From Haliotis rubra (lineage: Eukaryota): DNA of 64,000 bases. The position numbers and the translations under genes were made by a program. Positions 1 through 64,000 of the stretch are shown here, piece by piece. The notes under the pieces are model-generated. The model saw only the letters and a list, made by a program, of their open reading frames with translations. It was not told where the DNA came from and ran no database searches. The stretch lies in contig NW_025766002.1 of assembly GCF_003918875.1 (NCBI RefSeq), positions 496,001-560,000 of the forward strand, read 5' to 3'. Every line of letters starts with the position of its first letter. Positions within the stretch are counted from its first letter, which is position 1.

Positions 1-19
1 AACACATGCAGTTTCTTAC

Positions 20-79
20 CCGAGGCTTTTTCTCCTCATCATCCAACACTTCCACCAGCTGTGTAACACTGTGGCAAGC
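20..79 (-). CDS. DDX43: DDX43-like exon 19 (gene continues beyond window start)
   Basis: tag|ACHSVTQLVEVLDDEEKKPR|gtaag. Confidence 0.9.
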
Positions 80-862
80 CTATAACGAAGTGAGTGAGTG
101 AAGCTAGAAATGAAATTCTAGACACAGAAATACTTGTCCTATTTTGATAGTAATCACAGAATACTACCACAGAAACATACATATGAGAAAACAGACACTA
201 AGGAAACAACAAAATCAATAAAGATTTCTGTCACCATAAACCAATTACCAAAATTGCCTGAAGCAGTCATAAAATCCTCACTTCACGTCAATCTTACAAA
301 GGTATATTATGGGTCTGTAATGCTTGCAAGTTTCCACTCGGAAATAATGAAGTTAAGGCACGTTAGCCACAGACAACTGGATAGAGGAATGAAAGTCAAA
401 GCACCACAAGACAAGCTCACTGAATTTTCAGTTGGGGGAGCTAAAACTGCAGGTGTCCTTTGTTTGTAATACAAAGAGATGCAATATTATCTGGACATTA
501 TAATCTGAACAAGTGAACTCTGCTCAAGATAAAAAAGAGCTGCATCTGGACACAATGAAGTTACATGCCATATCACTCATACATCATTTGAATGTTCCTT
601 ATTTGGAGTTTGCTGCTGTTGACAATCCCTCTGAGAGAAGATATGTTTTTCATAAGGAAGCAATCAATATTATCAAACTGAACTGCAGCTATCTCATATC
701 TAATCAGGAAAGTTCACAGGCTTGGACCTGTCGTTAGCTAATTTGTGTCAGTAAATTTTACAGATATTAATTTCATGATTACTGGTTCTATTATATAACA
801 TATATGGTCACTGTTCCACTGCACCAGAGTGAGTAATGGGACAGCATACTCGAATGTAAAAA

Positions 863-1133
863 TGAGTGAGTGAGTTAGTTTAGCTTTACGCTGAACTCAG
901 CAATATTCCAGCCAAATGGCGGCGGTCTGTAAATAATCAAGTCTGGACCAGACAATCCAGTAATCAACAACATGAGCATCGATCTGCGCAATTGGGAACC
1001 AATGACATGTGTCAACCAAGCCAGCGAGCCTGACTACCCGATCCCGTTAGTCGCCTCTTATGACAAGCATATTCGCCTTTTGTGGCTAGCATGGGTTGCT
1101 GAAGACCTATTCTACCCCGGATCTTCACGGGTC
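863..1133 (-). mobile_element. SINE-like family B
   Basis: Full copy from 5' end gacccgtgaag to the (TCAC)n tail. Confidence 0.88.
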
Positions 1134-1251
1134 ACATGTAAAACTGAGAGTGTTCGGTAATGTTAAATTTTCAAACCCTTATGAACAAGTAAGGTTGATC
1201 TAACACTGATTTTCATGACAAGAACACCATTTGAAGGATTAAAAGACTTAC

Positions 1252-1339
1252 AGCCAGATCAAGTGTCCCGACAAAGATGTTGATGGGGCTGGACATGTAC
1301 ATGTCTGCTAGCCGCTGAACTTCTTGTGGCCAGGTGGCG
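1252..1339 (-). CDS. DDX43: DDX43-like exon 18 (motif III SAT)
   Basis: cag|SATWPQEVQRLADMYMSSPINIFVGTLDLA|gtaagt. Confidence 0.95.
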
Positions 1340-1470
1340 CTGCCAACAGAACCAACATTCTCGTGGATTGGTTCCAGTAATATCACAGATATTTGAATAA
1401 TGCCTGTCTCAGAACTGATTAGCAGGTCCAGTCATCAGTGACCAGTCACATGACAGTGACTGACATCATA

Positions 1471-1632
1471 GTGAGTGAGTATGGTTTTACAACGCTTTTA
1501 GCAATATTCCAGCAATATCAAGGCGGGGGACACCAGAAATGGGCTTCACACATTGTACCCATGTGGGGATTCGAACCCAGGTCTTGGGCGTGACGAGCGG
1601 ACGCTTTAACCATTAGGCTGACCCCACCGCTC
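1471..1632 (-). mobile_element. tRNA-derived SINE family A (~165 bp, (TCAC)n tail)
   Basis: A box tagtggttaa and B box ggttcgaatcc on the sense strand; TSD gactgacatcata. Other copies near 2965, 7534, 8603, 10090, 20170, 20424, 24184, 30443, 34284, 36856, 41840. Confidence 0.9.
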
Positions 1633-2125
1633 GACTGACATCATACCCAGCAGTACATACTCCATACATTGATGTAAGCTCCTCTATCCCTCATGAATAC
1701 ATACGATTTGTAATGGTGAAGAGATATTTATGCGAGACTTCTTTCTTATTCATATCGTTTTTGGTGACAGATTTTTGCCTCAAAATTCAGGTCAGAGCTA
1801 AACAAAAAATATTTATAAAAAATAAATTTAAAAAATCCAATTTAAAAAATATTATTTTGGTCATTTCCTCTGGCAAATCATAATTCCATTTTGGAGGTTT
1901 TTATATAAAATTTCAACAGGTTGTAATTAGAGTATTTGATAAATTTATGAAAGTAAATGAGTTATTTACATTATGCTTATATCTGGTTGGGGGAATAAAA
2001 AACTTCTTCTCAATTTTCAAATGTTTGAAGTCAGCAGATTCGACAACCCATGGCAAGGTTCCACTGAGATGGTAACCAATGACATTTTTGGACAAGGCTT
2101 ATGGAACTTCTTGTGGCCATAATTA

Positions 2126-2278
<153 letters not shown>

Positions 2279-3482
2279 TTACACACAACATTCAAGGTTT
2301 ATGCCTTATCCACAGGTGAATGATTGTAATCAATAGGTTCAGGCATTCAAGCATTGGAGTTCGCAAAATAATTCGGCATATATTTGTTTGCATGCTATGG
2401 TCATATGAATGAATTTGTGTGCTAAGATTAAGTGAATGTTACATATGTTATATACGATTAAAAAAAGGAGGGGATATTGGATTTACAAGATCGATAAAAT
2501 GCAAATGATGAAGCAAGGAGGAAACAGATGATGAAGAGAAATTAAGGGAAAATGTGACAATTCATTCCATTCCCTTGGAAATGTTTCATCTGTATGGATA
2601 TATATTACTTTTTCTCAAATGTTTCATCTGTATGGATATATATTACTTTTTCTCATATGCATTGGCATTGGCTAGTGGTATGCTCGCAAAATGTGATCCC
2701 CCACTTTTTTTGAATGGTATATTTGGGATTACACTTTCTTAGTCAAGATTCTAATACTTTTGTTAGGTTGAGTCCCATCTGGGCATTGTGTATTCTTAAG
2801 TGAATGTTGTTTTTAGCCACAACCACCAACATTTCATCAATGTGGCAGATTGTAAATATTCCAGTCTAGACCAGGTGATTCACTCTAATCCACACCATCA
2901 AGACCCAAAGACACATATTACCTGTAACAGAGCCTGATGACTGCATTCATTTTGGTGATGAGAGTGAGTGAGTTGTGTTTTACTCAGGTTCAGCAATATT
3001 CCAGCAATAACATGGCAGGGAGCACCAACAATGGACTTCACACATTGTAACTGGGAATCGAACCCTTCACTGTGAAGAGCAAATGCTTTACCCACTACCC
3101 CACGGCCCCTCACTTCAGTAAACCTTTTTAACACAAGTAGGTTGCTGGGGAGTAATTCTACCCAAGACTCTGATGGTGGTCTATCCACAGAGTGTTCACA
3201 TCATGTATTATCAACTGACATTCATAGGTTAAATCATCACAGCAATTAAGAATAACTAAACGACATTTACGCCTACATATTCATGACAATTGTTTCGCTG
3301 TATTGTGCTTGCAGTAAAGTAGCACGGTTCAGTATCCAAGCAGGGATTGTATCATTAGAGTATTCTGTTCACGTATCATCAGACCACATTAATAGGGATA
3401 ACAAAGCAATAAGGAATAACTTAATGACATTTACACCTAACATGACAGTACTGTAGCTGTATTGTGTTAGCAGTACAGTAGC

Positions 3483-3925
3483 TAGGGGTGACTATTGAGG
3501 GGAGACAACTATTGGGACAATGATACTCTATTGCGACACACTATTGCGATAGTGATAGTCTATTGCAACCAACTATTGCAACACTATGGCAATAGTTTTT
3601 CTCTCCTTGAATTGTCTCATTTAAAGTCATTTCCCAAATGAATGTATAGTTTATATGAAATAAAATCAAGTTGAAGTAGCTTGAGTCTCTTTTGATAACT
3701 GGCAAGAAACTCTAACCCTAGATCAAGTAAACAGTCATGTTTGTTTAACTGGTAACAGGGACGGATAACTCTAAATCAAAGTGAACAGAAGTCAATTACT
3801 AAACTATCGATAGTCACGTATACTATCGATGCATCCATAGTTTTTCGTTTCTACCATCGATTAATTGCTATCGGAAACTCAACAATTGCAATCCATCGAT
3901 AGTTTGATTCATCCCTACAGCCCTA
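3483..3925. mobile_element. hAT-like MITE
   Basis: tagggg...gcccta ends, 8-bp TSD acagtagc/acagtaga, internal actattgc/actatcgat repeats. Confidence 0.55.
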
Positions 3926-4005
3926 ACAGTAGAACAGGTCAATATACAGGTAGGGAAGGTACAAGTAGAGAATACGGCAGGTGTCTGGTAAGGCTAAGAT
4001 TTTCA

Positions 4006-4176
<171 letters not shown>

Positions 4177-4181
4177 TCATC

Positions 4182-6163
4182 AGACCGAAATGTAACTTAC
4201 AGGAGCCGCTCCTGCAGCATTGACCGAGATGTAACTTACAGGAGCCGCTCCTGCAGCATTGACCGAGATGTAACTTACAGGAGCCTCTCCTGCAGCATTG
4301 ACCGAGATGTAACTTACAGGAGCCGCTCCTGCAGCATTGACCGAGATGTAACTTACAGGAGCTGCTCCTGCAGCATTGACCGAGATGTAACTTACAGGAG
4401 CCTGCTCCTGCAGCATTGACCGAGATGTAACTTACAGGAGCTGCTCCTGCAGCATTGACCGAGTTGTAACTTACAGGAGCTGCTCCTGCAGCATTGACCG
4501 AGATGTAACTTACAGGAGCTGCTCCTGCAGCATTGACTGAGATGTAACTTACAGGAGCTGCTCCTGCAGCATTGACCGAGATGTAACTTACAGGAGCTGC
4601 TCCTGCAGCATTGACCGAGATGTAACTTACAGGAGCTGCTCCTGCAGCATTGACCGAGATGTAACTTACAGGAGCTGCTCCTGCAGCATTGACCGAGATG
4701 TAACTTACAGGAGCTGCTCCTGCAGCATTGACCGAGATGTAACTTACAGGAGCTGCTCCTGCAGCATTGACCGAGATGTAACTTACAGGATCTCTGCAGC
4801 ATTGACCGAGATGAGCTGCTGCTCCTGCAGCATTGACCGAGATGTAACTTACAGGAGCTGCTCCTGCAGCATTGACCGAGATGTAACTTACAGGAGCTGC
4901 TCCTGCAGCATTGACGAAGATGTAACTTACAGGATGCTCCTAGCATTGACTGCCGAGATGAATGTAACTTACAGGAGCTGCTCCTGCAGCATTGACCGAG
5001 ATTGTAACTTACAGGAGCTGCTCCTGCAGCATTGACCGAGATGTAACTTACAGGAGCTGCTCCTGCAGCATTGACCGAGATGTAACTTACAGGAGCTGCT
5101 CCTGCAGCATTGACCGAGATGTAACTTACAGGAGCTGCTCCTGCAGCATTGACCGAGATGTAACTTACAGGAGCCGCTCCTGCAGCATTGCAGATGTAAC
5201 TTACAGGAGCTGCTCCTGCAGATTGAGGGCTGCTCCTGCAGCATTGACCGAGATGTAACTTACAGGAGCTGCTCCTGCAGCATTGACCGAGATGTAACTT
5301 ACAGGAGCTGCTCCTGCAGCATTGACCGAGATGTAACTTACAGGAGCTGCTCCTGCAGCATTGACCGAGATGTAACTTACAGGAGCTGCTCCTGCAGCAT
5401 TGACCGAGATGTAACTTACAGGAGCTGCTCCTGCAGGAGATGTAACTTACCTCCTGCATTGACCGAGATGTACTGCTCCTACATTGGATGCTGCTCCTGC
5501 AGCATTGACCGAGATGTAACTTACAGGAGCTGCTCCTGCAGCATTGACGAGATGTAACTTAGAGCTGCTCCTGCAGCATTGGCCTCCGAGATGTAACTTA
5601 CAGGAGCCCTCCCTGCATTGACCGAGATGTAACTTACAGGAGCCGCTCCTGCAGCATTGACTGAGATGTAACTTACAGGAGCTGCTCCTGCAGCATTGAT
5701 TGAGATGTAACTTACAGGAGCTGTTGCAGCATTGATTGAGATGTAACTTACAGGAGCTGCTCCTGCAGCATTGACCGAGATGTAACTTACAGGAGCTGCT
5801 CCTGCAGCATTGACCGAGATGTAACTTACAGGAGCTGCTCCTGCAGCATTGACCGAGATGTAACTTACAGGAGCTGCTCCTGCAGCATTGACCGAGATGT
5901 AACTTACAGGAGCTGCTCCTGCAGCATTGACCGAGATGTAACTTACAGGAGCTGCTCCTGCAGCATTGACCGAGATGTAACTTACAGGAGCCGCTCCTGC
6001 AGCATTGACGGAGATGTAACTTACAAGAGCCGCTCCTGCAGCATTGACGGAGTTGTAACTTACAGGAGCCGCTCCTGCAGCATTGATGGAGATGTAACTT
6101 ACAGGAGCCGCTCCTGCAGCATTGACCGAGATGTAACTTACAGGAGCCGCTCCTGCAGCATTG
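4182..6163. repeat. 39-bp minisatellite, ~50 copies
   Basis: Unit gaccgagatgtaacttacaggagctgctcctgcagcatt. Confidence 0.97.
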
Positions 6164-6341
6164 CACTCACAGAACTAGGCTAAATACAAATGTACCACAT
6201 GTAAATAAGTGTCTCATAACACAGCGGGTCATCCATGGACACCAAGAGGAAGGGATGACTGTATATGGTGGACGGCTGAGCTTACTAGACTCTACAGAAA
6301 TAATTAAGGTCAAGGAAACATAGAAGCATATAACCACTCAC

Positions 6342-6452
6342 CTGCGTATGCCCCTGTAGTTGATTTTCTTCACCTCCACCTCAATCTGCTGGGCCAGTTC
6401 TCGGGTCGGAGACAACACTAACACATTGGGACCACCACGCTGCTCCCTTGGG
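6342..6452 (-). CDS. DDX43: DDX43-like exon 15 (motif Ia)
   Basis: cag|PREQRGGPNVLVLSPTRELAQQIEVEVKKINYRGIR|gtgagt. Confidence 0.95.
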
Positions 6453-7219
6453 CTGTGATAATACAGCGGGAGTGAATCAAGGAATGTTCATTCATTAATG
6501 CAGTCAGAAATTTTAACGTCACATCACTGCGTCATGTGAACAATATGGTACTGTTGGATGTTGGGTTTTTTCGTCTGTTGTTTAATGCCACACTCAGCTA
6601 CACCACAAGGGAAGGGGATCAGGGCTCGAATTAGTGCTTTGTTACTTGCATTGGTGCAACCCAATATTACAAAATGCAACCTAGTTATTAGTCTAACTTG
6701 CAACAGGTGCAACTCAATTTTTGAGTGGGTAAAACATTTAAATAATTCAATAGCATATTTCTTACATTACATATTACAATAAAAGCAGTGCAACTGGAAT
6801 TTGGCTGGTTTAACTAGGTTTTATTTTAGGTTGCACCTGGTGCAAGTAGGTTAACTTGTCTTAAATCAAGCCCTGGGGATTTATCAGAGCTTGTCTGCAA
6901 AATGTGGAAGGAAAGTCTAAAATGATCCAGGTCATAGATAATTACAACTCTGGTCATCTAGAAACACAACCAGGGCAAAGAGGATTCGAAACGATGATCA
7001 TAGGTTAATAGCTCCAAGCAATCTAGTGAATGTCAGTGCCTGAGATGACTGCGCCTGATCTGCCACCTAAAAATATGTCTAATAATTGTAGTATGTCGAC
7101 AATTATGCAGCTTTACCATCTCACAGATATTATGAAACTATTTTCCTTGTCCAGTTTAGCTATTCATAATCGACAAAATCAATTACTACAATTACCCGGT
7201 TACAAGATTCACAACTCAC

Positions 7220-7284
7220 ACAGGCTGGTTGTCAATGTGGATTAAAGCTGGGAGGAGAAAAGCCAAGGTTTTTCCGGTACCTGT
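7220..7284 (-). CDS. DDX43: DDX43-like exon 14 (Walker A)
   Basis: cag|TGTGKTLAFLLPALIHIDNQP|gtgagt. Confidence 0.95.
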
Positions 7285-7471
7285 CTGAATAGAAACAGTG
7301 GGATCTGAAAATCAACTCAAAGAATGACTGACAAGAGATTTCCAGATCACTTGATGATGATGCAACACACTGGAATATAATTAAGTTAAATCATGTTCTT
7401 AAAAAAATGTGTTTTTTAAAATCTTTATAGGACATTCGAACAACTGCAAGAGATTAGGACTGGACACCTAC

Positions 7472-7525
7472 CTGTGCTATTCCAATAAGGTCTTGTCCTT
7501 GTAACAGAATGGGCCATGCTTGTTT
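7472..7525 (-). CDS. DDX43: DDX43-like exon 13
   Basis: cag|KQAWPILLQGQDLIGIAQ|gtagg; acceptor duplicated by a SINE target-site duplication (see findings). Confidence 0.92.
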
Positions 7526-7533
7526 CTGAAGAA

Positions 7534-7753
7534 TGAATGAGTGAGTGAGTGAGTGAGTGAGTGAGTGAGTGAGTGAGTGAGTAGTAGTGAGAGTGAGTGA
7601 GAGAGGTATGGTTTTACGCCACTTTTAGCAATATTCCACCAATATCAAGGCGTGGGACACCAGAAATGGGTTTCACACATTGTACCAATGTGGGGAATCG
7701 AACCAGGGTCTTCGGCGTGACGACGCTTTAACCACTATGACACCCCACCACCC
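7534..7753 (-). mobile_element. SINE family A inserted at the exon 13 splice acceptor
   Basis: 15-bp TSD cttgtttctgaagaa at 7519-7533 and 7754-7768. Confidence 0.9.
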
Positions 7754-7939
7754 CTTGTTTCTGAAGAAAACGATAACAGGATAGCTGAGGAATTTCTGCA
7801 GATGGGGGAAACTGACCATGCACAAAAGGTGTATGCACTGCTTAATGCTGTACACTGCAATATTCAGTCATTCAATAATAGACATACTTGAGTTTGGATC
7901 AGACGAACTGGTGATTAATATTGTGAGTCTAATACTGAC

Positions 7940-7995
7940 CTGTATTGGTGATGGCTCAACAAACTTCTGATTATAGATCTGTTCTAGAATCTGAG
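7940..7995 (-). CDS. DDX43: DDX43-like exon 12 (Q motif)
   Basis: cag|PQILEQIYNQKFVEPSPIQ|gtcagt. Confidence 0.92.
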
Positions 7996-8052
7996 CTGTA
8001 AGAAAATGGAACCACTGTATAACTGTACTAAACTTTAAACTTCAAATAATAA

Positions 8053-8326
8053 GTGAGTGAGTGAGTGAGTTTAGTTTTACGCCGCACTCAGCAATATTCC
8101 AGCTATATGACGGCGGTCTGTAAATAATCAAGTCTGGACCAGACAATCCAGTGATCAACAGCATGAGCATCGATCTGCGCAATTGGGAACCAATGACATG
8201 TGTCAACCAAGTCAGCGAAACTGACCACCCGATCCCGTTAGTCGCCTCTTACGACAAGATAGTCGCCTTTTTATGGCAAGCACATGGGTTGCTGAAGACC
8301 TATTCTACCCCGGATCTTCACGGGTC
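8053..8326 (-). mobile_element. SINE-like family B (~240-280 bp; no tRNA head; 3' tail shared with family A)
   Basis: TSD acttcaaataataa. Other copies near 863-1133, 13185-13397, 13827-14064, 25573-25765, 27075-27314, 31503-31748, 42455-42635, 52905-53135, 55388-55624, 60582-60818. Confidence 0.88.
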
Positions 8327-8792
8327 ACTTCAAATAATAACTGAACACACTCTTTACATGACAAACCATGATTCAGTTATTTGTAGTTACAAGGACACTC
8401 ATTCATTTTAAGTGAAAGAGCCCCAAAAAATAGGCTTCAGCCAGCCTATTACATTCTGGTTCTGGGGAACTACACTGATGGGAATCCCTGTGATTATGTC
8501 ACAGATATGAAAATTAATAAATCATCAAAAACTTGAAACCACTTTTAATTCGTCTCCTCAATGTTGTCGAACATGGAATTACAGGGACTTTTTCCAGTGC
8601 TTAGAGTGAGTGAGTGAGAACAATATTCCCGCAATATCATGGGAATGATCTTCACATATTGTACCCATGTGGTGAATCTAACCAGGGGCTTCTGTGTGAT
8701 GAATAAATGCTTTAAACACTTGGCTATCCCCACCCCACCCCACCACCACATTCCCACCCCAATCCCACCTTTAAAAGACAAGAGTTTCTTAC

Positions 8793-8881
8793 GATAATGC
8801 TGGAAGGCTTCTTCAAAGGTCCTCACAGGATTTGCCACACGTTTGTCCCCGCCTTCAACAATTATGTTGTTGTTCTTCTTC
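8793..8881 (-). CDS. DDX43: DDX43-like exon 11
   Basis: cag|RKKNNNIIVEGGDKRVANPVRTFEEAFQHY|gtaag. Confidence 0.92.
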
Positions 8882-9019
8882 CTGTTGATAACAGTACACT
8901 TCCATTATAGGCCATAAACCTGAGAGTTAATTATTGACATATCTGACCAAGGGAATTGGAGTACAACAAGCATGGAATACATAAATTTTAAGGAGGGGAA
9001 AGGTATCACAAATTCTCTG

Positions 9020-9870
9020 GTCAAGCCAATACAGGCAGGTCAAGCCAATACCAGTAGGCCAAGCTAATACAGATCAAGCAATTACAGGCTGGGTCAAGCT
9101 GATACAGGCAGGTCAAGCTGATACAGGTGGGTCAAGCTGATACAGGTGGGTGAAGCTGATACAGGTGGGTGAAGCTGATACAGGTGGGTCAAGCTGATAC
9201 AGGTGGGTGAAGCTGATACAGGTGGGCCAAGTTTATACAGGTGGGTGAACCACCTGTGAAGCTGATACAGGTGGGTGAAGCAGATACAGGTGGGTGAAGC
9301 TGATACAGGCAGGTCAAGCTGATACAGGTGGGCCAAGCTGATACAGGGGGTGGCTGATACAGTCAAGCTGATACAGGTGGGTCAAGCTGATACAGGTGGG
9401 TACAAGCTGATACAGGTGGGTCAAGCTGATACAGGTGGGGTGATAAGTCAAGCTGATACAGGTGGGTGAAGCTGATACAGGTGGGTCAAGCTGATACAGG
9501 TGGGTCAAGCTGATACAGGTGGGTCAAGCTGATACAGGTGGGTCAAGCTGATACAGGTGGGTCAAGCTGATACAGGTGGGTCAAGCTGATAAAGGTGGGT
9601 CAAGCTGATACAGGTGGGCCAAGCTGATACAGGTGGGTCAAGCTGATACAGGTGGGTCAAGCTGATACAGGTGGGTGAAGCTGATACAGGTGGGTCAAGC
9701 TGATACAGGCGGTCAAGCTGATACAGGTGGGTCAAGCTGATACAGATGGGTGAAGCTGATACAGGTGGGTCAAGCTGATAAAGGCAGGTCAAGCTGATAC
9801 AGGTTGCCCAAGCTGATACAGGTGGGACAAGCTGATACAGGTGGGCCAAGCTGACACAGGTGGGTCAAGC
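9020..9870. repeat. 19-bp minisatellite (degenerate copies extend to ~10330)
   Basis: Unit caagctgatacaggtgggt. Confidence 0.95.
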
Positions 9871-10089
9871 CAGTAGAGCACGCCTTGACAGTACATTTAG
9901 CCCCAAGACAGAACATTCAGGTCAAGTCACTACAGTCAGGCCAATCCAATACAGTCATGTTAATCTAAGAGTCAGATCAAGCCTGTATAATCAAAAAAGA
10001 GTGAGTGATCAAGCCAGTACAAGCAAATACAGGGAGGCCAAACCAACACAGGTAGGCAAAGCCAATACAAGAAGGCCAAGCTGATACAG

Positions 10090-10251
10090 TGAGTGAGTGA
10101 GTTTAGTTTTACGCCGCTTTTAGCAATATTCCAGCAATATCACGGCTGGTGACACCAGAAATGGGCTTCACACATTGTACCCATGCGGGGAATCGAACCC
10201 GGGCCTAGGCATGACGAGCGAACGCCGTAACCACTAGGCTACCCCACCACC
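10090..10251 (-). mobile_element. SINE family A
   Basis: Full copy; TSD ccaagctgatacag. Confidence 0.9.
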
Positions 10252-10613
10252 CCAAGCTGATACAGGGAGGCCAAGCCAACACAGGTTGGCAAAGCCAGTA
10301 CAAGCAGGGCAAGTCGCCCAAACAGGCAGGGCAACAAGGACAGTTTGGACATGTTTTATGTTTCAGGCAATAATCCAGATAAAAATGGCAACCTGTAAAG
10401 AATCAAGTTGTTTATAACCAGTTATTGATATCATAAACAATAATCAAAGCCATCAGTTTAAGATGACACAACTATCGAACAAGTCACCAAAGTTAAGTGA
10501 TCCATTAAATCACCTCATATAAGCATAGTTTCCTGTCATTTGGCTACTTTTTAACCTTCACAACTCTGGACTACACACATACACAACCACACCATGGACA
10601 ACACATAGCCTAC

Positions 10614-10695
10614 CTGATTTCCTTTACTTCTCCTGGATGCATGTTAGCCACATCAGGATCTTCAAAGTAAAAATTCTTCTCCAAAGGTGGCAGAC
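10614..10695 (-). CDS. DDX43: DDX43-like exon 10
   Basis: tag|GLPPLEKNFYFEDPDVANMHPGEVKEI|gtagg; LPP..KNFY motif of the DDX5/17/43 group. Confidence 0.92.
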
Positions 10696-10972
10696 CTACG
10701 ACAAAAACATTTACAGCCTTGTGACAAAATGTTGAAGGAGCAAGTCAGCAATATCACCAACCAACAAATAATCCAGTCTTGAATACTAGTTGTTAATAGC
10801 ATGAGGAACAAGTCAAGCCATATTGAGTTCACACTGTCACAAGGCTCTCTTAAACATGGTGGGCCTGATGATTAGTGTTGGGAATTGGTTAAAATCTCAT
10901 ACCGGGTAATTGAGATCATCGAAAATAATTGGTTAGCGTCATTTATGAAATTTTCCTGGTTATTTTTGTTAA

Positions 10973-11291
10973 GGCCAGACCAATTTTATTTCTTGTTTTA
11001 CGGATCCGCCGGTCATATTTTTTCAAGCATAAGAAAAAAAATAAAAATTAATCTTCCACGCCCTAAAAATAAATCCTCATGTTTTTATTGGCAAAGAATG
11101 TAAACTTACAAAACAAAATTTTTTGATTTTTTTTTGCCCCATATACACTTCATAACTTGCCAAAAATTAACTACTTTTACAAAGGAATATTACTTTGACT
11201 GGTGATTTTGATTTTTGATTTTTTTTCCCTCCTGCCTTTAGGTTTTCTGAGGATAACAATTAGTAAAACAAGAAATAAAATTGGTCTGGAC
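10973..11291. mobile_element. PIF/Harbinger-like MITE
   Basis: ~27-bp TIR ggccagaccaattttatttcttgtttt; TAA TSD. Confidence 0.75.
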
Positions 11292-11719
11292 TAATGCACA
11301 AAAACACAAAGACAAAACCATGTAGTTCTTTGGGTTTTTTTCAAATTTCACATCTTAACAGGATGATTAGTATGTTAGGAACATAAATTTATTGGGGTCT
11401 TTAAGATAAATTCAGTCATGACTTGGAACGAGCTTGTAGTGCTCGTGAAATGTAACAGACAAAAAGAACCTTGTGAAAAATATTGTTAATGCAAAAAGAG
11501 AATACCTGAATTGTTTGTAATGCAAAAAGAGAAAACATGATCGATTGCTTGGTCATCTAATCTTTGATTATTTCAATTAATCAGACCACCACTACTGATG
11601 ATGTTTCTTGGTTACCAGGCACCATAACCATGTTCATCACTTCAGGCTTTCCTCCTATAATTAAGCAGATGATAAATCTAAATACTGCTCAAAGAGGCAT
11701 CAAACTCAAATCCTCTCTC

Positions 11720-12137
11720 AAATATCAGAACAGCACTAGCCCGTTTCAGATGTAGTTCCCATGATCTTCTAATAGAAAAGGTAGGCATTTAGGGATACCA
11801 CAGGAAAAACGCTTGTGTAAATATTGTACTTAGAAGATGAATATCATTTCTTGCTTGTTTGTCCATTGTATGCAAATATCAGAAAAGAATACATAAAGAA
11901 ATATTTCTACTTGAACCCCCCAATAGACAAATTCCATACCCTCATGACATCCGAAAATCAAACAGCCACAAAATACTTTGCAATGTATGTATACCACGTC
12001 ATGAATATGAGATCCTCTGCATTACAGATGTGATATTATTTACTATATATTCATTTATATTGCACCCTCTGCTACTGTATGTAAAATGTACTATAGGCCT
12101 ACGGCCTCTTCAGTACTGTAAAATAAAGATTGATTGA
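11720..12137 (+). mobile_element. Non-LTR retrotransposon 3' fragment
   Basis: RLCKYC.LEDEYHFLLVCPLYANIR C-terminal CCHC-type motif, followed by aataaa and a (gatt)n tail. Confidence 0.75.
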
Positions 12138-12252
12138 ACTACCAGATATATCATAAATGTCACACTGATAAATAGTTGTGAGTCAAGTAGAGTCAACCAC
12201 TGCTGTGTCAAAGTTGTAAGGACCTATGCAAATGTGTCAAGTTAGACGAGGA

Positions 12253-12451
12253 AGCCGCGGTGGCTGAGCGGTCTAGGCGTCTGACTTTGTGTGCTGGCGA
12301 TTAGGTGCCTGACTCTGAGGGTGTGGGTTCGAATCCCGGATGGGACTCAACCCAAAACAGTACTAGAATCTGTACTTTACTGAGAAAGTGTAATCCCAAA
12401 TATAACATATGTTACATTTGACCACTTTCTAAAATGGCATTGTGTATTTCA
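12253..12451 (+). mobile_element. tRNA(Leu-like)-derived SINE family D
   Basis: gtggctgagcggtctaggcg...ggttcgaatccc; 14-bp TSD aagttagacgagga. Confidence 0.8.
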
Positions 12452-12687
12452 AAGTTAGACGAGGATCGACAAATCCACTAAAGGATGACTACATGAGGAA
12501 TCCATGGTATCAAGCTGAGACAATTCTAAATTTGACAAAATGGTGTCGGACTCTATTGTATGACCACTTATAGTACCAGAAGGCCAGAAATGTTGGACCA
12601 GTTTTACATCAAATGGTTCTCTGTTATCTCCTTGCATTGTTAGACATGGTTTTCATAAGCCCAAACCCAACCAGTTAACATTTGTAC

Positions 12688-12774
12688 CTTCAAATTTCTT
12701 TGCTTCATTAGCCTCTTTAGCAGCTCGAATGATTCCCCAGTTGATTTTGGGTTTCTCGGCTGGCTCTCCGTTGC
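12688..12774 (-). CDS. DDX43: DDX43-like exon 9
   Basis: cag|GNGEPAEKPKINWGIIRAAKEANEAKKFE|gtac; matches the IDW..IR segment typical of DDX43. Confidence 0.88.
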
Positions 12775-13068
12775 CTGCAAGAAACAAAAACCATCAACTG
12801 ATAACTGGCCTTGCTAAATACAAACAAGAGGCATATAGCTTACAGATTAGCAAATTATGTACTTGGTATTATTTTTAGTTATTAATACCAAGTACATAAT
12901 TAGTACATAACTTGCTGTAGTTTGTATGTTGGCATCCTTTATTGACAAGATACATAAATAACCATATGTCAGCTGTAATAACATGATGATGATGATGATG
13001 ATGATGATGATGGCATGTACAATTTAAGCTTTTGGTCTGCATGCATACATTGAAAAGTATTCCTTCAC

Positions 13069-13137
13069 CTGCATTGTCATCTGTGCTTCCCCAGCCCGAT
13101 GATCTACCGCCACCACCTCCTCCGTAGCTTGAGGAGT
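13069..13137 (-). CDS. DDX43: DDX43-like exon 8 (Gly-rich linker)
   Basis: cag|DSSSYGGGGGGRSSGWGSTDDNA|gtgaag; 69 nt, phase 1-1. Confidence 0.78.
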
Positions 13138-13826
13138 CTGAAAATAATACAGTGTTTCAATAAGGCAGAAATAATACTAAAACATGGTTTGCTAGTTTCT
13201 TGCAATATTCCAGCTATATGGCGGAGGTCTGTAACTAATCAATCCAGTGATTAACAGCATGAGCATCGACCTACCCAACTGGGATATGATGACATGTGTC
13301 CACCAAGTCTGCAAGCCTGACAACCCATTCTGTTAGTCGCCTCTTATGACAAGCATGGATTACTGAAGACCAATTCTAACCCAGACCTCCATGAGTCTGA
13401 GAAATGGAAGGACTTTGACAGTTTTTAAATGTCAAACACAGACCATAATTTCACATATTTACACAAATATAGAAAACTGGCCCTCGGTTAATGGTCCAGT
13501 GCTATGAAATGCAGCCTTCAAACACAACACTTGTTGTTGTTTAATACTATGGTATGTCATCATCCTGATATATGATGGTCATTTGGAAGTAACAGAGTCT
13601 GGATGAGTGACAGGGTATAAAATTGCTCGCGTACTCTGGTACAGTGGTACATGTAAAATCACTTGCCCTGATAATTTTTCCACAATACCGGCCGATTATT
13701 AAAATAAACAACATAATTAACATTGGAAAGTCAACTGGACACCGGTACAGTGTGATAGACAAATTTGCTTGCCCGACAGAAAAAACACTGGACTGGGACG
13801 TCGGGCAATGAGTTATTTCCACCCCT

Positions 13827-14064
13827 GAGTGAGTGAGTGAGTGAGCAATCAGCAATATTCCAGCTATATGGCGGCGGTCTGTAAATCATCGAGTCTGGAC
13901 CAGGCAATCCAGTGAGCAACAGCATGAGCATTGTTCTGCGCAATTGGGAACCAATGACGTGTGTCAACCGAGTCAGCGAGCCTGACCACCCGATCCCGTT
14001 AGTCGCCTCTTACGACAAGCATGGGTTACTGAAGATCAATATTCTAACCCGGACCTTCACGGGT
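13827..14064 (-). mobile_element. SINE-like family B
   Basis: Near-consensus copy. Confidence 0.88.
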
Positions 14065-14251
14065 GACTCTGGATGAGACAATCCAAGGAATGACATCATG
14101 GGCATTGATCTGTTCAACTGGGATATGACATGCTTCAACAAAGTCAGCAATCTGGACGAACCGTTCCTGTCAGTTGCCTCTAACGACAAGCACTTGTTGC
14201 TGAAGACCCAAAACGTACAGACAACAAGCAGAAGATGTAGTGAAAACTTAC

Positions 14252-14363
14252 CATTAAATGATTCTGTGAGTTCCTTTATCATGTCTTCAGCTTGTGTTCG
14301 AGCCTGGTCACTGCCAGTCAGGATCACGATAACCTTCCCATCTTCTGTCTCATTTCTCGTCAC
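14252..14363 (-). CDS. DDX43: DDX43-like exon 7 (KH2 C-terminal half)
   Basis: cag|VTRNETEDGKVIVILTGSDQARTQAEDMIKELTESFN|gtaagt; 112 nt. Confidence 0.9.
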
Positions 14364-14793
14364 CTGAACATTTGACAAAACCCTGACACTGCTTTAAACA
14401 GTATTACATGTACACCATTGTATGGTGGCTTGATTTGGAAAGGAACCCTGAAGTTATTGAATGTAGGAGAAATTCACAACTGGAAAGGGGCAGTAACTCT
14501 TTCAGGTATTTTGAAATGAATTTTCTGGTTGGTGCGATGTTAACCCACTTACAGCCTAATAAATTTAAAAATAAACAAGAGTTGTTTATTGCAAAATAAA
14601 ACACTGTAGGGAGCACATCCAAGATGATAACTCACTACCCATTTAAAAACAGCTTCGACCTTTTTAAGTCATAAAGCTGTGTGTTTTGAATCTCCAGAAT
14701 TGACATCAGGATGGAACAATTATTGTGAAATAACCATATTTTGTTTGCAGTTGTTCTAAATGATTTATCTGATAGCTGCATTAAAACAATTAC

Positions 14794-14849
14794 TTTGATG
14801 CCTGCTCCACTTTCATCTTGAAGCTCTCGTATTTTGGATCCACCTTTAC
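14794..14849 (-). CDS. DDX43: DDX43-like exon 6 (KH2 GxxG loop)
   Basis: cag|GKGGSKIRELQDESGAGIK|gtaatt; 56 nt. Confidence 0.9.
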
Positions 14850-14856
14850 CTGTAAC

Positions 14857-15491
14857 ATGGACAGAGACAGGTGAGATAGTGTTTGTTGTTTTAATGACAC
14901 AGTCAGCAGAATGGACAGAGACAGGTGAGATAGTGTTTGTTGTTTTAATGACACAGTCAGCAGAATGGACAGAGACAGGTGAGATAGTGTTTGTTGTTTT
15001 AATGACACAGTCAGTAGAATGGACAGAGACAGGTGAGATAGTGTTTGTTGTTTTAATGACACAGTCAGCAGAATGGACAGAAACAGGGGAGATAGTATTT
15101 GTTGTTTTAATGACACAGTCAGCAGAATGGACAGAGACAGGTGAGATAGTGTTTGTTGTTTTAATGAATGGACACAGTCACAGAATGGACAGAAACAGGG
15201 GAGATAGTAGAACCGTCAGCAGAATGGACAGAGACAGGTGAGATAGTGTTTGTTGTTTTAATGACACAGTCAGCAGAATGGACAGAGACAGGTGAGATAT
15301 GTTTTAATGACAGAGTCAGCAGAATGGACAGAAACAGGGGAGATAGTGTTTGTTGTTTTAATGACACAGTCAGCAGAATGGACAGAGACAGGTGAGATAG
15401 TGTTTGTTGTTTTAATGACACCGTCAGCAGAATGGACAGAGACAGGGGAGAAAGTTGTTTAAATGACACAGTCAGCAGAATGGACAGAAAC
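14857..15491. repeat. 54-bp minisatellite abutting the exon 6 acceptor
   Basis: Unit atggacagagacaggtgagatagtgtttgttgttttaatgacacagtcagcaga. Confidence 0.95.
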
Positions 15492-15540
15492 AATTAAGAT
15501 CATGTTTGTGGCCGAATGTATTTCAGCTGCAGGTTAATTA

Positions 15541-16980
15541 ATGGAATATTCAAGTACTGTAATGGCAGCCTACAAAGAACCAACTCTGGAATATTCCAGT
15601 ACTGTAATGGCAGTCTACAAAGAACCAACTCTGGAATATTCCAGTACTGTAATGGCAGCCTACAAATAACCAACTCTGGAATATTCCAGTACTGTAATGG
15701 CAGCCTACAAATAACCAACTCTGGAATATTCCAGTACTGTAATGGCAGTCTACAAAGAACCAACTCTGGAATATTCCAGTACTGTAATGGCAGCCTACAA
15801 AGAACCAACTCTGGAATATTCCAGTACTGTAATGGCAGGCTGGCAGTACAAAGAACCTACAAAGAACCAACTCTGGAATATTCCAGTAGTGGCACTCTAC
15901 AAAGAACCAACTCTGGCAGCCTACAAAGAACCAACTCTGAATATTCCAGTACTGTAATGGCAGCCTACAAATAACCAACTCTGGAATATTCCAGTACTGT
16001 AGTACTGTGGCAGCCTACAAAGCCAAAGACCAACTCTGGAATATTCCAACCAACTCTGGAATATTCCAGTACTGTAATGGCAGTCTACAAAGAACCAACT
16101 CTGGAATATTCCAGTACTGTAATGGCAGCCTACAAAGAACCAACTCTGACAACTCTGGTAACTCTGGAATATTCCAGTACTGTAATGGCAGTCTACAAAG
16201 AAACCAACTCTGGAATATTCCAGTACTGTAATGGCAGCCTACAAAGAACCAACTCTGGAATATTCCAGTACTAATGGAACCAACTCATATTCCAGTATTG
16301 TAATGGCAGCCTACAAAGAACCAACTCTGGAATATTCCAGTACTGTAATGGCAGCCTACAAAGAACCAACTCTGGAATATTCCAGTACTGTAATGGCAGC
16401 CTACAAAGAACCAACTCTACTGTAGCTCTACAAAGTACAGAACCAACTCTGGAATATTCCAGTACTGTAATGGCAGCCTACAAAGAACCAACTGGAATAT
16501 TCAGTACTGTAATGGCAGCCTACAAAGCAACTCTGGAATATTCCAGTACTACAAATGGCAGCTGGAATATTCTACAAATAACCAACTCTGGAATATTCCA
16601 GTACTGTAATGGCAGCCTACAAAGAACCAACTCTGGAATATTCCAGTACTGTAATGGCAGCCTACAAAGAACCAACTCTGGAATATTCCAGTACTGTAAT
16701 GGCAGCCTACAAAGAACCAACTCTGGAATATTCCAGTACTGTAATGGCAGTCTACAAAGAACCAACTCTGGAATATTCCAGTACTGTAATGGCAGCCTAC
16801 AAATAACCAACTCTGGAATATTCCAGTACTGTAATGGCAGCCTACAAATAACCAACTCTGGAATAGTCCAGTACTGTAATGGCAGTCTACAAAGAACCAA
16901 CTCTGGAATACTCCAGTACTGTAATGGCAGCCTACAAAAAAACAACTCTGGAATATTCCAGTACTGCGATGGCAGCCAAA
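15541..16980. repeat. 45-bp minisatellite, ~30 copies
   Basis: Unit ctggaatattccagtactgtaatggcagcctacaaagaaccaact. Confidence 0.95.
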
Positions 16981-17465
16981 CCAGTGATTGCTGTAATGAA
17001 TGTATGCGTTGGTATCAATGCTGCTGTAGCCCAAAGTGATGAAGGTCTAATATGTTTAACCCTTAGGTAAAACACAAAAGCATGGGTACGGTATCAGTAT
17101 CTGGCAAGCAAACGAAATGCAAAGTGAATTCCAACGAATTTGATGACCGGGGCATTTCATAATCATTGACCCCTGTGCTTGAGGTACAAAACATCAGCCA
17201 TGTCACTAAACTATGACAACCTGTACCGTGAAATTGCCTCATATTGGGGTTAAGTGGACCTGTGAATCAGAATTCCTTGTGGCTTGCTCCTACCACAAGT
17301 ATGAAGTGGAGGCAGCCTAATTCAGACCAGGAATTCACTGTTGTAGTTAGTGAACGAGTTTATCTGTTCCAGTTAAATGATCTTTTGTTTCAAATACCAT
17401 AGCAGAAAAACATGATTTCTAAACAGTGACGACATATATGAAACTTGTTTTGAACAAAACCGTAC

Positions 17466-17546
17466 CAATAATTCTTCCTACACAGCTCTGGTCCACATAC
17501 ATTTCTGTCTTTTCTGAGCTTGAGCCCCACACCTTGTCTCCATTTT
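17466..17546 (-). CDS. DDX43: DDX43-like exon 5 (start of KH2)
   Basis: cag|ENGDKVWGSSSEKTEMYVDQSCVGRII|gtacgg; 81 nt. Confidence 0.88.
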
Positions 17547-17753
17547 CTGGAATAACAGCATTTATAGTTCAAAAGTATTTGCACAAAGTGAAGACTAAGA
17601 ATGGAGAAGCTATATTCAAAGGACAATAGCCGAGAATGTTTTCCATTATTTTCTCTTAGTCAGCTGAAACTTGGTCTCAAACATTCAGATAATCTTGTCA
17701 TTCATTGAAATTATACTTATCTAAAAATTATTTTGAGTCAATTGAATGAAACA

Positions 17754-19055
17754 CAGTACAACCAGAAATTATTGAGAATTTAAAGATTGTAAATGTTTTT
17801 ATTTTTTTCCCTCATTACTCACGTATTAAATGTGAATATTAGCAGAACATAACTCCAGATTCAAAGACAGGTGAACAGTTAGTACTTTGTCAAGTCACCA
17901 TGGGCAGCAATGCAGGCTTCAATACGGCGGGGCATACTACTGATCAAAGAAGTTAGAAAGTCGTGATCCACGCTGTCCCAATATCGGACCACCTCTTCTT
18001 CATTTCAGCAATATTTGTGAGATTTTTCTTATTGACACTTTCCTTCATAAGTCCCCAAACATTTTCTATTGGATTTAGGTCAGGGCTATAGCTTGGCCAA
18101 TCTAATAATGTCATATTTTGGGTCCGAAACCAGGCCTGTGAATGCTTTGAACGATGTTTTGGGTCGTTGCCCTGCTGGAAAATCCAAACATTTCCATAGA
18201 ACACGTGAGAAGATGGAAGTAAATGTCCCTCGAGAATATTTGTGTACCGCTCACTGCTCATATACCCTTCAAATACACAGAGGGGCGTTGCCCCTAACAC
18301 AGATATGCCACCCCTCACGTTAAATTTCGGACTGTACTTTGGGCGCTGATACAAAGGTTTTTCAGTTTGTTTGGTCCAGAATTTCAGTGTATTAGGAAAC
18401 AGACACACACAGAACTTTCATCTGAGAAAATCACATTGTCCGAAAGTTAAAATTTCTATGCTGTAAGCACCAGTTCAACCTTCGCTCCTTTTGTTCAGGT
18501 TTCATGATCGGTGATGGAATTCCGAGACTTTTCAGCCAACCCATTGCATGCAGCTCAGTTCTAATTGTCTCCTTACAGACAGCCACAGTTCCCCTATCAA
18601 TCATATTCAGCCTTAAGTTTTCTTAACTCCTTTGTTTGTTTTTAGAAACAAGAATACCAAGCCGCCTCCTGTCACCGACAGTCAATTTTCTGGGCCTACC
18701 TGCGCCTCCCTGGTGCTCAATGCCATATCCATTTGCAATATTTTTCAAAACACGATAAACAGTGGACAAAGGGATGCCTGTTCTACTTGAAATCACTTTA
18801 GCTGATCTGATGTCCTTGTTATAATACTCTAAAATCAACTTCCTCTTCTCTAAATCATCCATACTGAGGATCACTGAAAATGTCCTCTGCTAGCAAGTAA
18901 ACAAAGGGGGATAACTCTTCACAAACTAATGAAAAGGATTAACGGAGTTGTCTCTCTTGAATGAAACCAAGCACTTGATAGCTGGTCAAGGTTGTTTATA
19001 CTAGAAATCCAATTAAACATATTCCTAAAATTCTCAATAATTTCTGGTCATACTA
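17754..19055 (-). mobile_element. Tc1/mariner (DD34E) transposon relic in DDX43 intron 4
   Basis: ~28-bp TIRs cagtacaaccagaaattattgagaattt (3 mismatches); broken transposase with HTH, GRPRK, FSDE, QQGNDPKH (catalytic D->G) and SPDLNPIE, 34-residue spacing. Confidence 0.9.
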
Positions 19056-19135
19056 TACCTTCATATGGAATGTCTGAGATGACCTGTATGACAATGAGAA
19101 AATATACAAAACATCAACTTCCGGAGTCAACTGAC

Positions 19136-19216
19136 CTGCCGAAGACCCCCAACTGTCCTCGCTGCGCCCCCTGCCTGAGCGTCCTCTGCCCCCTCGGTTG
19201 TTGCCAGCAGACAAAC
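19136..19216 (-). CDS. DDX43: DDX43-like exon 4 (RG-rich linker)
   Basis: cag|GLSAGNNRGGRGRSGRGRSEDSWGSSA|gtcagt; 81 nt, phase 1-1. Confidence 0.8.
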
Positions 19217-19907
19217 CTGTGGAATATGTGGACTGTCTGTTGCTTAAAGCCATTGTTAGACATCTGCCACTTTGCTGATACCTATGATCAGGGATATGGC
19301 GATGACAAATCAAATCAAATCAAATTGTGAACTTTGCATATATATCCAAGATCATAGATTCTGGGCATGCCTTGGGGATGTAACTCTACTGTATACTACT
19401 GGCAGGATAAGTTGAGCACCAACCTGACAATTGACCCGTATTGGCATGTATGAGTCTCGCCCACTGATGCTTACCATTGTTAGCGAAGGGGACCCAGGTT
19501 GTGCGCGATCAAGTGTAGTGCAACTTGCTACACTGACGTGAGAGTCTTATGAGCTGAGCAAGGCATGTGAAGCTACGCGCTGAATCAAGTTCATCATCAT
19601 GCAATGCACGTGCACTAGCCTACATCTGCTCTACCTTTCATAAACCAATTAGGTTTGCTCATTGCCGTGCAACGTCTACTTCTCGTAAACGCGTTCTCTG
19701 CGCCGGTCCAACTTATCCTTGTTTGCCAGTAATGACCTGTTCTGACTTGGAATGCCCACAGGGTCAGTTAATCATGTCCACAGGCATTCTAAAAAGCCTA
19801 CAGCATGTACAGCATCCCAGCCACAATAAATGCCTTGCTTCACATTCCAGTTGTCAACTGTGGTGAAAGGTAAACCTACAAACCCACAAAACAGTATCGT
19901 CTCTTAC

Positions 19908-20019
19908 CATTAAATGATTCTGTGAGTTCCTTGATCATGTCCTCTGCCTGTGTGCGAGCTTCATCACTGCCAGTTAGGACGACAAGTACCTGCCCATCTT
20001 CAGTCACATTTCTGTTCAC
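19908..20019 (-). CDS. DDX43: DDX43-like exon 3 (KH1 C-terminal half)
   Basis: cag|VNRNVTEDGQVLVVLTGSDEARTQAEDMIKELTESFN|gtaag; 112 nt. Confidence 0.9.
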
Positions 20020-20423
20020 CTGAGTTCAACAAAATTAAGGCTGCTACATACCTACACAAGACTTTTTGTGTGTGGTATGCATAACCACTTTTCAGTATGC
20101 TGTTGTAATTTCTTTCATTTATGGATAAACCTCAACAACAAAACCTACAAAACATCCCACATGGCTTTAGGGTAGCCTCGTGGTTAAAGTGTTTGCTTGT
20201 TACGCCCAGACTCGATTCCCCACATGGGTAAAATGCGTGAAGCCCATTTCTTGTGTCACCCGCTGCGATGTTGCTGGATATATTGCTAAAATCAGTGTAA
20301 AACTAAGCTCACTCACACACTAACATTCCACAAGTCCTGGCAGCATTTTTCTCCACATTAGTGTCTCATTGGAAGTAGAAAATCTACATATTTTATTGTC
20401 TGTCTATACTATCAGCCCAAAGA

Positions 20424-20593
20424 CTGACTGACTGACTGAGTTGGGTTTTACGCCGCTTTTAGCAATATTCCAGCTACATCCTGGCGGGGGACACCAGAAA
20501 TGGGCTTCACACATTGTACCCATGTGGGGATTCGAACCCGGGTCTTCGGCGTGACGAGCCAACACTCTAACCACTAGACTACCCCACCGCCCC
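20424..20593 (-). mobile_element. SINE family A
   Basis: Full copy; TSD tcagcccaaaga. Confidence 0.9.
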
Positions 20594-20784
20594 TCAGCCC
20601 AAAGAACGTTGAACTGTTTACAAGTTACTAATCATTGTCTGTTTTAAATTAGGGTTCTATTATGTATTTGGTACACGAATGATCCTTAGTATACAATAAC
20701 TACAAGTCATATAAACATAAATAAGAGGTGGATAAACACAGTTTACAGCTAATAAGATATCAAACACATCTGAGACTCCTGTAC

Positions 20785-20840
20785 CTTGATGTTTGCTCCA
20801 CTTGAATCTTGCAACTCTCGTATTTTCGATCCACCTCTCC
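20785..20840 (-). CDS. DDX43: DDX43-like exon 2 (KH1 GxxG loop)
   Basis: aag|GRGGSKIRELQDSSGANIK|gtac; 56 nt. Confidence 0.9.
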
Positions 20841-22082
20841 CTTGGATAATGAATAAATAGGATAAATGTTGAAAATGAACATGTACATCCTATTTTTGTT
20901 AAAGGCAAATAGAGTCTGAATCTGACACTTCATATTTCAATGACCAAATAGAGGCAGACCAAAACTTTGAAATAAGCAAGTTTGTTAGTTGTATAACGCC
21001 GCACTCAGCAATATTCCAGCTATATGACGGCGGTCTTTATATAATCAAGTCTGGACCAGACAGTCCAGTGATCAACTGCATGAGCATTGAGCCTACGCAA
21101 CTGGGATATGATGACACTTGCTGAAGGTAAATTCTAATCCTGATCATCAATAATATTTTTTGTTCAGAATAGAAGACATGTACAATGTAAATAAAGATGT
21201 CTAATGACTGGATACATATGAGTTTTCTGGGGGTTTTTATACATAAATACATCATTTACTCACACACCCATACTATAGTAATAAAGAAATAAATTCATTC
21301 ACATTGTCAATAATGTTTACTCTTGAAAAAGATTTCATATGGTTTTTATTTGTGATCCACAATAATATAATAAATATACAAGTAAAGGTGTCACAGACCA
21401 CAGACATGGGCGATCCAGGAATTTTGAAAGGGGGTCGAATCCCTGAACCCCACATTGGCTCCGCCAATGACAGACAGAATAGCATTTTGCTTGTTTTTGC
21501 TTCATAAGTTGTATGGTTGTGGGTGGGGGTGTTGTACACTGATTATGCCTGGGATGTGGGTATGGTACACTGAATTCATGGACATCAGGTTAAAGCATGG
21601 TGACTCTTTCATTGCATAATCATTCTTGACAATATTATCTTATGAATCTATCACGACAAACCTGTGCTGTTAGTACATTTTGTGTCAAACCAGTTAATTT
21701 ATAGAGTAGGAAAACATTAAGGTAACACACGTACAAGCATATCAAAACAAATGTAGGCGATATTGGTCATTTGGGAACCATAATAGTAAATTTAGCGATT
21801 CGGAAAGAGTTCCTTCCATTCCCCAACACTAAACCTAACTCTAAACCTAACCCTAAACCTAACTTAAATTTTGGACTTTTAGTCATTTTTGTGAGTTCTC
21901 TAGTAATTGTTCTGATAAGTTTTGTTAATAATTTTAGTATACATTAATTTATAAATATTATTTGGGATGGGGGAACGGGAGGAACACTTACCTGTTTATT
22001 TTTCTGTTATTAACAGGCCTAATTATTTGAGGGTATATATCTGTGTGCAAAACATTAGCAGGATAGAAAAGCACTCTCTTAC

Positions 22083-22284
22083 CAATGATTCTTCCAACGC
22101 AACTTTCCTCCACATACATTTTAGTTGTTTCATTCTCGAAGCTTGACTCTTGTTGCTCAGAATTCTGAGAACGCCAGTTGGAAGAATCTGACCTGTCCTT
22201 GTCATCAAACCCGCCGTCCCGTCTGAACCCCCCTCCCCCTCCCCGCCTTCCCCATCCTCTTCTACCCCGTTGACCAAACTCCAT
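22083..22284 (-). CDS. DDX43: DDX43-like helicase exon 1 (RGG-rich N-terminus, start of KH1)
   Basis: ATG at 22284; MEFGQRGRRGWGRRGGGGGF...MYVEESCVGRII; G|gtaag donor; 202 nt, phase 1. Confidence 0.85.
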
Positions 22285-24183
22285 TTTCCCGCTATGTATG
22301 AAAAGAGGCAAGATTTTCACGTGGTTTCAATCTGTCAAATTTCGTTTGAAACAAGTCGTGATCTAATATGTGATATAGTTATACGTTCTGGTACACCATG
22401 TTCATCATATTATAAAACGTATGCAGCGGCATGAGAAATAACAGTTATTATTTATAAGATACCGAAACTGAAAGTTCCACTCCATCTCTTCTACATGCCC
22501 GCAAGGAATATAGTGAGCTCCATGCACAGTTTCAGTGAGGTGAGTTTGAAGGTGTGTCTTCGATTAGAGCAACCTACCATGCTTACAAGCTTCGTGCTAA
22601 CTAAAAACCCTACCGTTTACATAATGGAGAATAATATGTTTCATTAAAAATACAGCTACCATAGGCGGGTTTATGTTAGTCTGTCTCACAGTCCCTGAAC
22701 CACATTATTTCCCCTACTGCCAAGCCCTCCTTGCAATGTTAAAGCCCTTAATGAAGCAAGTCTAGATTTCCCCGGGTTCAGGGAACCAGCTCACTGGGGC
22801 TCCTTTTCAATTAAAATGTGTGTTTTTTGTTACCATCAAAATTATTCAAGGACTAAGCGTTAATCTATGTTTATTTCAGTTCATGTGGCACCATGTTATA
22901 TAACAGAGTTGCTCTTGTGGGATTATGAATTCACGGAAAAGTTTAATCAGAGACCATATATATACCGATATGGTATATGGTCTCTGGTTTATGAACATAT
23001 TTTCAGTCTATATCTTTTTGTTGCAATGGGATTGTGGTTGGTTTTTATTTGCTTGTTTTTTTGTTGTTTTTGTTGTATATTTTTATCAAAATAACCTTCA
23101 GGTTGGGTCGGGGTGCGTTAAACATTGTAATATCCCTATGATATAACAACCCTAAAGAGGTGGCCACACTTGGTCTCTGCATAAACCTGTGTTTTCACAG
23201 ATTTGGGAGATTTAGAATCCGGGAATATCTAGACTTGCTCTCTTTATATTTATAATATTGCGTTTAGGGTTCTGTGAATGTTCAGGGACAGGGGACAGAC
23301 TATGGCAATGTAACTTAACCATGTTCTTAATACACCCGTTGATATCAGCTTTCATTGTTTAGGACAACTTACGATAAGTTTTGAGAATTTTCGAATTGCT
23401 CTGAAACTGTTAGAAGTGTGCTAGTAGACGGGACATGCGCCTGCATATACTTCGGGTCGATTCAACGAATGGGTGTAATGTATGTAGTCTTGTAGGGTGT
23501 ATTTAGGACTGGTCGGTGTTATCATTATTGTCACAGGAAATCATTTTCAAATGATTTTATGACACTAAGTTAAACATTGCGTCATGTTTTAAAATTGATT
23601 CTGTTCTACAGGATGCTTATTTAATTTCAGTTGGGCATTCACAACCCCGTTAAAGGTGGATTTTCCACTGATTAAGTTAAAGCTTTCAATCTCCCAAACA
23701 CCTTCAGTTAATTCTTCATGCTGCTAGCTGCATTAAACGGGTTTTTTTAATTTAAATATGTTTTCTACTAAACTGACGTGCAGTATGCGACATCCCATGG
23801 AGTCACGGAGACATTGAACATTACATGATGTCAACTACGGATATACCGAACTCAAAAGGCGCCACTAATTCTATTTCGTTATAACCGCAGTTCTCTATAC
23901 ACATTACGACTGTCAGACATCTTTTATCAAATCATGTTACCGCGCCATGTGAATAAAAAGAATTAGGAAAGTTTGCATTGAACTAAGCTTATACTTCTCA
24001 CACACGAGTAATGTACATTATGAATGGATCATTGAGACTGTTTCGTTGACATACATGTGTCGAACGTCACTACCTAAAGCGTTCTACTTACGATGTGCGT
24101 TTGCAATCAGAACTATTCCATCAATGATATCCTACATTCCAGTCGTCGCTATTATAGATCGAATATGTCCACCTCAGATGCTA

Positions 24184-24341
24184 GGGCGGTGGGGTGGCCT
24201 AGTGGTTAACGCGTTCGCTCGTCACGCCGAAGACCCGGGTTCGATTGCCATATGGGTACAATGTGTGGAGCCTATTTCTGGTGTCCCCGCCGTGATTGTG
24301 CTGGAATATTGCTAAAAGCGGCGTAAAACGAAACTCATTCA
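24184..24341 (+). mobile_element. SINE family A
   Basis: Full copy; TSD ctcagatgcta. Confidence 0.9.
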
Positions 24342-24595
24342 CTCAGATGCTACAGCCTAATCACTGTCTGCTGAAGTTCTTGAGCGAAAATTTATTAAAA
24401 GGTTGGTTTTTTTCGTATGTTATTAATGGAATAACTGTGCTAATTTCATGAGTAAAACACAACTTCGACTTGTGCAGAGGTTAGACACAAATTCTTATAT
24501 CTGTGCGCTTTTTTGAAAGGTCGTATCCGTTATTCCAGAGACTGCAATGGTCCAATCGAATAGAGCATACCACACAAAGGTGAAGGTTATCAAAG

Positions 24596-24677
24596 ATGGC
24601 TGACTCTGAAAGCACGAACTGGAATGTTGATATGGAAGTGAATTTATTTCACGCAATGAGACGACATAAGCCAGCTG
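24596..24677 (+). CDS. MRGBP: MRG/MORF4L-binding protein (Eaf7, NuA4/TIP60 subunit) exon 1
   Basis: MADSESTNWNVDMEVNLFHAMRRHKPA G|gtagg; matches the W..EVEV.LFHAM.GHKPVG family motif. Confidence 0.92.
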
Positions 24678-24990
24678 GTAGGTATATATGACAAGATGAG
24701 AGTGTGTCTGTGTCCTACGACACAACTGAATAGCCCTGATATTTCTTAAAGTTCTTCATTTTCGATTCTTTGTTTTCATCGTCAGGGGCCGGTAGGATAG
24801 TCCCTAGAAATCAATGTCCCACCGTGTTGGGGAGCTTATTGGAGGTAGCATCTTTGGTTGGAATTTTTGGAATTTGTTTATTCAAGTGGTGACATCTGAG
24901 GCGGTGAATATATCCAGTCTGTTTGTGCAGTTTTTGTGGCATTACACTTAATTTACAGCCATGGTGATTCACTGTCCAGCTCATGACTTA

Positions 24991-25406
24991 CAGACCCGTG
25001 CAAAATGTATTCGGACACTTGACGTAATTTCCTTAGACTTACATGTTATTTCAGTGCAGCATAAATAATTTTCATGAAGTGAGTTTAGGATGGATCTTTG
25101 TGAAATTTGACAGGCAATTTTGAAATCATCTCTGCTCTGTGCACAAACTTTCAGTTCAATTTTCCGACTACTATTTAACTGATGACATCACATTTATAAA
25201 CTTAGGTATGGTTCCACAATGCACAATCCCATAGGCTGCCATGTTAAGGGAGTTAACCGCACTGTACACATGTAGATTAAATTGTTGCCATTCGATAAAT
25301 AAGCATCGGAAAATTAAACAGAAATTATGTGATTGTTGGTAAGATGATTCCTCACAAATGTGAAAAATTTGACTGGGATCTTACGAATTTTTTTGGCACG
25401 ACTCTG
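24991..25406. mobile_element. Tc1/mariner-like MITE
   Basis: Imperfect TIRs cagacccgtgcaaaa / ttttggcacgactctg; TA TSD. Confidence 0.6.
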
Positions 25407-27074
25407 TATGCCTCAATGCAGAGTCGGAAATCACGTGCAATGCAATCAGAGGACCTTTCCTGTTACTAGAAATTTCCATTTATGTAAATACGAAGTCATT
25501 ACCATCAGCATGTGACACTCAAAATACCATGTCAACTTATCCTAATTTTAATACACAATTGTACAGGTTACAATTGGTCTTCAGCAACCAATGCTTGTTG
25601 TAAGAGGCGACTAATGGGATCGGGTGGTCAAGCTTGCTGACTTGGTTGACACATGTCACAGTATCCCAAATGCATAGATCAATGCTGATCACTGGATTAT
25701 CTAGTCCAGACTCTGTTATTTACAGACCATAGGAATATTTCTGAGTGTGTTGTTAAACAATAAACAATACTGAACATCTTCAATTCATTAATGTTTTTAA
25801 TCTTCATTAATAAATTTTTTTCAAAATTCTGTCTATATGGTCAATGATAAATTCAGCAAAATCATGTTTGAATTGTTGGTAGTGAACCAACTCACTGTTA
25901 TTTACAGCAACCATAGTGAGGCCTTGAAAGTAACTTTTTCACATTTTTCAGTCCTGCCTTATTTTGGTTCATTGCAAGTCATATTTGTCAAAATTTGACT
26001 ATAATATGTCAACATAACGTTTTCACGATGGAGAGTGAGGAAGCCTCATCAGGGACTTGTCATTAACTAAAATAATGTAATATTGAAATATATTAATCAT
26101 GATAAACTATAAGTTTCAGATATAAGTCTTCTGATCATAGCATAACAATTATTTAAAGTTATTTTATTAGGCATTGTTTTAAGCACATTGTTTTAACCAC
26201 AGGTACTGGGATCAAGTGGTAATCTTGATCTTTGCATATAAAACAATGCCAGCAGATGAGGAGGTATCATTCAAAGTGAAAATCATTACCGGTATGTCTA
26301 GAAATGTTTTATCTCAAAATTCCCTTGGCATCTGGGCAACATAACCATGGTTATACTTATGTGAATACTTACTCTTTATCAGGACCCAGGTGTTCAGTCG
26401 TATTGCACCATGTAGGATTATTATGCACCATAAGGGCCCCTTATATTATTTTCAATGCACCATTTCATATTTCAATGTGTGTATGGGGCACTGTCCAAAT
26501 TAATCCTTGATCATGTTGATAGAGGTATACTTTACCAGGGTAGCGTGCATCAGCTTTTGTGTAGGTGGTAATGCAAAATCCTGGGTATGGGTGGGTGTAA
26601 GATTCACTAACCACTCATGCCAAGCATCATGCAGGCACAGGAGCAATGATCTATGGCTTAGTCTGGTTGTCTAGCATTGCCACATACTGTTTGAGAGGCA
26701 TTCTAGAACTTGTAAGTAATAGGAATGACAATTCTTTATGGATGATCAACTTGGATGGCTGATTTATTGTACAAATAGTAACGTTTCGTATACATTCTTA
26801 TACCGTTTTGAAGCATGCCACATAGGGCTCATAAGCTGCTGTAAGACGATTTGCCAGCGGGTAACATGAGACTGGGTGCCCACCTGTAACATGTGTAAGG
26901 ACGTCTGACCTAAACTGTGAGACATTTACAGTATTATGCATATTGTACTTAATTTCTTCAGTCTAAACAAGCAGACAAAAAAAGAGTGGTGGATGCCCAT
27001 CAGATGTCTTTGTCTAGAAATATCCGGGATGGTTATAGTCTGATTTTAAGATAGACTATTCCAGCAGTGTCATG

Positions 27075-27314
27075 AGTGAGTGAGTGAGTTAAGTTTTATG
27101 CCGCACGCAGCAATATTCCAGCTATATGGCGGCGGTCTGTAAATAATCAAGTCTGATCAACAGTGATCAACAGCATGAGCATCGACCTGCGCAATTGGGA
27201 ACCGATGACATGTGTCAACCAAGCCAGCGAGCCTGACCACCGGATCCCGTTAGTCACCTCTTACAACATGCATGGGTAACTGAAGGTTCATTCTAACCCG
27301 GACCTTCACGGGTT
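27075..27314 (-). mobile_element. SINE-like family B
   Basis: Full copy in MRGBP intron 1. Confidence 0.87.
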
Positions 27315-27944
27315 AGCAGTGTAATGATGTGGCAAATGTGTAAAATTTCTGTGTGATGCCACTTATTATAGCCTGAATTAAATGTTTTGTTCACAATCAT
27401 GATGCAACCTGCCTTGTTTTAGTCTTGAGTTAGCACTGCCTTCTAAAAAACATGGGATACAAGGATACTAAGGTAGGAGTGGCATTTGCATTTGTCATTT
27501 GATTCATTTTCAACTAGAATTGTTGGTTAAATAAGAACAAATTTTAAGTTTGGAAAGCACACTTTTTCAGATTTCAGTTTGTACAGTGTGGAGGATCAAA
27601 CCCAGTTGAAGCTAAGCTAATGAATTAATCTATTTAGCCAACACCCTACCAGTGGATGACAGGTGTTATCACAAATTCATTTACAAGCCATGAGAGCATG
27701 ATCAAAAACATGTCTGTACACATGCAGTAGCCATTTACTCTGAGAAACTCGGAACTCTTCAAACTGCATTGGAATTAATTGTTGAAAGAGGTAGGTCACC
27801 CATACCCTTCACCACAGCTATCCTTTTGGATTGTCAAGGCCGATCTATTAAAAAAACACCTCTAAGGATCATAAAGGGGTGTTTGATTGAAAGGGGTACC
27901 TAACCCTAATGATCATTAAGGGGTGCTAAAAGGGATGGAGTTGT

Positions 27945-28530
27945 ATGTAATAATAATTATAATAATATGGACATTTGTAGAACGCAGTAGTAACTCCACA
28001 CCTCAAGGGCATGCTCTTTGCGCAACAGTAAATATGTACACTATATACAGGAAGAAGTGTTATAAGATTTAATGGTGGTTGAACAAGAATATTTTGAGTC
28101 TTGATTTAAAGATGGAGATGGAAGGAGATGACTTGACATGGAGAGGTAGTGAGTTCCAGAGGGAAGCTGCGTGAACGCTGAAAGATCTGCCGCCAAAAGT
28201 TTGCAACTTGTATTTTGGGACACTGAGAAGACCTTTGTCTTGAGATCTGAGAGACCGCGCGCTGGAGTGTAGGGTGTTATAAGATCTTGCATGTAGGAGG
28301 GCGATGGACAGTTTAGTGCTGAATATACAAGAGACAGCGTTTTGAATTTTATTCTTTCGCGAGTTGCAAGCCAATGGAGTGACTTTAGTATGGGAGATAT
28401 GTGACATCTGGATTTGGTTCTAGTGACAAGTCTTGCTGCGCTGTTCGGGATCTTCTGAAGTCTGTCTAGTTGTTCAGAAGTGATGCCTGCACAAAGACTA
28501 TTGTAGCCTACACTAACCCTGACACAAGTA
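27945..28530 (-). mobile_element. L2/CR1-group LINE 3' fragment
   Basis: NSAARLV..HISPILKSLHWL..RIKFK..FGGRSFS..LWNSLP; (att)n-like tail. Confidence 0.85.
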
Positions 28531-28888
28531 ACCCTTAGGATCAAAGTGGTGCACAAAATCTGTGAAGCAAGATCCAGAGTTGGCAGATAGTGCCAATTAG
28601 CGCATCTGAGGAAGTGAAATGAACTGCTTCAAGTGACCACATGAAAACGTTTCATAACGTTTGACAGAAGACATATTTTATTTCTTGTTTTGGACATGTT
28701 AAAGGATGTGGGAATAAGGGAACATTCAAATTTCCATGCTATTCTGTTACATGCATCATGTTGAAGGATGACATGAAATCGTTTGTGTTTTTCTCATGTA
28801 TTTACAATTATTTGATGATACCAGATCCATGTCATTTGGTAAAACAGTTATGTATAGATTAATGAACTTTCTTCTGTCTGTATTTCAG

Positions 28889-29010
28889 GTGTAAATAGGT
28901 ATTTCCAAATGATGTTTATCCATGATAAGCTGAACAACGCCAGCAGCCGGAAGATCTCCTCCAAGCACATATGGAAACATCTTACAGAGATGTATGATTT
29001 ACAGGCATTG
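28889..29010 (+). CDS. MRGBP: MRGBP exon 2
   Basis: cag|GVNRYFQMMFIHDKLNNASSRKISSKHIWKHLTEMYDLQAL|gtcagt. Confidence 0.95.
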
Positions 29011-29274
29011 GTCAGTACTGCAGTACTTACATTTTCAAGAAATATAACGCTTGATTCATGGAATATCATTTAATCCAAATTCAGTAGTGTTGCAACCAGT
29101 AATGAAGAATCTTGAATTGGGAAGTTTCATGGTATTCATAGTTACATGTTACATGTATTTGGAAATGTTTGGGTTAAATTATTTTTATTGGAAAATATAG
29201 GCAAATTCTGCAGTTTCTCTACATGCAGTTAATTGCTGCTTGCTGACTGCTGAGTATGTTTCATTATACCCTAG

Positions 29275-29628
29275 GACGGCCTCCATGGTGTAGTGGTTAG
29301 AGCTTCCGCCCGGAGAGACCGGAAGGTCACGGGTTCGATCCCCGACCATGTCATACCATAAAATATGGTACTTGTTGGTCCCTGCCTAGCGCTCGGCATT
29401 AATGAGTACAACAAGGACTGGTCGGCTTGGAGTCAGTATAATGTGTCTGAGTGGGGTATTCATGCTTCACTGCGGCATGGTATCTCAGTGGGCTAGCACT
29501 ATAAAACCAGCTTAAGTCTGGGCTAGTACAAGCAGCCGCACATCCACACACACACGCATGCAAGTCGTCATATGAGCGAAATATTCTCAAGCATGACGTT
29601 AAATCCAATTTCACCTCACCTCCTCACC
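29275..29628 (+). mobile_element. tRNA-derived SINE family C (resembles molluscan Meta/V-domain SINEs)
   Basis: A box tggtgtagtgg, B box ggttcgatccc, (cacct)n tail, 14-bp TSD tcattataccctag; superfamily assignment from recall only. Confidence 0.85.
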
Positions 29629-30238
29629 TCATTATACCCTAGCCACTGGATGTTGCTCAATGTCCAGGTACTGATTTGGCTTGACTGTGGCATCAAACAA
29701 AAACCAAGCAATTGTTAGCATGGTTGGTGAACTGACCAAATCCCAGGTCTAGTCAACTGCGGTTCACAGATTTGTTTTGTCAGTGTCACTGTTAGAGTTT
29801 GGTGGAGGAAACTGAAATTTAACAAAGAAAAGTTGGCAGCAGCTTCTTTCTTTTTCTGGATCAGAGATTTGCTGTATTAATATCAAGTGGAGGAAAAAGA
29901 AATAAATGAAAATCCCATCTTTAATGTCATGTTCTGCGGAAAGCTTATATTTTTGTTTTTCTTAGAAGTTTGAATGTACATGGGACTGAATTCTAGATTT
30001 ATTATACAAGCAATTGAACCTGCTGACTGAAGGTTTTCACAAAGTATTTTTGTGGAATTTATAGATGACTGTATTTAGATAATAGCGTAGTGAATATGCC
30101 TAGATTAATATTAGACTCCATGGTATGTTATATATAAAGTAGCCATGTTGCTACAAACATGGTTCATGTATGTACAATGTATTTATTTTTATGATACCAT
30201 ACCTTTTCATTTTCTCTGTTTGTTTTTGTTTTTGGCAG

Positions 30239-30377
30239 AATGAATCTGAGATTATTCCCTTCCCAAACAAGGAGGTAGAGTTCCTGCTACCTGAAGTCGA
30301 CTACCATTCTCTAATGGATAAGCCCTACCCGAGGATTGAACAGGCATCCGTCAATGCTGAGGGAGAAAAAACAGAAG
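30239..30377 (+). CDS. MRGBP: MRGBP exon 3
   Basis: cag|NESEIIPFPNKEVEFLLPEVDY...EKTE|gtac. Confidence 0.9.
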
Positions 30378-30442
30378 GTACACTACCATCTCACTTGTCT
30401 TTAGAATGTATCAATTCACCGAGTAGTATACTCTGTGGCCCT

Positions 30443-30735
30443 GGGGGCGGTGGGGTAGCCTAGTTGTTTAAGCATTCGCTTGTCACGCCTAAGGCCCAGG
30501 TTCGATTACCCACATGGGTACAATGTGTGAAGCCCATTTCTGGTGTCCCCTGTTGTGATATAGCTGGAATATTGCTGCTAAAGGCAGCGTAAAACTCCAC
30601 TCACTCACTCACTCTCTCTCACTCTCTCGTGATATAGCTGGAATATTGCTGCTAAAGGCAGTGTAAAACTCCACTCTCTCTCTCTCTCTCGTGATATAGC
30701 TGGAATATTGCTGCTAAAGGCAGCGTAAAACTCCA

Positions 30736-30780
<45 letters not shown>
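30443..30780 (+). mobile_element. SINE family A with triplicated 3' end and (CT)n
   Basis: gtgatatagctggaatattgctgctaaaggcagcgtaaaactccactc occurs three times. Confidence 0.85.
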
Positions 30781-30781
<1 letters not shown>

Positions 30782-31502
30782 CCTCTCCAGATACAAGCAT
30801 CACATGGTTCATCCCCATACTTACTGACTTTAAGTATGTTTATTGTTAGATACAACTTCTGCTAAAATTATGCAATGATAAGACCACAAGTGTCTACAGA
30901 GTTATGTCCCTTGGGACCTGTGAACATTCTGAACACCCAACATATGACCAACATAGTCAAGTCAAACAGCTTGGCAACTAAATGTCTTATACCATGACAA
31001 CCATACCTTTTTTAAAACCTTACTGAGGCCTGAATGATGTAACCTGATCAAACAAGGGTTTCATGATCCTCTTGGAAAATCTTGACTCTGAAATGTAGAA
31101 AGCTGAGAATGGAGATGCTGAAATAATGCCGGACATGAGGGGTTAGTTCACTGTTGGAAACTTGAAGTCACCGCTCTTGTCAGTCGTGTAGGGATTTGAC
31201 ACCATCCATCACAGTTTTTGCATATATCTAGGTATGAAATAGATGAGACAGTCTCACTGGTCGGTGAGTGGTCGCTGTCATTTCGTGTTGGGCACTGGAC
31301 TGAGTTACTGTGCTTTAGAAACAAATTTTAAATACATTTCTGAAGAAAAAACAAGGTTAACTGTACTGAAACAATAGTGTTTTGGGGTATTTGTTTTTAT
31401 CACAAAATTTCCACAGAGTTCTGAGAACTGAGATGAGAATACTTTTCATTATTTCACAAAATTCAACTTGGGCAAGAGATAGGAAACATTAGAAGATTCC
31501 AA

Positions 31503-31748
31503 CCCGTGAAGGTCCGGGTTAGAATATTGATCTTCAGTAACCCATGCTTGTCTTAAGATGCACTAACGGGATCGGGTGGTCAGGCTCGCTGACTCGGTTG
31601 ACACATGTCATTGGTTCCCAATTGTGCAGATCGATGCTCATGCTGTTGATCACTGGATTGTCTGGTCCAGACTCGATTATTTACAGACCACCGCCATATA
31701 GCTGGAATATTGCTGAGTGCGGCGTAAACCTAAACTCACTCACTCACT
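31503..31748 (+). mobile_element. SINE-like family B
   Basis: Full copy; TSD aagattccaa. Confidence 0.88.
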
Positions 31749-31882
31749 TAAAAGATTCCAACAGCCTTACATTCACTTGCTGAATACCATTTGAGTTACC
31801 TCCTCTTACCTCAGCATTGTTTTTATCTTTATTGATGTGGAAAGTGTAGAACAGTGCTGACATGTTTTGTTATACATTCTAG

Positions 31883-32319
31883 GTAAAGGATCAAAGTATG
31901 ATGGGAAAGGAAGCGGCTCCTCGAATGATAAAAGTAAATATGACAAATCCACTAACAGAGGCGAAACAAAAGGCTCTTCAACCCCACATTCTAAAGAGAG
32001 TAAAAGTGATAGTAAAGGCACATCAACTCCTCATGGGAAAGATAGCAAAGGTGACAATAAATCAGGAAAAGATTCCAAAAGTGACTCTAAAGGTTCCTCT
32101 ACACCTCATGGTAAAGAAGGCAAGGGGGAGGGAAAAGCCTCCTCCACCCCCCACAGTACAAAGGGAAGTAAGTCTGGGGTGTCTGGGTCGGGCGGCACAT
32201 CTGCATCCAGCACTCCAGAATCAACACCCAAGAGGAAACGCACACGACAAGCCAATTCCACTAATGCGAGTCCAGCCACTCCATCAGATTCACAGCCCAC
32301 TAAGAGAGGCAGAAGGTGA
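31883..32319 (+). CDS. MRGBP: MRGBP exon 4 (low-complexity tail, basic NLS-like end, stop)
   Basis: tag|GKGSKYDG...TPKRKRTR...PTKRGRR*; total CDS 780 nt (259 aa). Confidence 0.88.
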
Positions 32320-33082
32320 TAGCTGGAAGCTCATGTTGGTGACAGTGATTGTGAATATTCAAATAACACTCTGCAGCAATATGACTAAAAACAGTTTTTT
32401 AACTGAACTTTAAGTGACAAGAGCTGAGTTCCCCTTGTGGGTTCGAGAGGTAAAAAGAGTCCTCTTGATCTCCTAATCAGGTTCATTCGTTCATATTAAA
32501 GAATGGGCCCTGTGACCGTCATACTGCAAGGTATTCTTTTTTTGAAACTGGACCCAAGTCCCAAATCATGTTTCCTTACAGGGGAATATAGATCCCAAGA
32601 TACGCACCTCACCATACTCTGTGAAGGATGAACCATGCATGCAGCATGTACAATGATATGAATTGACTGTTTTGTACCCATGTCAGGTTATTGGTCACCT
32701 AGTGTCCACTTTGGTGGTCTAGTGGCAGTGTTCACAAATGGTGTTTCAAAGTAACAGGACATTGGGTCCTGTAAGTTTCGGATGTCTGTCTGACCCATTG
32801 AAAATTCACATGACCCATAGAATAAAATTAAACACACATTACAGATTTAACATTTCTTATAATTGGCATTGAAATTATTAACAAGCATACGATTTATAAA
32901 CAGCAAACAAGTGTCACTTGTCACATATAACAACTTCAGTCAAAGTCATTGTGAAATATACAGTCAGACACTGGGGCCGGCGGGTTGTACAGTTCTATCG
33001 GACCATTGGCGAATCTGCCGGATTTGTCAGAGGGTCACGCACTATTCGTAAACACTGCTAGTGGATGAAGCTTCTGCTTGGA

Positions 33083-33267
33083 GAAGAATAATGACACTTT
33101 TTATGGATATACAACTTCTTTTATTCTGTGGAGGCGACGTTTCGAGATATATTCTAATGTTGTTGTCAAGCAAGTGATTCTTGACAACAACATTAGAATC
33201 TATGTCGAAACGTCGCCTCCACAGAATAAAAGAAGTTGTATATCCATAAAAAGTGTCATTATTCTTC
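33083..33267. repeat. Near-perfect inverted repeat (88-bp arms, 9-nt loop)
   Basis: Arms 33083-33170 and 33180-33267 with 2 mismatches; insertion flanked by direct repeat tctgcttggag. Confidence 0.92.
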
Positions 33268-34354
33268 ATCAACTCACTTCTAAAATGTCCATCAAAGACG
33301 TCTGCTTGGAGTGTGAAAGGTCAGTGGTTCAATCCCCAGGTGCATCATACCAACAGATATTCTTCAAAGATTTGTTTTTCTGTCATATGCAATGTATTCC
33401 TGTCTAGTGCATGTCACTAATGGGAGGATCCATTGATGATGGGATTGAATCCAAAAGTGGCAAGCATCTGCAACACACATCATTTTGGACTTTCCTTCCA
33501 GATTTGACTGACATGCTGTTATGCAAACAGGTAGTGTTATAAAACTGTCAATGTGTTACCTGATGTAGGTGTACAGTACCTACTGAGTCCCCATCTTTAG
33601 ACAGAGCCCCTGTAGTGTTTCTGGGTTAAAAGGCGTCTGGAGGAGTCACTGCTGGTGGTAAAGGGCTACTTGTTTTCATCTGGTGGTCATTACTGGAGAC
33701 TTGTTTGGTGGTGTCATTGCTCACAATGTCACTGTATAGTCTTGTCTGGACTTGATCTTTAATGCGCCACCATTAAACAGCTCCAGAGAAAATATGTTGA
33801 CAATAAAGAAATGACTGTGCATGACTATACATGGCTATAGCAGTTGGAGTCTATTTGCATTGATCACATAATTTGCAGATTTGCCATCTTGACCTAAAAT
33901 TTCAATATGCTTGAAACTTTCATGTATGATTTGAAATATCTGAATGACTGGTATGGAATAAAGAAATATTTTGTCATTTGGAATCATCATCTTTTGTTGT
34001 AGCATTCATAATTTTGACCTACGGGCTGAAACCACTTGATTTCGGGACAGCTACCCATGGTCAGAAATATCAAGGTGATAACTATTTGTGTCTGATGGAA
34101 CAGATCAGCTGTGAACATTGTTTAAAGCATTAAAGGCTTTGACAAGTAATGAGGTACATTTGTATATTCATGAGGATGACACTAGTGTGTCATACCTGGT
34201 GACAGGAGACAGTCACCAGCAGAGGAAGAGGGGGTGGTGTCACAACAATATTGGGTGTAACATCTATTTGCTGTGATAAGGATGAGTGAGTTTGGTTTTG
34301 CGCTGCTTTTAGCGATATTCCAGCAATATCACGGCGGTGAAGACACCAGAAATG

Positions 34355-34433
34355 CAGTCTAAGTAAACTTAGGCTCAGTATTATTATACTAGCAGTGTAA
34401 CGAATAATATTGAGCCAAAGTTTACTTAGACTG
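34355..34433. mobile_element. Palindromic mini-MITE inside a family A SINE
   Basis: cagtctaagtaaacttaggctcagtattatt TIRs; 9-bp TSD ccagaaatg. Confidence 0.85.
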
Positions 34434-35769
34434 CCAGAAATGGGCTTCGCACAATGTAACCATGTGGGGAATTGAACCCGGGTCTTCGGTGTGATGTGCA
34501 AATGCTCTAACCACTAGGCTACCCCACTGCCCCTGATAATGATGAGGCACTGATGGCACAGATTAGACACCAGGTGATTGAAACGGGACTTGTAGGTGCT
34601 GTTCAAAATGAACCAAGGATTGGCATATATGAGCTGGCATTACCTGTTGGTTCTGTTCCTATTGTAGGGGGATGTTCCATCTCATCTTTAATTCATTTCG
34701 TGATATGAATTCTATTGCAGATGTCTATCATTCTCTGTTAGAGATATATTTAATTAATATATGATATGTTCAATTAATTTCAAGATATTATGAATTTAAT
34801 TCAAGATGCTCTTAAAACAAATAAAGATATCAGTAATTTCGAATGTGAAAACGGCTTTCCATAATATTGTGAAAAGAATTGATTGATGTGTTAAATTGAA
34901 TCAATGATATCAGAATAAGATTTAAAGACATAAACAAATTCATGTTTTCAATGGTATTAGTAATTAAGTACCTGTTATTTTGCAGTTAAATACAGATAAA
35001 AGAATTGATGTGTTAAATTGGATTAATGATATCAGAATAAGTTTAAAGACATAAACAAATTCATGGTTTTAATGGTATTAGTAATTAAGTACATGTTATT
35101 TTGCAGGTAAGTACAGATAACATTCATTATTCATTGATATCTTCAATGGGTGATATTTTTTGTGACTGGAATAATTTGTTTGCCTGGTTTCCAATTACTA
35201 ATATTACAGATATTTAGATATCTTCAAACAAATTTCATTAACAAGTCAGCATATCTTGAATATGATTAAATAATAATTGATATGATGAATGATATCTCTA
35301 ATTGAATTAAAGATATCTTTCAATGAGTAGATAATATCTACAATGTACAGTTTGATTGTAATTGTTTTATTGATATCTCAAACACAGAGATATCATGGAA
35401 TAAGAGAAGAATTCAAGGTTTTACACAGATTTTGAAAAAAGAGAGTATTTACGGTATTTATTTTTGGGAGTCATTTTCAATATTTGGGAGTCATGAAATA
35501 TTTTGTGTACTATTTCTTTATGTATATCAAAAAGCAATGGTTTTGCAGAGATTTTGTTGTTTTGTGTTGTATTGTCATTTCTATGTTAGTTAATAAATAG
35601 TATATTTTTCACTGTTCAATTCAGTAATAACAAACTTCAGTATACTGAACAAATAAATAATCATGCTTGTGATTTAGTCACTGTAAGATAACATGAACTG
35701 AAAGAAATATCGAAATTAATGAAGAAAAACTATCATTGTTTGCTTATCAAATCGATTTTATTGAACTGT

Positions 35770-37600
35770 ATTCTGAGAGTCAGTGATAACACTTGCGTCA
35801 AGCTCGACTCGTATGATAATATTTTGAAAGTCATTTACAAAATTGTTGCGTCAAATGCAGGAATCAGGTGTCATGTAACATCCTGAGAATTCTTATTGGA
35901 CAGATCCTGATGTCTTCTAGTCGTTAAAACTATCAACAGGAAAAGTTCGAAAATATGCTAGACTAAGTCTCTGATCTTGATGGTGGACAGAATCAAGAAG
36001 TTTATGGTAGCGTTTAAGTCCACCATAGACGATGGACCCATAAGCGAGCTTAGAACGGATGAGTGTTCTATGTAAATGTAGATTGGTTCCCTGCCCAACT
36101 CGAGAAGGCGCAACTTGTATTATATTAAGCGCCTTCAGGCATTTATTCTCTAAATAGTTTATATGTGGCCGAAGGGTCAAACGGAGATCGAAAAGTATTA
36201 CCAAAAACGTGGCCTCCTTCACAATTTTAATAGGAGTACACACTAAAATTAACCCCGGCCGTCGACAAGAAATAGTAAAGTCATCCACCAACAGCGAACG
36301 ATCAACTGAATCGTTTAACACTTTTGATAAACTATCGATTTTTTATGCTAAATAATGTGACAGACAAAATACCGCCTTGGGGGACACCCTGATCCTGATT
36401 ATAATGATCAGACAGGTTGGAACCCCTGCGGACTGCCTGTCGTTTGAAAATTTGGATATGAATAGAAGTAGGCGGCCATGCATGTAGTCAAAAGTCATGT
36501 AAATCTTTAAAAATCCCGCATTTCCATGTAATGATTCTACACGCACTAAATGATGAATGGTACTTCACAGAAACTACATTGTACATCAGTATAAGTAGAT
36601 TGTTGGTTTCCTAGTACCAAACTAATCGATTATATTGATCGTGCGTTCGATAATTTTGCTAACGCGGCTTGTTAGTAAAATTGGTCGATAATTTGAAGGA
36701 TCGATATGATCACGTCCAGGCTTAGGTACAGGAACAGTTACAGCATCAAGCCATGACAAAGGCATTTTCCTTGACGCCCAAATGTAATCAACAATATATG
36801 AAAAGGGCCTCCAAACATGATTCTGGTAAATGCTACAGGACCTCATAATATATGAGGGGCGGTGGGGTAGCCTAGTGGTTAAAGCGTTGGCTCGTCACGC
36901 CGAAGACCCGGGTTCGAATGTGTGAAGCCCATTTCTGGTGTCCCCCGCCGTGAAGTTGCTGGAATATTGCTAAAAGCGGCGTAAAACCAAACTCAGTCAG
37001 TCAGTCATAATGTATGATTTGCTCCTTTAGCAGGATTGTGAGCTTGTTCAAGAGCAGTATATAGATAGAATACAAGATATTTCATTGTCATCTTGTCTTT
37101 TGTCTGAATTGAAATTTATAGTTTTCTCTTCTTGGTGATTTTCAGGAGGAATAATGTTTTTCCAAAGTTTCACCAAGTCTATCAACAATATTATAGTTAC
37201 TAACTGGTCTACGTCTTTAAGATGTTTAATGCCAGATTTAGAGCCCTTATACCTTTGATTTTATGGACCATATTCCATACCGTTTATGTCGACGTTCGTG
37301 AAATGAGTTTGGATGCATATTTTCGCCGTGCTTAAGCATTGAACATTTGGGATGGCGACGGAAATAATGATCAGCCTCTTTCTTTGCCTTACTAGCGTGT
37401 TTGCAGTCATCATTAAACGGTGGTTTCCACAAGAAATTTCAGATGACCAATACACACGTCAGCTATGTTATGTACTTCATCAGAAAAACAACATTTTATA
37501 ACATTACTAACGTCTTTAAAGAGTTCACGAGTAAGTCTGTTACGACACAGTGTTTCTTACATTTGCCACTAAGCCCATGCGGAAAGTTTTAGAAGTTATG
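35770..37600 (-). mobile_element. Degraded LINE reverse transcriptase region (I/Jockey-like), interrupted by a SINE
   Basis: PKPGRDHIDPSNYRPILLTS, VDDF, LIRSKLAYGSIVYG in broken frames. Confidence 0.8.
36856..37005 (+). mobile_element. SINE family A nested in a LINE
   Basis: ggggcggtggggtagcctagtggttaaagcg...aaactcagtcagtc. Confidence 0.88.
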
Positions 37601-37989
37601 CTATATATATTCAGAGATGTGAGATAGCAAAGGCTTATGGACAAGTGATTAAAACGGTGAAGGAATGCACCAGATCCGATTGTCAGGCTCGTTGTCGTCG
37701 TCGTTTCCAACTGTGTGGACCGATGGCTCATCGTGTCATTGACGGACCGCTTCCATATATAGCATACATATTGTTGAGTACAGCGTTAGACAGTAAACAA
37801 ATCAAGGTCAGTGGGGTTTTTCTCTGAAAGATTCCTCTGGCACAGCTCACTGGAAGATTGCCACCCATGCATAGTTGCACTACTGCTGCCACGAGGGCTT
37901 CAGAGAACTGTGCATGTAGAAGAGCCCACATTCGGCCCATGCATGTATACTGTTTTCGAACCTCGGTAACGATGCATCTGAGCCACGTC

Positions 37990-38575
37990 CTCAACAAGCA
38001 CTAGAGTCAATTGGCAACTGGAGACATTCAATCCTTGTTAAACAGAATGTTATCTTGGACCTGATACACTTATTCATAATCACCAAACTGTTGCAGAGTT
38101 ACTTACTTTACACGTGGCTTTTGTATTATGCTATCTATATATTCCACATTCTTCAACCCTTCAGAAGACTGACCTTCAAACTCTCCAAGACCATCTCCAG
38201 AAACCGTGTATTATTACGGCTGATTTGAATGGCCAAAAAACACCCTGGGGTGGTAAAACTGCAAATGCAGAAGGTAACATACTGGAGTTCTTTTCAGATA
38301 AGGATATATGCATATATAATGATGGTTTAAACACATATTTACATCCTGCGGAAGGTAACATACTTGAGTTCTTTTCAGATAATGATATATGCATATATAA
38401 TGATGGTTTAAACACATATTTACATCCTGCGGAAGGTAACATACTTGAGTTCTTTTCAGATAATGATATACGCATACATAATGATGGTTTAAACACATAT
38501 TTACATCCTGGCACGGGAACCTATTCCGCTCATCAGTTACAGACTCAAACCTACTGAATGAATTTGAATGGTCAG
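37990..38575 (+). mobile_element. LINE AP-endonuclease fragment with 3x81-bp tandem duplication
   Basis: YIPHS..ADLNG..PWGG..NAEGNILE..IYNDG.NTYLHP; 27-aa unit repeated at 38270, 38351, 38432. Confidence 0.8.
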
Positions 38576-40428
38576 CCATAGTTATTATCAGTGTTCGGTG
38601 GCACAATTAACAGTTGTTTATTTTTCACGATTCACTTGATGCTCAGTTAATGAATTTACATCCTTACGTACATCTTATTCAAGTTATTGTCGTCTAATCA
38701 ATAGTAAACCTTTGTTCACAGCCATTATCTATGAGCACAGCAGTTATCAGCAATGACATCACACTTCCCCGGTTATATCCTACCCAAATGCCCTTCCTGC
38801 ATGTACAAAGACGTCAAAAGTTGGAACTTACTATTTCTTTGTAAGGTTGCTTTGGCACAGTAACTCAATTCAAACTCTATTGCATTTTGACGAACTTGAA
38901 CCCGAGACCTGGTGTTATCACCATCGTGAACATTCCCAGCGGTCGTATTCATATAAGGGTAATGCTATTTTTGAGGGCATTATCATTTGCAGAAGCCCGA
39001 GGAAACAATGAAGGAATTTGACTGTAAGTTTACTCAAAACCAACTTCTGACGGGGTTGACTGCCCGAATGCAATTACGCCATCGAACAATTCAAGTGACG
39101 TCACAACAGAAAGTGACGATTTAGACCTTGGCCTTTGACAAGACCACAGCCTGCAACATGTCAAACTATGCCAGTGTTCGGTTTTGATCAAACAACAACG
39201 TTAATAGTACAATAGCACCAGCAAGAAAGCCAATATTACCGCTATTTAAAGCGGGAATTAGGGTTGCTTTGACTTGTTTGACCCAGAATATCTGCCAGTC
39301 CAAAGCCAATGTCGAATGAACCGTAAGCCCGCGCACCCACTGTGACGTCACTTGACAACAGAACTGATTTGTGGCCCGTCGTTAGGTTGAGCGGTCGGAT
39401 ATCATTTGCAGCGGCCCGCTAATTTCTGATAATGGGAGGGCCGTTTCATGATAATTCCATGTATTTTAGCTATAATAAAGGTTATCAGAAGTTGCAAAGA
39501 ACTTTCTAAAATGAGTCTTAACTATGAGCTACATTTGAGTGTAGTCATTATGGTTCTGAGAGCAAAGTGTAACACTTTGTTTGAACAAAGACATTCGTTT
39601 GAACAATGGACATTTCATAGTGTGGCTATATTTAGAATTTCGGGCGCTCTTCAGATTAAGAGGCTTGATTTTGGTATCACGTGACGGTCAGGTGATGTAA
39701 ACAAGCAGACGTGAATCTGTCGTCTGGCAACATACACTAACGAATATATAATTTTGTCAGAAACAAACAATTCCTTTTAAATTGAAAAGGACCCCCAGTA
39801 AGATAAACTTGAGGAAATCTAGGCATGCTTCATTTGTAAAAGTCTTCATCATTTCAGAAAGGGCTACGCAGATAGGGGTTCAGGGACTGTGGGACAGGCG
39901 ATCTGTCAACACCTCGAGCGATGGATTCTGCAGTGAAACGCACCCCAAATATAACGAGACATGGAGAACGAAAGGTAAGTTTAGCCTCGGAGTTACTTCA
40001 CGATTGAACACCGGAGGCAGTGGTGGAGGGAAGGTTACAGCAAATATCAATGTTGCATTTCCGAAACGGTGAAAAGCGTTTGAAGTCAAGTTGGAGATTT
40101 GCTTTAGGAATGCCATTTTCATCTTACATCATGCTGCTAAATGTGACGTAAGAACATTCATGGATTTACTTTTGGTATTTCTTAGATTTTTTCAGACAAA
40201 AAACTTCTTAAGAATGTTCAGAATATTTATGATTAGAATCTACTTGGATAATAAAACCACATAAAACTAAATTTATTAAGACTTTATGCTGCATTAATTT
40301 AAGATTTTGGAAGGTTGGCTTGAATGTGAAAACTACCCCAACAATAAAATGAGTGAATGACAGACATTTAACACTGAAGTCATCAATATTTCAGACATAT
40401 CAGTTAATCATAGAGTCTGGACCAAACA

Positions 40429-40532
40429 CAATCTAAGTAAACTTAGGCTCAGTATTATTCGTTGCACTGCTATATACTGCTCAGTATAGCAGTGCAACAA
40501 ATATATTACTGAGCCTAAGTTTACTTAGACTG
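40429..40532. mobile_element. Palindromic mini-MITE (same family as 34355)
   Basis: Same TIRs; degenerate 9-bp flanks gaccaaaca/aaccagacc. Confidence 0.8.
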
Positions 40533-42672
40533 AACCAGACCAGCATATGAAGATAAAGAGCACCAAACACGTTTGTGGTAATAAGGATGCACACCTGACA
40601 CAAAATATTACATTAGAGTTTCTCTCAAAAACATCTTTTACAACTGAATACCCAAATCATATTGACACATTTCAGAGATCTTACTCTGAAAACCATTATT
40701 ATTTAGCTATACTCACGAAACTGAAATCTATTTTATTCTACTTTGGTTGCGAACATGTAGTTCAAAGTCACTGGTGGCTGTAAATTTGGACAATTTGACT
40801 TTAGTTAGGTGCAGTTATTGTGAATTTCTATTTCTGTTTTAGTCTTCCTTAAAAGGAGTAGAGAAGATTGATCATTTTCTGCAACCCAGCAGCTCATTTT
40901 GAACAAGTAGACTTTGTGAAATAACTAGGCCCTGGCAAAAAAACAACCTCCGAATTTTCACAATTTTAGTGGCCATATTTGTCCATGTGAAGCAAGGAAC
41001 CAAAGAGGTAACGTTCTGTGGAAACAATATTGGTATACATAATCAGTAGTACTGAAGACATGTGTTTAGTGGTAACAGAATGGTGGACGAATGCAGACCA
41101 GTCATTGCATAAACTCACTTCACTTGTGTCATGTAGGTAAGAGATTGTTGTATCTGAGCGCTGCCACATTTAATATAATGTTGAACCACAATTTCAGCAA
41201 GCAACCAATAGCTAATATAGTTGAATGGGAATGAAGTCCTTTTGTGATATTTGTTACACTACTGATGTGCTAGTAAACAGTATTTGCTGCAGAACTGGAA
41301 CCAGAAATCTGGGGATATGCCAAAGGGACCAGTGCAATCATTTGAATACAATACAGGACATATTTCAAATTCTTCTGACCAAGACTGCCAAACCAGATTT
41401 TAATACAACCATAAATATTTCTTTTTGTCAGTTGGTTTGCGGGTTGACAGATGCAAAATACCGAGAAAATGATGACCTATAAAAAATGTATATTGTCTCT
41501 GATCCAAATAAAAAAATAATAACTAAGCGACCTTGCTATCAAAATTCCAGTTTCTCACACTGAAATGAAAATTTAAAATGAATATGCAGTACAATGTACA
41601 GAGACAATAACTGTCTTTTCATTTAATCACAGTCTCATGGTCACAATTTTACTGGGCAAAGTGCAAATTCAAGTGGCCATCAAGTTAGAATTCACACACC
41701 AAACTTAATTTGGGGTGTGGGGGTGTGTGTAATTCCATAAATCAACACACGAAACAGATATTATAAAAACAATTCTCGGTATTTCCCCCTTCCTAACCAG
41801 TTCTTTTTTTTGAAAAATGTCTAAACCAATGAATAATGAGAATGGGTTTACACCACTTTTAGCAGTATTCAAGTAATATCCAAGCTGGGGATACCAGAAA
41901 TGGGCTCAGAAAATTGTGCCCATGTGGGTAATCAAACCTGGGTCTTCTGTTTGATGAGCCAGTGCTTTCACCACTAGACTATCCCACCACTCCTCACCAA
42001 CTAATAACAAAATGCCTCAGTTACATGTCATGCATGTAGCGTAAGGTATATTTTGGATAGGTGCTCTGTTAGTAAAGGACAAATTATACTCTGTCACTTG
42101 ATGGATTCTCGTATCAAGACACCATGTACAAAAGTACACTGTTCAGACGGGTACACAAAACGAGTAAGCTGGACTACGTTTTTGGACTTTTTTGTGGAAG
42201 CCTCGGTCACCTAGTGGGGTAGATCACAGGCATTGTGTGCTGGTTAAGGACTGCTACATCCAATGCGTGCTGGTGCCTTACCCTGGCAGTGTGGACATGA
42301 AACATGGACTGGTACCCTCCAACAAAAGTACCAGATTCTATTTGTATTTGTACTTGAATGATGTACATGTATGTACAACTAGGTTCTTGGAAACAAGTGT
42401 TAGAAACATCCAGGAAAGTCGACACTTTCAGATAGATATCATGTCCCCCCTGGTTTGGTTAAGTTTGGTTGTTGTTTAATGCTCGGCAATGTTCCAGCTA
42501 TGTGGCAGCAGTCTGTAAATAATTGAGTCTGGACCAGACAATCCAGTGATCAACAGCATGAGTATCGATCTATGTACTTGGGATATGATGACATGTGACA
42601 ACCAGGTCAGTGAGCCTGACCACCCGATCCTGTAACTCGAGAAGTAGAAATCCTTGAAACATTCTTATGTAA

Positions 42673-43026
42673 GGGGCCGTTCATAATTTATGGCTAGGGG
42701 TGGGTGGGTGGTGATGATGATTTTTATGGACAATGATGATTTTTATGGACAATGATGATTTTTATGCACAATGTGACTGACCCCCCCCTAAAATTTATGT
42801 ACAAAGTGAGTGACCCCCTTCTGCATGTCATGTGCAAAATCAATTACCCCCCTTCCCCTTCCCATGTTTTGTAAGCCTAATTTTTAAATATTTTTATGTA
42901 CAAAATTGATGACACCCCCTAGAACACCTGTACAAAATTGATGACCCCCCTACCTCCCCAGAACAAAATGGGTGACCCCACCTTAAAATCATCATCACCC
43001 CCCAGCCATAAATTATGAACGGTCCC
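42673..43026. mobile_element. PIF/Harbinger-like MITE
   Basis: TIR ggggccgttcataatttatggct / agccataaattatgaacggtccc; TAA TSD. Confidence 0.8.
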
Positions 43027-44329
43027 TAAGTACATCCATAACCCGATGAACTGTGTAGGTATTGCAAATGATTGTTTTACACATAGGTTTTCATCACCGC
43101 GAGTCGAAAGAGATGTTGATGAATATGTTCAAATATTTTCATTCTGATGCCTTGCAAGCTTCACAAGTAAATTGAAAAAAGATATGACTTAGTAATGGAG
43201 AAAATACCTTATTTTGAATGTTGTTGATTAATTTAAGGAAAATATCAATCAATGCCTCAAAGGAATACTAATGTATGGACTGGTTTTGAGGTATCTGACC
43301 ATGCTTTCCAGTAAATAAGGATTAACCTTTGGTCATCAAGTATGTCAAAATACATTAGGTTAATGTCCTCCACAATTCATTGTGTTTAAATACCAAGACT
43401 GTATTTTGAGCCAGATGTCAATGACAACACTTGAACCTCTAAATTAAACATCACAATAATGAGGAAAAGGAAAGAGCCTCTATCTCCTGGGCTATCATTT
43501 AAGCCACCTGAACCTACACTAAACCCTGTATCCATTCCCATGTTTCTGCAATCACAAATTACCCACATACCCTTGATTTTCATTAAAGGTTTACCAAACA
43601 AACACTGACATAAGGAAGAGGGATGTAACATGCATTACCCCCAATCCGGCTTCAGTGGATATGAAGAAATGTTTTGATGGCGAATTTAAGGGTCAGTTTG
43701 AATTTCTCAAATCCTGAGCCTGTTGCAATTGTTACATATTCAAGAAGAGTGATTGAATTGAACATCACTGTGAACGTACATGGATAAATTAAGCCTAAAC
43801 CTAGGCATTGCTGTTTCTGGTATGTAAGAATGCTGCGAAGACAAATTGATCCAGGCCCCCTGTTGAGTGATTGTTAATTGATAATTTCATTAAAATCAGG
43901 TCTGATTGCTCACCTCTCAGATCACAGGACTTCCCACTACAGGTAAAATCAAAAGGACCTTTATAAATTTGGTCCCATCGTGAAATGGCTATCCCAAATT
44001 TTACATTAGTCAATCAGAAAACTACTTTCAGCTTTTTGCTATAAATTTCAAACTGGCAACTCTCAATCCATTCAAAGATGTTTACAAAAATATTCATAAA
44101 ATTATAACCAAACAAAAGGAAATTAAAGGAAGTCGAATAAATGGTAGTTATTTTATGACAGTACTTCCCAAGGTGTGGAAAGTCTCTGTTTCAAATGTTC
44201 ATACCTGCAAGACTGAGAAACCATGGATTTAATTCAATCTGTACAACTTTTGAACTGTCGGTCACACATTCGTTTTAGTCTGTTCCTAATCAGATTACCA
44301 TGCACTATTTTAATAGTTTGTCATTACAT

Positions 44330-45070
44330 TTAACACTCATGATGCCTCATCAACGTCAAAGACGTCGGTTGATGTCAGAGCAATTGGGGAGATGCTTGAA
44401 CCAGGCTTCTCACGATGTAACCTTGCGAATGCACTAACCGTCAGACAAAGCATTTTAACAGAGCGTGGAACTGTAATCGAACTCTTGCTATGACAGCACA
44501 CCTTCATATTGGTGGTCGTCAAAGGTCTACTACAATGACAAGACCACTAATCACGTATGGGAACTTTTGATTTTGACTCAAGATCATTGTCACTTTAAGA
44601 ATGCTAAAAATTTTGAACATGATCGCTATGAGAGGATCCATCATGGACTGTGGAGGAATCAGCAGAAACAGAAAAACTGATCTGCATGTCATGGGGAGGG
44701 TACGATGACAGGCGTTCAAGTACAGGGATGAGACCCTACACTGGTGCCGTTGGTCCAGAGTTCATTATGATGGACGATAACGCCTGTCCCCATTGTGCTA
44801 GTTTCTGGAACAGGAAACAATTGTCTGTATGGAATGGCCTGTATGCATGCCGGACCTAAACCCTGTCGAACATGTGTAGAACATGCTGCAGGTTGCCATT
44901 TCCGGACATGACGCACAACCTGGGACTCTAGAACTTGGAAATGCCCTGGTCGAGGAATGGAATAACCTTCCAATGACTAGTATCTGGGTTCCTATTGACA
45001 GCATGAACCGGCAATGCCAAGCCGTCATTCAGGCATGGGGAGGTCATACCCATTATTGGCATGAACTTTG
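44330..45070 (+). mobile_element. Degenerate Tc1-like transposase fragment
   Basis: EFIMMDDNACPH, PDLNPVEHV, LVEEWNNLP, GGHTHY in broken frames; ends approximate. Confidence 0.8.
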
Positions 45071-45726
45071 AAATGGATAAAATCAAAGACACCTCTCTGT
45101 ACCCAGTTTGCCTTTTCATGATCAAATGCAATTTTTGGAATGTAATGCACCCAATGGATTTCTCAACCATTAAGTGAGTTAATTCTTTATTGAAGTCTTA
45201 TTTAATGGTGCATTAACCCCACTCTTAACATGTCATGTTATGCTTACCAAGCCATGTGTTGCAACAACTTTGCAAAAGCTTAGCTGCTGAAACTGTCATA
45301 ACTGATGATGCAATAGAATTGGCTATGAAACTCAATTGGGTCCATGCCCCATGAGCCAAGGACAAGATTTGACGAAAAATCACATTTTTTTATTCTTGAG
45401 AATGGATTTACATTTGCATGAATACAGTAGAGATTCCATATTTCAATGGAGACAAAAAAAAATTATTACATTTAAAAAAAATGAAAAACAATTACAAAAT
45501 GAATTTGTGATGAATATCACTTTGTTAAAAAGCTTCGACAGATGTTACAAACCTAGCATAATTAGCAGAGTGGCAGCAATTGCTCATGTCAAATAAAATG
45601 CGTAAAAATTCAACACAGGGTCTCGAGTAATGCAGGTTGCTCAGCAAGTTTGATTTGGATGGTGTTCAATGTGATAACTTTTACTGTGCATCTTCTTTGG
45701 CTGTGCCAGGCAGATGTTACTATGGA

Positions 45727-45809
45727 TTAATACTGCGGATTTGGGCATTCACGGGCGAAATGGCCATCTGCACCGCACTGGAAGCAAGCATTGTTGCGAT
45801 GACGTTGGG
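45727..45809 (-). CDS. RGG-KH-CCHC protein exon 4 (zinc knuckle, stop)
   Basis: tttcag|PQRHRNNACFQCGADGHFARECPNPQY*; CX2CX4HX4C; phase matches exon 3; total 537 nt (178 aa). Confidence 0.87.
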
Positions 45810-46140
45810 CTGAAAATAAAAGAAGTTAAATGTTAACTGAAACACAAGATTTCACAGGAATAATTCAGACTAAATGAGGCATGATGTGTGGAGACATGCA
45901 ATTGTCATTTCTTGTAGTATTCGTTAAAATACAGAATTGGCCTAATCAGCATAAATATAGTATGATCTATTGATTTACAGTACGCAGATTTGGTGCAGTT
46001 TAGATTCCTGAACTGACATTCATTAGCAAATTTCTGCATTAACCCAGCAAACGTGGATTAATACTCCCATACAAAAAATGTTACAAAATTATGCAACATA
46101 TCTTAATAACTCAAGAAAAAGATTATGAAATTTTACTCAC

Positions 46141-46261
46141 GACCGCTCCTGTCCTGTGGCTCTTCCAGTTCCCTGATCAATGCTTCTGCTGCTTGTCTGT
46201 GCTGACTCTCTCCAGACAACTGGATTCGAACTCTTCCACCTTCTGCCTGGTCACTGAATAC
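46141..46261 (-). CDS. RGG-KH-CCHC protein exon 3
   Basis: aag|VFSDQAEGGRVRIQLSGESQHRQAAEALIRELEEPQDRSG|gtgagt; 121 nt. Confidence 0.88.
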
Positions 46262-46769
46262 CTTAAAATGATGTTAGGACATAATCAGAAACAAGTTTCC
46301 TTTGAACATTTCATTACAATTACTCCATATAGTACTGTTTACACTCATTACATCAATCACCCAAACTGAAAAGTCAAAAGTCACTTGGATGACTAATCAT
46401 ATAGCTAAAGCCAGCATTTGTTTAATTCAACTGCACACTTTAGATCAGTGATGGAAGTATATAAAAAGCAGTCGTTTAAAATTTTCATTTTGGATGTGTC
46501 CCACCAACAAGTGAAACAAATCAATTTACTCTAGTTCAGCTTTCTATCAATTTATTAACATTAAAAACATTTAAAATAATATTCTGAATAGAAATTACTT
46601 TAAGATTTAAAAACACTTTGACGAAAACATTACTCATGTAAATACTATGAATTATTAAGGGGATTCCATTTTTTGTTGTGCCAGTCATGTGCTATTAATG
46701 TATAACACATGGCATACCTCATAGTGGTATCCCAAAAAAGCCCTCCAAAATTCCTGTAGTTCAACATAC

Positions 46770-46825
46770 TTTAATCAAAGCTCCACTTTGGTCCTGCAGC
46801 TCACGAATTCTCTGACCCCTTTTCC
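46770..46825 (-). CDS. RGG-KH-CCHC protein exon 2 (KH GxxG loop)
   Basis: cag|GKRGQRIRELQDQSGALIK|gtatgt; 56 nt, same size and phases as DDX43 exons 2 and 6. Confidence 0.9.
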
Positions 46826-48734
46826 CTGCAAAGGTAACAGACATATTTACATCATGAAAGTAAATCTGTAACAATATCAAGTGTTCATGTTTGTCGTCAT
46901 TTGACCTACATCATTTGATAGGGATTACCATTACCGGTTATTCCATTACATACATAAACAATTATCTTGGTATCCATAATGAAAGTAAACAAGACCTTAA
47001 AGGGCCAGTATATCAACCCTTCTGAACTACTGAGAGTAAATAAGAGATAACCCTCAACTTGACTCTGCTGTGGCTTGCTTAAGGTTAGGTGTGTAAATTC
47101 TACTTCCAGGAACCCATGTACAATTTTTATATATTAAGATTCAGGTTTTGAGGAGAAAATGTCATGTGTGCATGCATGCAAAAGTACAGAACATGATCAG
47201 GGATTGGGAAAGGCAGGGGACCTGGGCCATTAGAATAAAAAAATGGCCCATTAAAATTTTGAAGTTTACTATTGACACAAGGGCAGTGACCCTTTCAAAA
47301 TTCAGAAAATGGCTAATAATCCTGAAACTGGACCATTGTCAAAGTTCTCTCTCCCGATCCCTGCATGATCAATATTCTTCACACAACCCTCCCTCAATGA
47401 AGTGCTCACTTTAAGTGCGCTACTCATAAAATTGTCTGATTTAAAAACACCCGCAACTACCACTGGCCCTTTAAAGCTTCTTGGGCTGGGACCGTACAGG
47501 CCGGGAGCTGTCCCCTCTGATATTATCACAATACTTCCATGTGCTATTTGGTGACTAGCATTTTTTTCAATAGATACGATGACCAAATGCCTGTATACTG
47601 TGTAACCACTTGGCCAGTCTGTTCGCCTTAAGCTAAAAGGGAGACAACTATACCAACATTAAAAACACATGGAATGGGGTGACTGCCAGTGTTAATTATG
47701 GCACAATGAGATGAAAATATTTCACTTCTAATTGGGCTCTTTGGGGGTCACTGGTGGATACTGTATATTGTCCCAGCCCTAAGAGCACAAAGTAAAATGT
47801 CTAATACTTTCAAACCTGTTTACAAGAGAAATAAGACATTAAAGAAATTTATATTCCAACATTTTGAATACACCATCCATGTACCTGAGCTTTTACTCCA
47901 AACAGATTCATAGAGTGCAAGATTTGTTTTCTTAATTATAAAACACTGATCAATGTCAAGGAGTGAGAAATGTAACAAAAAAGTAAGCCTTTTTACTTAC
48001 TTTATAATGACACATTTTACATTAAGAGACACTCTCCTCCCCACCCCCCTGATGGTATGACGGCCAATTAGAGCCAATTTGGTACTGTTAAATATATGGC
48101 ATCCAAAGAAGAGACTGCAAAAGACATGAAAAGAATATTCAAATTCGGCTGGGGAGAATTCAAGTGCATTTAAAAAAAATCTGGTGTAATTAACAAACAT
48201 AATTAAATTGAATCGCCAGAGGAAATTACTCAGGAAACAATGTGGTGTTTAAGTCGCAATTATATATGGAACGACGAGCAAACATTAATATTCAAATAAT
48301 CAGAATCCAAATTATGGTATATGGTAAGAATATGATTCATGTAAAATGAAAACTGAACGAGAAATTCTGGACTCACTTTACTTACCGGCACCAGGACAAT
48401 CACTGACAAAGCACATGGCCCACGAACACATGGTCATGATTTGGCTCGCACAGCATCCTCAAAGCGAGGCAAAGGCGTTCAGAAACATACACGACCACAA
48501 AACAAACCAAAATCTGTCGGACAATCTGATTCCACACAATTTTCACAACAGTTTGATAGCAAATCTCGAGCTCTGGGGCATTCTCAGTCGCTAGGTAGCT
48601 TTATCGAGCTATGTAACAATGGCCGCCAAAATCTGACCGACATGTTCCCAAAGAAGCGCACATGTTATGCCGAGAACATCCTGAAACTCAAGACAAAAAA
48701 CACCCACAAATGAACAATAATGTAGCATGCTAAC

Positions 48735-49011
48735 CGATTATTCTGCCGACAATTGACTGGTCAACGTAAATGTCTGTTTTTCCACCGGGGTTGTTCCAGT
48801 TCGAATGATATGAACCACCATCATTGCCTCGGCCGCCATCACGGCCTCCGCCATAATTATCACGTCCTCCGCCATAACCTCCATCTCGTCCACTGCCATA
48901 ACTGCTTCCCCCAACTCTTCCTCCGCCATAACTATCATGTCCGCCGAAACCATCATTTCCGCCAAATCCACCACCCCTTCGCCTGTCTGATCGCTCGTAC
49001 CCTCTCTGCAT
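48735..49011 (-). CDS. RGG-KH-CCHC small RNA-binding protein exon 1
   Basis: MQRGYERSDRRRGGGFGG...KTDIYVDQSIVGRII G|gttag; 277 nt, phase 1. Confidence 0.85.
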
Positions 49012-52000
49012 TGTGTCTGTTGTCTGTCAAAATGTCTGCCCCTTCAAGAACTTAAACGAAATTGCTTGCCTATCCCACAATCCCCTTCACCGGAAAAGAC
49101 GGAACAGCAGCAACACGCATGATACGTCACAAGTTGAAATTCGTACAATGCCTTTTCAGTTTTAGACGCGCACATCGATTTCAACTGTGTATGAAATCTT
49201 TACGAAGCTTACGCATCAAGCTCATCGCATTATGATAACTGTAATCATTTAAAAGAAGAATCAATACACCCTTGCCACATAAACATATTCGGATTGTTCT
49301 ACGTAAATGTGAGGAAATTCTTACCCATCTAAAACAACTTCACGCAAATTGTCCGAACCGGAACCAACAGCGATTGGCCTTGAGTTCAAATGATTCATTC
49401 AGTGAGTAGTTGTGCAAAGAGTAAATAACTGGGGTTGTTTGGTCTTTTTGTACATGCGCATTGTATGTTATGCATAGATATGGTTATAACAGGATATGTG
49501 TCAATTTGATGTTATAAAACGAGTGCATTCTTGTATGCTATGAAGAGATGGTAAAAGTACAAGAATTCTTATACGAGTTTTGTAAGATCAGTATTACACA
49601 CATGCGAGTGATCTATAGAAATTTATCGGTGTATGTGTGTCATAGGCTTCTACGAGACTCGTGTAATAATTCTAATATTAGCCGGAGGAGAGGTACGACA
49701 CACGTGGGGTAAACTATTCTTTTTCTTTCCCATTTCACATGTTTCTAGTGTGACGTCATTCCGATCTTACGTCACAATAGGATTCGAATCACGTTAACAT
49801 TCAGATGATGTACACATGACCCATGTATTCATGAAAAGATTTGTACCTAGTACATGTGCGGTGTCTAATAATTGGCAGATGTTTCTTAACCTGTGGGTAA
49901 TAAAAGTAAACTAGATTGTGCGTTGACCAATGACACACTACCTTTCATATTTAGATAACAATGGTATATTAGAACTAAACTGAAACCAAAAAGAGCATTT
50001 TCAGAAATACACTCTAGAATGTAACAAGTGACATTTCAGGGTAAGTGATATTTCATATCTGTCACTGTAAACACTTTTCAAGACACGTAAATTACATCAT
50101 ACTCGCACATGACAAAGTTTAACAAATTGGAACTGATATATATTTGCTTTCAGTTTTAACTTTTAAGTTAAATATTCAACGCAAGGATGGGATATAATAT
50201 GCTACTGTTATGTAACTTTCATAGCTCCTGGCATAGTTGTAACATTACAGTTAACTTTGTTAATGGTCGGTTTTTAAGTGTGACGAGAACTCGAATTTAG
50301 AAATCAGTTGTTAAGGAAGAAAGTATCATTTCATATTTATGGATCTTTTCTTTGTGTTTCGTATTGAAAACAAAGTCCACAAATTATCGTTTCTTAAAAA
50401 AGTTTGTCATGATTATATGCGTTGTAGGAAAGTGCATCCGCTATCACATCAGTCACATTGGTTATTTACAGGCACGCACGCACACACACGAGAGAGAGAG
50501 ACAGGGTTGATTTGAGGTTCAACGTATAATCGAACAAGATCACTTATAAACAACAGTTAGAACACCTGGTTTCTAGTGCCTTCAATTTTTTTTACAGAGT
50601 GACCTCCCTTCCACCATTTGAGGACCCATAATCTGCTCAGCGAAACACGACATACATGGTTAATGCCGATTCCGTTACTCTCTGCAGTAAAGCAAAATCC
50701 AGTTAATCTATTTCAAAATGAAATAAATATGAAAAAGACCTAACATAAACATATATATTTTCTTTCTGTCAAGGTATGTGAAAAATTTAGGCGAGAGGTA
50801 TCGTATTATATTTGCACGACCGAAGGCAGTGTTATATTCTATTTAATTTTGATTAGAAAAGAATACATTGAATATATAATGTCATTGTCGTGGAGGGCAT
50901 AGGTAATGGCACATTATATTTACATTTATATCCAAACATTCAACAAAGGTGCCTGATATACCGTGACAATCTTGACATGCACTCACTGACTCAAGAAGTG
51001 ATAATTACATTTAGAATAAATTAATGAATAAATAAATATTTGTTATCTTTTAAGCAAATAAAATATTTTGAAGTTTGTTTACTTCTGATCTTGTAAAAAT
51101 CTGGCTAAAGGTTCGAATATAATATAATACCGCTCTAATATCGGCGGTCTCGCATTGCGTTCGTGCGAAAGGAGACATGAAAATACATGTAAGTTTGATC
51201 CGAAGTTTGGTGAAACTAAATACATGTACACACTTCATGAGTGAAATTGTAGCTGCAATACGTGACAAACGCCTTTGACTTGAAAATCGGCCGTCAGATA
51301 CGCATTGGTTCTGGTTACAAATGTGGTTTTGCTGGTACAGGGCTAAAAGCGGCGTAAAACTATACTTACTCACTCACGCACCCACTCACTCAATGTCTGG
51401 GTATCCAGACTAGGCAGCCTGTCCGCAATTCACATGTGATAATATTTAAATGGTTTATGGATAATTGTCTGTTGATAGGCATTTCTTAGAAATTTACGTA
51501 TGACTTAGTAACTAAAAAATATTATGGACAGCCTATCTATGTAAGAGCCACGTTTCGTCAAACATGACAATGGTATATGAATAAATACTGCATTGGCGTT
51601 ATTCAATTAAAGTTGTTGTCCATATTCTTGTCTACTTTGTGGTCCGGTATTAACGGTATTAATGCTGAAGAAACATATTCTGGAATGTGTTTCTACACGC
51701 TATGGTGTATGAAGGGTTGGTTTCTCTACAGCTGCAGCTTCCTTGCTTTGTGAAGCCGGAGGGCGATTGACAGGGTGCCAGTCTATGCGGGATCCGACAC
51801 TACAGTTAGACTTCGTTTTCTTTTTTGTAGCGCTGTAAGGAAGTGCGCGATAGCGATCGATGAATAACCGTCGCCCCGCGTAAGCAAGGGACATCTGAAA
51901 ACTGCTCTCTGATCAGTTCAGGTTGCTTGGTTATTTCAAATAATACATGCCTGACTGCTTTTTAGGGAAGGGAGGTTACGTTGTCGGCGACGGGTTCCGC

Positions 52001-53169
52001 GATCCAGACATGTCGGCGTGTTACCCAATGAAAACTCGTCATTGATTCCAGCCATGTCGGCCAGAAATAGTGTCATTACGTCGTTACACGGGATTTCCTT
52101 CTTGCACACGACACCATTGCGAATAAATTATAGACTGGGTTTACGACGACCCGAAAACTATGGTCCCACTTTACAACAGAGGCTGTGCATTCGAGCAACG
52201 TTATCAATTGAGTCGACAGAGTAGAGCAGAGAAGAGCTGAGCTGCCCCGGGGCATGGTCGCAAACACAAAGGCCCAAGATATTACGGGTTAGGTGTTCGG
52301 GATGGACAAACAGAAGTGATCTCACTTTTTCTTTATTTGAACTATGTCAATGTTATCACGACAGGTAGTTACCATGGGCATAGTCATTAATTATGTAAGA
52401 TGATACGTCTTTAAGATAAGTTGGGAAGGCAATCTCTTTTGTCTCGATATCCTCTTGTGCTCTCGTACAATGCAGCCAGGGCTAATATTTTATTCGAAAG
52501 GAGACTTTTAAAGGGTTACTTTGCTGACCTAATTAAATTCTATTTTAGGAGCACTTCGCGGCGTATTGTCTGATGGGGTTCCAAGTCGAGAGCTGCGTGT
52601 TCCTTAAAAATATATATGCCGCTCAGTATCTCAGTGGTTTGAGTAGCATATTAGGTGACGTAACATAGGCAACTCAATCATTTTAAAAAATGACATTTTT
52701 ATTAATTGTGTAACCTCTTTACAAGTTTAAATCATTTTCTACTGGTCTTTGAATTAATTTATCACGTAGGTCGAGACTCTTTGTTTCAGAAACGAATTTT
52801 TAATTAACCTAGCTGAGGAAAGATCAAGGTGACCTAGGTTTTCTGCAACGTTCTTCCCGTGGGTTTTTTCTTTCACCTCAAATAGTCTACATAGTGTATT
52901 CGTGTTTGTTTAACGCCGCACTCAGCAATATTCCGGCCAAATGGCAGCGGTCTGTAAATAACCAGACATTCTATAGTAATCAACAGCCTGAACGTCGATC
53001 ATAGGAACTGCATGGGATATGATGACATGTTTCAACCAAGCTATAGCGAGCCTGACCACCCGGTCTCGATGGTAACCTCTTACGACAAGCATGCATGGGT
53101 TGCTGAAGACCAATTCAGCCCGTATCTTCACGGGTTATCTCCATATAGTGAAACTGAAGCGAATTAGGA

Positions 53170-53966
53170 AATAGGTATAGGAGTGGTCACTCCTCGAAAA
53201 GCCCCTTAGCGTATGCCTCGCCTCGTCACGTGACCACAGTGTAGCCAATATGGCGGCAGCGTAGTTTTTAAATAGAGCCCGGTTTATTTTCAACAGCTGA
53301 TAACATTCGCTGTGTGTTGTGAAAACTAAAAACCTACATGTAGAAGATAAGTTACCTATTCTGTCACTTCATTGTAAGTCAAATAATTGTTATTAGTGAC
53401 AGTATTAGTACAGTTGATTTGTAGTAAAGTTTCAAGTCATGTTGTAGCTCACTGGCTTCAATTCTCAGTACACAGCGAAGAAAGACTAAATTCTATCGCT
53501 AAAAACTTCTTTCACATATTCGTTTAATTTTTAGAAGGGAAATATACCTTTAGTTGAAAGGTGTTTGCAAGTAACAGTGATAGTTTTATACCTAAAAAAA
53601 TTGTAAGGGTGTATTTGAGGTGTGTGAAAAATATGACCTATCGCCGATCTGCCATTGAAATACTACAGGGCGTTGTTTGAGTGTTTCTAGTTATTGCTCG
53701 AAAACATCTTTCACATACACCTTTAATTTTTATGAGGGGAATATACCATCAGGTGAAAGGTGGTTGCAAGTAATAGTGATAGTTTTATAATTTTAAAAAA
53801 ATTGTTAGGGTGTATTTGAGGTGTGTGAAAAATATGACATATCGCCGATCTGTTCTGATCTGCCATTGATGCTTGTGACGAATCAAGTCACTGTGTGCGT
53901 TGGAGCATGACGAGGCACACGCTAATAAGTACAAATGGTAAAGAAAGCAAGCGAGTGACCTATCCC
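53170..53966. mobile_element. Non-autonomous DNA-transposon-like element with internal ~185-bp duplication
   Basis: Inverted ttagcgtatgcctcg / cgaggcacacgctaa near the ends; direct repeat about 53500-53655 vs 53705-53870. Confidence 0.45.
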
Positions 53967-54184
53967 TGTTGTAGATTATCCCTGCTAATACCTTCTGATT
54001 ACTGCCATCCTAACGAAAGAGGCATCATTAACACCTAAAGACTGAAGTAATAACATGTTCCACTCTAGTCATCTCGTAGGAAAGTTCTAATTTTAGAAGT
54101 ATTTTGTGTGGAGAAAATAACAAATTTGGTATTAGGTTTTCAAACTGACCATTGATAGAAGACAATGTATTGCAGCATACGGCG

Positions 54185-55790
54185 TTATGTAACTATTGCG
54201 GGGTGGGATGTAACTATTGCGGGGTGGGATGTAACAGTGCCAGCGTGGGTGATGTAACTATTGCGGGGTGGGATGTAACAGTGCCAGCGTGGGTGATGTA
54301 ACTATTGCGGGGTGGGATGTAACAGTGCCAGCGTGGGTGATGTAACTATTGCGGGGTGGGATGTAACAGTGGGTGGGATGTAACAGTGCCAGCGTGGGTG
54401 ATGTAACTATTGCGGGGTGGGATGTAACTATTGCGGGGTGGGATGTAACAGTGCCAGCGTGGGTGATGTAACTATTGCGGGGTGGGATGTAACAGTGCCA
54501 GCGTGGGTGATGTAACTATTGCGGGGTGGGATGTAACAGTGCCAGCGTGGGTGATGTAACTATTGCAGCGTGGGTGATGGGTGGGATGTAACAGTGCCAG
54601 CGTGGGTGATGTAACTATTGCGGGGTGGGATGTAACAGTGTCAGCGTGGGTGATGTAACTATTGCGGGGTGGGATGTAACAGTGTCAGCGTGGGTGATGT
54701 AACTATTGCGGGGTGGGATGTAACAGTGCCAGCGTGGGTGATGTAACTATTGCGGGGTGGGATGTAACAGTGCCAGCTTTGGTGATGTAACTATTGCGGG
54801 GTGGGATGTAACAGTGCCAGCGTGGATAAAGTAACAATTACGGGGTGGCATGTAACAGTATCAGCGTGGGTGATGTAACTATTAAGAGATGGGATGTAAC
54901 AGTGTCAGCGTGGATAAAGTAACAATTACGGGATGGGATGTAACATTGTCAGCGTGGGTGATGTAACTATTGCGGGGTGGGATGTAACATTGTCAGCGTG
55001 GGTGATGTAACTATTGCGGGGTGGGATGTAACATTGTCAGCGTGGGTGATGTAACTATTAAGAGATGGGATGTAACAGTGTCAGCGTGGATAATGTAACA
55101 ATTGCCGGGTGTGATATACCGTTGTCAGTGTGGCTGAAGTAACTATTACTTGATGGGATATATAACAGTGTGGTTGAAGTAACTATTACGGGATTCGATG
55201 TAACAGTATCAGCGTGGTTGAAGTAACTATTACGGGATGGGATATATAACAGTATCAGCGTGGTTGAAGTAACTATTACGGGATGGGATATATAACAGTA
55301 TCAGCGTGGTTGAAGTAACTATTGCGGGATGGGATATATAACAGTAACAGTGTGGTTGAAGTAACTATTGCGGGATGGGATGTAACAGTGAGTGAGTGAG
55401 TTAAGTTTTACGCCGCACTCAGCAATAATCCAGCTATATGGCGGCGGTCTGTAAATAATCGAGTCTGGACCAAACAATCCAGTGATGAACAGCATGAGCA
55501 TCCATCTGCGCAATTGGGAACCGATGACATGTGTCAACCAAGTCAGCGAGCCTGACCACCCGATCCCGTTAGTCGACAAGCATTGGTTGCTGAAGATCAA
55601 TATTCTAACCCGGACCTTCACGGGATGGGATGTAACAGTGTCAGCGTGGATAATGTAACAATTGAGGTATGTGATATAACAGTATCAGTGTGGCTGAAGT
55701 AACTATTACTTGATGGGATGTGACGGTGTCAGCGTGGATAAAGTAACAATTGAGGTATGTGATATAACATTGTCAGCGTGGATGAGTAAC
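54185..55790. repeat. ~43-bp dimeric minisatellite (two gatgtaac-containing subunits), diverging rightwards
   Basis: Unit gatgtaactattgcggggtgg-gatgtaacagtgccagcgtgggt; remnants also near 56890-56950. Confidence 0.93.
55388..55624 (-). mobile_element. SINE-like family B inserted in a minisatellite
   Basis: Flanked by a duplicated gggatgggatgtaacagtg. Confidence 0.87.
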
Positions 55791-55846
55791 TATGTATAGT
55801 AGTAAAATGTTCCGCCTTTAAACATTTTATAAAGTGCATTTGTAAA

Positions 55847-56597
55847 TCATCCTCCGCCGCGCGTTTAGCGCGAAGCGGGGGTTTAAAGTATTAGGCACCG
55901 TCGGTCCGTGGGTACGAATTGGCATATCTTCAGAACCGTTCACTAGATTCTTTTCATATTTGCTACCTAGGTTCATCACAGTATGCAAAAGGCCCCAGTC
56001 ACGTTTGGTGACCTTGACCTTCATTTCAAGGTCACAATGGGACTTTATCGTTTTACCCGTTTCAGCAAGATATCTCAAGAACCAATGACTAAATTCTCTC
56101 CATATTGGACACCAAGCTTCATCGAGGGAAGACGCAGGGCCCAGTTCATTTCGGTGACCATCACATACTTTTCAAGGTCACGGCTACACTTTGAAGATTT
56201 CAGCACGTAAACCTGCATGTTAGGCTTGTCAGCAAGGTATCTCAAGAACCAATCACTGGATTCTCTTCTTATTTGACACCAAGCTTCATCTAGGGAAGGC
56301 GCAGGGCCCAGTCGATTTTAGTGATCTTCACGTTTTTCAAGGTCACAGCGACACTTTGAAGATTTTAGCATGTTAACCTGCATGTTAAGCTTGTCAGCGA
56401 GACATCTCACAAACGATTCACTGTATTTCTTCATATTTGACACAAAGCATCGTCGTGGGAAGGTGCAGGTTAACTGGTAATGCCTTTGTTGACATTTTAC
56501 TTCATCTTAAAGTACAACCGTCACTTTCCTTACTTTTTAAGTTTGATTTCATAATTTGCGGCGGGGGATTATGTCACCTTAGTGACAATGCTTGTTC
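55847..56597 (+). mobile_element. Helentron/HINE-like non-autonomous element
   Basis: Sub-terminal inverted tcctccgccgc / gcggcggggga, 3' hairpin tgtcac-ctta-gtgaca, internal ~170-bp repeats. Confidence 0.6.
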
Positions 56598-56654
56598 TTT
56601 TTGTACAACATCGGAATTTATTATATAGAACAATTTATCTTCATGAAAAGGTTA

Positions 56655-56880
56655 AATCTAATGTCTATATAAAAAAAGTACATTTGATCAAAAAGTGAAA
56701 TCCATCTTCAATAAAATATGTACAAGCATTTTTACAATATTTCCATAGCCTTTCTTCAAGTGGTATAGAAAGCTTGGTATATCTACCCGTTTCAACATAA
56801 AATGGTAACATTCCACTCCTAAACGTAGCTAAAATACGTCGATGGTCTCGAAAGATAACATTTTTTACATAAAATTGCAC
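56655..56880 (-). mobile_element. Non-LTR retrotransposon 3' fragment
   Basis: FRSGMLPFYVETGRY..IPLEERL..C..IEDGFHFLIKC. Confidence 0.7.
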
Positions 56881-57854
56881 AGCGTTGTGTGATGTAACAG
56901 TGTCAGCGTGGACCAAGTAACTATTACAGGGTGTGATGTGAGCGTGGATAAATCTTTCTTTTCTTGCACAGTTGGCTCACTGACGTTACGCAATAAAAGT
57001 ATTATGGGAGCATTTAGGGTCACAGCTTGACCGACCCGTCCTTTGTGAAGCTACCCTGCCATCTGGCATTTAAGGATCGCCCTAAGCGAATCCCTGCTTC
57101 GAATTCGTGTCAGTGGGATTCGGTTGATTGTGTGACAACTCAAATCGAACAATTAGGAAGGCCTAGTTTTGAGATAATGGCTAATTAATCAAACTCACTG
57201 GAATGTCATCTTGTAAGTTCAACTTATCCAATTACCTACTGTGTAAGAACTGGCACGTATGACAATTGGTCTAAACAACTTGATTTGTAAACCGTTGTGT
57301 TACCAATTAGCTTGTATATTTGCTAATCCATGTCATTGTTGATTGGGGCTTCGATCTCTAAGATTGCAGTTACTATTAGCTGTTAATAATAAAATTGTGA
57401 CGTTTCGTTTTCTTGTATATTCCCTGTTGTTGCGTTATACGACATCCAAAGTCTGGTGTACCCCGCCGTGATACTGCTGAAATATTGCTTAAACCGGCGT
57501 TTTACTCACTCACTCACTTTCTCACTCAGTTGTACGACATCCGGATGATCATTGATAATCCCGAGGTAACTGCTATTGATATGAATATATGCATATGTTT
57601 ATGCATTTAAAAATATATATATATTACATTTTTTTAATTTGTTAAATATTTTTTTAATTTTTTAAATATTTTTTTATGGTATATACTTATGTGTGTGTGT
57701 AAACTTTTAGCATATATACAAGTCTCTCGTAACTCTTATAGAGTGGCTCATATACTAGTATTCCTTATACTGCTATATTTTTCCAATTGTACGTGTACTT
57801 TTACTGTATATATGAGGTGAGACTCAAATAAACTATCTGTCTGTCTGTCTGTCT

Positions 57855-59460
57855 ATGAACGATGACTTACAGCGCATTGCTGAATGGGCAGAAAATGGCA
57901 AGTATCTTTTAATCCCAATAAGACAGTCAATATGCTTTACTCGTAAATTGCAACCAACTCCAATGCCGAACGGTAATGTCATTCATTCCGTACAAAGCCA
58001 TAAACATTTAGGTGTTATACTTCAGCATGATTGCTCATCGATTGAACACATTAACGACTGTGCTAAAAAAGTTGCACCTATGATGAATTGTCTTAGAAGA
58101 AAAACCGAAAAACATTAGAAACCATGCACAAACAGTTAATATTAAAAGTTTTTGATTATTGCAGATTATTACTAAACAGCAAGCAGATATACTTGAAAAC
58201 CTCAATCTAGATGCCCTAAGAACCGTGTGAGGTGCTGTTCGTGGTACCAGCCATCATAAAATATACAAAGAAACTAATTGTCACCCGTTGTGTCGTAGAA
58301 GGTACCTTCATAAAATGACTGTTTTACAAAATGGTCAATAACAATACGACAAGTTATCTTAGTAACCTTGTACCGCCTAGAGCATGAGATGCCGTTGGTT
58401 ATAAACTGCGCGATGATTCAAATCTTCAGACTATAAACTGTAAAACTGTAAATTATGCGGGGTCCTTTCTTCCACATGCTGTCAAACTATGGAATTCATT
58501 ACCAGCCGAACATAGTGAATCGCCGTGCCCATCGATATTCAAAAATGTAAGTTTAAGCGATTCTAATATCTACAGTAATTTTGACTTTCGGTAGCAGATT
58601 TTGTCAAATCATACAATCTCGTCTCCGACTTGAATGTAGTAACTTTACAAATATGAAAGATTTACATCTCCAACATCATCTTGCTCTTGTGGCCATAACT
58701 ATAAAGACTCTGTTCATTATTTCTTCTCATGTATTCTTTACAGCGATATACGTCAAATTATGTATTTTTATACTAAAGGGTTTGACCTAAAATCAATTTT
58801 GTTTGGAAACTAAAACTGTTCCTCAATATTAAAACAATGAACATTTAATTTCAGTGCACTCGTTTATATATTTAAGAGGCAGATTTGAACCAAAATAATT
58901 TGTTTATATGACGTATGCTGTTTAACCATGATTGGTGATATTTCAACAATTATATATCATTCACATAGTACATTGATCATGACATGTGTACTCTTCCTTC
59001 CATTGTATCCTGGGCCCCGTTCCTCAAAGCGATCGTAGCGCTACGACTGTCGTATGTCTATGTTAAAGTATGGGAGTTACGATCATCATAGCGCTACGAC
59101 TGTCGTATGTCTATGTTAAAGTATGGGAGTTACGATCATCATAGCGCTACGACTGTCGTATGTCTATGTTAAAGTATGGGAGTTACGATCATCTTAGCGC
59201 TACGACTGTCGTATGTCTATGTTAAAGTATGGGAGTTACGTTCATCTTAGCGCTACGACTGTCGTATGTCTATGTTAAAGTATGGGAGTTACGATCATCT
59301 TAGCGCTACGACTGTCGTATGTCTATGTTAAAGTATGGGAGTTACGATCATCTTAGCGCTACGATCGCTTTGAGGAACGGGGCCCGGGAGCGGTATTCAT
59401 ATAAGCTTATGCTTGTTTACCAATTCGGTTCCTTTCATTGGAAATAGATATGTTTATTTA
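57855..59460 (+). mobile_element. CR1-like LINE 3' portion with MITE inserted in its 3' UTR
   Basis: NDDLQRIAEWA..HKHLGVIL..FCQIIQSRLRLECS; 3' UTR resumes at ggagcggtattcatataagc after the MITE. Confidence 0.8.
59012..59385. mobile_element. MITE with six internal 53-bp tandem units
   Basis: TIR gggccccgttcctcaaagcgatcgtagcgct; units start at 59037, 59090, 59143, 59196, 59249, 59302. Confidence 0.85.
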
Positions 59461-59973
59461 AATCATATCAGTGACTGGCCATGGACCACCCAGTCTTGCC
59501 CAGACAATCCAGTGATTGAATAATTTGGAGCATCGACCTAAGCAATAGTAACGTGCATTAACATTTCATTTAGTCTGATATCTGATCCCGTTAGTCGACT
59601 CCCGCGACAAGCACGACGTCAAGTTACAGCCCTTTAACCATCGAGGCCTAAACAAACAAACAAACAAAACACCCCCCCAGAAAACATTGAGGTCTCTATT
59701 CTTTCATCACGTGCAGGGAATACCAGGATATTTTTCCAACCCAAATTGGATAATCAGTGATGCACAGCAAGATATTGTTCACTGTGCTTTCAATCTCGAG
59801 TTACTTGATCAGATAGAGAACGAAAACTGTCTTGTTTTGTCATTTATTTGAAAGCTATCTGCAATGTTCAACACACATGTTATTATTGATATATTAAACT
59901 TTACACCATCACATGTACATATCCCACACGGCAATATATGACGCATAATGTAAGTGTTAACTATCACAATCAG

Positions 59974-60528
59974 CTACCAAACACCAGCATCACTTAGCTC
60001 CTGTATATAGTTCAGAATAATGTTGGCCTTCACGACATTCACTCCCAACGCATAATGTGTCCCATCAAAGCTTCGCACGCCATCCGTCATGTTAAATGTC
60101 TTTAAAACAGGTACCTCATACTCATTCAGAAACTTCTCCATATCTCGATTGTATCGAAGAACGTGTGGTTTTGATTGGGTGTCTGAACGTTTCATAATTC
60201 CTGGAGCATTCATATCAACAAATAATACCTTTGGCCATAGGATGCCAATCTTTCGTAGCCTATCCAGAGTTGGCTTTAGGTATTGCATCTTAACTTTAGT
60301 CGAGTTATAATCTTCATGAATACCTATACCAACTACGAACAAGGTCCTCCGGTCAGCTAAGCCTTCAGTGACGTCATTGATCAGTTCTGTCCAGCGTCTA
60401 CTGACATAGTGTTTCTTCCAGCTGAGTTTCACCCTGCCTCTACATATATTTATTTGGCTTTGCATCCAGTCGTCTCCTGCAGTTTTGTTCTTCGAACATG
60501 TTCATCCCAGAGCATTTAGATTTCCACA
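59974..60528 (-). CDS. SGNH/PC-esterase-like protein exon 2 (apparent frameshift near 60450, or alternative acceptor at 60476)
   Basis: ttttcag acceptor; VVGIGIHE and SFDGTHY (DxxH) motifs; reading frame breaks at AAATAAAT 60448-60455. Confidence 0.7.
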
Positions 60529-60581
60529 CTGAAAATAGTAAAGAGGTCATTTAAAACATCTTTCTAATTCTCATTTAGAAT

Positions 60582-60818
60582 TGGTTGGTTGTTAAACGCC
60601 GCACTCAACAATATTCCAGCTATACGGCGGCGGTTGGTAAATAATCGAGTCTGGACCAGACAATCCTGTGATCAACAGCATGAGCACCGATCTACGCATC
60701 TGAGATACGATAACATGTGTAAACCAAGTCAGCGAGTTTGACCACCCGGTCCCGTTAGTCGACTCTTAAGACATGCATGGGTTGCTGAAGACCAAATCTA
60801 ACCCGGATCTTCCCGGGT
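60582..60818 (-). mobile_element. SINE-like family B in the SGNH gene intron
   Basis: Full copy. Confidence 0.85.
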
Positions 60819-61126
60819 CTGTAATTTAGAAGAACAGTAAAGACAAGTCCGGGGAATTCGGAGGAAAATAAGCTAAAAACGTAACTGTAGCGGGTGGCGA
60901 AAAGGTGAATAAGATTTGCATTTTAAAAATGAGAGTACTTTCGCAGTTGCGACCCTTGGGGATGGTCATGGGAAATATCTAGAAGTAGTTGTGGAAAAGC
61001 GATCCAAAAATGGACTGGAAGGGTAAATATGTTCAGTACATATTTACAAGCCTCTGTCCCACCTAATCCTACACACACACACACACACACGCTAATATAT
61101 TGCCACCCCTATGGGATAATACGTAC

Positions 61127-61814
61127 TTTTGGATTCGGTTGGTTTAACACTGCCATCTTTGAAGTTGCCTCGAACAGTCATCAGGAAGGCTGTGTAAATG
61201 TGCCGCACGAGGGAATCCCCAAGGAAACTGATGGTTCCGCCGTCCAACAAATGGCAGGTCTGTCTGGCACTGTAGTGTTGTGGTCGACATCGAGGATCGG
61301 ATGGTGTCCACGTGGAATATTCTGCATGAATCTGCTGTCGAATATCCCAACAATTTTTACACCGACATTGGGCTTCAGTCTTTTCAACACACTTAAAGTT
61401 GTAGCAGCATGGGGTCGGTCCTGTGGGACTGCAAATCGCTCGAAGGAAAGTCGTCACGTTTGTATAGCCTACGTTGCCACATCGATTGTCAGGTCTCTGG
61501 AGGGATTTCGGTACTCCTTTGTGATTCAAGGCCATGTGATAAAACCATTCTGATTGTTTCGCTTGAGCCTTGGTAAGCTTTCTTGTCCTCCAACGACCTT
61601 GGGTCATGTTTTGAAGAACGCTTGGACATCTGGATTCATAACTGTCAACCCTTGTAGGAGAAGGGGGATGGAATGCTGTATTTTGGGAGTCCAGTGTTAT
61701 CTCCAAGTTTCTGATGGGTTTGAAATGGGAGCTTATATATCCCATTACAAACAATGTTAAGCCAAATGCTGTGACTAGCATGACACGGAATGAAGAAGTG
61801 CGACGTTTGACCAT
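61127..61814 (-). CDS. Type II membrane Cys-rich / SGNH (PC-esterase-like) protein exon 1
   Basis: MVKRR + hydrophobic VMLVTAFGLTLFVMGYI anchor; Cys-rich RCG..CSPTGPTPCC..C..CRC..C; FLGDSLVRH motif; A|gtacgt donor. Confidence 0.8.
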
Positions 61815-63094
61815 GTTTGCAGTTCCAAGAGCTTTCCCAGGAATACAGACTGTCCACCATACGGCACATCTATTTATACCCCAACTAACAGGATAATCTC
61901 CCAATTAGCTATCACCTTGAAAGTACTGCTACAAGTGTCGTTAATTAATTTGCAACGTAAGCCCCATTGTTTCCAAAGCTTGCTAAATTAATTTGGGGGC
62001 TAAGAGCGATGCATTATGTCGGCCTCCCTTTAAGGAGAGGTGTAAGTAGCTGTGAAAACATCACTAGAAACACAAACTAATCTCTGCGTTATTAAAGTGC
62101 CAAAAGAGAAATCGCTCTGTCACCCGTCTTATTGTTCTTATTTACTGTCAACAAAATACCTGAAACAAATATTACTTCAGACAGACCTGAAAAGGGATTA
62201 CAGTCGACTAGACAATTAGTGCTAAAATCCGGCGACAACAGCATGCACCATCAAACTCTGTCAACTAACCTGCCAAGTGCGAGGAATAATAGCTGCTTCC
62301 GTACGTGTTCATGAATATCTATGTTTAATATATAATATCCCTTGAGATGATTTAAGTAAGTTTCATGTCTTTTGTTAAAATGTGATTACACAATGCCATT
62401 TTGTTAAAATGGATCAAAAGACTAGTATCCATCCTGTTTTGTGTGACAAGGTGTTGCAGAGAAAAATACATGAACTATCAATAGTACTTTAACAATGATA
62501 TCACATACCGTGAAACAACTTTGTCATCTCAAAAATTATTATTGAGTGTTTGGAGAGATATTTCATTCTTAACTAAACATTCCGAATTAGGAAGATGGCT
62601 TGTGAAGTGTGCCACTGGTAGGGCAGGATACGCTTGTTTTTTGTTATGTTGTAGGGGAAAAATGTACTCTCATTACACGCTATTCAACTTTACACGACTC
62701 AGCAGGAGTAAAGACACTTCCGTGTTCAAGAGAGAAGTAGTGCGTACGAAACACTAATGACGTGGTCACATAAGCTCCGCCCACTCATGTTTATTTATGT
62801 TTACTGTGCACTAAAGACAATTGTAGGTTTTAGGGCACCACACACGATCACGTTTTGGAGATCATGAGTAATCATCATCTGTGATTTCTTAACACATGCT
62901 CATGATATAGTCGAACAATCGACTCTGATTAGCCGTGTATTATATTTATATTTTGGGGATCCTTGATATGTTTTTGTGTGTAATGTCTTCGGACATGATT
63001 GAGCGGGGTGGTAGTCTATATGTAAAAGCGTTCACTCGTCACGCCGAAAAGAGCCCCAAACCACATAACCTGACTTCTTTTTAACAAAATGGTT

Positions 63095-64000
63095 TAAACA
63101 TATTTATTCATTTAATCATGACGGGATTGGCAAACAAGCATAAAACATGCTTATATAAATGCCGCTCCCTAACAATGATACAGTAGTAATAATAATAATG
63201 ATAGATAGTGACGTACACATGAAATGAGTGCCAACATAATGGAGATCTACAGGACAGTACTGACGATATGATGTGTTACAATTTACAAAAGAATCAAAGA
63301 AGGCAAATAAACTCACTTTAAAATTTAGTAGCTGAGTCCAGATATCGGCAAGGCACGGCGTGTACAATAGAACTGGATTAGGTCAATTGCGGGAATCTCT
63401 GGAAAGATATGATATAGTTACGTACAGATATAATAGTTCCAGATTTACCTGTTCTGATGAGCCCGAATGACCATATAAGATTGATGACAAATTAAATCCT
63501 CTACTAAAGAAGTATGCGTTTGGTCTTATGTCGTTAAATGTGGGACAGATGAGGAAGAAACGATGCGCATCTTCGGTGTGATGCCCGCAGTTACATTCAG
63601 GACTATTTGATATATGTCTGGTAAACTTATCTCCATTTAGATCGCTACACCCAAGCCGAAATAGGGAGTGGACTATCTGGCAAAATTTTGAACCATAGGA
63701 AAGATTAAAGTAGATTTCACTGGTGTTGTGTTCTGATTTTGAGTACAAACTAGTATTGCATTTAATATTTTGTAAGTTAGAATTATTGCCCAAGGCGCCG
63801 TACTGTCCATCGTGCCATTTACCATACAAGGTGAACGTCTTTTGATATTACCTGCATCCACCTTTATTTTCATAGACATCTCGGATTTGGAAGGGTAAAA
63901 CTGATAAAATCCAAAGTAATATCATGCAATTACCGCCTAAATATGGTGGTACCAGTGTTCCTGGTGTAAAAAAAAAGTTATTGCAGCACAAAAACTCAGT
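63095..64000 (-). mobile_element. CR1-like LINE 3' portion, related to 57855-59460
   Basis: FCQIVHSLFRLGCSDLNGDKF..CNCGHHTEDAHRFFLICP; similar 3' UTR (ggagcggcatttatataagc). Confidence 0.8.

What the first reader, a model, noticed from the sequence alone, without database searches (positions are those of the whole stretch)
13069..22284. DDX43 with two tandem KH domains from an internal exon-block duplication
Seen: exons 1(3' end)-2-3-4 and 5-6-7-8 are parallel modules. Exons 2/6 are both 56 nt and exons 3/7 both 112 nt, with near-identical proteins (RTQAEDMIKELTESFN is identical) and many synonymous differences, suggesting both are under purifying selection. Both GxxG loops are intact (GRGG, GKGG). 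Established: vertebrate DDX43/DDX53 have a single KH. Inference: the phases allow in-frame switching between one and two KH domains, either exon 1->6 (skipping 330 nt) or exon 4->9 (skipping 318 nt), which could tune RNA avidity.
Basis: partly seen in the sequence, partly recalled or inferred. Interest (0 to 1): 0.7.

Follow-up and report, generated by a model that had tools for sequence, protein, structure and literature searches.

The report
Abalone DDX43 with two KH domains
This abalone RNA-helicase gene (DDX43) really does carry two copies of its RNA-binding KH domain, made by an old duplication of a four-exon block, but the gene is already in RefSeq and extra KH copies in DDX43 are common and have arisen repeatedly in molluscs and other invertebrates.

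Summary
On the minus strand, 19 exons with canonical splice sites and consistent phases encode 568 residues. Their in-frame peptides (18 checked in full, the 19th by an 8-residue match) agree exactly and in order with Haliotis rubra XP_046566679.1 (785 aa, misnamed "DBP2-like").

Pfam finds two KH_1 domains plus DEAD and Helicase_C. AlphaFold predicts two confident KH type I folds joined by a disordered Gly/Arg-rich linker.

The two modules differ by dS 0.81 with dN/dS 0.15. Each is 94% identical to its H. asinina counterpart, so both are kept by selection. Transcript contigs from a close relative join exons 1–5.

The novelty is smaller than claimed:
- **Congeners:** H. asinina has 2 KH, H. 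cracherodii 3 and H. rufescens up to 4.
- **Wider survey:** 26 of 120 DDX43 clusters carry several KH domains.
- **Origin:** a KH-domain tree and an AU test (p = 0.002) indicate independent, lineage-specific duplications. The abalone one predates the four sampled Haliotis species.

In-frame switching is possible by phase, and RefSeq predicts it in H. rufescens and Mytilus. It is not shown for this species.

An earlier scan note on the neighbouring KH-knuckle gene of this same window agrees with these results.

The parts
22083..22284 (-). E1: start codon, RGG-rich N-terminus and first strand of KH-A (tail 22134-22083)
   Evidence: equals P0155 residues 1-67; covered by transcript contigs of X1 and X2
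20785..20840 (-). E2, 56 nt: GRGG loop and helices of KH-A
   Evidence: 56 record letters between the E3 and E1 pieces, and the bin depth fits the exon length
19908..20019 (-). E3, 112 nt: C-terminal half of KH-A
   Evidence: laid piece 19906-20017 in X1 and X2 contigs
19136..19216 (-). E4, 81 nt: Gly/Arg-rich linker after KH-A (phase 1 to 1)
   Evidence: same contig covers position 19172; pLDDT below 50
17466..17546 (-). E5, 81 nt: linker plus first strand of KH-B; its tail is homologous to the E1 tail
   Evidence: E5 against E1 local alignment, none of 2000 shuffles reached the score; covered by the same contigs
14794..14849 (-). E6, 56 nt: GKGG loop and helices of KH-B
   Evidence: 82% nt identity to E2
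14252..14363 (-). E7, 112 nt: C-terminal half of KH-B
   Evidence: 83% nt identity to E3
13069..13137 (-). E8, 69 nt: Gly-rich linker after KH-B (phase 1 to 1)
12688..12774 (-). E9: start of the spacer between the KH array and the helicase
10614..10695 (-). E10: spacer
8793..8881 (-). E11: spacer leading to the Q-motif region
7940..7995 (-). E12
7472..7525 (-). E13
7220..7284 (-). E14: motif I (TGTGKT)
6342..6452 (-). E15: DEAD domain
   Evidence: Pfam DEAD 3.5e-6 on the exon piece
4012..4153 (-). E16: DEAD domain
   Evidence: Pfam DEAD 1.8e-5
2127..2227 (-). E17: motif II (DEAD box)
   Evidence: Pfam DEAD 4.1e-6
1252..1339 (-). E18: motif III (SAT) region
20..79 (-). E19, 60 nt: last exon inside the window; the gene continues beyond base 1
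   Evidence: an 8-residue piece matches P0155 from residue 550, and my reading of the printed sequence gives residues 549-568
46160..48780 (-). Related feature: third, more diverged KH copy with the same three-exon layout, in the upstream neighbour gene (KH-coding pieces 48780-48736, 46823-46770, 46261-46160)

Best explanation
The window holds the first 19 exons of the single-copy DDX43 gene of blacklip abalone (Haliotis rubra, or a genome identical to it at this locus). The protein is a DEAD-box RNA helicase whose N-terminal region carries two complete KH type I domains instead of one.

Each KH domain is encoded by the same three-exon core: first strand, then a 56-nt exon with the GXXG loop, then a 112-nt exon. 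A linker exon follows each core.

The second module arose by tandem duplication of this four-exon block in the abalone stem lineage. That was after the split from the lineage of Gigantopelta and before the four sampled Haliotis species diverged. Californian species later added one or two more B-type modules.

Both modules are kept by purifying selection and are spliced into the mRNA.

Inferred, not shown: the two KH domains act as independent beads on a disordered Arg/Gly-rich tether. Each holds a short stretch of single-stranded, probably pyrimidine-rich, RNA. Together they raise the affinity and lengthen the footprint with which the helicase core is loaded onto its substrate. The setting is likely germline RNA or piRNA metabolism, as for DDX43 in silkworm and mouse.
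For: Gene model: 19 exons, all AG/GT, with consistent phases. The E1-E18 peptides match P0155 (XP_046566679.1) exactly and consecutively.

Domains: Pfam finds KH_1 in 2 stretches (3.3e-29), DEAD (5.4e-49) and Helicase_C (3.9e-31). AlphaFold2 gives two strand-helix-helix-strand-strand-helix units at pLDDT above 90, a linker below 50 and pTM 0.41. Foldseek matches single KH domains with target-normalised TM-scores of 0.8-0.9, and its top hits are tandem-KH structures.

Selection: dS 0.81 and dN/dS 0.15 between the modules, Fisher p = 1e-7. KH-A and KH-B are each 94.4% identical between H. rubra and H. asinina, against 85-87% for the flanking low-complexity parts.

Age: introns show no residual similarity. 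In the KH tree all 11 Haliotis domains form one clade (94/97), sister to Gigantopelta, and the B types group across species, with the rubra and asinina pair at 99/90. The AU test rejects grouping Haliotis KH1 with the KH1 of other gastropods (p = 0.0018).

Single locus: only these eight exons match in the 1.38-Gb assembly.

RNA: contigs of 2124 and 839 nt in runs X1 and X2 lie on E1 and E3, with 56 record letters between them after correcting for the exon ends (the length of E2). They also cover E4 and E5. Unique intron bins have zero depth, and the depth in each bin equals exon length times contig depth.

Function by analogy: human DDX43 KH binds pyrimidine-rich single strands through its GXXG loop and sets specificity and processivity (PMC7949032). 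Bombyx DDX43 KH also stimulates the ATPase and acts in piRNA amplification (PMC8025031). Clustering of KH domains raises affinity (PMC11261784).
Against: Splicing of E6-E8 was not seen directly.

The RNA contigs come from 'organism A', which differs from the window by about 3-4%. It is a close relative or a divergent haplotype, not certainly the same species.

The KH tree has only 73 columns, and within-lineage clustering could also come from concerted evolution.

The group tested by the AU test was named after the tree had been seen.

The avidity mechanism and the piRNA link are analogy only. Nothing here measures binding. Counting from the human numbering in PMC7949032, the alanine three residues before the first GXXG glycine, which is critical in human DDX43, is an arginine in both abalone modules.
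Confidence: 0.75

Rival explanations
1. Splice-adjustable KH dosage. The modules would be cassette units, and abalone would make both 1-KH and 2-KH DDX43 by joining E1 to E6, E3 to E8 or E4 to E9, tuning RNA avidity by tissue or stage. This is compatible with the best explanation as an added layer.
For: All the junctions concerned are phase 1, and the skipped blocks are 330 or 318 nt. RefSeq lists H. rufescens isoforms with 4, 3 and 1 KH, M. californianus with 2 and 1, and M. galloprovincialis with 4 and 2. The H. rufescens isoform alignment shows clean whole-module deletions at exon borders.
Against: Only one H. rubra protein, with both KH domains, is in the cluster. The same is true of H. 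asinina. The X1 and X2 contigs carry module A together with E5, and no skipping joint was listed, although contigs drop rare forms and the joints table was swamped by repeats. In H. rufescens the skipped modules 2 and 3 are almost identical, so some predicted isoforms could be read-mapping artefacts. Isoform X7 is an N-terminal truncation, not a skip.
Confidence: 0.25
2. The double KH is ancient, ancestral to gastropods or to molluscs. Gene conversion within each lineage would then make the copies look like lineage-specific duplicates, and single-KH species would be secondary losses.
For: At least two KH domains occur in 10 of 11 gastropod and 7 of 15 bivalve species sampled, and in an annelid. 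Within-lineage clustering of repeats is what concerted evolution produces. H. rufescens KH1 and KH2 share derived residues.
Against: A and B have stayed distinct, with orthologous pairs across four Haliotis species, and differ by dS 0.81. So there has been no homogenisation since before the genus radiated. The AU test rejects a common KH1 clade (p = 0.0018). Linker lengths and architectures differ between lineages; Littorina, for example, has zinc knuckles between its two KH domains. Gigantopelta, a chiton, oysters, Solemya and Lingula have one KH.
Confidence: 0.1
3. One module is a decaying or non-functional duplicate (pseudo-exons), or the duplication is an assembly artefact.
For: None beyond the general possibility. 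E6-E8 were not seen directly in RNA.
Against: Frames, splice sites and GXXG loops are intact. dN/dS is 0.15. Cross-species identity is 94% for both modules. Both folds are predicted with confidence. Module A and E5 are in transcripts. The modules differ at 17-27% of nucleotides and lie 5.5 kb apart, with different repeats in their introns. DNA contigs of X6 cover the region. The layout is the same in H. asinina.
Confidence: 0.03

Closest known systems
Human DDX43 (HAGE) and Bombyx mori DDX43
   Same: An N-terminal KH type I domain with a GRGG-type loop sits in front of a DEAD-box core. The closest named relatives of the window's product are DDX43/DDX53. RGG-rich tails are present.
   Different: The characterised proteins have one KH domain, and this layout is described as conserved between silkworm and human (PMC8025031). 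Abalone has two, separated by a disordered Arg/Gly-rich tether of about 40 residues. Counting from the numbering given in PMC7949032, the alanine critical in human DDX43 is an arginine here.
RefSeq DDX43 models of other Haliotis species: H. asinina XP_067678893.1, H. cracherodii XP_071118185.1, H. rufescens XP_046368450.2 and its isoforms
   Same: Same gene, same module types (A with its own linker, B with its own linker), and orthologous A and B modules.
   Different: Copy number differs: 2 in H. rubra and H. asinina, 3 in H. cracherodii, 4 in H. rufescens X1/X2. Only H. rufescens has predicted isoforms that skip a module.
Tandem-KH RNA and DNA binders: FBP KH3-KH4 (1j4w), IMP1 KH34 (3krm), Nova-1 KH1/2 (2anr), PCBP2 KH1-2 (2jzx)
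   Same: Two KH type I folds in series. These structures are the top Foldseek hits and align over both domains. Cooperative binding by clustered KH domains is the accepted way to raise affinity and specificity (PMC7949032, PMC11261784).
   Different: The predicted relative orientation is not fixed (rmsd about 15 A over both domains, pTM 0.41, linker pLDDT below 50). So it does not look like the rigid back-to-back IMP1 KH34 unit. From my own recollection of that structure, it is nearer to the flexible Gly-rich linker of FBP KH3-KH4. Here the array feeds a helicase.
The neighbouring KH plus zinc-knuckle gene in this window (about 45.7-49.0 kb)
   Same: It has the same three-exon KH layout and orientation. 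Its KH is closest to the Haliotis DDX43 modules (58% to B).
   Different: It is a separate small gene without a helicase. Its loop reads GKRG, and it is much more diverged (about 42% in the third exon).

Membership tests
DDX43/DDX53 subfamily of DEAD-box helicases | DEAD-box helicase core (DEAD and Helicase_C domains; motifs I, II and III) | tested here: met
   P0155: PF00270 5.4e-49 and PF00271 3.9e-31. Exon pieces E15-E17 hit PF00270 on their own. TGTGKT, DEAD and SAT are readable in E14, E17 and across the E17/E18 junction.
DDX43/DDX53 subfamily of DEAD-box helicases | KH domain in the N-terminal region, upstream of the core | tested here: met
   PF00013 in 2 stretches, 3.3e-29; the domains lie at P0155 residues 56-119 and 166-229.
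DDX43/DDX53 subfamily of DEAD-box helicases | Closest relatives are proteins named DDX43/DDX53, not DDX5/DBP2 | tested here: met
   The profile search returned 120 best hits. Nearly all the named ones are DDX43 or DDX53, including Haliotis rufescens and H. asinina DDX43. The RefSeq name 'DBP2-like' for the H. rubra protein is a misnomer.
DDX43/DDX53 subfamily of DEAD-box helicases | A single KH domain, as in the characterised human and silkworm proteins | tested here: not met
   There are two KH domains. This is a variant architecture and not a reason to exclude it from the family: 26 of 120 DDX43 clusters have more than one KH.
DDX43/DDX53 subfamily of DEAD-box helicases | ATP-dependent unwinding, pyrimidine-rich single-strand preference, role in germline or piRNA pathways | not testable with these tools
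   Known only for human, mouse and Bombyx (PMC7949032, PMC8025031, PMC10294715).
KH type I domain | Strand-helix-helix-strand-strand-helix topology | tested here: met
   Model elements E14-20 H21-28 H30-42 E45-52 E57-63 H66-85, repeated at E124-130 ... H176-196, with pLDDT above 90.
KH type I domain | GXXG loop between the first two helices | tested here: met
   GRGG (P0155 68-71) and GKGG (178-181), each formed across the exon junction.
KH type I domain | Structural match to solved KH domains | tested here: met
   Nova-2 KH3 (1dtj; TM 0.91 by target, rmsd 0.9 A), PCBP1 KH1, hnRNP K KH3 and FUBP1.
Rigid tandem-KH di-domain (IMP1 KH34 type) | Short linker and a fixed inter-domain interface | tested here: not met
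   Prediction only: residues 87-122 of the model have pLDDT below 50, pTM is 0.41, and rmsd is about 15 A when both domains are aligned to di-domain structures.

The most novel reading that the evidence does not exclude
The number of KH modules in DDX43 is a recurrently evolving dosage of RNA-binding domains. The same exon block has been amplified independently in abalones (2-4), mussels (2-4), scallops, venerid clams, an alvinellid worm (3), a spider (5), crustaceans, a tunicate and possibly notothenioid fish (5). It has also spawned helicase-free KH genes, and it can be trimmed again by in-frame module skipping. If the copy number tracks the demands of germline piRNA and transposon control, this would be a natural series for testing how KH avidity sets helicase substrate choice.
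Probability: 0.2. Interest if true: 0.6.

Novelty: new variant of a known kind. Interest (0 to 1): 0.4.

Why it matters
DDX43 is described in the literature as the one DEAD-box helicase that pairs a single KH domain with the helicase core. That KH domain is known to set substrate specificity, processivity and ATPase activity.

The abalone gene, and the survey it prompted, show that this layout is not fixed. KH modules have been duplicated in tandem many times in invertebrates, and the copies have been kept under selection.

This gives a ready-made natural series of 1 to 5 KH domains, with predicted isoforms that differ in number. Such a series could be used to test how the valency of RNA-binding domains tunes a helicase. 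It also corrects a misnamed RefSeq entry.

It is a modest evolutionary and annotation result, not a new kind of system.

Tried and rejected
1. Pfam on single exon pieces. The KH exons are too short: the best hit was 15 bits against a cut-off of 27.

2. Exhaustive search with a 37-aa profile of E3 and E7. It gave only 7 hits and no DDX43, though it did uncover helicase-free KH arrays.

3. Word searches with the KH regions of P0003 and P0027. They reached only spider DDX43.

4. A first mixed alignment of spider DDX43 with all the exon pieces was scrambled by MAFFT. I tested row sets locally and used the cleaner A3.

5. The idea that E5 is a chimera of the head of E9 and the tail of E1, which would place the duplication breakpoints inside exons. 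The E1-tail half holds: none of 2000 shuffles reached the score. The E9-head half does not (p = 0.63), and only a four-residue motif remains.

6. Residual intron homology between the modules: none (all p above 0.05). E4 against E8 at the nucleotide level is not significant either (p = 0.42). Their protein similarity is seen only by eye in the H. rufescens linkers.

7. A paralogue or an assembly duplicate: only one locus exists in the genome.

8. The joints table from the read laying was filled with SINE and transposon joints. Splice evidence was therefore taken from the contig pieces, the variant table and the depth arithmetic.

9. The possibility that the neighbour gene's KH is the orthologue of the first KH of caenogastropod DDX43. 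This is rejected by identity: 39% against 58% to Haliotis KH-B.

The spliced model was never typed or joined for a search. Exons were searched one by one by reference. The stored RefSeq protein P0155, which equals the conceptual product, was used wherever a whole protein was needed.

Full report
**What is in the sequence**

The finding lies on the minus strand. I extracted the eight proposed exons and checked their splice sites, phases and translations. All have AG acceptors and GT donors and open frames. The reading frame is carried correctly from exon to exon.

E2 and E6 are both 56 nt, and E3 and E7 are both 112 nt. E4 and E5 are 81 nt each and E8 is 69 nt. Module A is the tail of E1 plus E2 and E3, followed by linker exon E4. 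Module B is the tail of E5 plus E6 and E7, followed by linker exon E8. The GXXG loops read GRGG and GKGG, and each glycine-first codon is split across the exon junction.

The last 17 residues of E3 and E7 are identical.

Downstream I defined eleven more exons of a DEAD-box core, using a spider DDX43 as a guide. The gene continues beyond base 1.

**Is the similarity more than chance, and are both copies constrained?**

Over 72 aligned codons the modules differ at 43 nucleotides, giving 73-83% identity per exon. About 23 of the differences are synonymous and 19 are not. That gives dS 0.81, dN 0.12 and dN/dS 0.15. The excess of synonymous change has p = 1e-7.

Introns flanking the paired exons keep no detectable similarity. 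The duplication is therefore old, and both copies have been under purifying selection since it happened.

**Identity of the gene**

The spliced model could not be searched as one string, so I worked exon by exon and by reference. Pfam on single pieces recognised only the helicase exons.

The exhaustive search with a 37-residue profile was too weak. Two word searches reached only spider DDX43.

I then made an alignment of four spider DDX43 proteins plus the window's exon peptides, each as a separate row (A3). This retrieved 120 DDX43/DDX53 clusters with names.

The in-frame peptides of E1-E18 occur exactly and consecutively in XP_046566679.1 of Haliotis rubra. This protein is 785 aa, RefSeq calls it "DBP2-like", and it is stored here as P0155. 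An 8-residue piece of E19 matches at the next expected position. From that point P0155 served as the reference for the joined product.

Pfam on P0155 gives KH_1 in two stretches, DEAD and Helicase_C. A six-frame search of the whole 1.38-Gb assembly finds only this one locus.

**Fold**

AlphaFold2 on residues 40-262, with 110 aligned KH regions, predicts two strand-helix-helix-strand-strand-helix units at pLDDT above 90. A linker of about 36 residues has pLDDT below 50, and pTM is 0.41.

Foldseek matches single KH type I domains at rmsd 1-2 A. Its best overall hits are tandem-KH structures, but those align with a poor global fit. The picture is two independent KH beads on a disordered Arg/Gly-rich tether, not a rigid di-domain.

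**RNA evidence**

No run is on record as RNA. When laid on 17400-22300, however, runs X1 and X2 behave as RNA:
- Bins of unique intron have zero depth.
- Single contigs of 2124 and 839 nt lie on E3 and E1.
- After correcting for the exon ends, 56 record letters lie between those two pieces, which is the length of E2.
- The same contigs cover E4 and E5.
- The depth in each bin equals the exon bases in the bin times the contig depth.

So E1-E2-E3-E4-E5 are joined in one RNA in two samples.

There are two limits. First, the organism differs from the window by about 3-4%, so it is a close relative or a divergent haplotype. The cap is one call of at most 6 kb, and I avoided the long tandem arrays in the E5-E6 intron.

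**How unusual is it?**

A KH profile built locally, and checked with Pfam, gives these counts.

| Group | KH domains per DDX43 |
|---|---|
| H. rubra, H. asinina | 2 |
| H. cracherodii | 3 |
| H. rufescens | 4 (X1, X2), 3 (X3-X6), 1 (X7, an N-terminal truncation) |
| Pomacea, Littorina, Babylonia, Elysia, Plakobranchus | 2 |
| Bradybaena | 2-3 |
| Gigantopelta | 1, plus zinc knuckles |
| Mytilus galloprovincialis | 4 or 2, by isoform |
| M. californianus | 2 or 1, by isoform |
| Scallops, venerid clams | 2 |
| Oysters, Pinctada, Mya, Mactra, Solemya, Sinanodonta, a chiton, Lingula | 1 |
| Paralvinella (annelid) | 3 |
| Oedothorax (spider) | 5 |
| Artemia | 3 |
| Daphnia, a tick, Styela | 2 |
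| Trematomus (low-quality fish model) | 5 |

Overall, 26 of the 120 clusters have more than one KH domain.

**When did the abalone duplication happen?**

I built a maximum-likelihood tree of 62 KH domains. All 11 Haliotis domains fall in one clade (94/97), next to Gigantopelta. The B-type domains group across species, and the extra Californian modules are of B type. The A-type domains form species pairs at the base of the clade.

Mytilus, scallops, Paralvinella and Styela each form their own clades of repeats.

An AU test rejects joining Haliotis KH1 with the KH1 of other gastropods (p = 0.0018). The caveat is that I named this group after seeing the tree.

KH-A and KH-B are each 94.4% identical between H. 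rubra and H. asinina. That is more than the linkers (85-87%) and a little less than the helicase core (98%).

The simplest reading is a duplication in the abalone stem lineage, followed by further B-type gains in the Californian species. Many similar events happened independently elsewhere. Concerted evolution of an older pair cannot be fully excluded, but it fits poorly with A and B having stayed distinct throughout the genus.

**Switching between one and two KH domains**

The phases allow it. E1-E6, E3-E8 and E4-E9 joins are all in frame, with 330 or 318 nt skipped.

RefSeq predicts whole-module deletions in H. rufescens and Mytilus. In H. rufescens, however, the skipped modules are near-identical copies, which invites mapping artefacts.

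For H. rubra there is one annotated protein, and it has both domains. I saw no skipping junction.

**Mechanism**

Shown here: two intact, conserved and transcribed KH type I domains sit in front of a DEAD-box core, separated by a disordered RG-rich tether.

Inferred from the literature:
- In human DDX43, the KH domain binds pyrimidine-rich single strands through its GXXG loop. It sets substrate specificity and processivity (PMC7949032).
- In Bombyx, the KH domain also boosts the ATPase, and the protein releases cleaved RNA from Ago3 during piRNA amplification (PMC8025031).
- Single KH domains bind with micromolar affinity, and clustering raises both affinity and specificity (PMC11261784).

Two tethered KH domains should therefore lengthen the RNA footprint and strengthen loading of the helicase.

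**Literature**

Three full-text searches found no paper that describes DDX43 with several KH domains. The functional papers treat one KH plus the core as the conserved layout.

**Verdict**

But the gene is already in RefSeq, its congeners have up to four modules, and multi-KH DDX43 is frequent in invertebrates. Interest is moderate. It lies mainly in the recurrent amplification of this module, not in this one gene.

Noticed in passing
window 45727-49011 (KH-coding pieces 48780-48736, 46823-46770, 46261-46160, minus strand): A third copy of the same three-exon KH module sits in a separate small gene upstream of DDX43. Its loop reads GKRG. It is 58% identical to Haliotis KH-B but only about 39% identical to the first KH of caenogastropod DDX43, so it is a local derivative of the DDX43 module.
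   Followed up: partly
window 14857-15507 and 15542-16977 (intron E5-E6); 4183-6163 (intron E15-E16); 9083-9870 (intron E10-E11): The introns of this gene hold large minisatellite arrays. The units are 54 nt (about 12 copies), 45 nt (about 32 copies), 39 nt (51 copies) and 19 nt (42 copies).
   Followed up: partly
window about 17730-19200 (intron E4-E5) and about 20350-20680, 20850-21170 (introns around E2): There is a fragment that by eye looks like a Tc1/mariner-type transposon, and there are SINE copies. Summed contig depths in run X6 reach 10^5 to 10^6, so these are very high-copy repeats. They swamped the joints table of the read laying.
   Followed up: no
P0155 (XP_046566679.1, Haliotis rubra): RefSeq names this protein 'ATP-dependent RNA helicase DBP2-like'. 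Its domain layout and closest relatives are DDX43, so the name is misleading.
   Followed up: yes
P0050 and P0156 (Haliotis asinina XP_067678893.1 and XP_067662887.1): Two H. asinina DDX43 proteins differ at 1 of 791 residues, yet they are recorded on contigs of different length (67 and 102 Mb). This is either a very recent whole-gene duplicate or a redundancy in the assembly.
   Followed up: no
P0055 (Trematomus bernacchii, 'LOW QUALITY PROTEIN') and P0005 (Chaenocephalus aceratus, partial): DDX43 models from notothenioid fish show five KH domains, and a fragment shows repeated KH halves. So the statement that vertebrate DDX43 has a single KH may have exceptions, or these may be assembly artefacts.
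   Followed up: no
P0003, P0006, P0011 (Logan/JGI contigs, organism unknown): These are helicase-free proteins made of 3, 2 and 6 DDX43-like KH domains with Gly-rich linkers. P0003 has a family of close relatives of 285-450 aa.
   Followed up: partly
P0078 (Littorina saxatilis), P0135 (Gigantopelta aegis), P0056 (Mizuhopecten), P0142 (Porites): [quoted passage not shown] Littorina has KH, two knuckles, KH, then the helicase. Gigantopelta has KH, three knuckles, then the helicase. This recalls the separate KH-knuckle gene next to abalone DDX43 and may point to gene fission, fusion or merged gene models.
   Followed up: no

Follow-up and report, generated by a model that had tools for sequence, protein, structure and literature searches.

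The 64,000-nucleotide stretch of Haliotis rubra DNA analysed here (the window) carries on its minus strand a four-exon candidate gene and a DDX43-like helicase gene, with an MRGBP-like gene between them. In window coordinates the features are:

48735..49085, minus strand: candidate exon 1, with the 5' UTR from about 49085 to 49012 and coding sequence at 49011-48735 (277 nt) for Met, a Gly/Arg/Tyr-rich disordered tail (residues 1-75) and KH beta1 and alpha1 up to GRII-G; ends in phase 1
47122..47509, no strand assigned: high-copy interspersed repeat within intron 1, absent from the mRNA
46770..46825, minus strand: candidate exon 2 (56 nt), with the GKRG (GXXG) loop and helix alpha2 (G-KRGQRIRELQDQSGALIK); ends in phase 0
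46141..46261, minus strand: candidate exon 3 (121 nt), with KH beta2, beta', the C-terminal helix and a linker; ends in phase 1
45375..45809, minus strand: candidate exon 4, with coding sequence at 45809-45727 (83 nt) for one CX2CX4HX4C knuckle and the stop codon, followed by the 3' UTR
28888..29010, plus strand: Eaf7-domain exon of the MRGBP-like gene (PF07904, 30.3 bits, over the cut-off)
19908..22284, minus strand: exons 1-3 of the DDX43-like gene, the proposed parental block; exon 1 at 22284-22083 (202 nt; Met, RG-rich tail and the start of the first KH domain, KH1; phase-1 end), exon 2 at 20840-20785 (56 nt) and exon 3 at 20019-19908 (112 nt; phase-1 end)
14252..17546, minus strand: second KH block (KH2) of the DDX43-like gene, at 17546-17466 (81 nt), 14849-14794 (56 nt) and 14363-14252 (112 nt)
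1..6409, minus strand: DEAD-box core exons of the DDX43-like gene, with motifs Ia (PTRELA) at 6409, Ib (TPGR) at 4077 and II (DEAD) at 2221; the gene continues past the left end of the window

The coding parts of the four candidate exons (277+56+121+83 = 537 nt) join into an uninterrupted 178-aa ORF, and all three introns are bounded by GT..AG. The junctions 45809/46141, 46261/46770 and 46825/48735, exactly those that an earlier sequence-only reading had drawn, are present in transcript contigs of three runs (X1, X2 and X5), one 784-nt contig from run X5 covers all four exons, and a contig from a DNA run (X12) is colinear with the genome and has no splice joints. The mRNA begins near 49085 (transcript contigs reach 49081-49085), and its 3' UTR extends 350 nt to about 45375, 14 nt beyond an AATAAA at 45394-45389. 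The translation (P0001) is identical to the H. rubra RefSeq protein XP_046566724.1, named "keratin-like". Splice sites, phases, transcript contigs and the RefSeq identity together bear out the four-exon spliced ORF that had been claimed, and the locus is confirmed as a real, spliced, transcribed, stand-alone protein-coding gene of Haliotis. The repeat in intron 1 stands out in the DNA run by its depth (about 35,000-62,000 versus 58 in the flanks) and by many loose ends. The gene had also been described as next to DDX43; it does lie near the DDX43-like gene, 23 kb upstream on the same strand, but the two are not immediate neighbours, the MRGBP-like gene being between them.

The gene is already known to databases, from RefSeq in two species and from a cDNA in a third, under names that are wrong or uninformative. 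The H. asinina orthologue (176 aa; exons of 271/56/121/83 nt, GT-AG introns, colinear locus) is a RefSeq model named "fibrillarin-like", and the H. diversicolor orthologue is the 178-aa product of a 2008 cDNA, "putative RNA-binding protein". No mention of the candidate's database accessions was found in the published papers searched. Relatives outside Haliotis were likewise not found, by searches of limited reach: a word search with residues 72-178 among proteins of 98-311 aa returned Haliotis only, one with the KH alone among proteins of 41-131 aa returned no match, and one with residues 53-92 returned no candidate. An exhaustive protein search with exon 1, a query that is mostly low-complexity tail, returned only P0001 and a spurious match to a frog FN3-repeat receptor phosphatase (P0002), which was discarded. 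A search of the animal's own genome with exons 1 and 3 recovered the gene itself only and missed the DDX43 exons too, and it is thus too insensitive for excluding paralogues.

Two Pfam domains are recognized in the product. KH_1 (PF00013) matches residues 81-142 over profile positions 4-66 with 48.4 bits (cut-off 21.5, E 7.7e-13), and zf-CCHC (PF00098) matches residues 159-175 with 27.5 bits (cut-off 20.8, E 3e-6; 1.1e-7 with exon 4 alone), where C160, C163, H168 and C173, the putative zinc ligands, satisfy the CX2CX4HX4C spacing. The protein stops five residues past the knuckle and has no helicase motif, in agreement with the earlier claim that it ends in a knuckle instead of a DEAD-box core. 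The AF2 model shows a beta-alpha-alpha-beta-beta-alpha fold at residues 78-144 with pLDDT 82-89 (strands 78-84, 109-118 and 121-127; helices 85-92, 94-106 and 130-144; GKRG at 93-96), that is, a type I KH flanked by disordered tails, with residues 1-75 below pLDDT 50. By Foldseek this domain resembles NOVA-2 KH3 (TM 0.87; range 0.80-0.87 with hnRNP K KH3) and also PCBP KH1. The tail is made up chiefly of GGYGGGRD-type repeats, with one GRG and several GGR/RGG. From its domains, a CCHC knuckle and a type I KH whose GKRG loop is intact, we infer a small RNA-binding protein.

Several properties connect the KH domain to the nearby helicase gene. In phmmer comparisons the candidate KH scores 70.2 bits against KH2 of the DDX43-like gene and 59.0 against KH1, both in the window, whereas the best of all PDB KH domains reaches 25 bits or less per domain; ungapped identity is 52-58% to the two DDX43-like copies versus at most 35% to any solved KH, which upholds the likeness to both copies noticed earlier. 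The candidate and both copies have common introns in the Gly codon after GRII (phase 1) and after IK (phase 0), the exact 56-nt exon (64-66% nucleotide identity between the candidate and 20840-20785 and 14849-14794) and the phase-1 end of the third exon; the claimed intron positions, phases and 56-nt exon were verified base by base. The first exon of both genes holds the start codon and an RG-rich tail; the resemblance of these N-terminal tails in residue order does not significantly exceed what their composition gives (60 and 188 of 2000 shuffled sequences scored as high). Elsewhere in the H. rubra genome, KH genes also carry an intron close to profile position 35 and perhaps another by the GXXG loop, so intron sharing by itself is not unique to DDX43. 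Given that a DDX43-type KH, the same introns and phases, and the 56-nt exon all agree, the partial duplication of DDX43 5' exons that had been proposed is the best reading. Exons 1-3 of the nearby DDX43 gene are the most likely source of the candidate KH, and its derivation from that end of the gene is well supported.

The divergence of the domains speaks to the age of such a copy. Between the candidate and the DDX43-like KH domains dS is saturated, versus 0.85 between KH1 and KH2 (82% identical in protein), and the candidate's split would thus predate the internal KH duplication of DDX43 and appears to be old. Saturation implies an age that would reach well beyond the genus, at odds with orthologues seen in Haliotis only; either orthologues were missed by the searches, or the copy was fast-evolving early.

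The knuckle may have come from elsewhere. The five best non-self genome matches to it are knuckles of one vasa-type gene of H. rubra (G000:C2323:862009-868536), the best being the last knuckle (68%, 13/19 aa, E 7e-4), and the vasa knuckle exons, which are phase 1-1, fit the candidate's phase-1 intron 3. No second copy of the exon 4 DNA was found in the genome search and no transposon source was seen; two weak matches to the exon 4 region are both confined to the 3' UTR. The capture of a knuckle exon, as claimed earlier, is made plausible by the match and the phase, but the two knuckles agree at 13 of 19 positions, within a motif under strong constraint; that the exon was captured, with the last vasa knuckle as its nearest relative in this genome, is only plausible and is offered as a lead.

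Taken together, it is likely that this Haliotis gene arose by duplication of DDX43 5' exons and gain of a new knuckle exon, and that it encodes a small RNA binder. DDX43 would at that time have had a single KH, and its exons 1-3, with start codon, RG-rich tail and KH, would have been duplicated nearby on the same strand. A new terminal exon with a phase-1 entry would then have been added to this duplicate, bringing a stop codon and a cellular knuckle whose closest match is in vasa. The event would be old, and the 176-178-aa product would since have been kept by purifying selection. The KH cleft may bind about four nucleotides of single-stranded RNA or DNA while the knuckle touches exposed bases, and the RGG/GY tail could contribute non-specific affinity and self-association, so that the protein would act as a small RNA binder or chaperone that dispenses with ATPase activity.

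A more specific role can be imagined, in which the gene encodes a germ-granule factor whose methylated RG tail docks Tudor proteins while its KH, acting on RNAs of the piRNA pathway, either recruits DDX43 or competes with it, the two loci forming a local KH module. Both putative parent genes, of the DDX43-type KH and of the vasa-closest knuckle, encode helicases associated with the germline, DDX43 takes part in piRNA amplification in Bombyx (PMC8025031), and the candidate is under purifying selection. However, the tail consists mostly of YGGGRD repeats with its single GRG, unlike the (G/A)RG arrays typical of sDMA-Tudor ligands, and each locus has its own transcript ends, with the MRGBP-like gene separating them. 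We regard this role as unlikely.

Another explanation, which we find quite improbable, is that the gene comes from a KH-plus-knuckle family of older and independent descent, such as kin of SF1/BBP or of multi-KH proteins, and that the likeness to DDX43 reflects general KH conservation and chance proximity. In its favour, dS against the DDX43 KH is saturated, other genes also have introns near the same KH positions, and KH plus CCHC is a known pairing in SF1/BBP. Against it stand the scores of 59-70 bits to the DDX43-like KH domains, which no solved KH approaches; PDB BBP chains reach 17 bits (E 0.07), and the BBP/STAR-type Pfam model PF22675 (KH-I_KHDC4-BBP) gives 15 bits, below its cut-off of 30. 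The candidate matches the DDX43-like gene in its 56-nt exon and in all three phases, and the word search among proteins of 98-311 aa gave no match outside Haliotis.

Partial duplicates usually decay and the database names are automatic, and it might be expected that the locus is a transcribed relic devoid of protein-level function. Selection argues otherwise, and we consider a relic very improbable. The ORF and the splice sites are intact in three Haliotis species, and between H. rubra and H. asinina dN/dS is 0.118 at dS 0.286 (0.05 in the tail and 0.21 in KH plus knuckle); at 0.12 the ratio is not near 1, the value that the sequence-only reading had put forward as adverse, and it is incompatible with a decaying copy. 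Neither the GXXG loop nor any of the four zinc ligands varies among the three species. The candidate product is maintained under purifying selection, and the pseudogene reading was rejected on the intact ORFs and low dN/dS. Finally, that the four exons belong to the DDX43 unit, as alternative 5' exons or as part of a read-through isoform, is scarcely credible and was rejected: although they lie upstream on the same strand and the phase-1 end of exon 3 is compatible with the phase-1 start of the DDX43 KH2 block, transcript contigs span exon 1 to the stop codon and 3' UTR and end past the AATAAA, exons 3 and 4 show no loose ends leading away from them, an opposite-strand gene intervenes, and RefSeq and an independent cDNA show the same stand-alone product.

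If the duplication and exon gain are read correctly, the locus would offer a clean, datable case of a gene born through partial duplication and exon shuffling, in which a DEAD-box helicase's RNA-recognition module was separated from the motor, fused to a zinc knuckle and then retained by selection. Two misleading RefSeq names ("keratin-like" and "fibrillarin-like") are corrected, and the candidate could serve as a simple natural tool for studying the DDX43 KH in isolation. Should the germline link or a mammalian OOEP/KHDC parallel be true, the gene would bear on the evolution of germ-granule RNA-binding repertoires; as things stand it is a genus-restricted, putative RNA-binding protein built of very common domains.

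Several known systems invite comparison. CNBP and the plant glycine-rich RNA-binding proteins with CCHC knuckles (RZ-1, CSDP/GRP2) pair low-complexity stretches rich in Gly and Arg with knuckles or an RNA-binding fold, and they are thought to be RNA chaperones. Unlike the candidate, they have an RRM, a cold-shock domain or just knuckles, and they are evolutionarily unconnected to it. The SF1/BBP proteins likewise place one KH before the zinc knuckle(s), and their known contact with ssRNA is one that may be inferred for the candidate; they are built as KH-QUA2 plus one or two CCHC knuckles, whereas the candidate is devoid of QUA2, U2AF-binding and proline-rich regions. With Vasa the candidate has in common a CX2CX4HX4C knuckle bearing the CF.CG..GH.ARECPN signature of the last vasa knuckle, and about two thirds of the knuckle nucleotides. 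It differs from Vasa, with its five or six tandem knuckles (six CCHC motifs are reported for abalone Vasa; PMC11942353), in having one, on a final exon that also carries a stop codon and 3' UTR of its own, and in its lack of a DEAD-box core.

The closest comparison is with DDX43/DDX53 (HAGE), which has the same arrangement of a type I KH with a basic GXXG loop and an RG-rich tail in the same first exon. The candidate differs by the absence of the DEAD-box core (motifs Q, I-VI), by its terminal CCHC knuckle and by its GKRG loop. The human DDX43 KH binds pyrimidine-rich ssDNA and ssRNA through a GRGG loop, and the Ala three positions before the loop has been stressed for the DDX43 orthologues compared (PMC7949032); in all three abalone KH domains this residue is Arg. 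The DDX43-type assignment rests on comparison with KH1 and KH2 of the window's DDX43-like gene, and on that footing the candidate is best regarded as a probable paralogue of the DDX43 accessory module and not as a member of the helicase family.

The eutherian KHDC1/DPPA5/KHDC3L(FILIA)/OOEP proteins are, like the candidate, small, with a single KH and no enzymatic domain. Their human genes presumably lie in the same chromosomal neighbourhood as DDX43. They appear together with DDX43 in a human gene list (PMC9226698), and their atypical KH carries a degenerate GXXG and is extended at its N terminus (PMC3261892). Unlike the candidate they have no knuckle and no RGG tail, and they occur in eutherians only; the Pfam model PF16005 (MOEP19) gives a sub-threshold 24 bits on the abalone KH (cut-off 30), and no FILIA or OOEP chains are among the PDB sequence matches of the candidate. 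A common mode of origin from DDX43 for the eutherian KHDC/OOEP family and the candidate is a conjecture. On an improbable reading, the gene could be a helicase-less hybrid of the DDX43 RG tail and KH with a Vasa knuckle that acts in germ granules as an ATP-independent adaptor or antagonist of these two helicases, and it could also be a molluscan counterpart of the small KH genes (OOEP, KHDC3L, DPPA5, KHDC1) to which eutherians would have given rise beside DDX43.

The candidate gene lies on the minus strand and encodes an RG/Gly-rich tail, a KH domain and a CCHC knuckle. Its coding exons are as follows:

49011-48735, minus strand, candidate exon 1 coding sequence (277 nt)
46825-46770, minus strand, candidate exon 2 (56 nt)
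46261-46141, minus strand, candidate exon 3 (121 nt)
45809-45727, minus strand, candidate exon 4 coding sequence (83 nt)

All three introns are bounded by GT..AG, and the joined exons give the intact 537-nt reading frame of 178 codons that the sequence-only reading had proposed; as it had also remarked, the mechanical ORF list mostly misses this frame, holding only exon 1 as a 93-aa ORF. When contigs of public sequencing runs were aligned to window 44600-50400, the three junctions put forward for an RNA check (45809/46141, 46261/46770 and 46825/48735) appeared as exact joints in runs X1 and X2 (organism A) and X5 (organism B), with CT..AC on the plus strand, that is, GT..AG on the gene strand, and a single 784-nt contig of X5 crosses all four exons. 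In the DNA run X12 the contig follows the genomic order throughout this region, with none of the three joints; the joined form is therefore RNA-derived. Intron-retaining contigs were also seen at low depth, as expected of pre-mRNA. Transcript contigs start at about 49085 and end at 45375, with an AATAAA (45394-45389) lying 14 nt before that end, and no loose ends lead out of exon 3 or exon 4 in the run contigs over 44600-50400, which together indicate that the locus produces its own capped-to-polyadenylated mRNA of ~960 nt. The gene is thus confirmed as an observation.

At 48903-48908 the reference has an additional six bases, in frame, the two codons for the 'SS' of GGSSYGSG in the glycine-rich tract. 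These are absent from all four runs, including the DNA run with the same organism label, and from H. asinina and H. diversicolor, and reflect a rare allele or else a variant of the assembly. Intron 1 contains an interspersed repeat (47122-47509) with a summed contig depth of ~35,000-62,000-fold in the DNA run and related pieces elsewhere in the window. A part of the 3' UTR (45391-45596), probably the remains of an old repeat, is 72% similar to another stretch of the H. rubra genome (G000:C2398:105622-105822), with a 60-nt piece 83% similar to C2730:236879-236938.

An exhaustive HMMER protein search with exon 1 as query recovered a 178-aa H. rubra protein (P0001, XP_046566724.1) that is letter-for-letter identical to the spliced model and is named "keratin, type II cytoskeletal 1-like". 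The Pfam keratin-head match is sub-threshold at only 10.8-13.3 bits, and it is the glycine-rich tail that misled the naming, just as the RGG tail accounts for the "fibrillarin-like" name of the 176-aa H. asinina orthologue (P0003). The H. diversicolor orthologue (P0004, ABY87399.1, 178 aa) is a cDNA record labelled "putative RNA-binding protein". The gene model is therefore already catalogued, misnamed and unstudied, and the novelty lies in how it is interpreted. Identity among the three proteins is 90-93%, and no substitution falls in the KH core, the GKRG loop or any of the four zinc ligands.

Four corresponding exons (271/56/121/83 nt), separated by GT-AG introns, make up the H. asinina locus (L003), whose translation is P0003. 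Colinearity with the window extends from ~62.3 kb to 36.7 kb, upstream neighbour included. That neighbour (59653-62325, minus strand; L003:2128-3939) is itself conserved, with a 413-aa product in H. asinina and 83% nucleotide identity, and no Pfam match was found in its two large exons. Between H. rubra and H. asinina, dN/dS of the candidate, for which a value near 1 had been set beforehand as speaking against it, is 0.118 (Nei-Gojobori; dS 0.286, dN 0.034), in favour of a functional gene. The disordered Gly/Arg/Tyr tail (0.048) is under stronger constraint than the folded KH and knuckle part (0.206).

Both domains score above curated Pfam cut-offs (KH_1, 48.4 bits, E 7.7e-13, residues 81-142; zf-CCHC, 27.5 bits, residues 159-175). 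AlphaFold2, run on a three-sequence alignment, confidently models residues 78-144 as a beta-alpha-alpha-beta-beta-alpha domain (pLDDT 82-89) with GKRG between helices 1 and 2; confidence is low for residues 1-75 (the tail, predicted disordered) and 148-178 (the knuckle, for which no fold emerges in the absence of zinc). Foldseek against the PDB matched this model to type I KH domains only, at sequence identity of 35% or less, including NOVA-2 KH3 (TM 0.87, rmsd 1.6), hnRNP K KH3, PCBP1/2 KH1 and FUBP1, and a structure search with ESM Atlas's own model agrees.

The helicase gene from which the KH may derive, a DDX43-like gene on the minus strand, starts at 22284 and continues past the left window edge:

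22284-22083, minus strand, KH1 block, exon 1 (202 nt)
20840-20785, minus strand, KH1 block, exon 2 (56 nt)
20019-19908, minus strand, KH1 block, exon 3 (112 nt)
17546-17466, minus strand, KH2 block, first exon (81 nt)
14849-14794, minus strand, KH2 block, second exon (56 nt)
14363-14252, minus strand, KH2 block, third exon (112 nt)
6409, 4077 and 2221, minus strand, DEAD-box core motifs Ia, Ib and DEAD
28888-29010, plus strand, Eaf7-domain exon of an MRGBP-like gene between the DDX43-like gene and the candidate, divergent from the former

The introns of the DDX43-like gene hold a Tc1/mariner-like transposase remnant (17956-18874, minus strand; DDE_3 at 1e-15, with a weak HTH_23 match of 20.7 bits under the cut-off of 24.6) and long tandem-repeat arrays (4392-6166 and 14790-17039) with repetitive pseudo-ORFs in several frames.

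The claimed resemblance of the candidate KH to both DDX43 copies held up: with identical query and database size, phmmer scored it at 70.2 bits to KH2 and 59.0 to KH1, and an ungapped comparison of 66 residues shows 58% and 52% identity, respectively, while the best single KH domains in the whole PDB reach 25 bits (NOVA-1) and 23 bits (IGF2BP1). The shared gene structure was likewise recovered in all three copies, each with the Gly codon after GRII split in phase 1, an exon of exactly 56 nt with a phase-0 end after IK, and a third exon ending in phase 1 (9 nt longer in the candidate). Other KH_1 domains in this genome are mostly single-exon or split at other profile positions, but some genes break near profile position 35 and one possibly near the GXXG loop, and the intron evidence is therefore supportive in combination and not unique alone. 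A first exon with initiator Met and RG-rich tail is common to both genes; ordered similarity between the two N-terminal tails is not significant beyond composition. Taking scores, identity and gene structure together, duplication of DDX43 exons 1-3, which would have supplied the KH and tail, is the best-supported origin, and the evolutionary interpretation as a whole is largely supported.

Synonymous divergence between the candidate KH and either DDX43 KH is saturated (pS 0.73-0.84), whereas KH1 and KH2 share 82% protein identity with dS 0.85, and H. rubra-H. asinina orthologues stand at 0.29, about one-third of that. Barring gene conversion, this contrast means that the candidate left a single-KH DDX43 before the internal KH duplication and long before Haliotis speciation; the internal duplication is old, yet much younger than the split. 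A word-indexed search that would admit any protein with VGRIIGK words found no similar protein outside Haliotis at 98-311 aa or 41-131 aa. Either orthologues elsewhere lack annotation or have diverged strongly, or the copy went through an early phase of rapid evolution.

Exon 4 is unique in the 1.38-Gb genome at the DNA level, and the best five non-self matches to its protein are all knuckles of one gene:

G000:C2323:862009-868536 (loci L008-L012, L019), plus strand, vasa-type gene with five CCHC knuckles, then a DEAD-box core
865000, 866176 and 868536, plus strand, its motifs AQTGSGKT, DEAD and HRIGRTGR

The core also carries PTREL, TPGR and ARGLD, and each knuckle is encoded by a separate small exon of phase 1-1 with Gly runs on either side, consistent with H. 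discus hannai Vasa, for which six knuckles are reported (PMC11942353). The candidate and the last vasa knuckle have CF.CG.DGH.ARECPN in common (68% over 19 aa, E 7e-4), transposon-type knuckles score lower, and candidate intron 3 is in phase 1, matching both ends of the vasa knuckle exons. For the proposed knuckle capture, these matches make vasa, or a gene like it, a reasonable lead as the source of a shuffled exon. Because the motif is short and constrained, that the knuckle was gained in this way is possible but rather doubtful.

The candidate is a variant of a widespread type of RNA-binding protein and would make a neat example of exon shuffling. The gene is transcribed and conserved; the KH is intact and bears a basic GXXG loop, the knuckle is likewise intact, and the Gly/Arg/Tyr tail is disordered. 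Going by the human DDX43 KH, whose GRGG loop mediates binding to pyrimidine-rich single strands (PMC7949032), and by the generally known proteins that pair a KH domain or a glycine-rich tract with a knuckle, the product may bind or chaperone single-stranded RNA independently of ATP. The earlier functional proposal of a germ-granule adaptor or DDX43 competitor is uncontradicted but speculative: the tail has one GRG and not sDMA-type arrays, the candidate has its own transcript ends, and the MRGBP-like gene on the other strand separates it from DDX43.

On residues 81-144 the Pfam MOEP19/OOEP model scores 24 bits, below the cut-off of 30. Like the candidate, the eutherian KHDC1, DPPA5, KHDC3L/FILIA and OOEP are small helicase-less KH proteins, and the human KHDC/OOEP cluster adjoins DDX43. 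The family comprises proteins of oocytes and embryos (PMC3261892), and human DDX43, OOEP, DPPA5, KHDC1, KHDC1L and KHDC3L are listed together among genes from topological domains that chromosomal breakpoints disrupt (PMC9226698). The abalone candidate and the eutherian OOEP/KHDC genes may have arisen in parallel, as independent spin-offs of the DDX43 KH.
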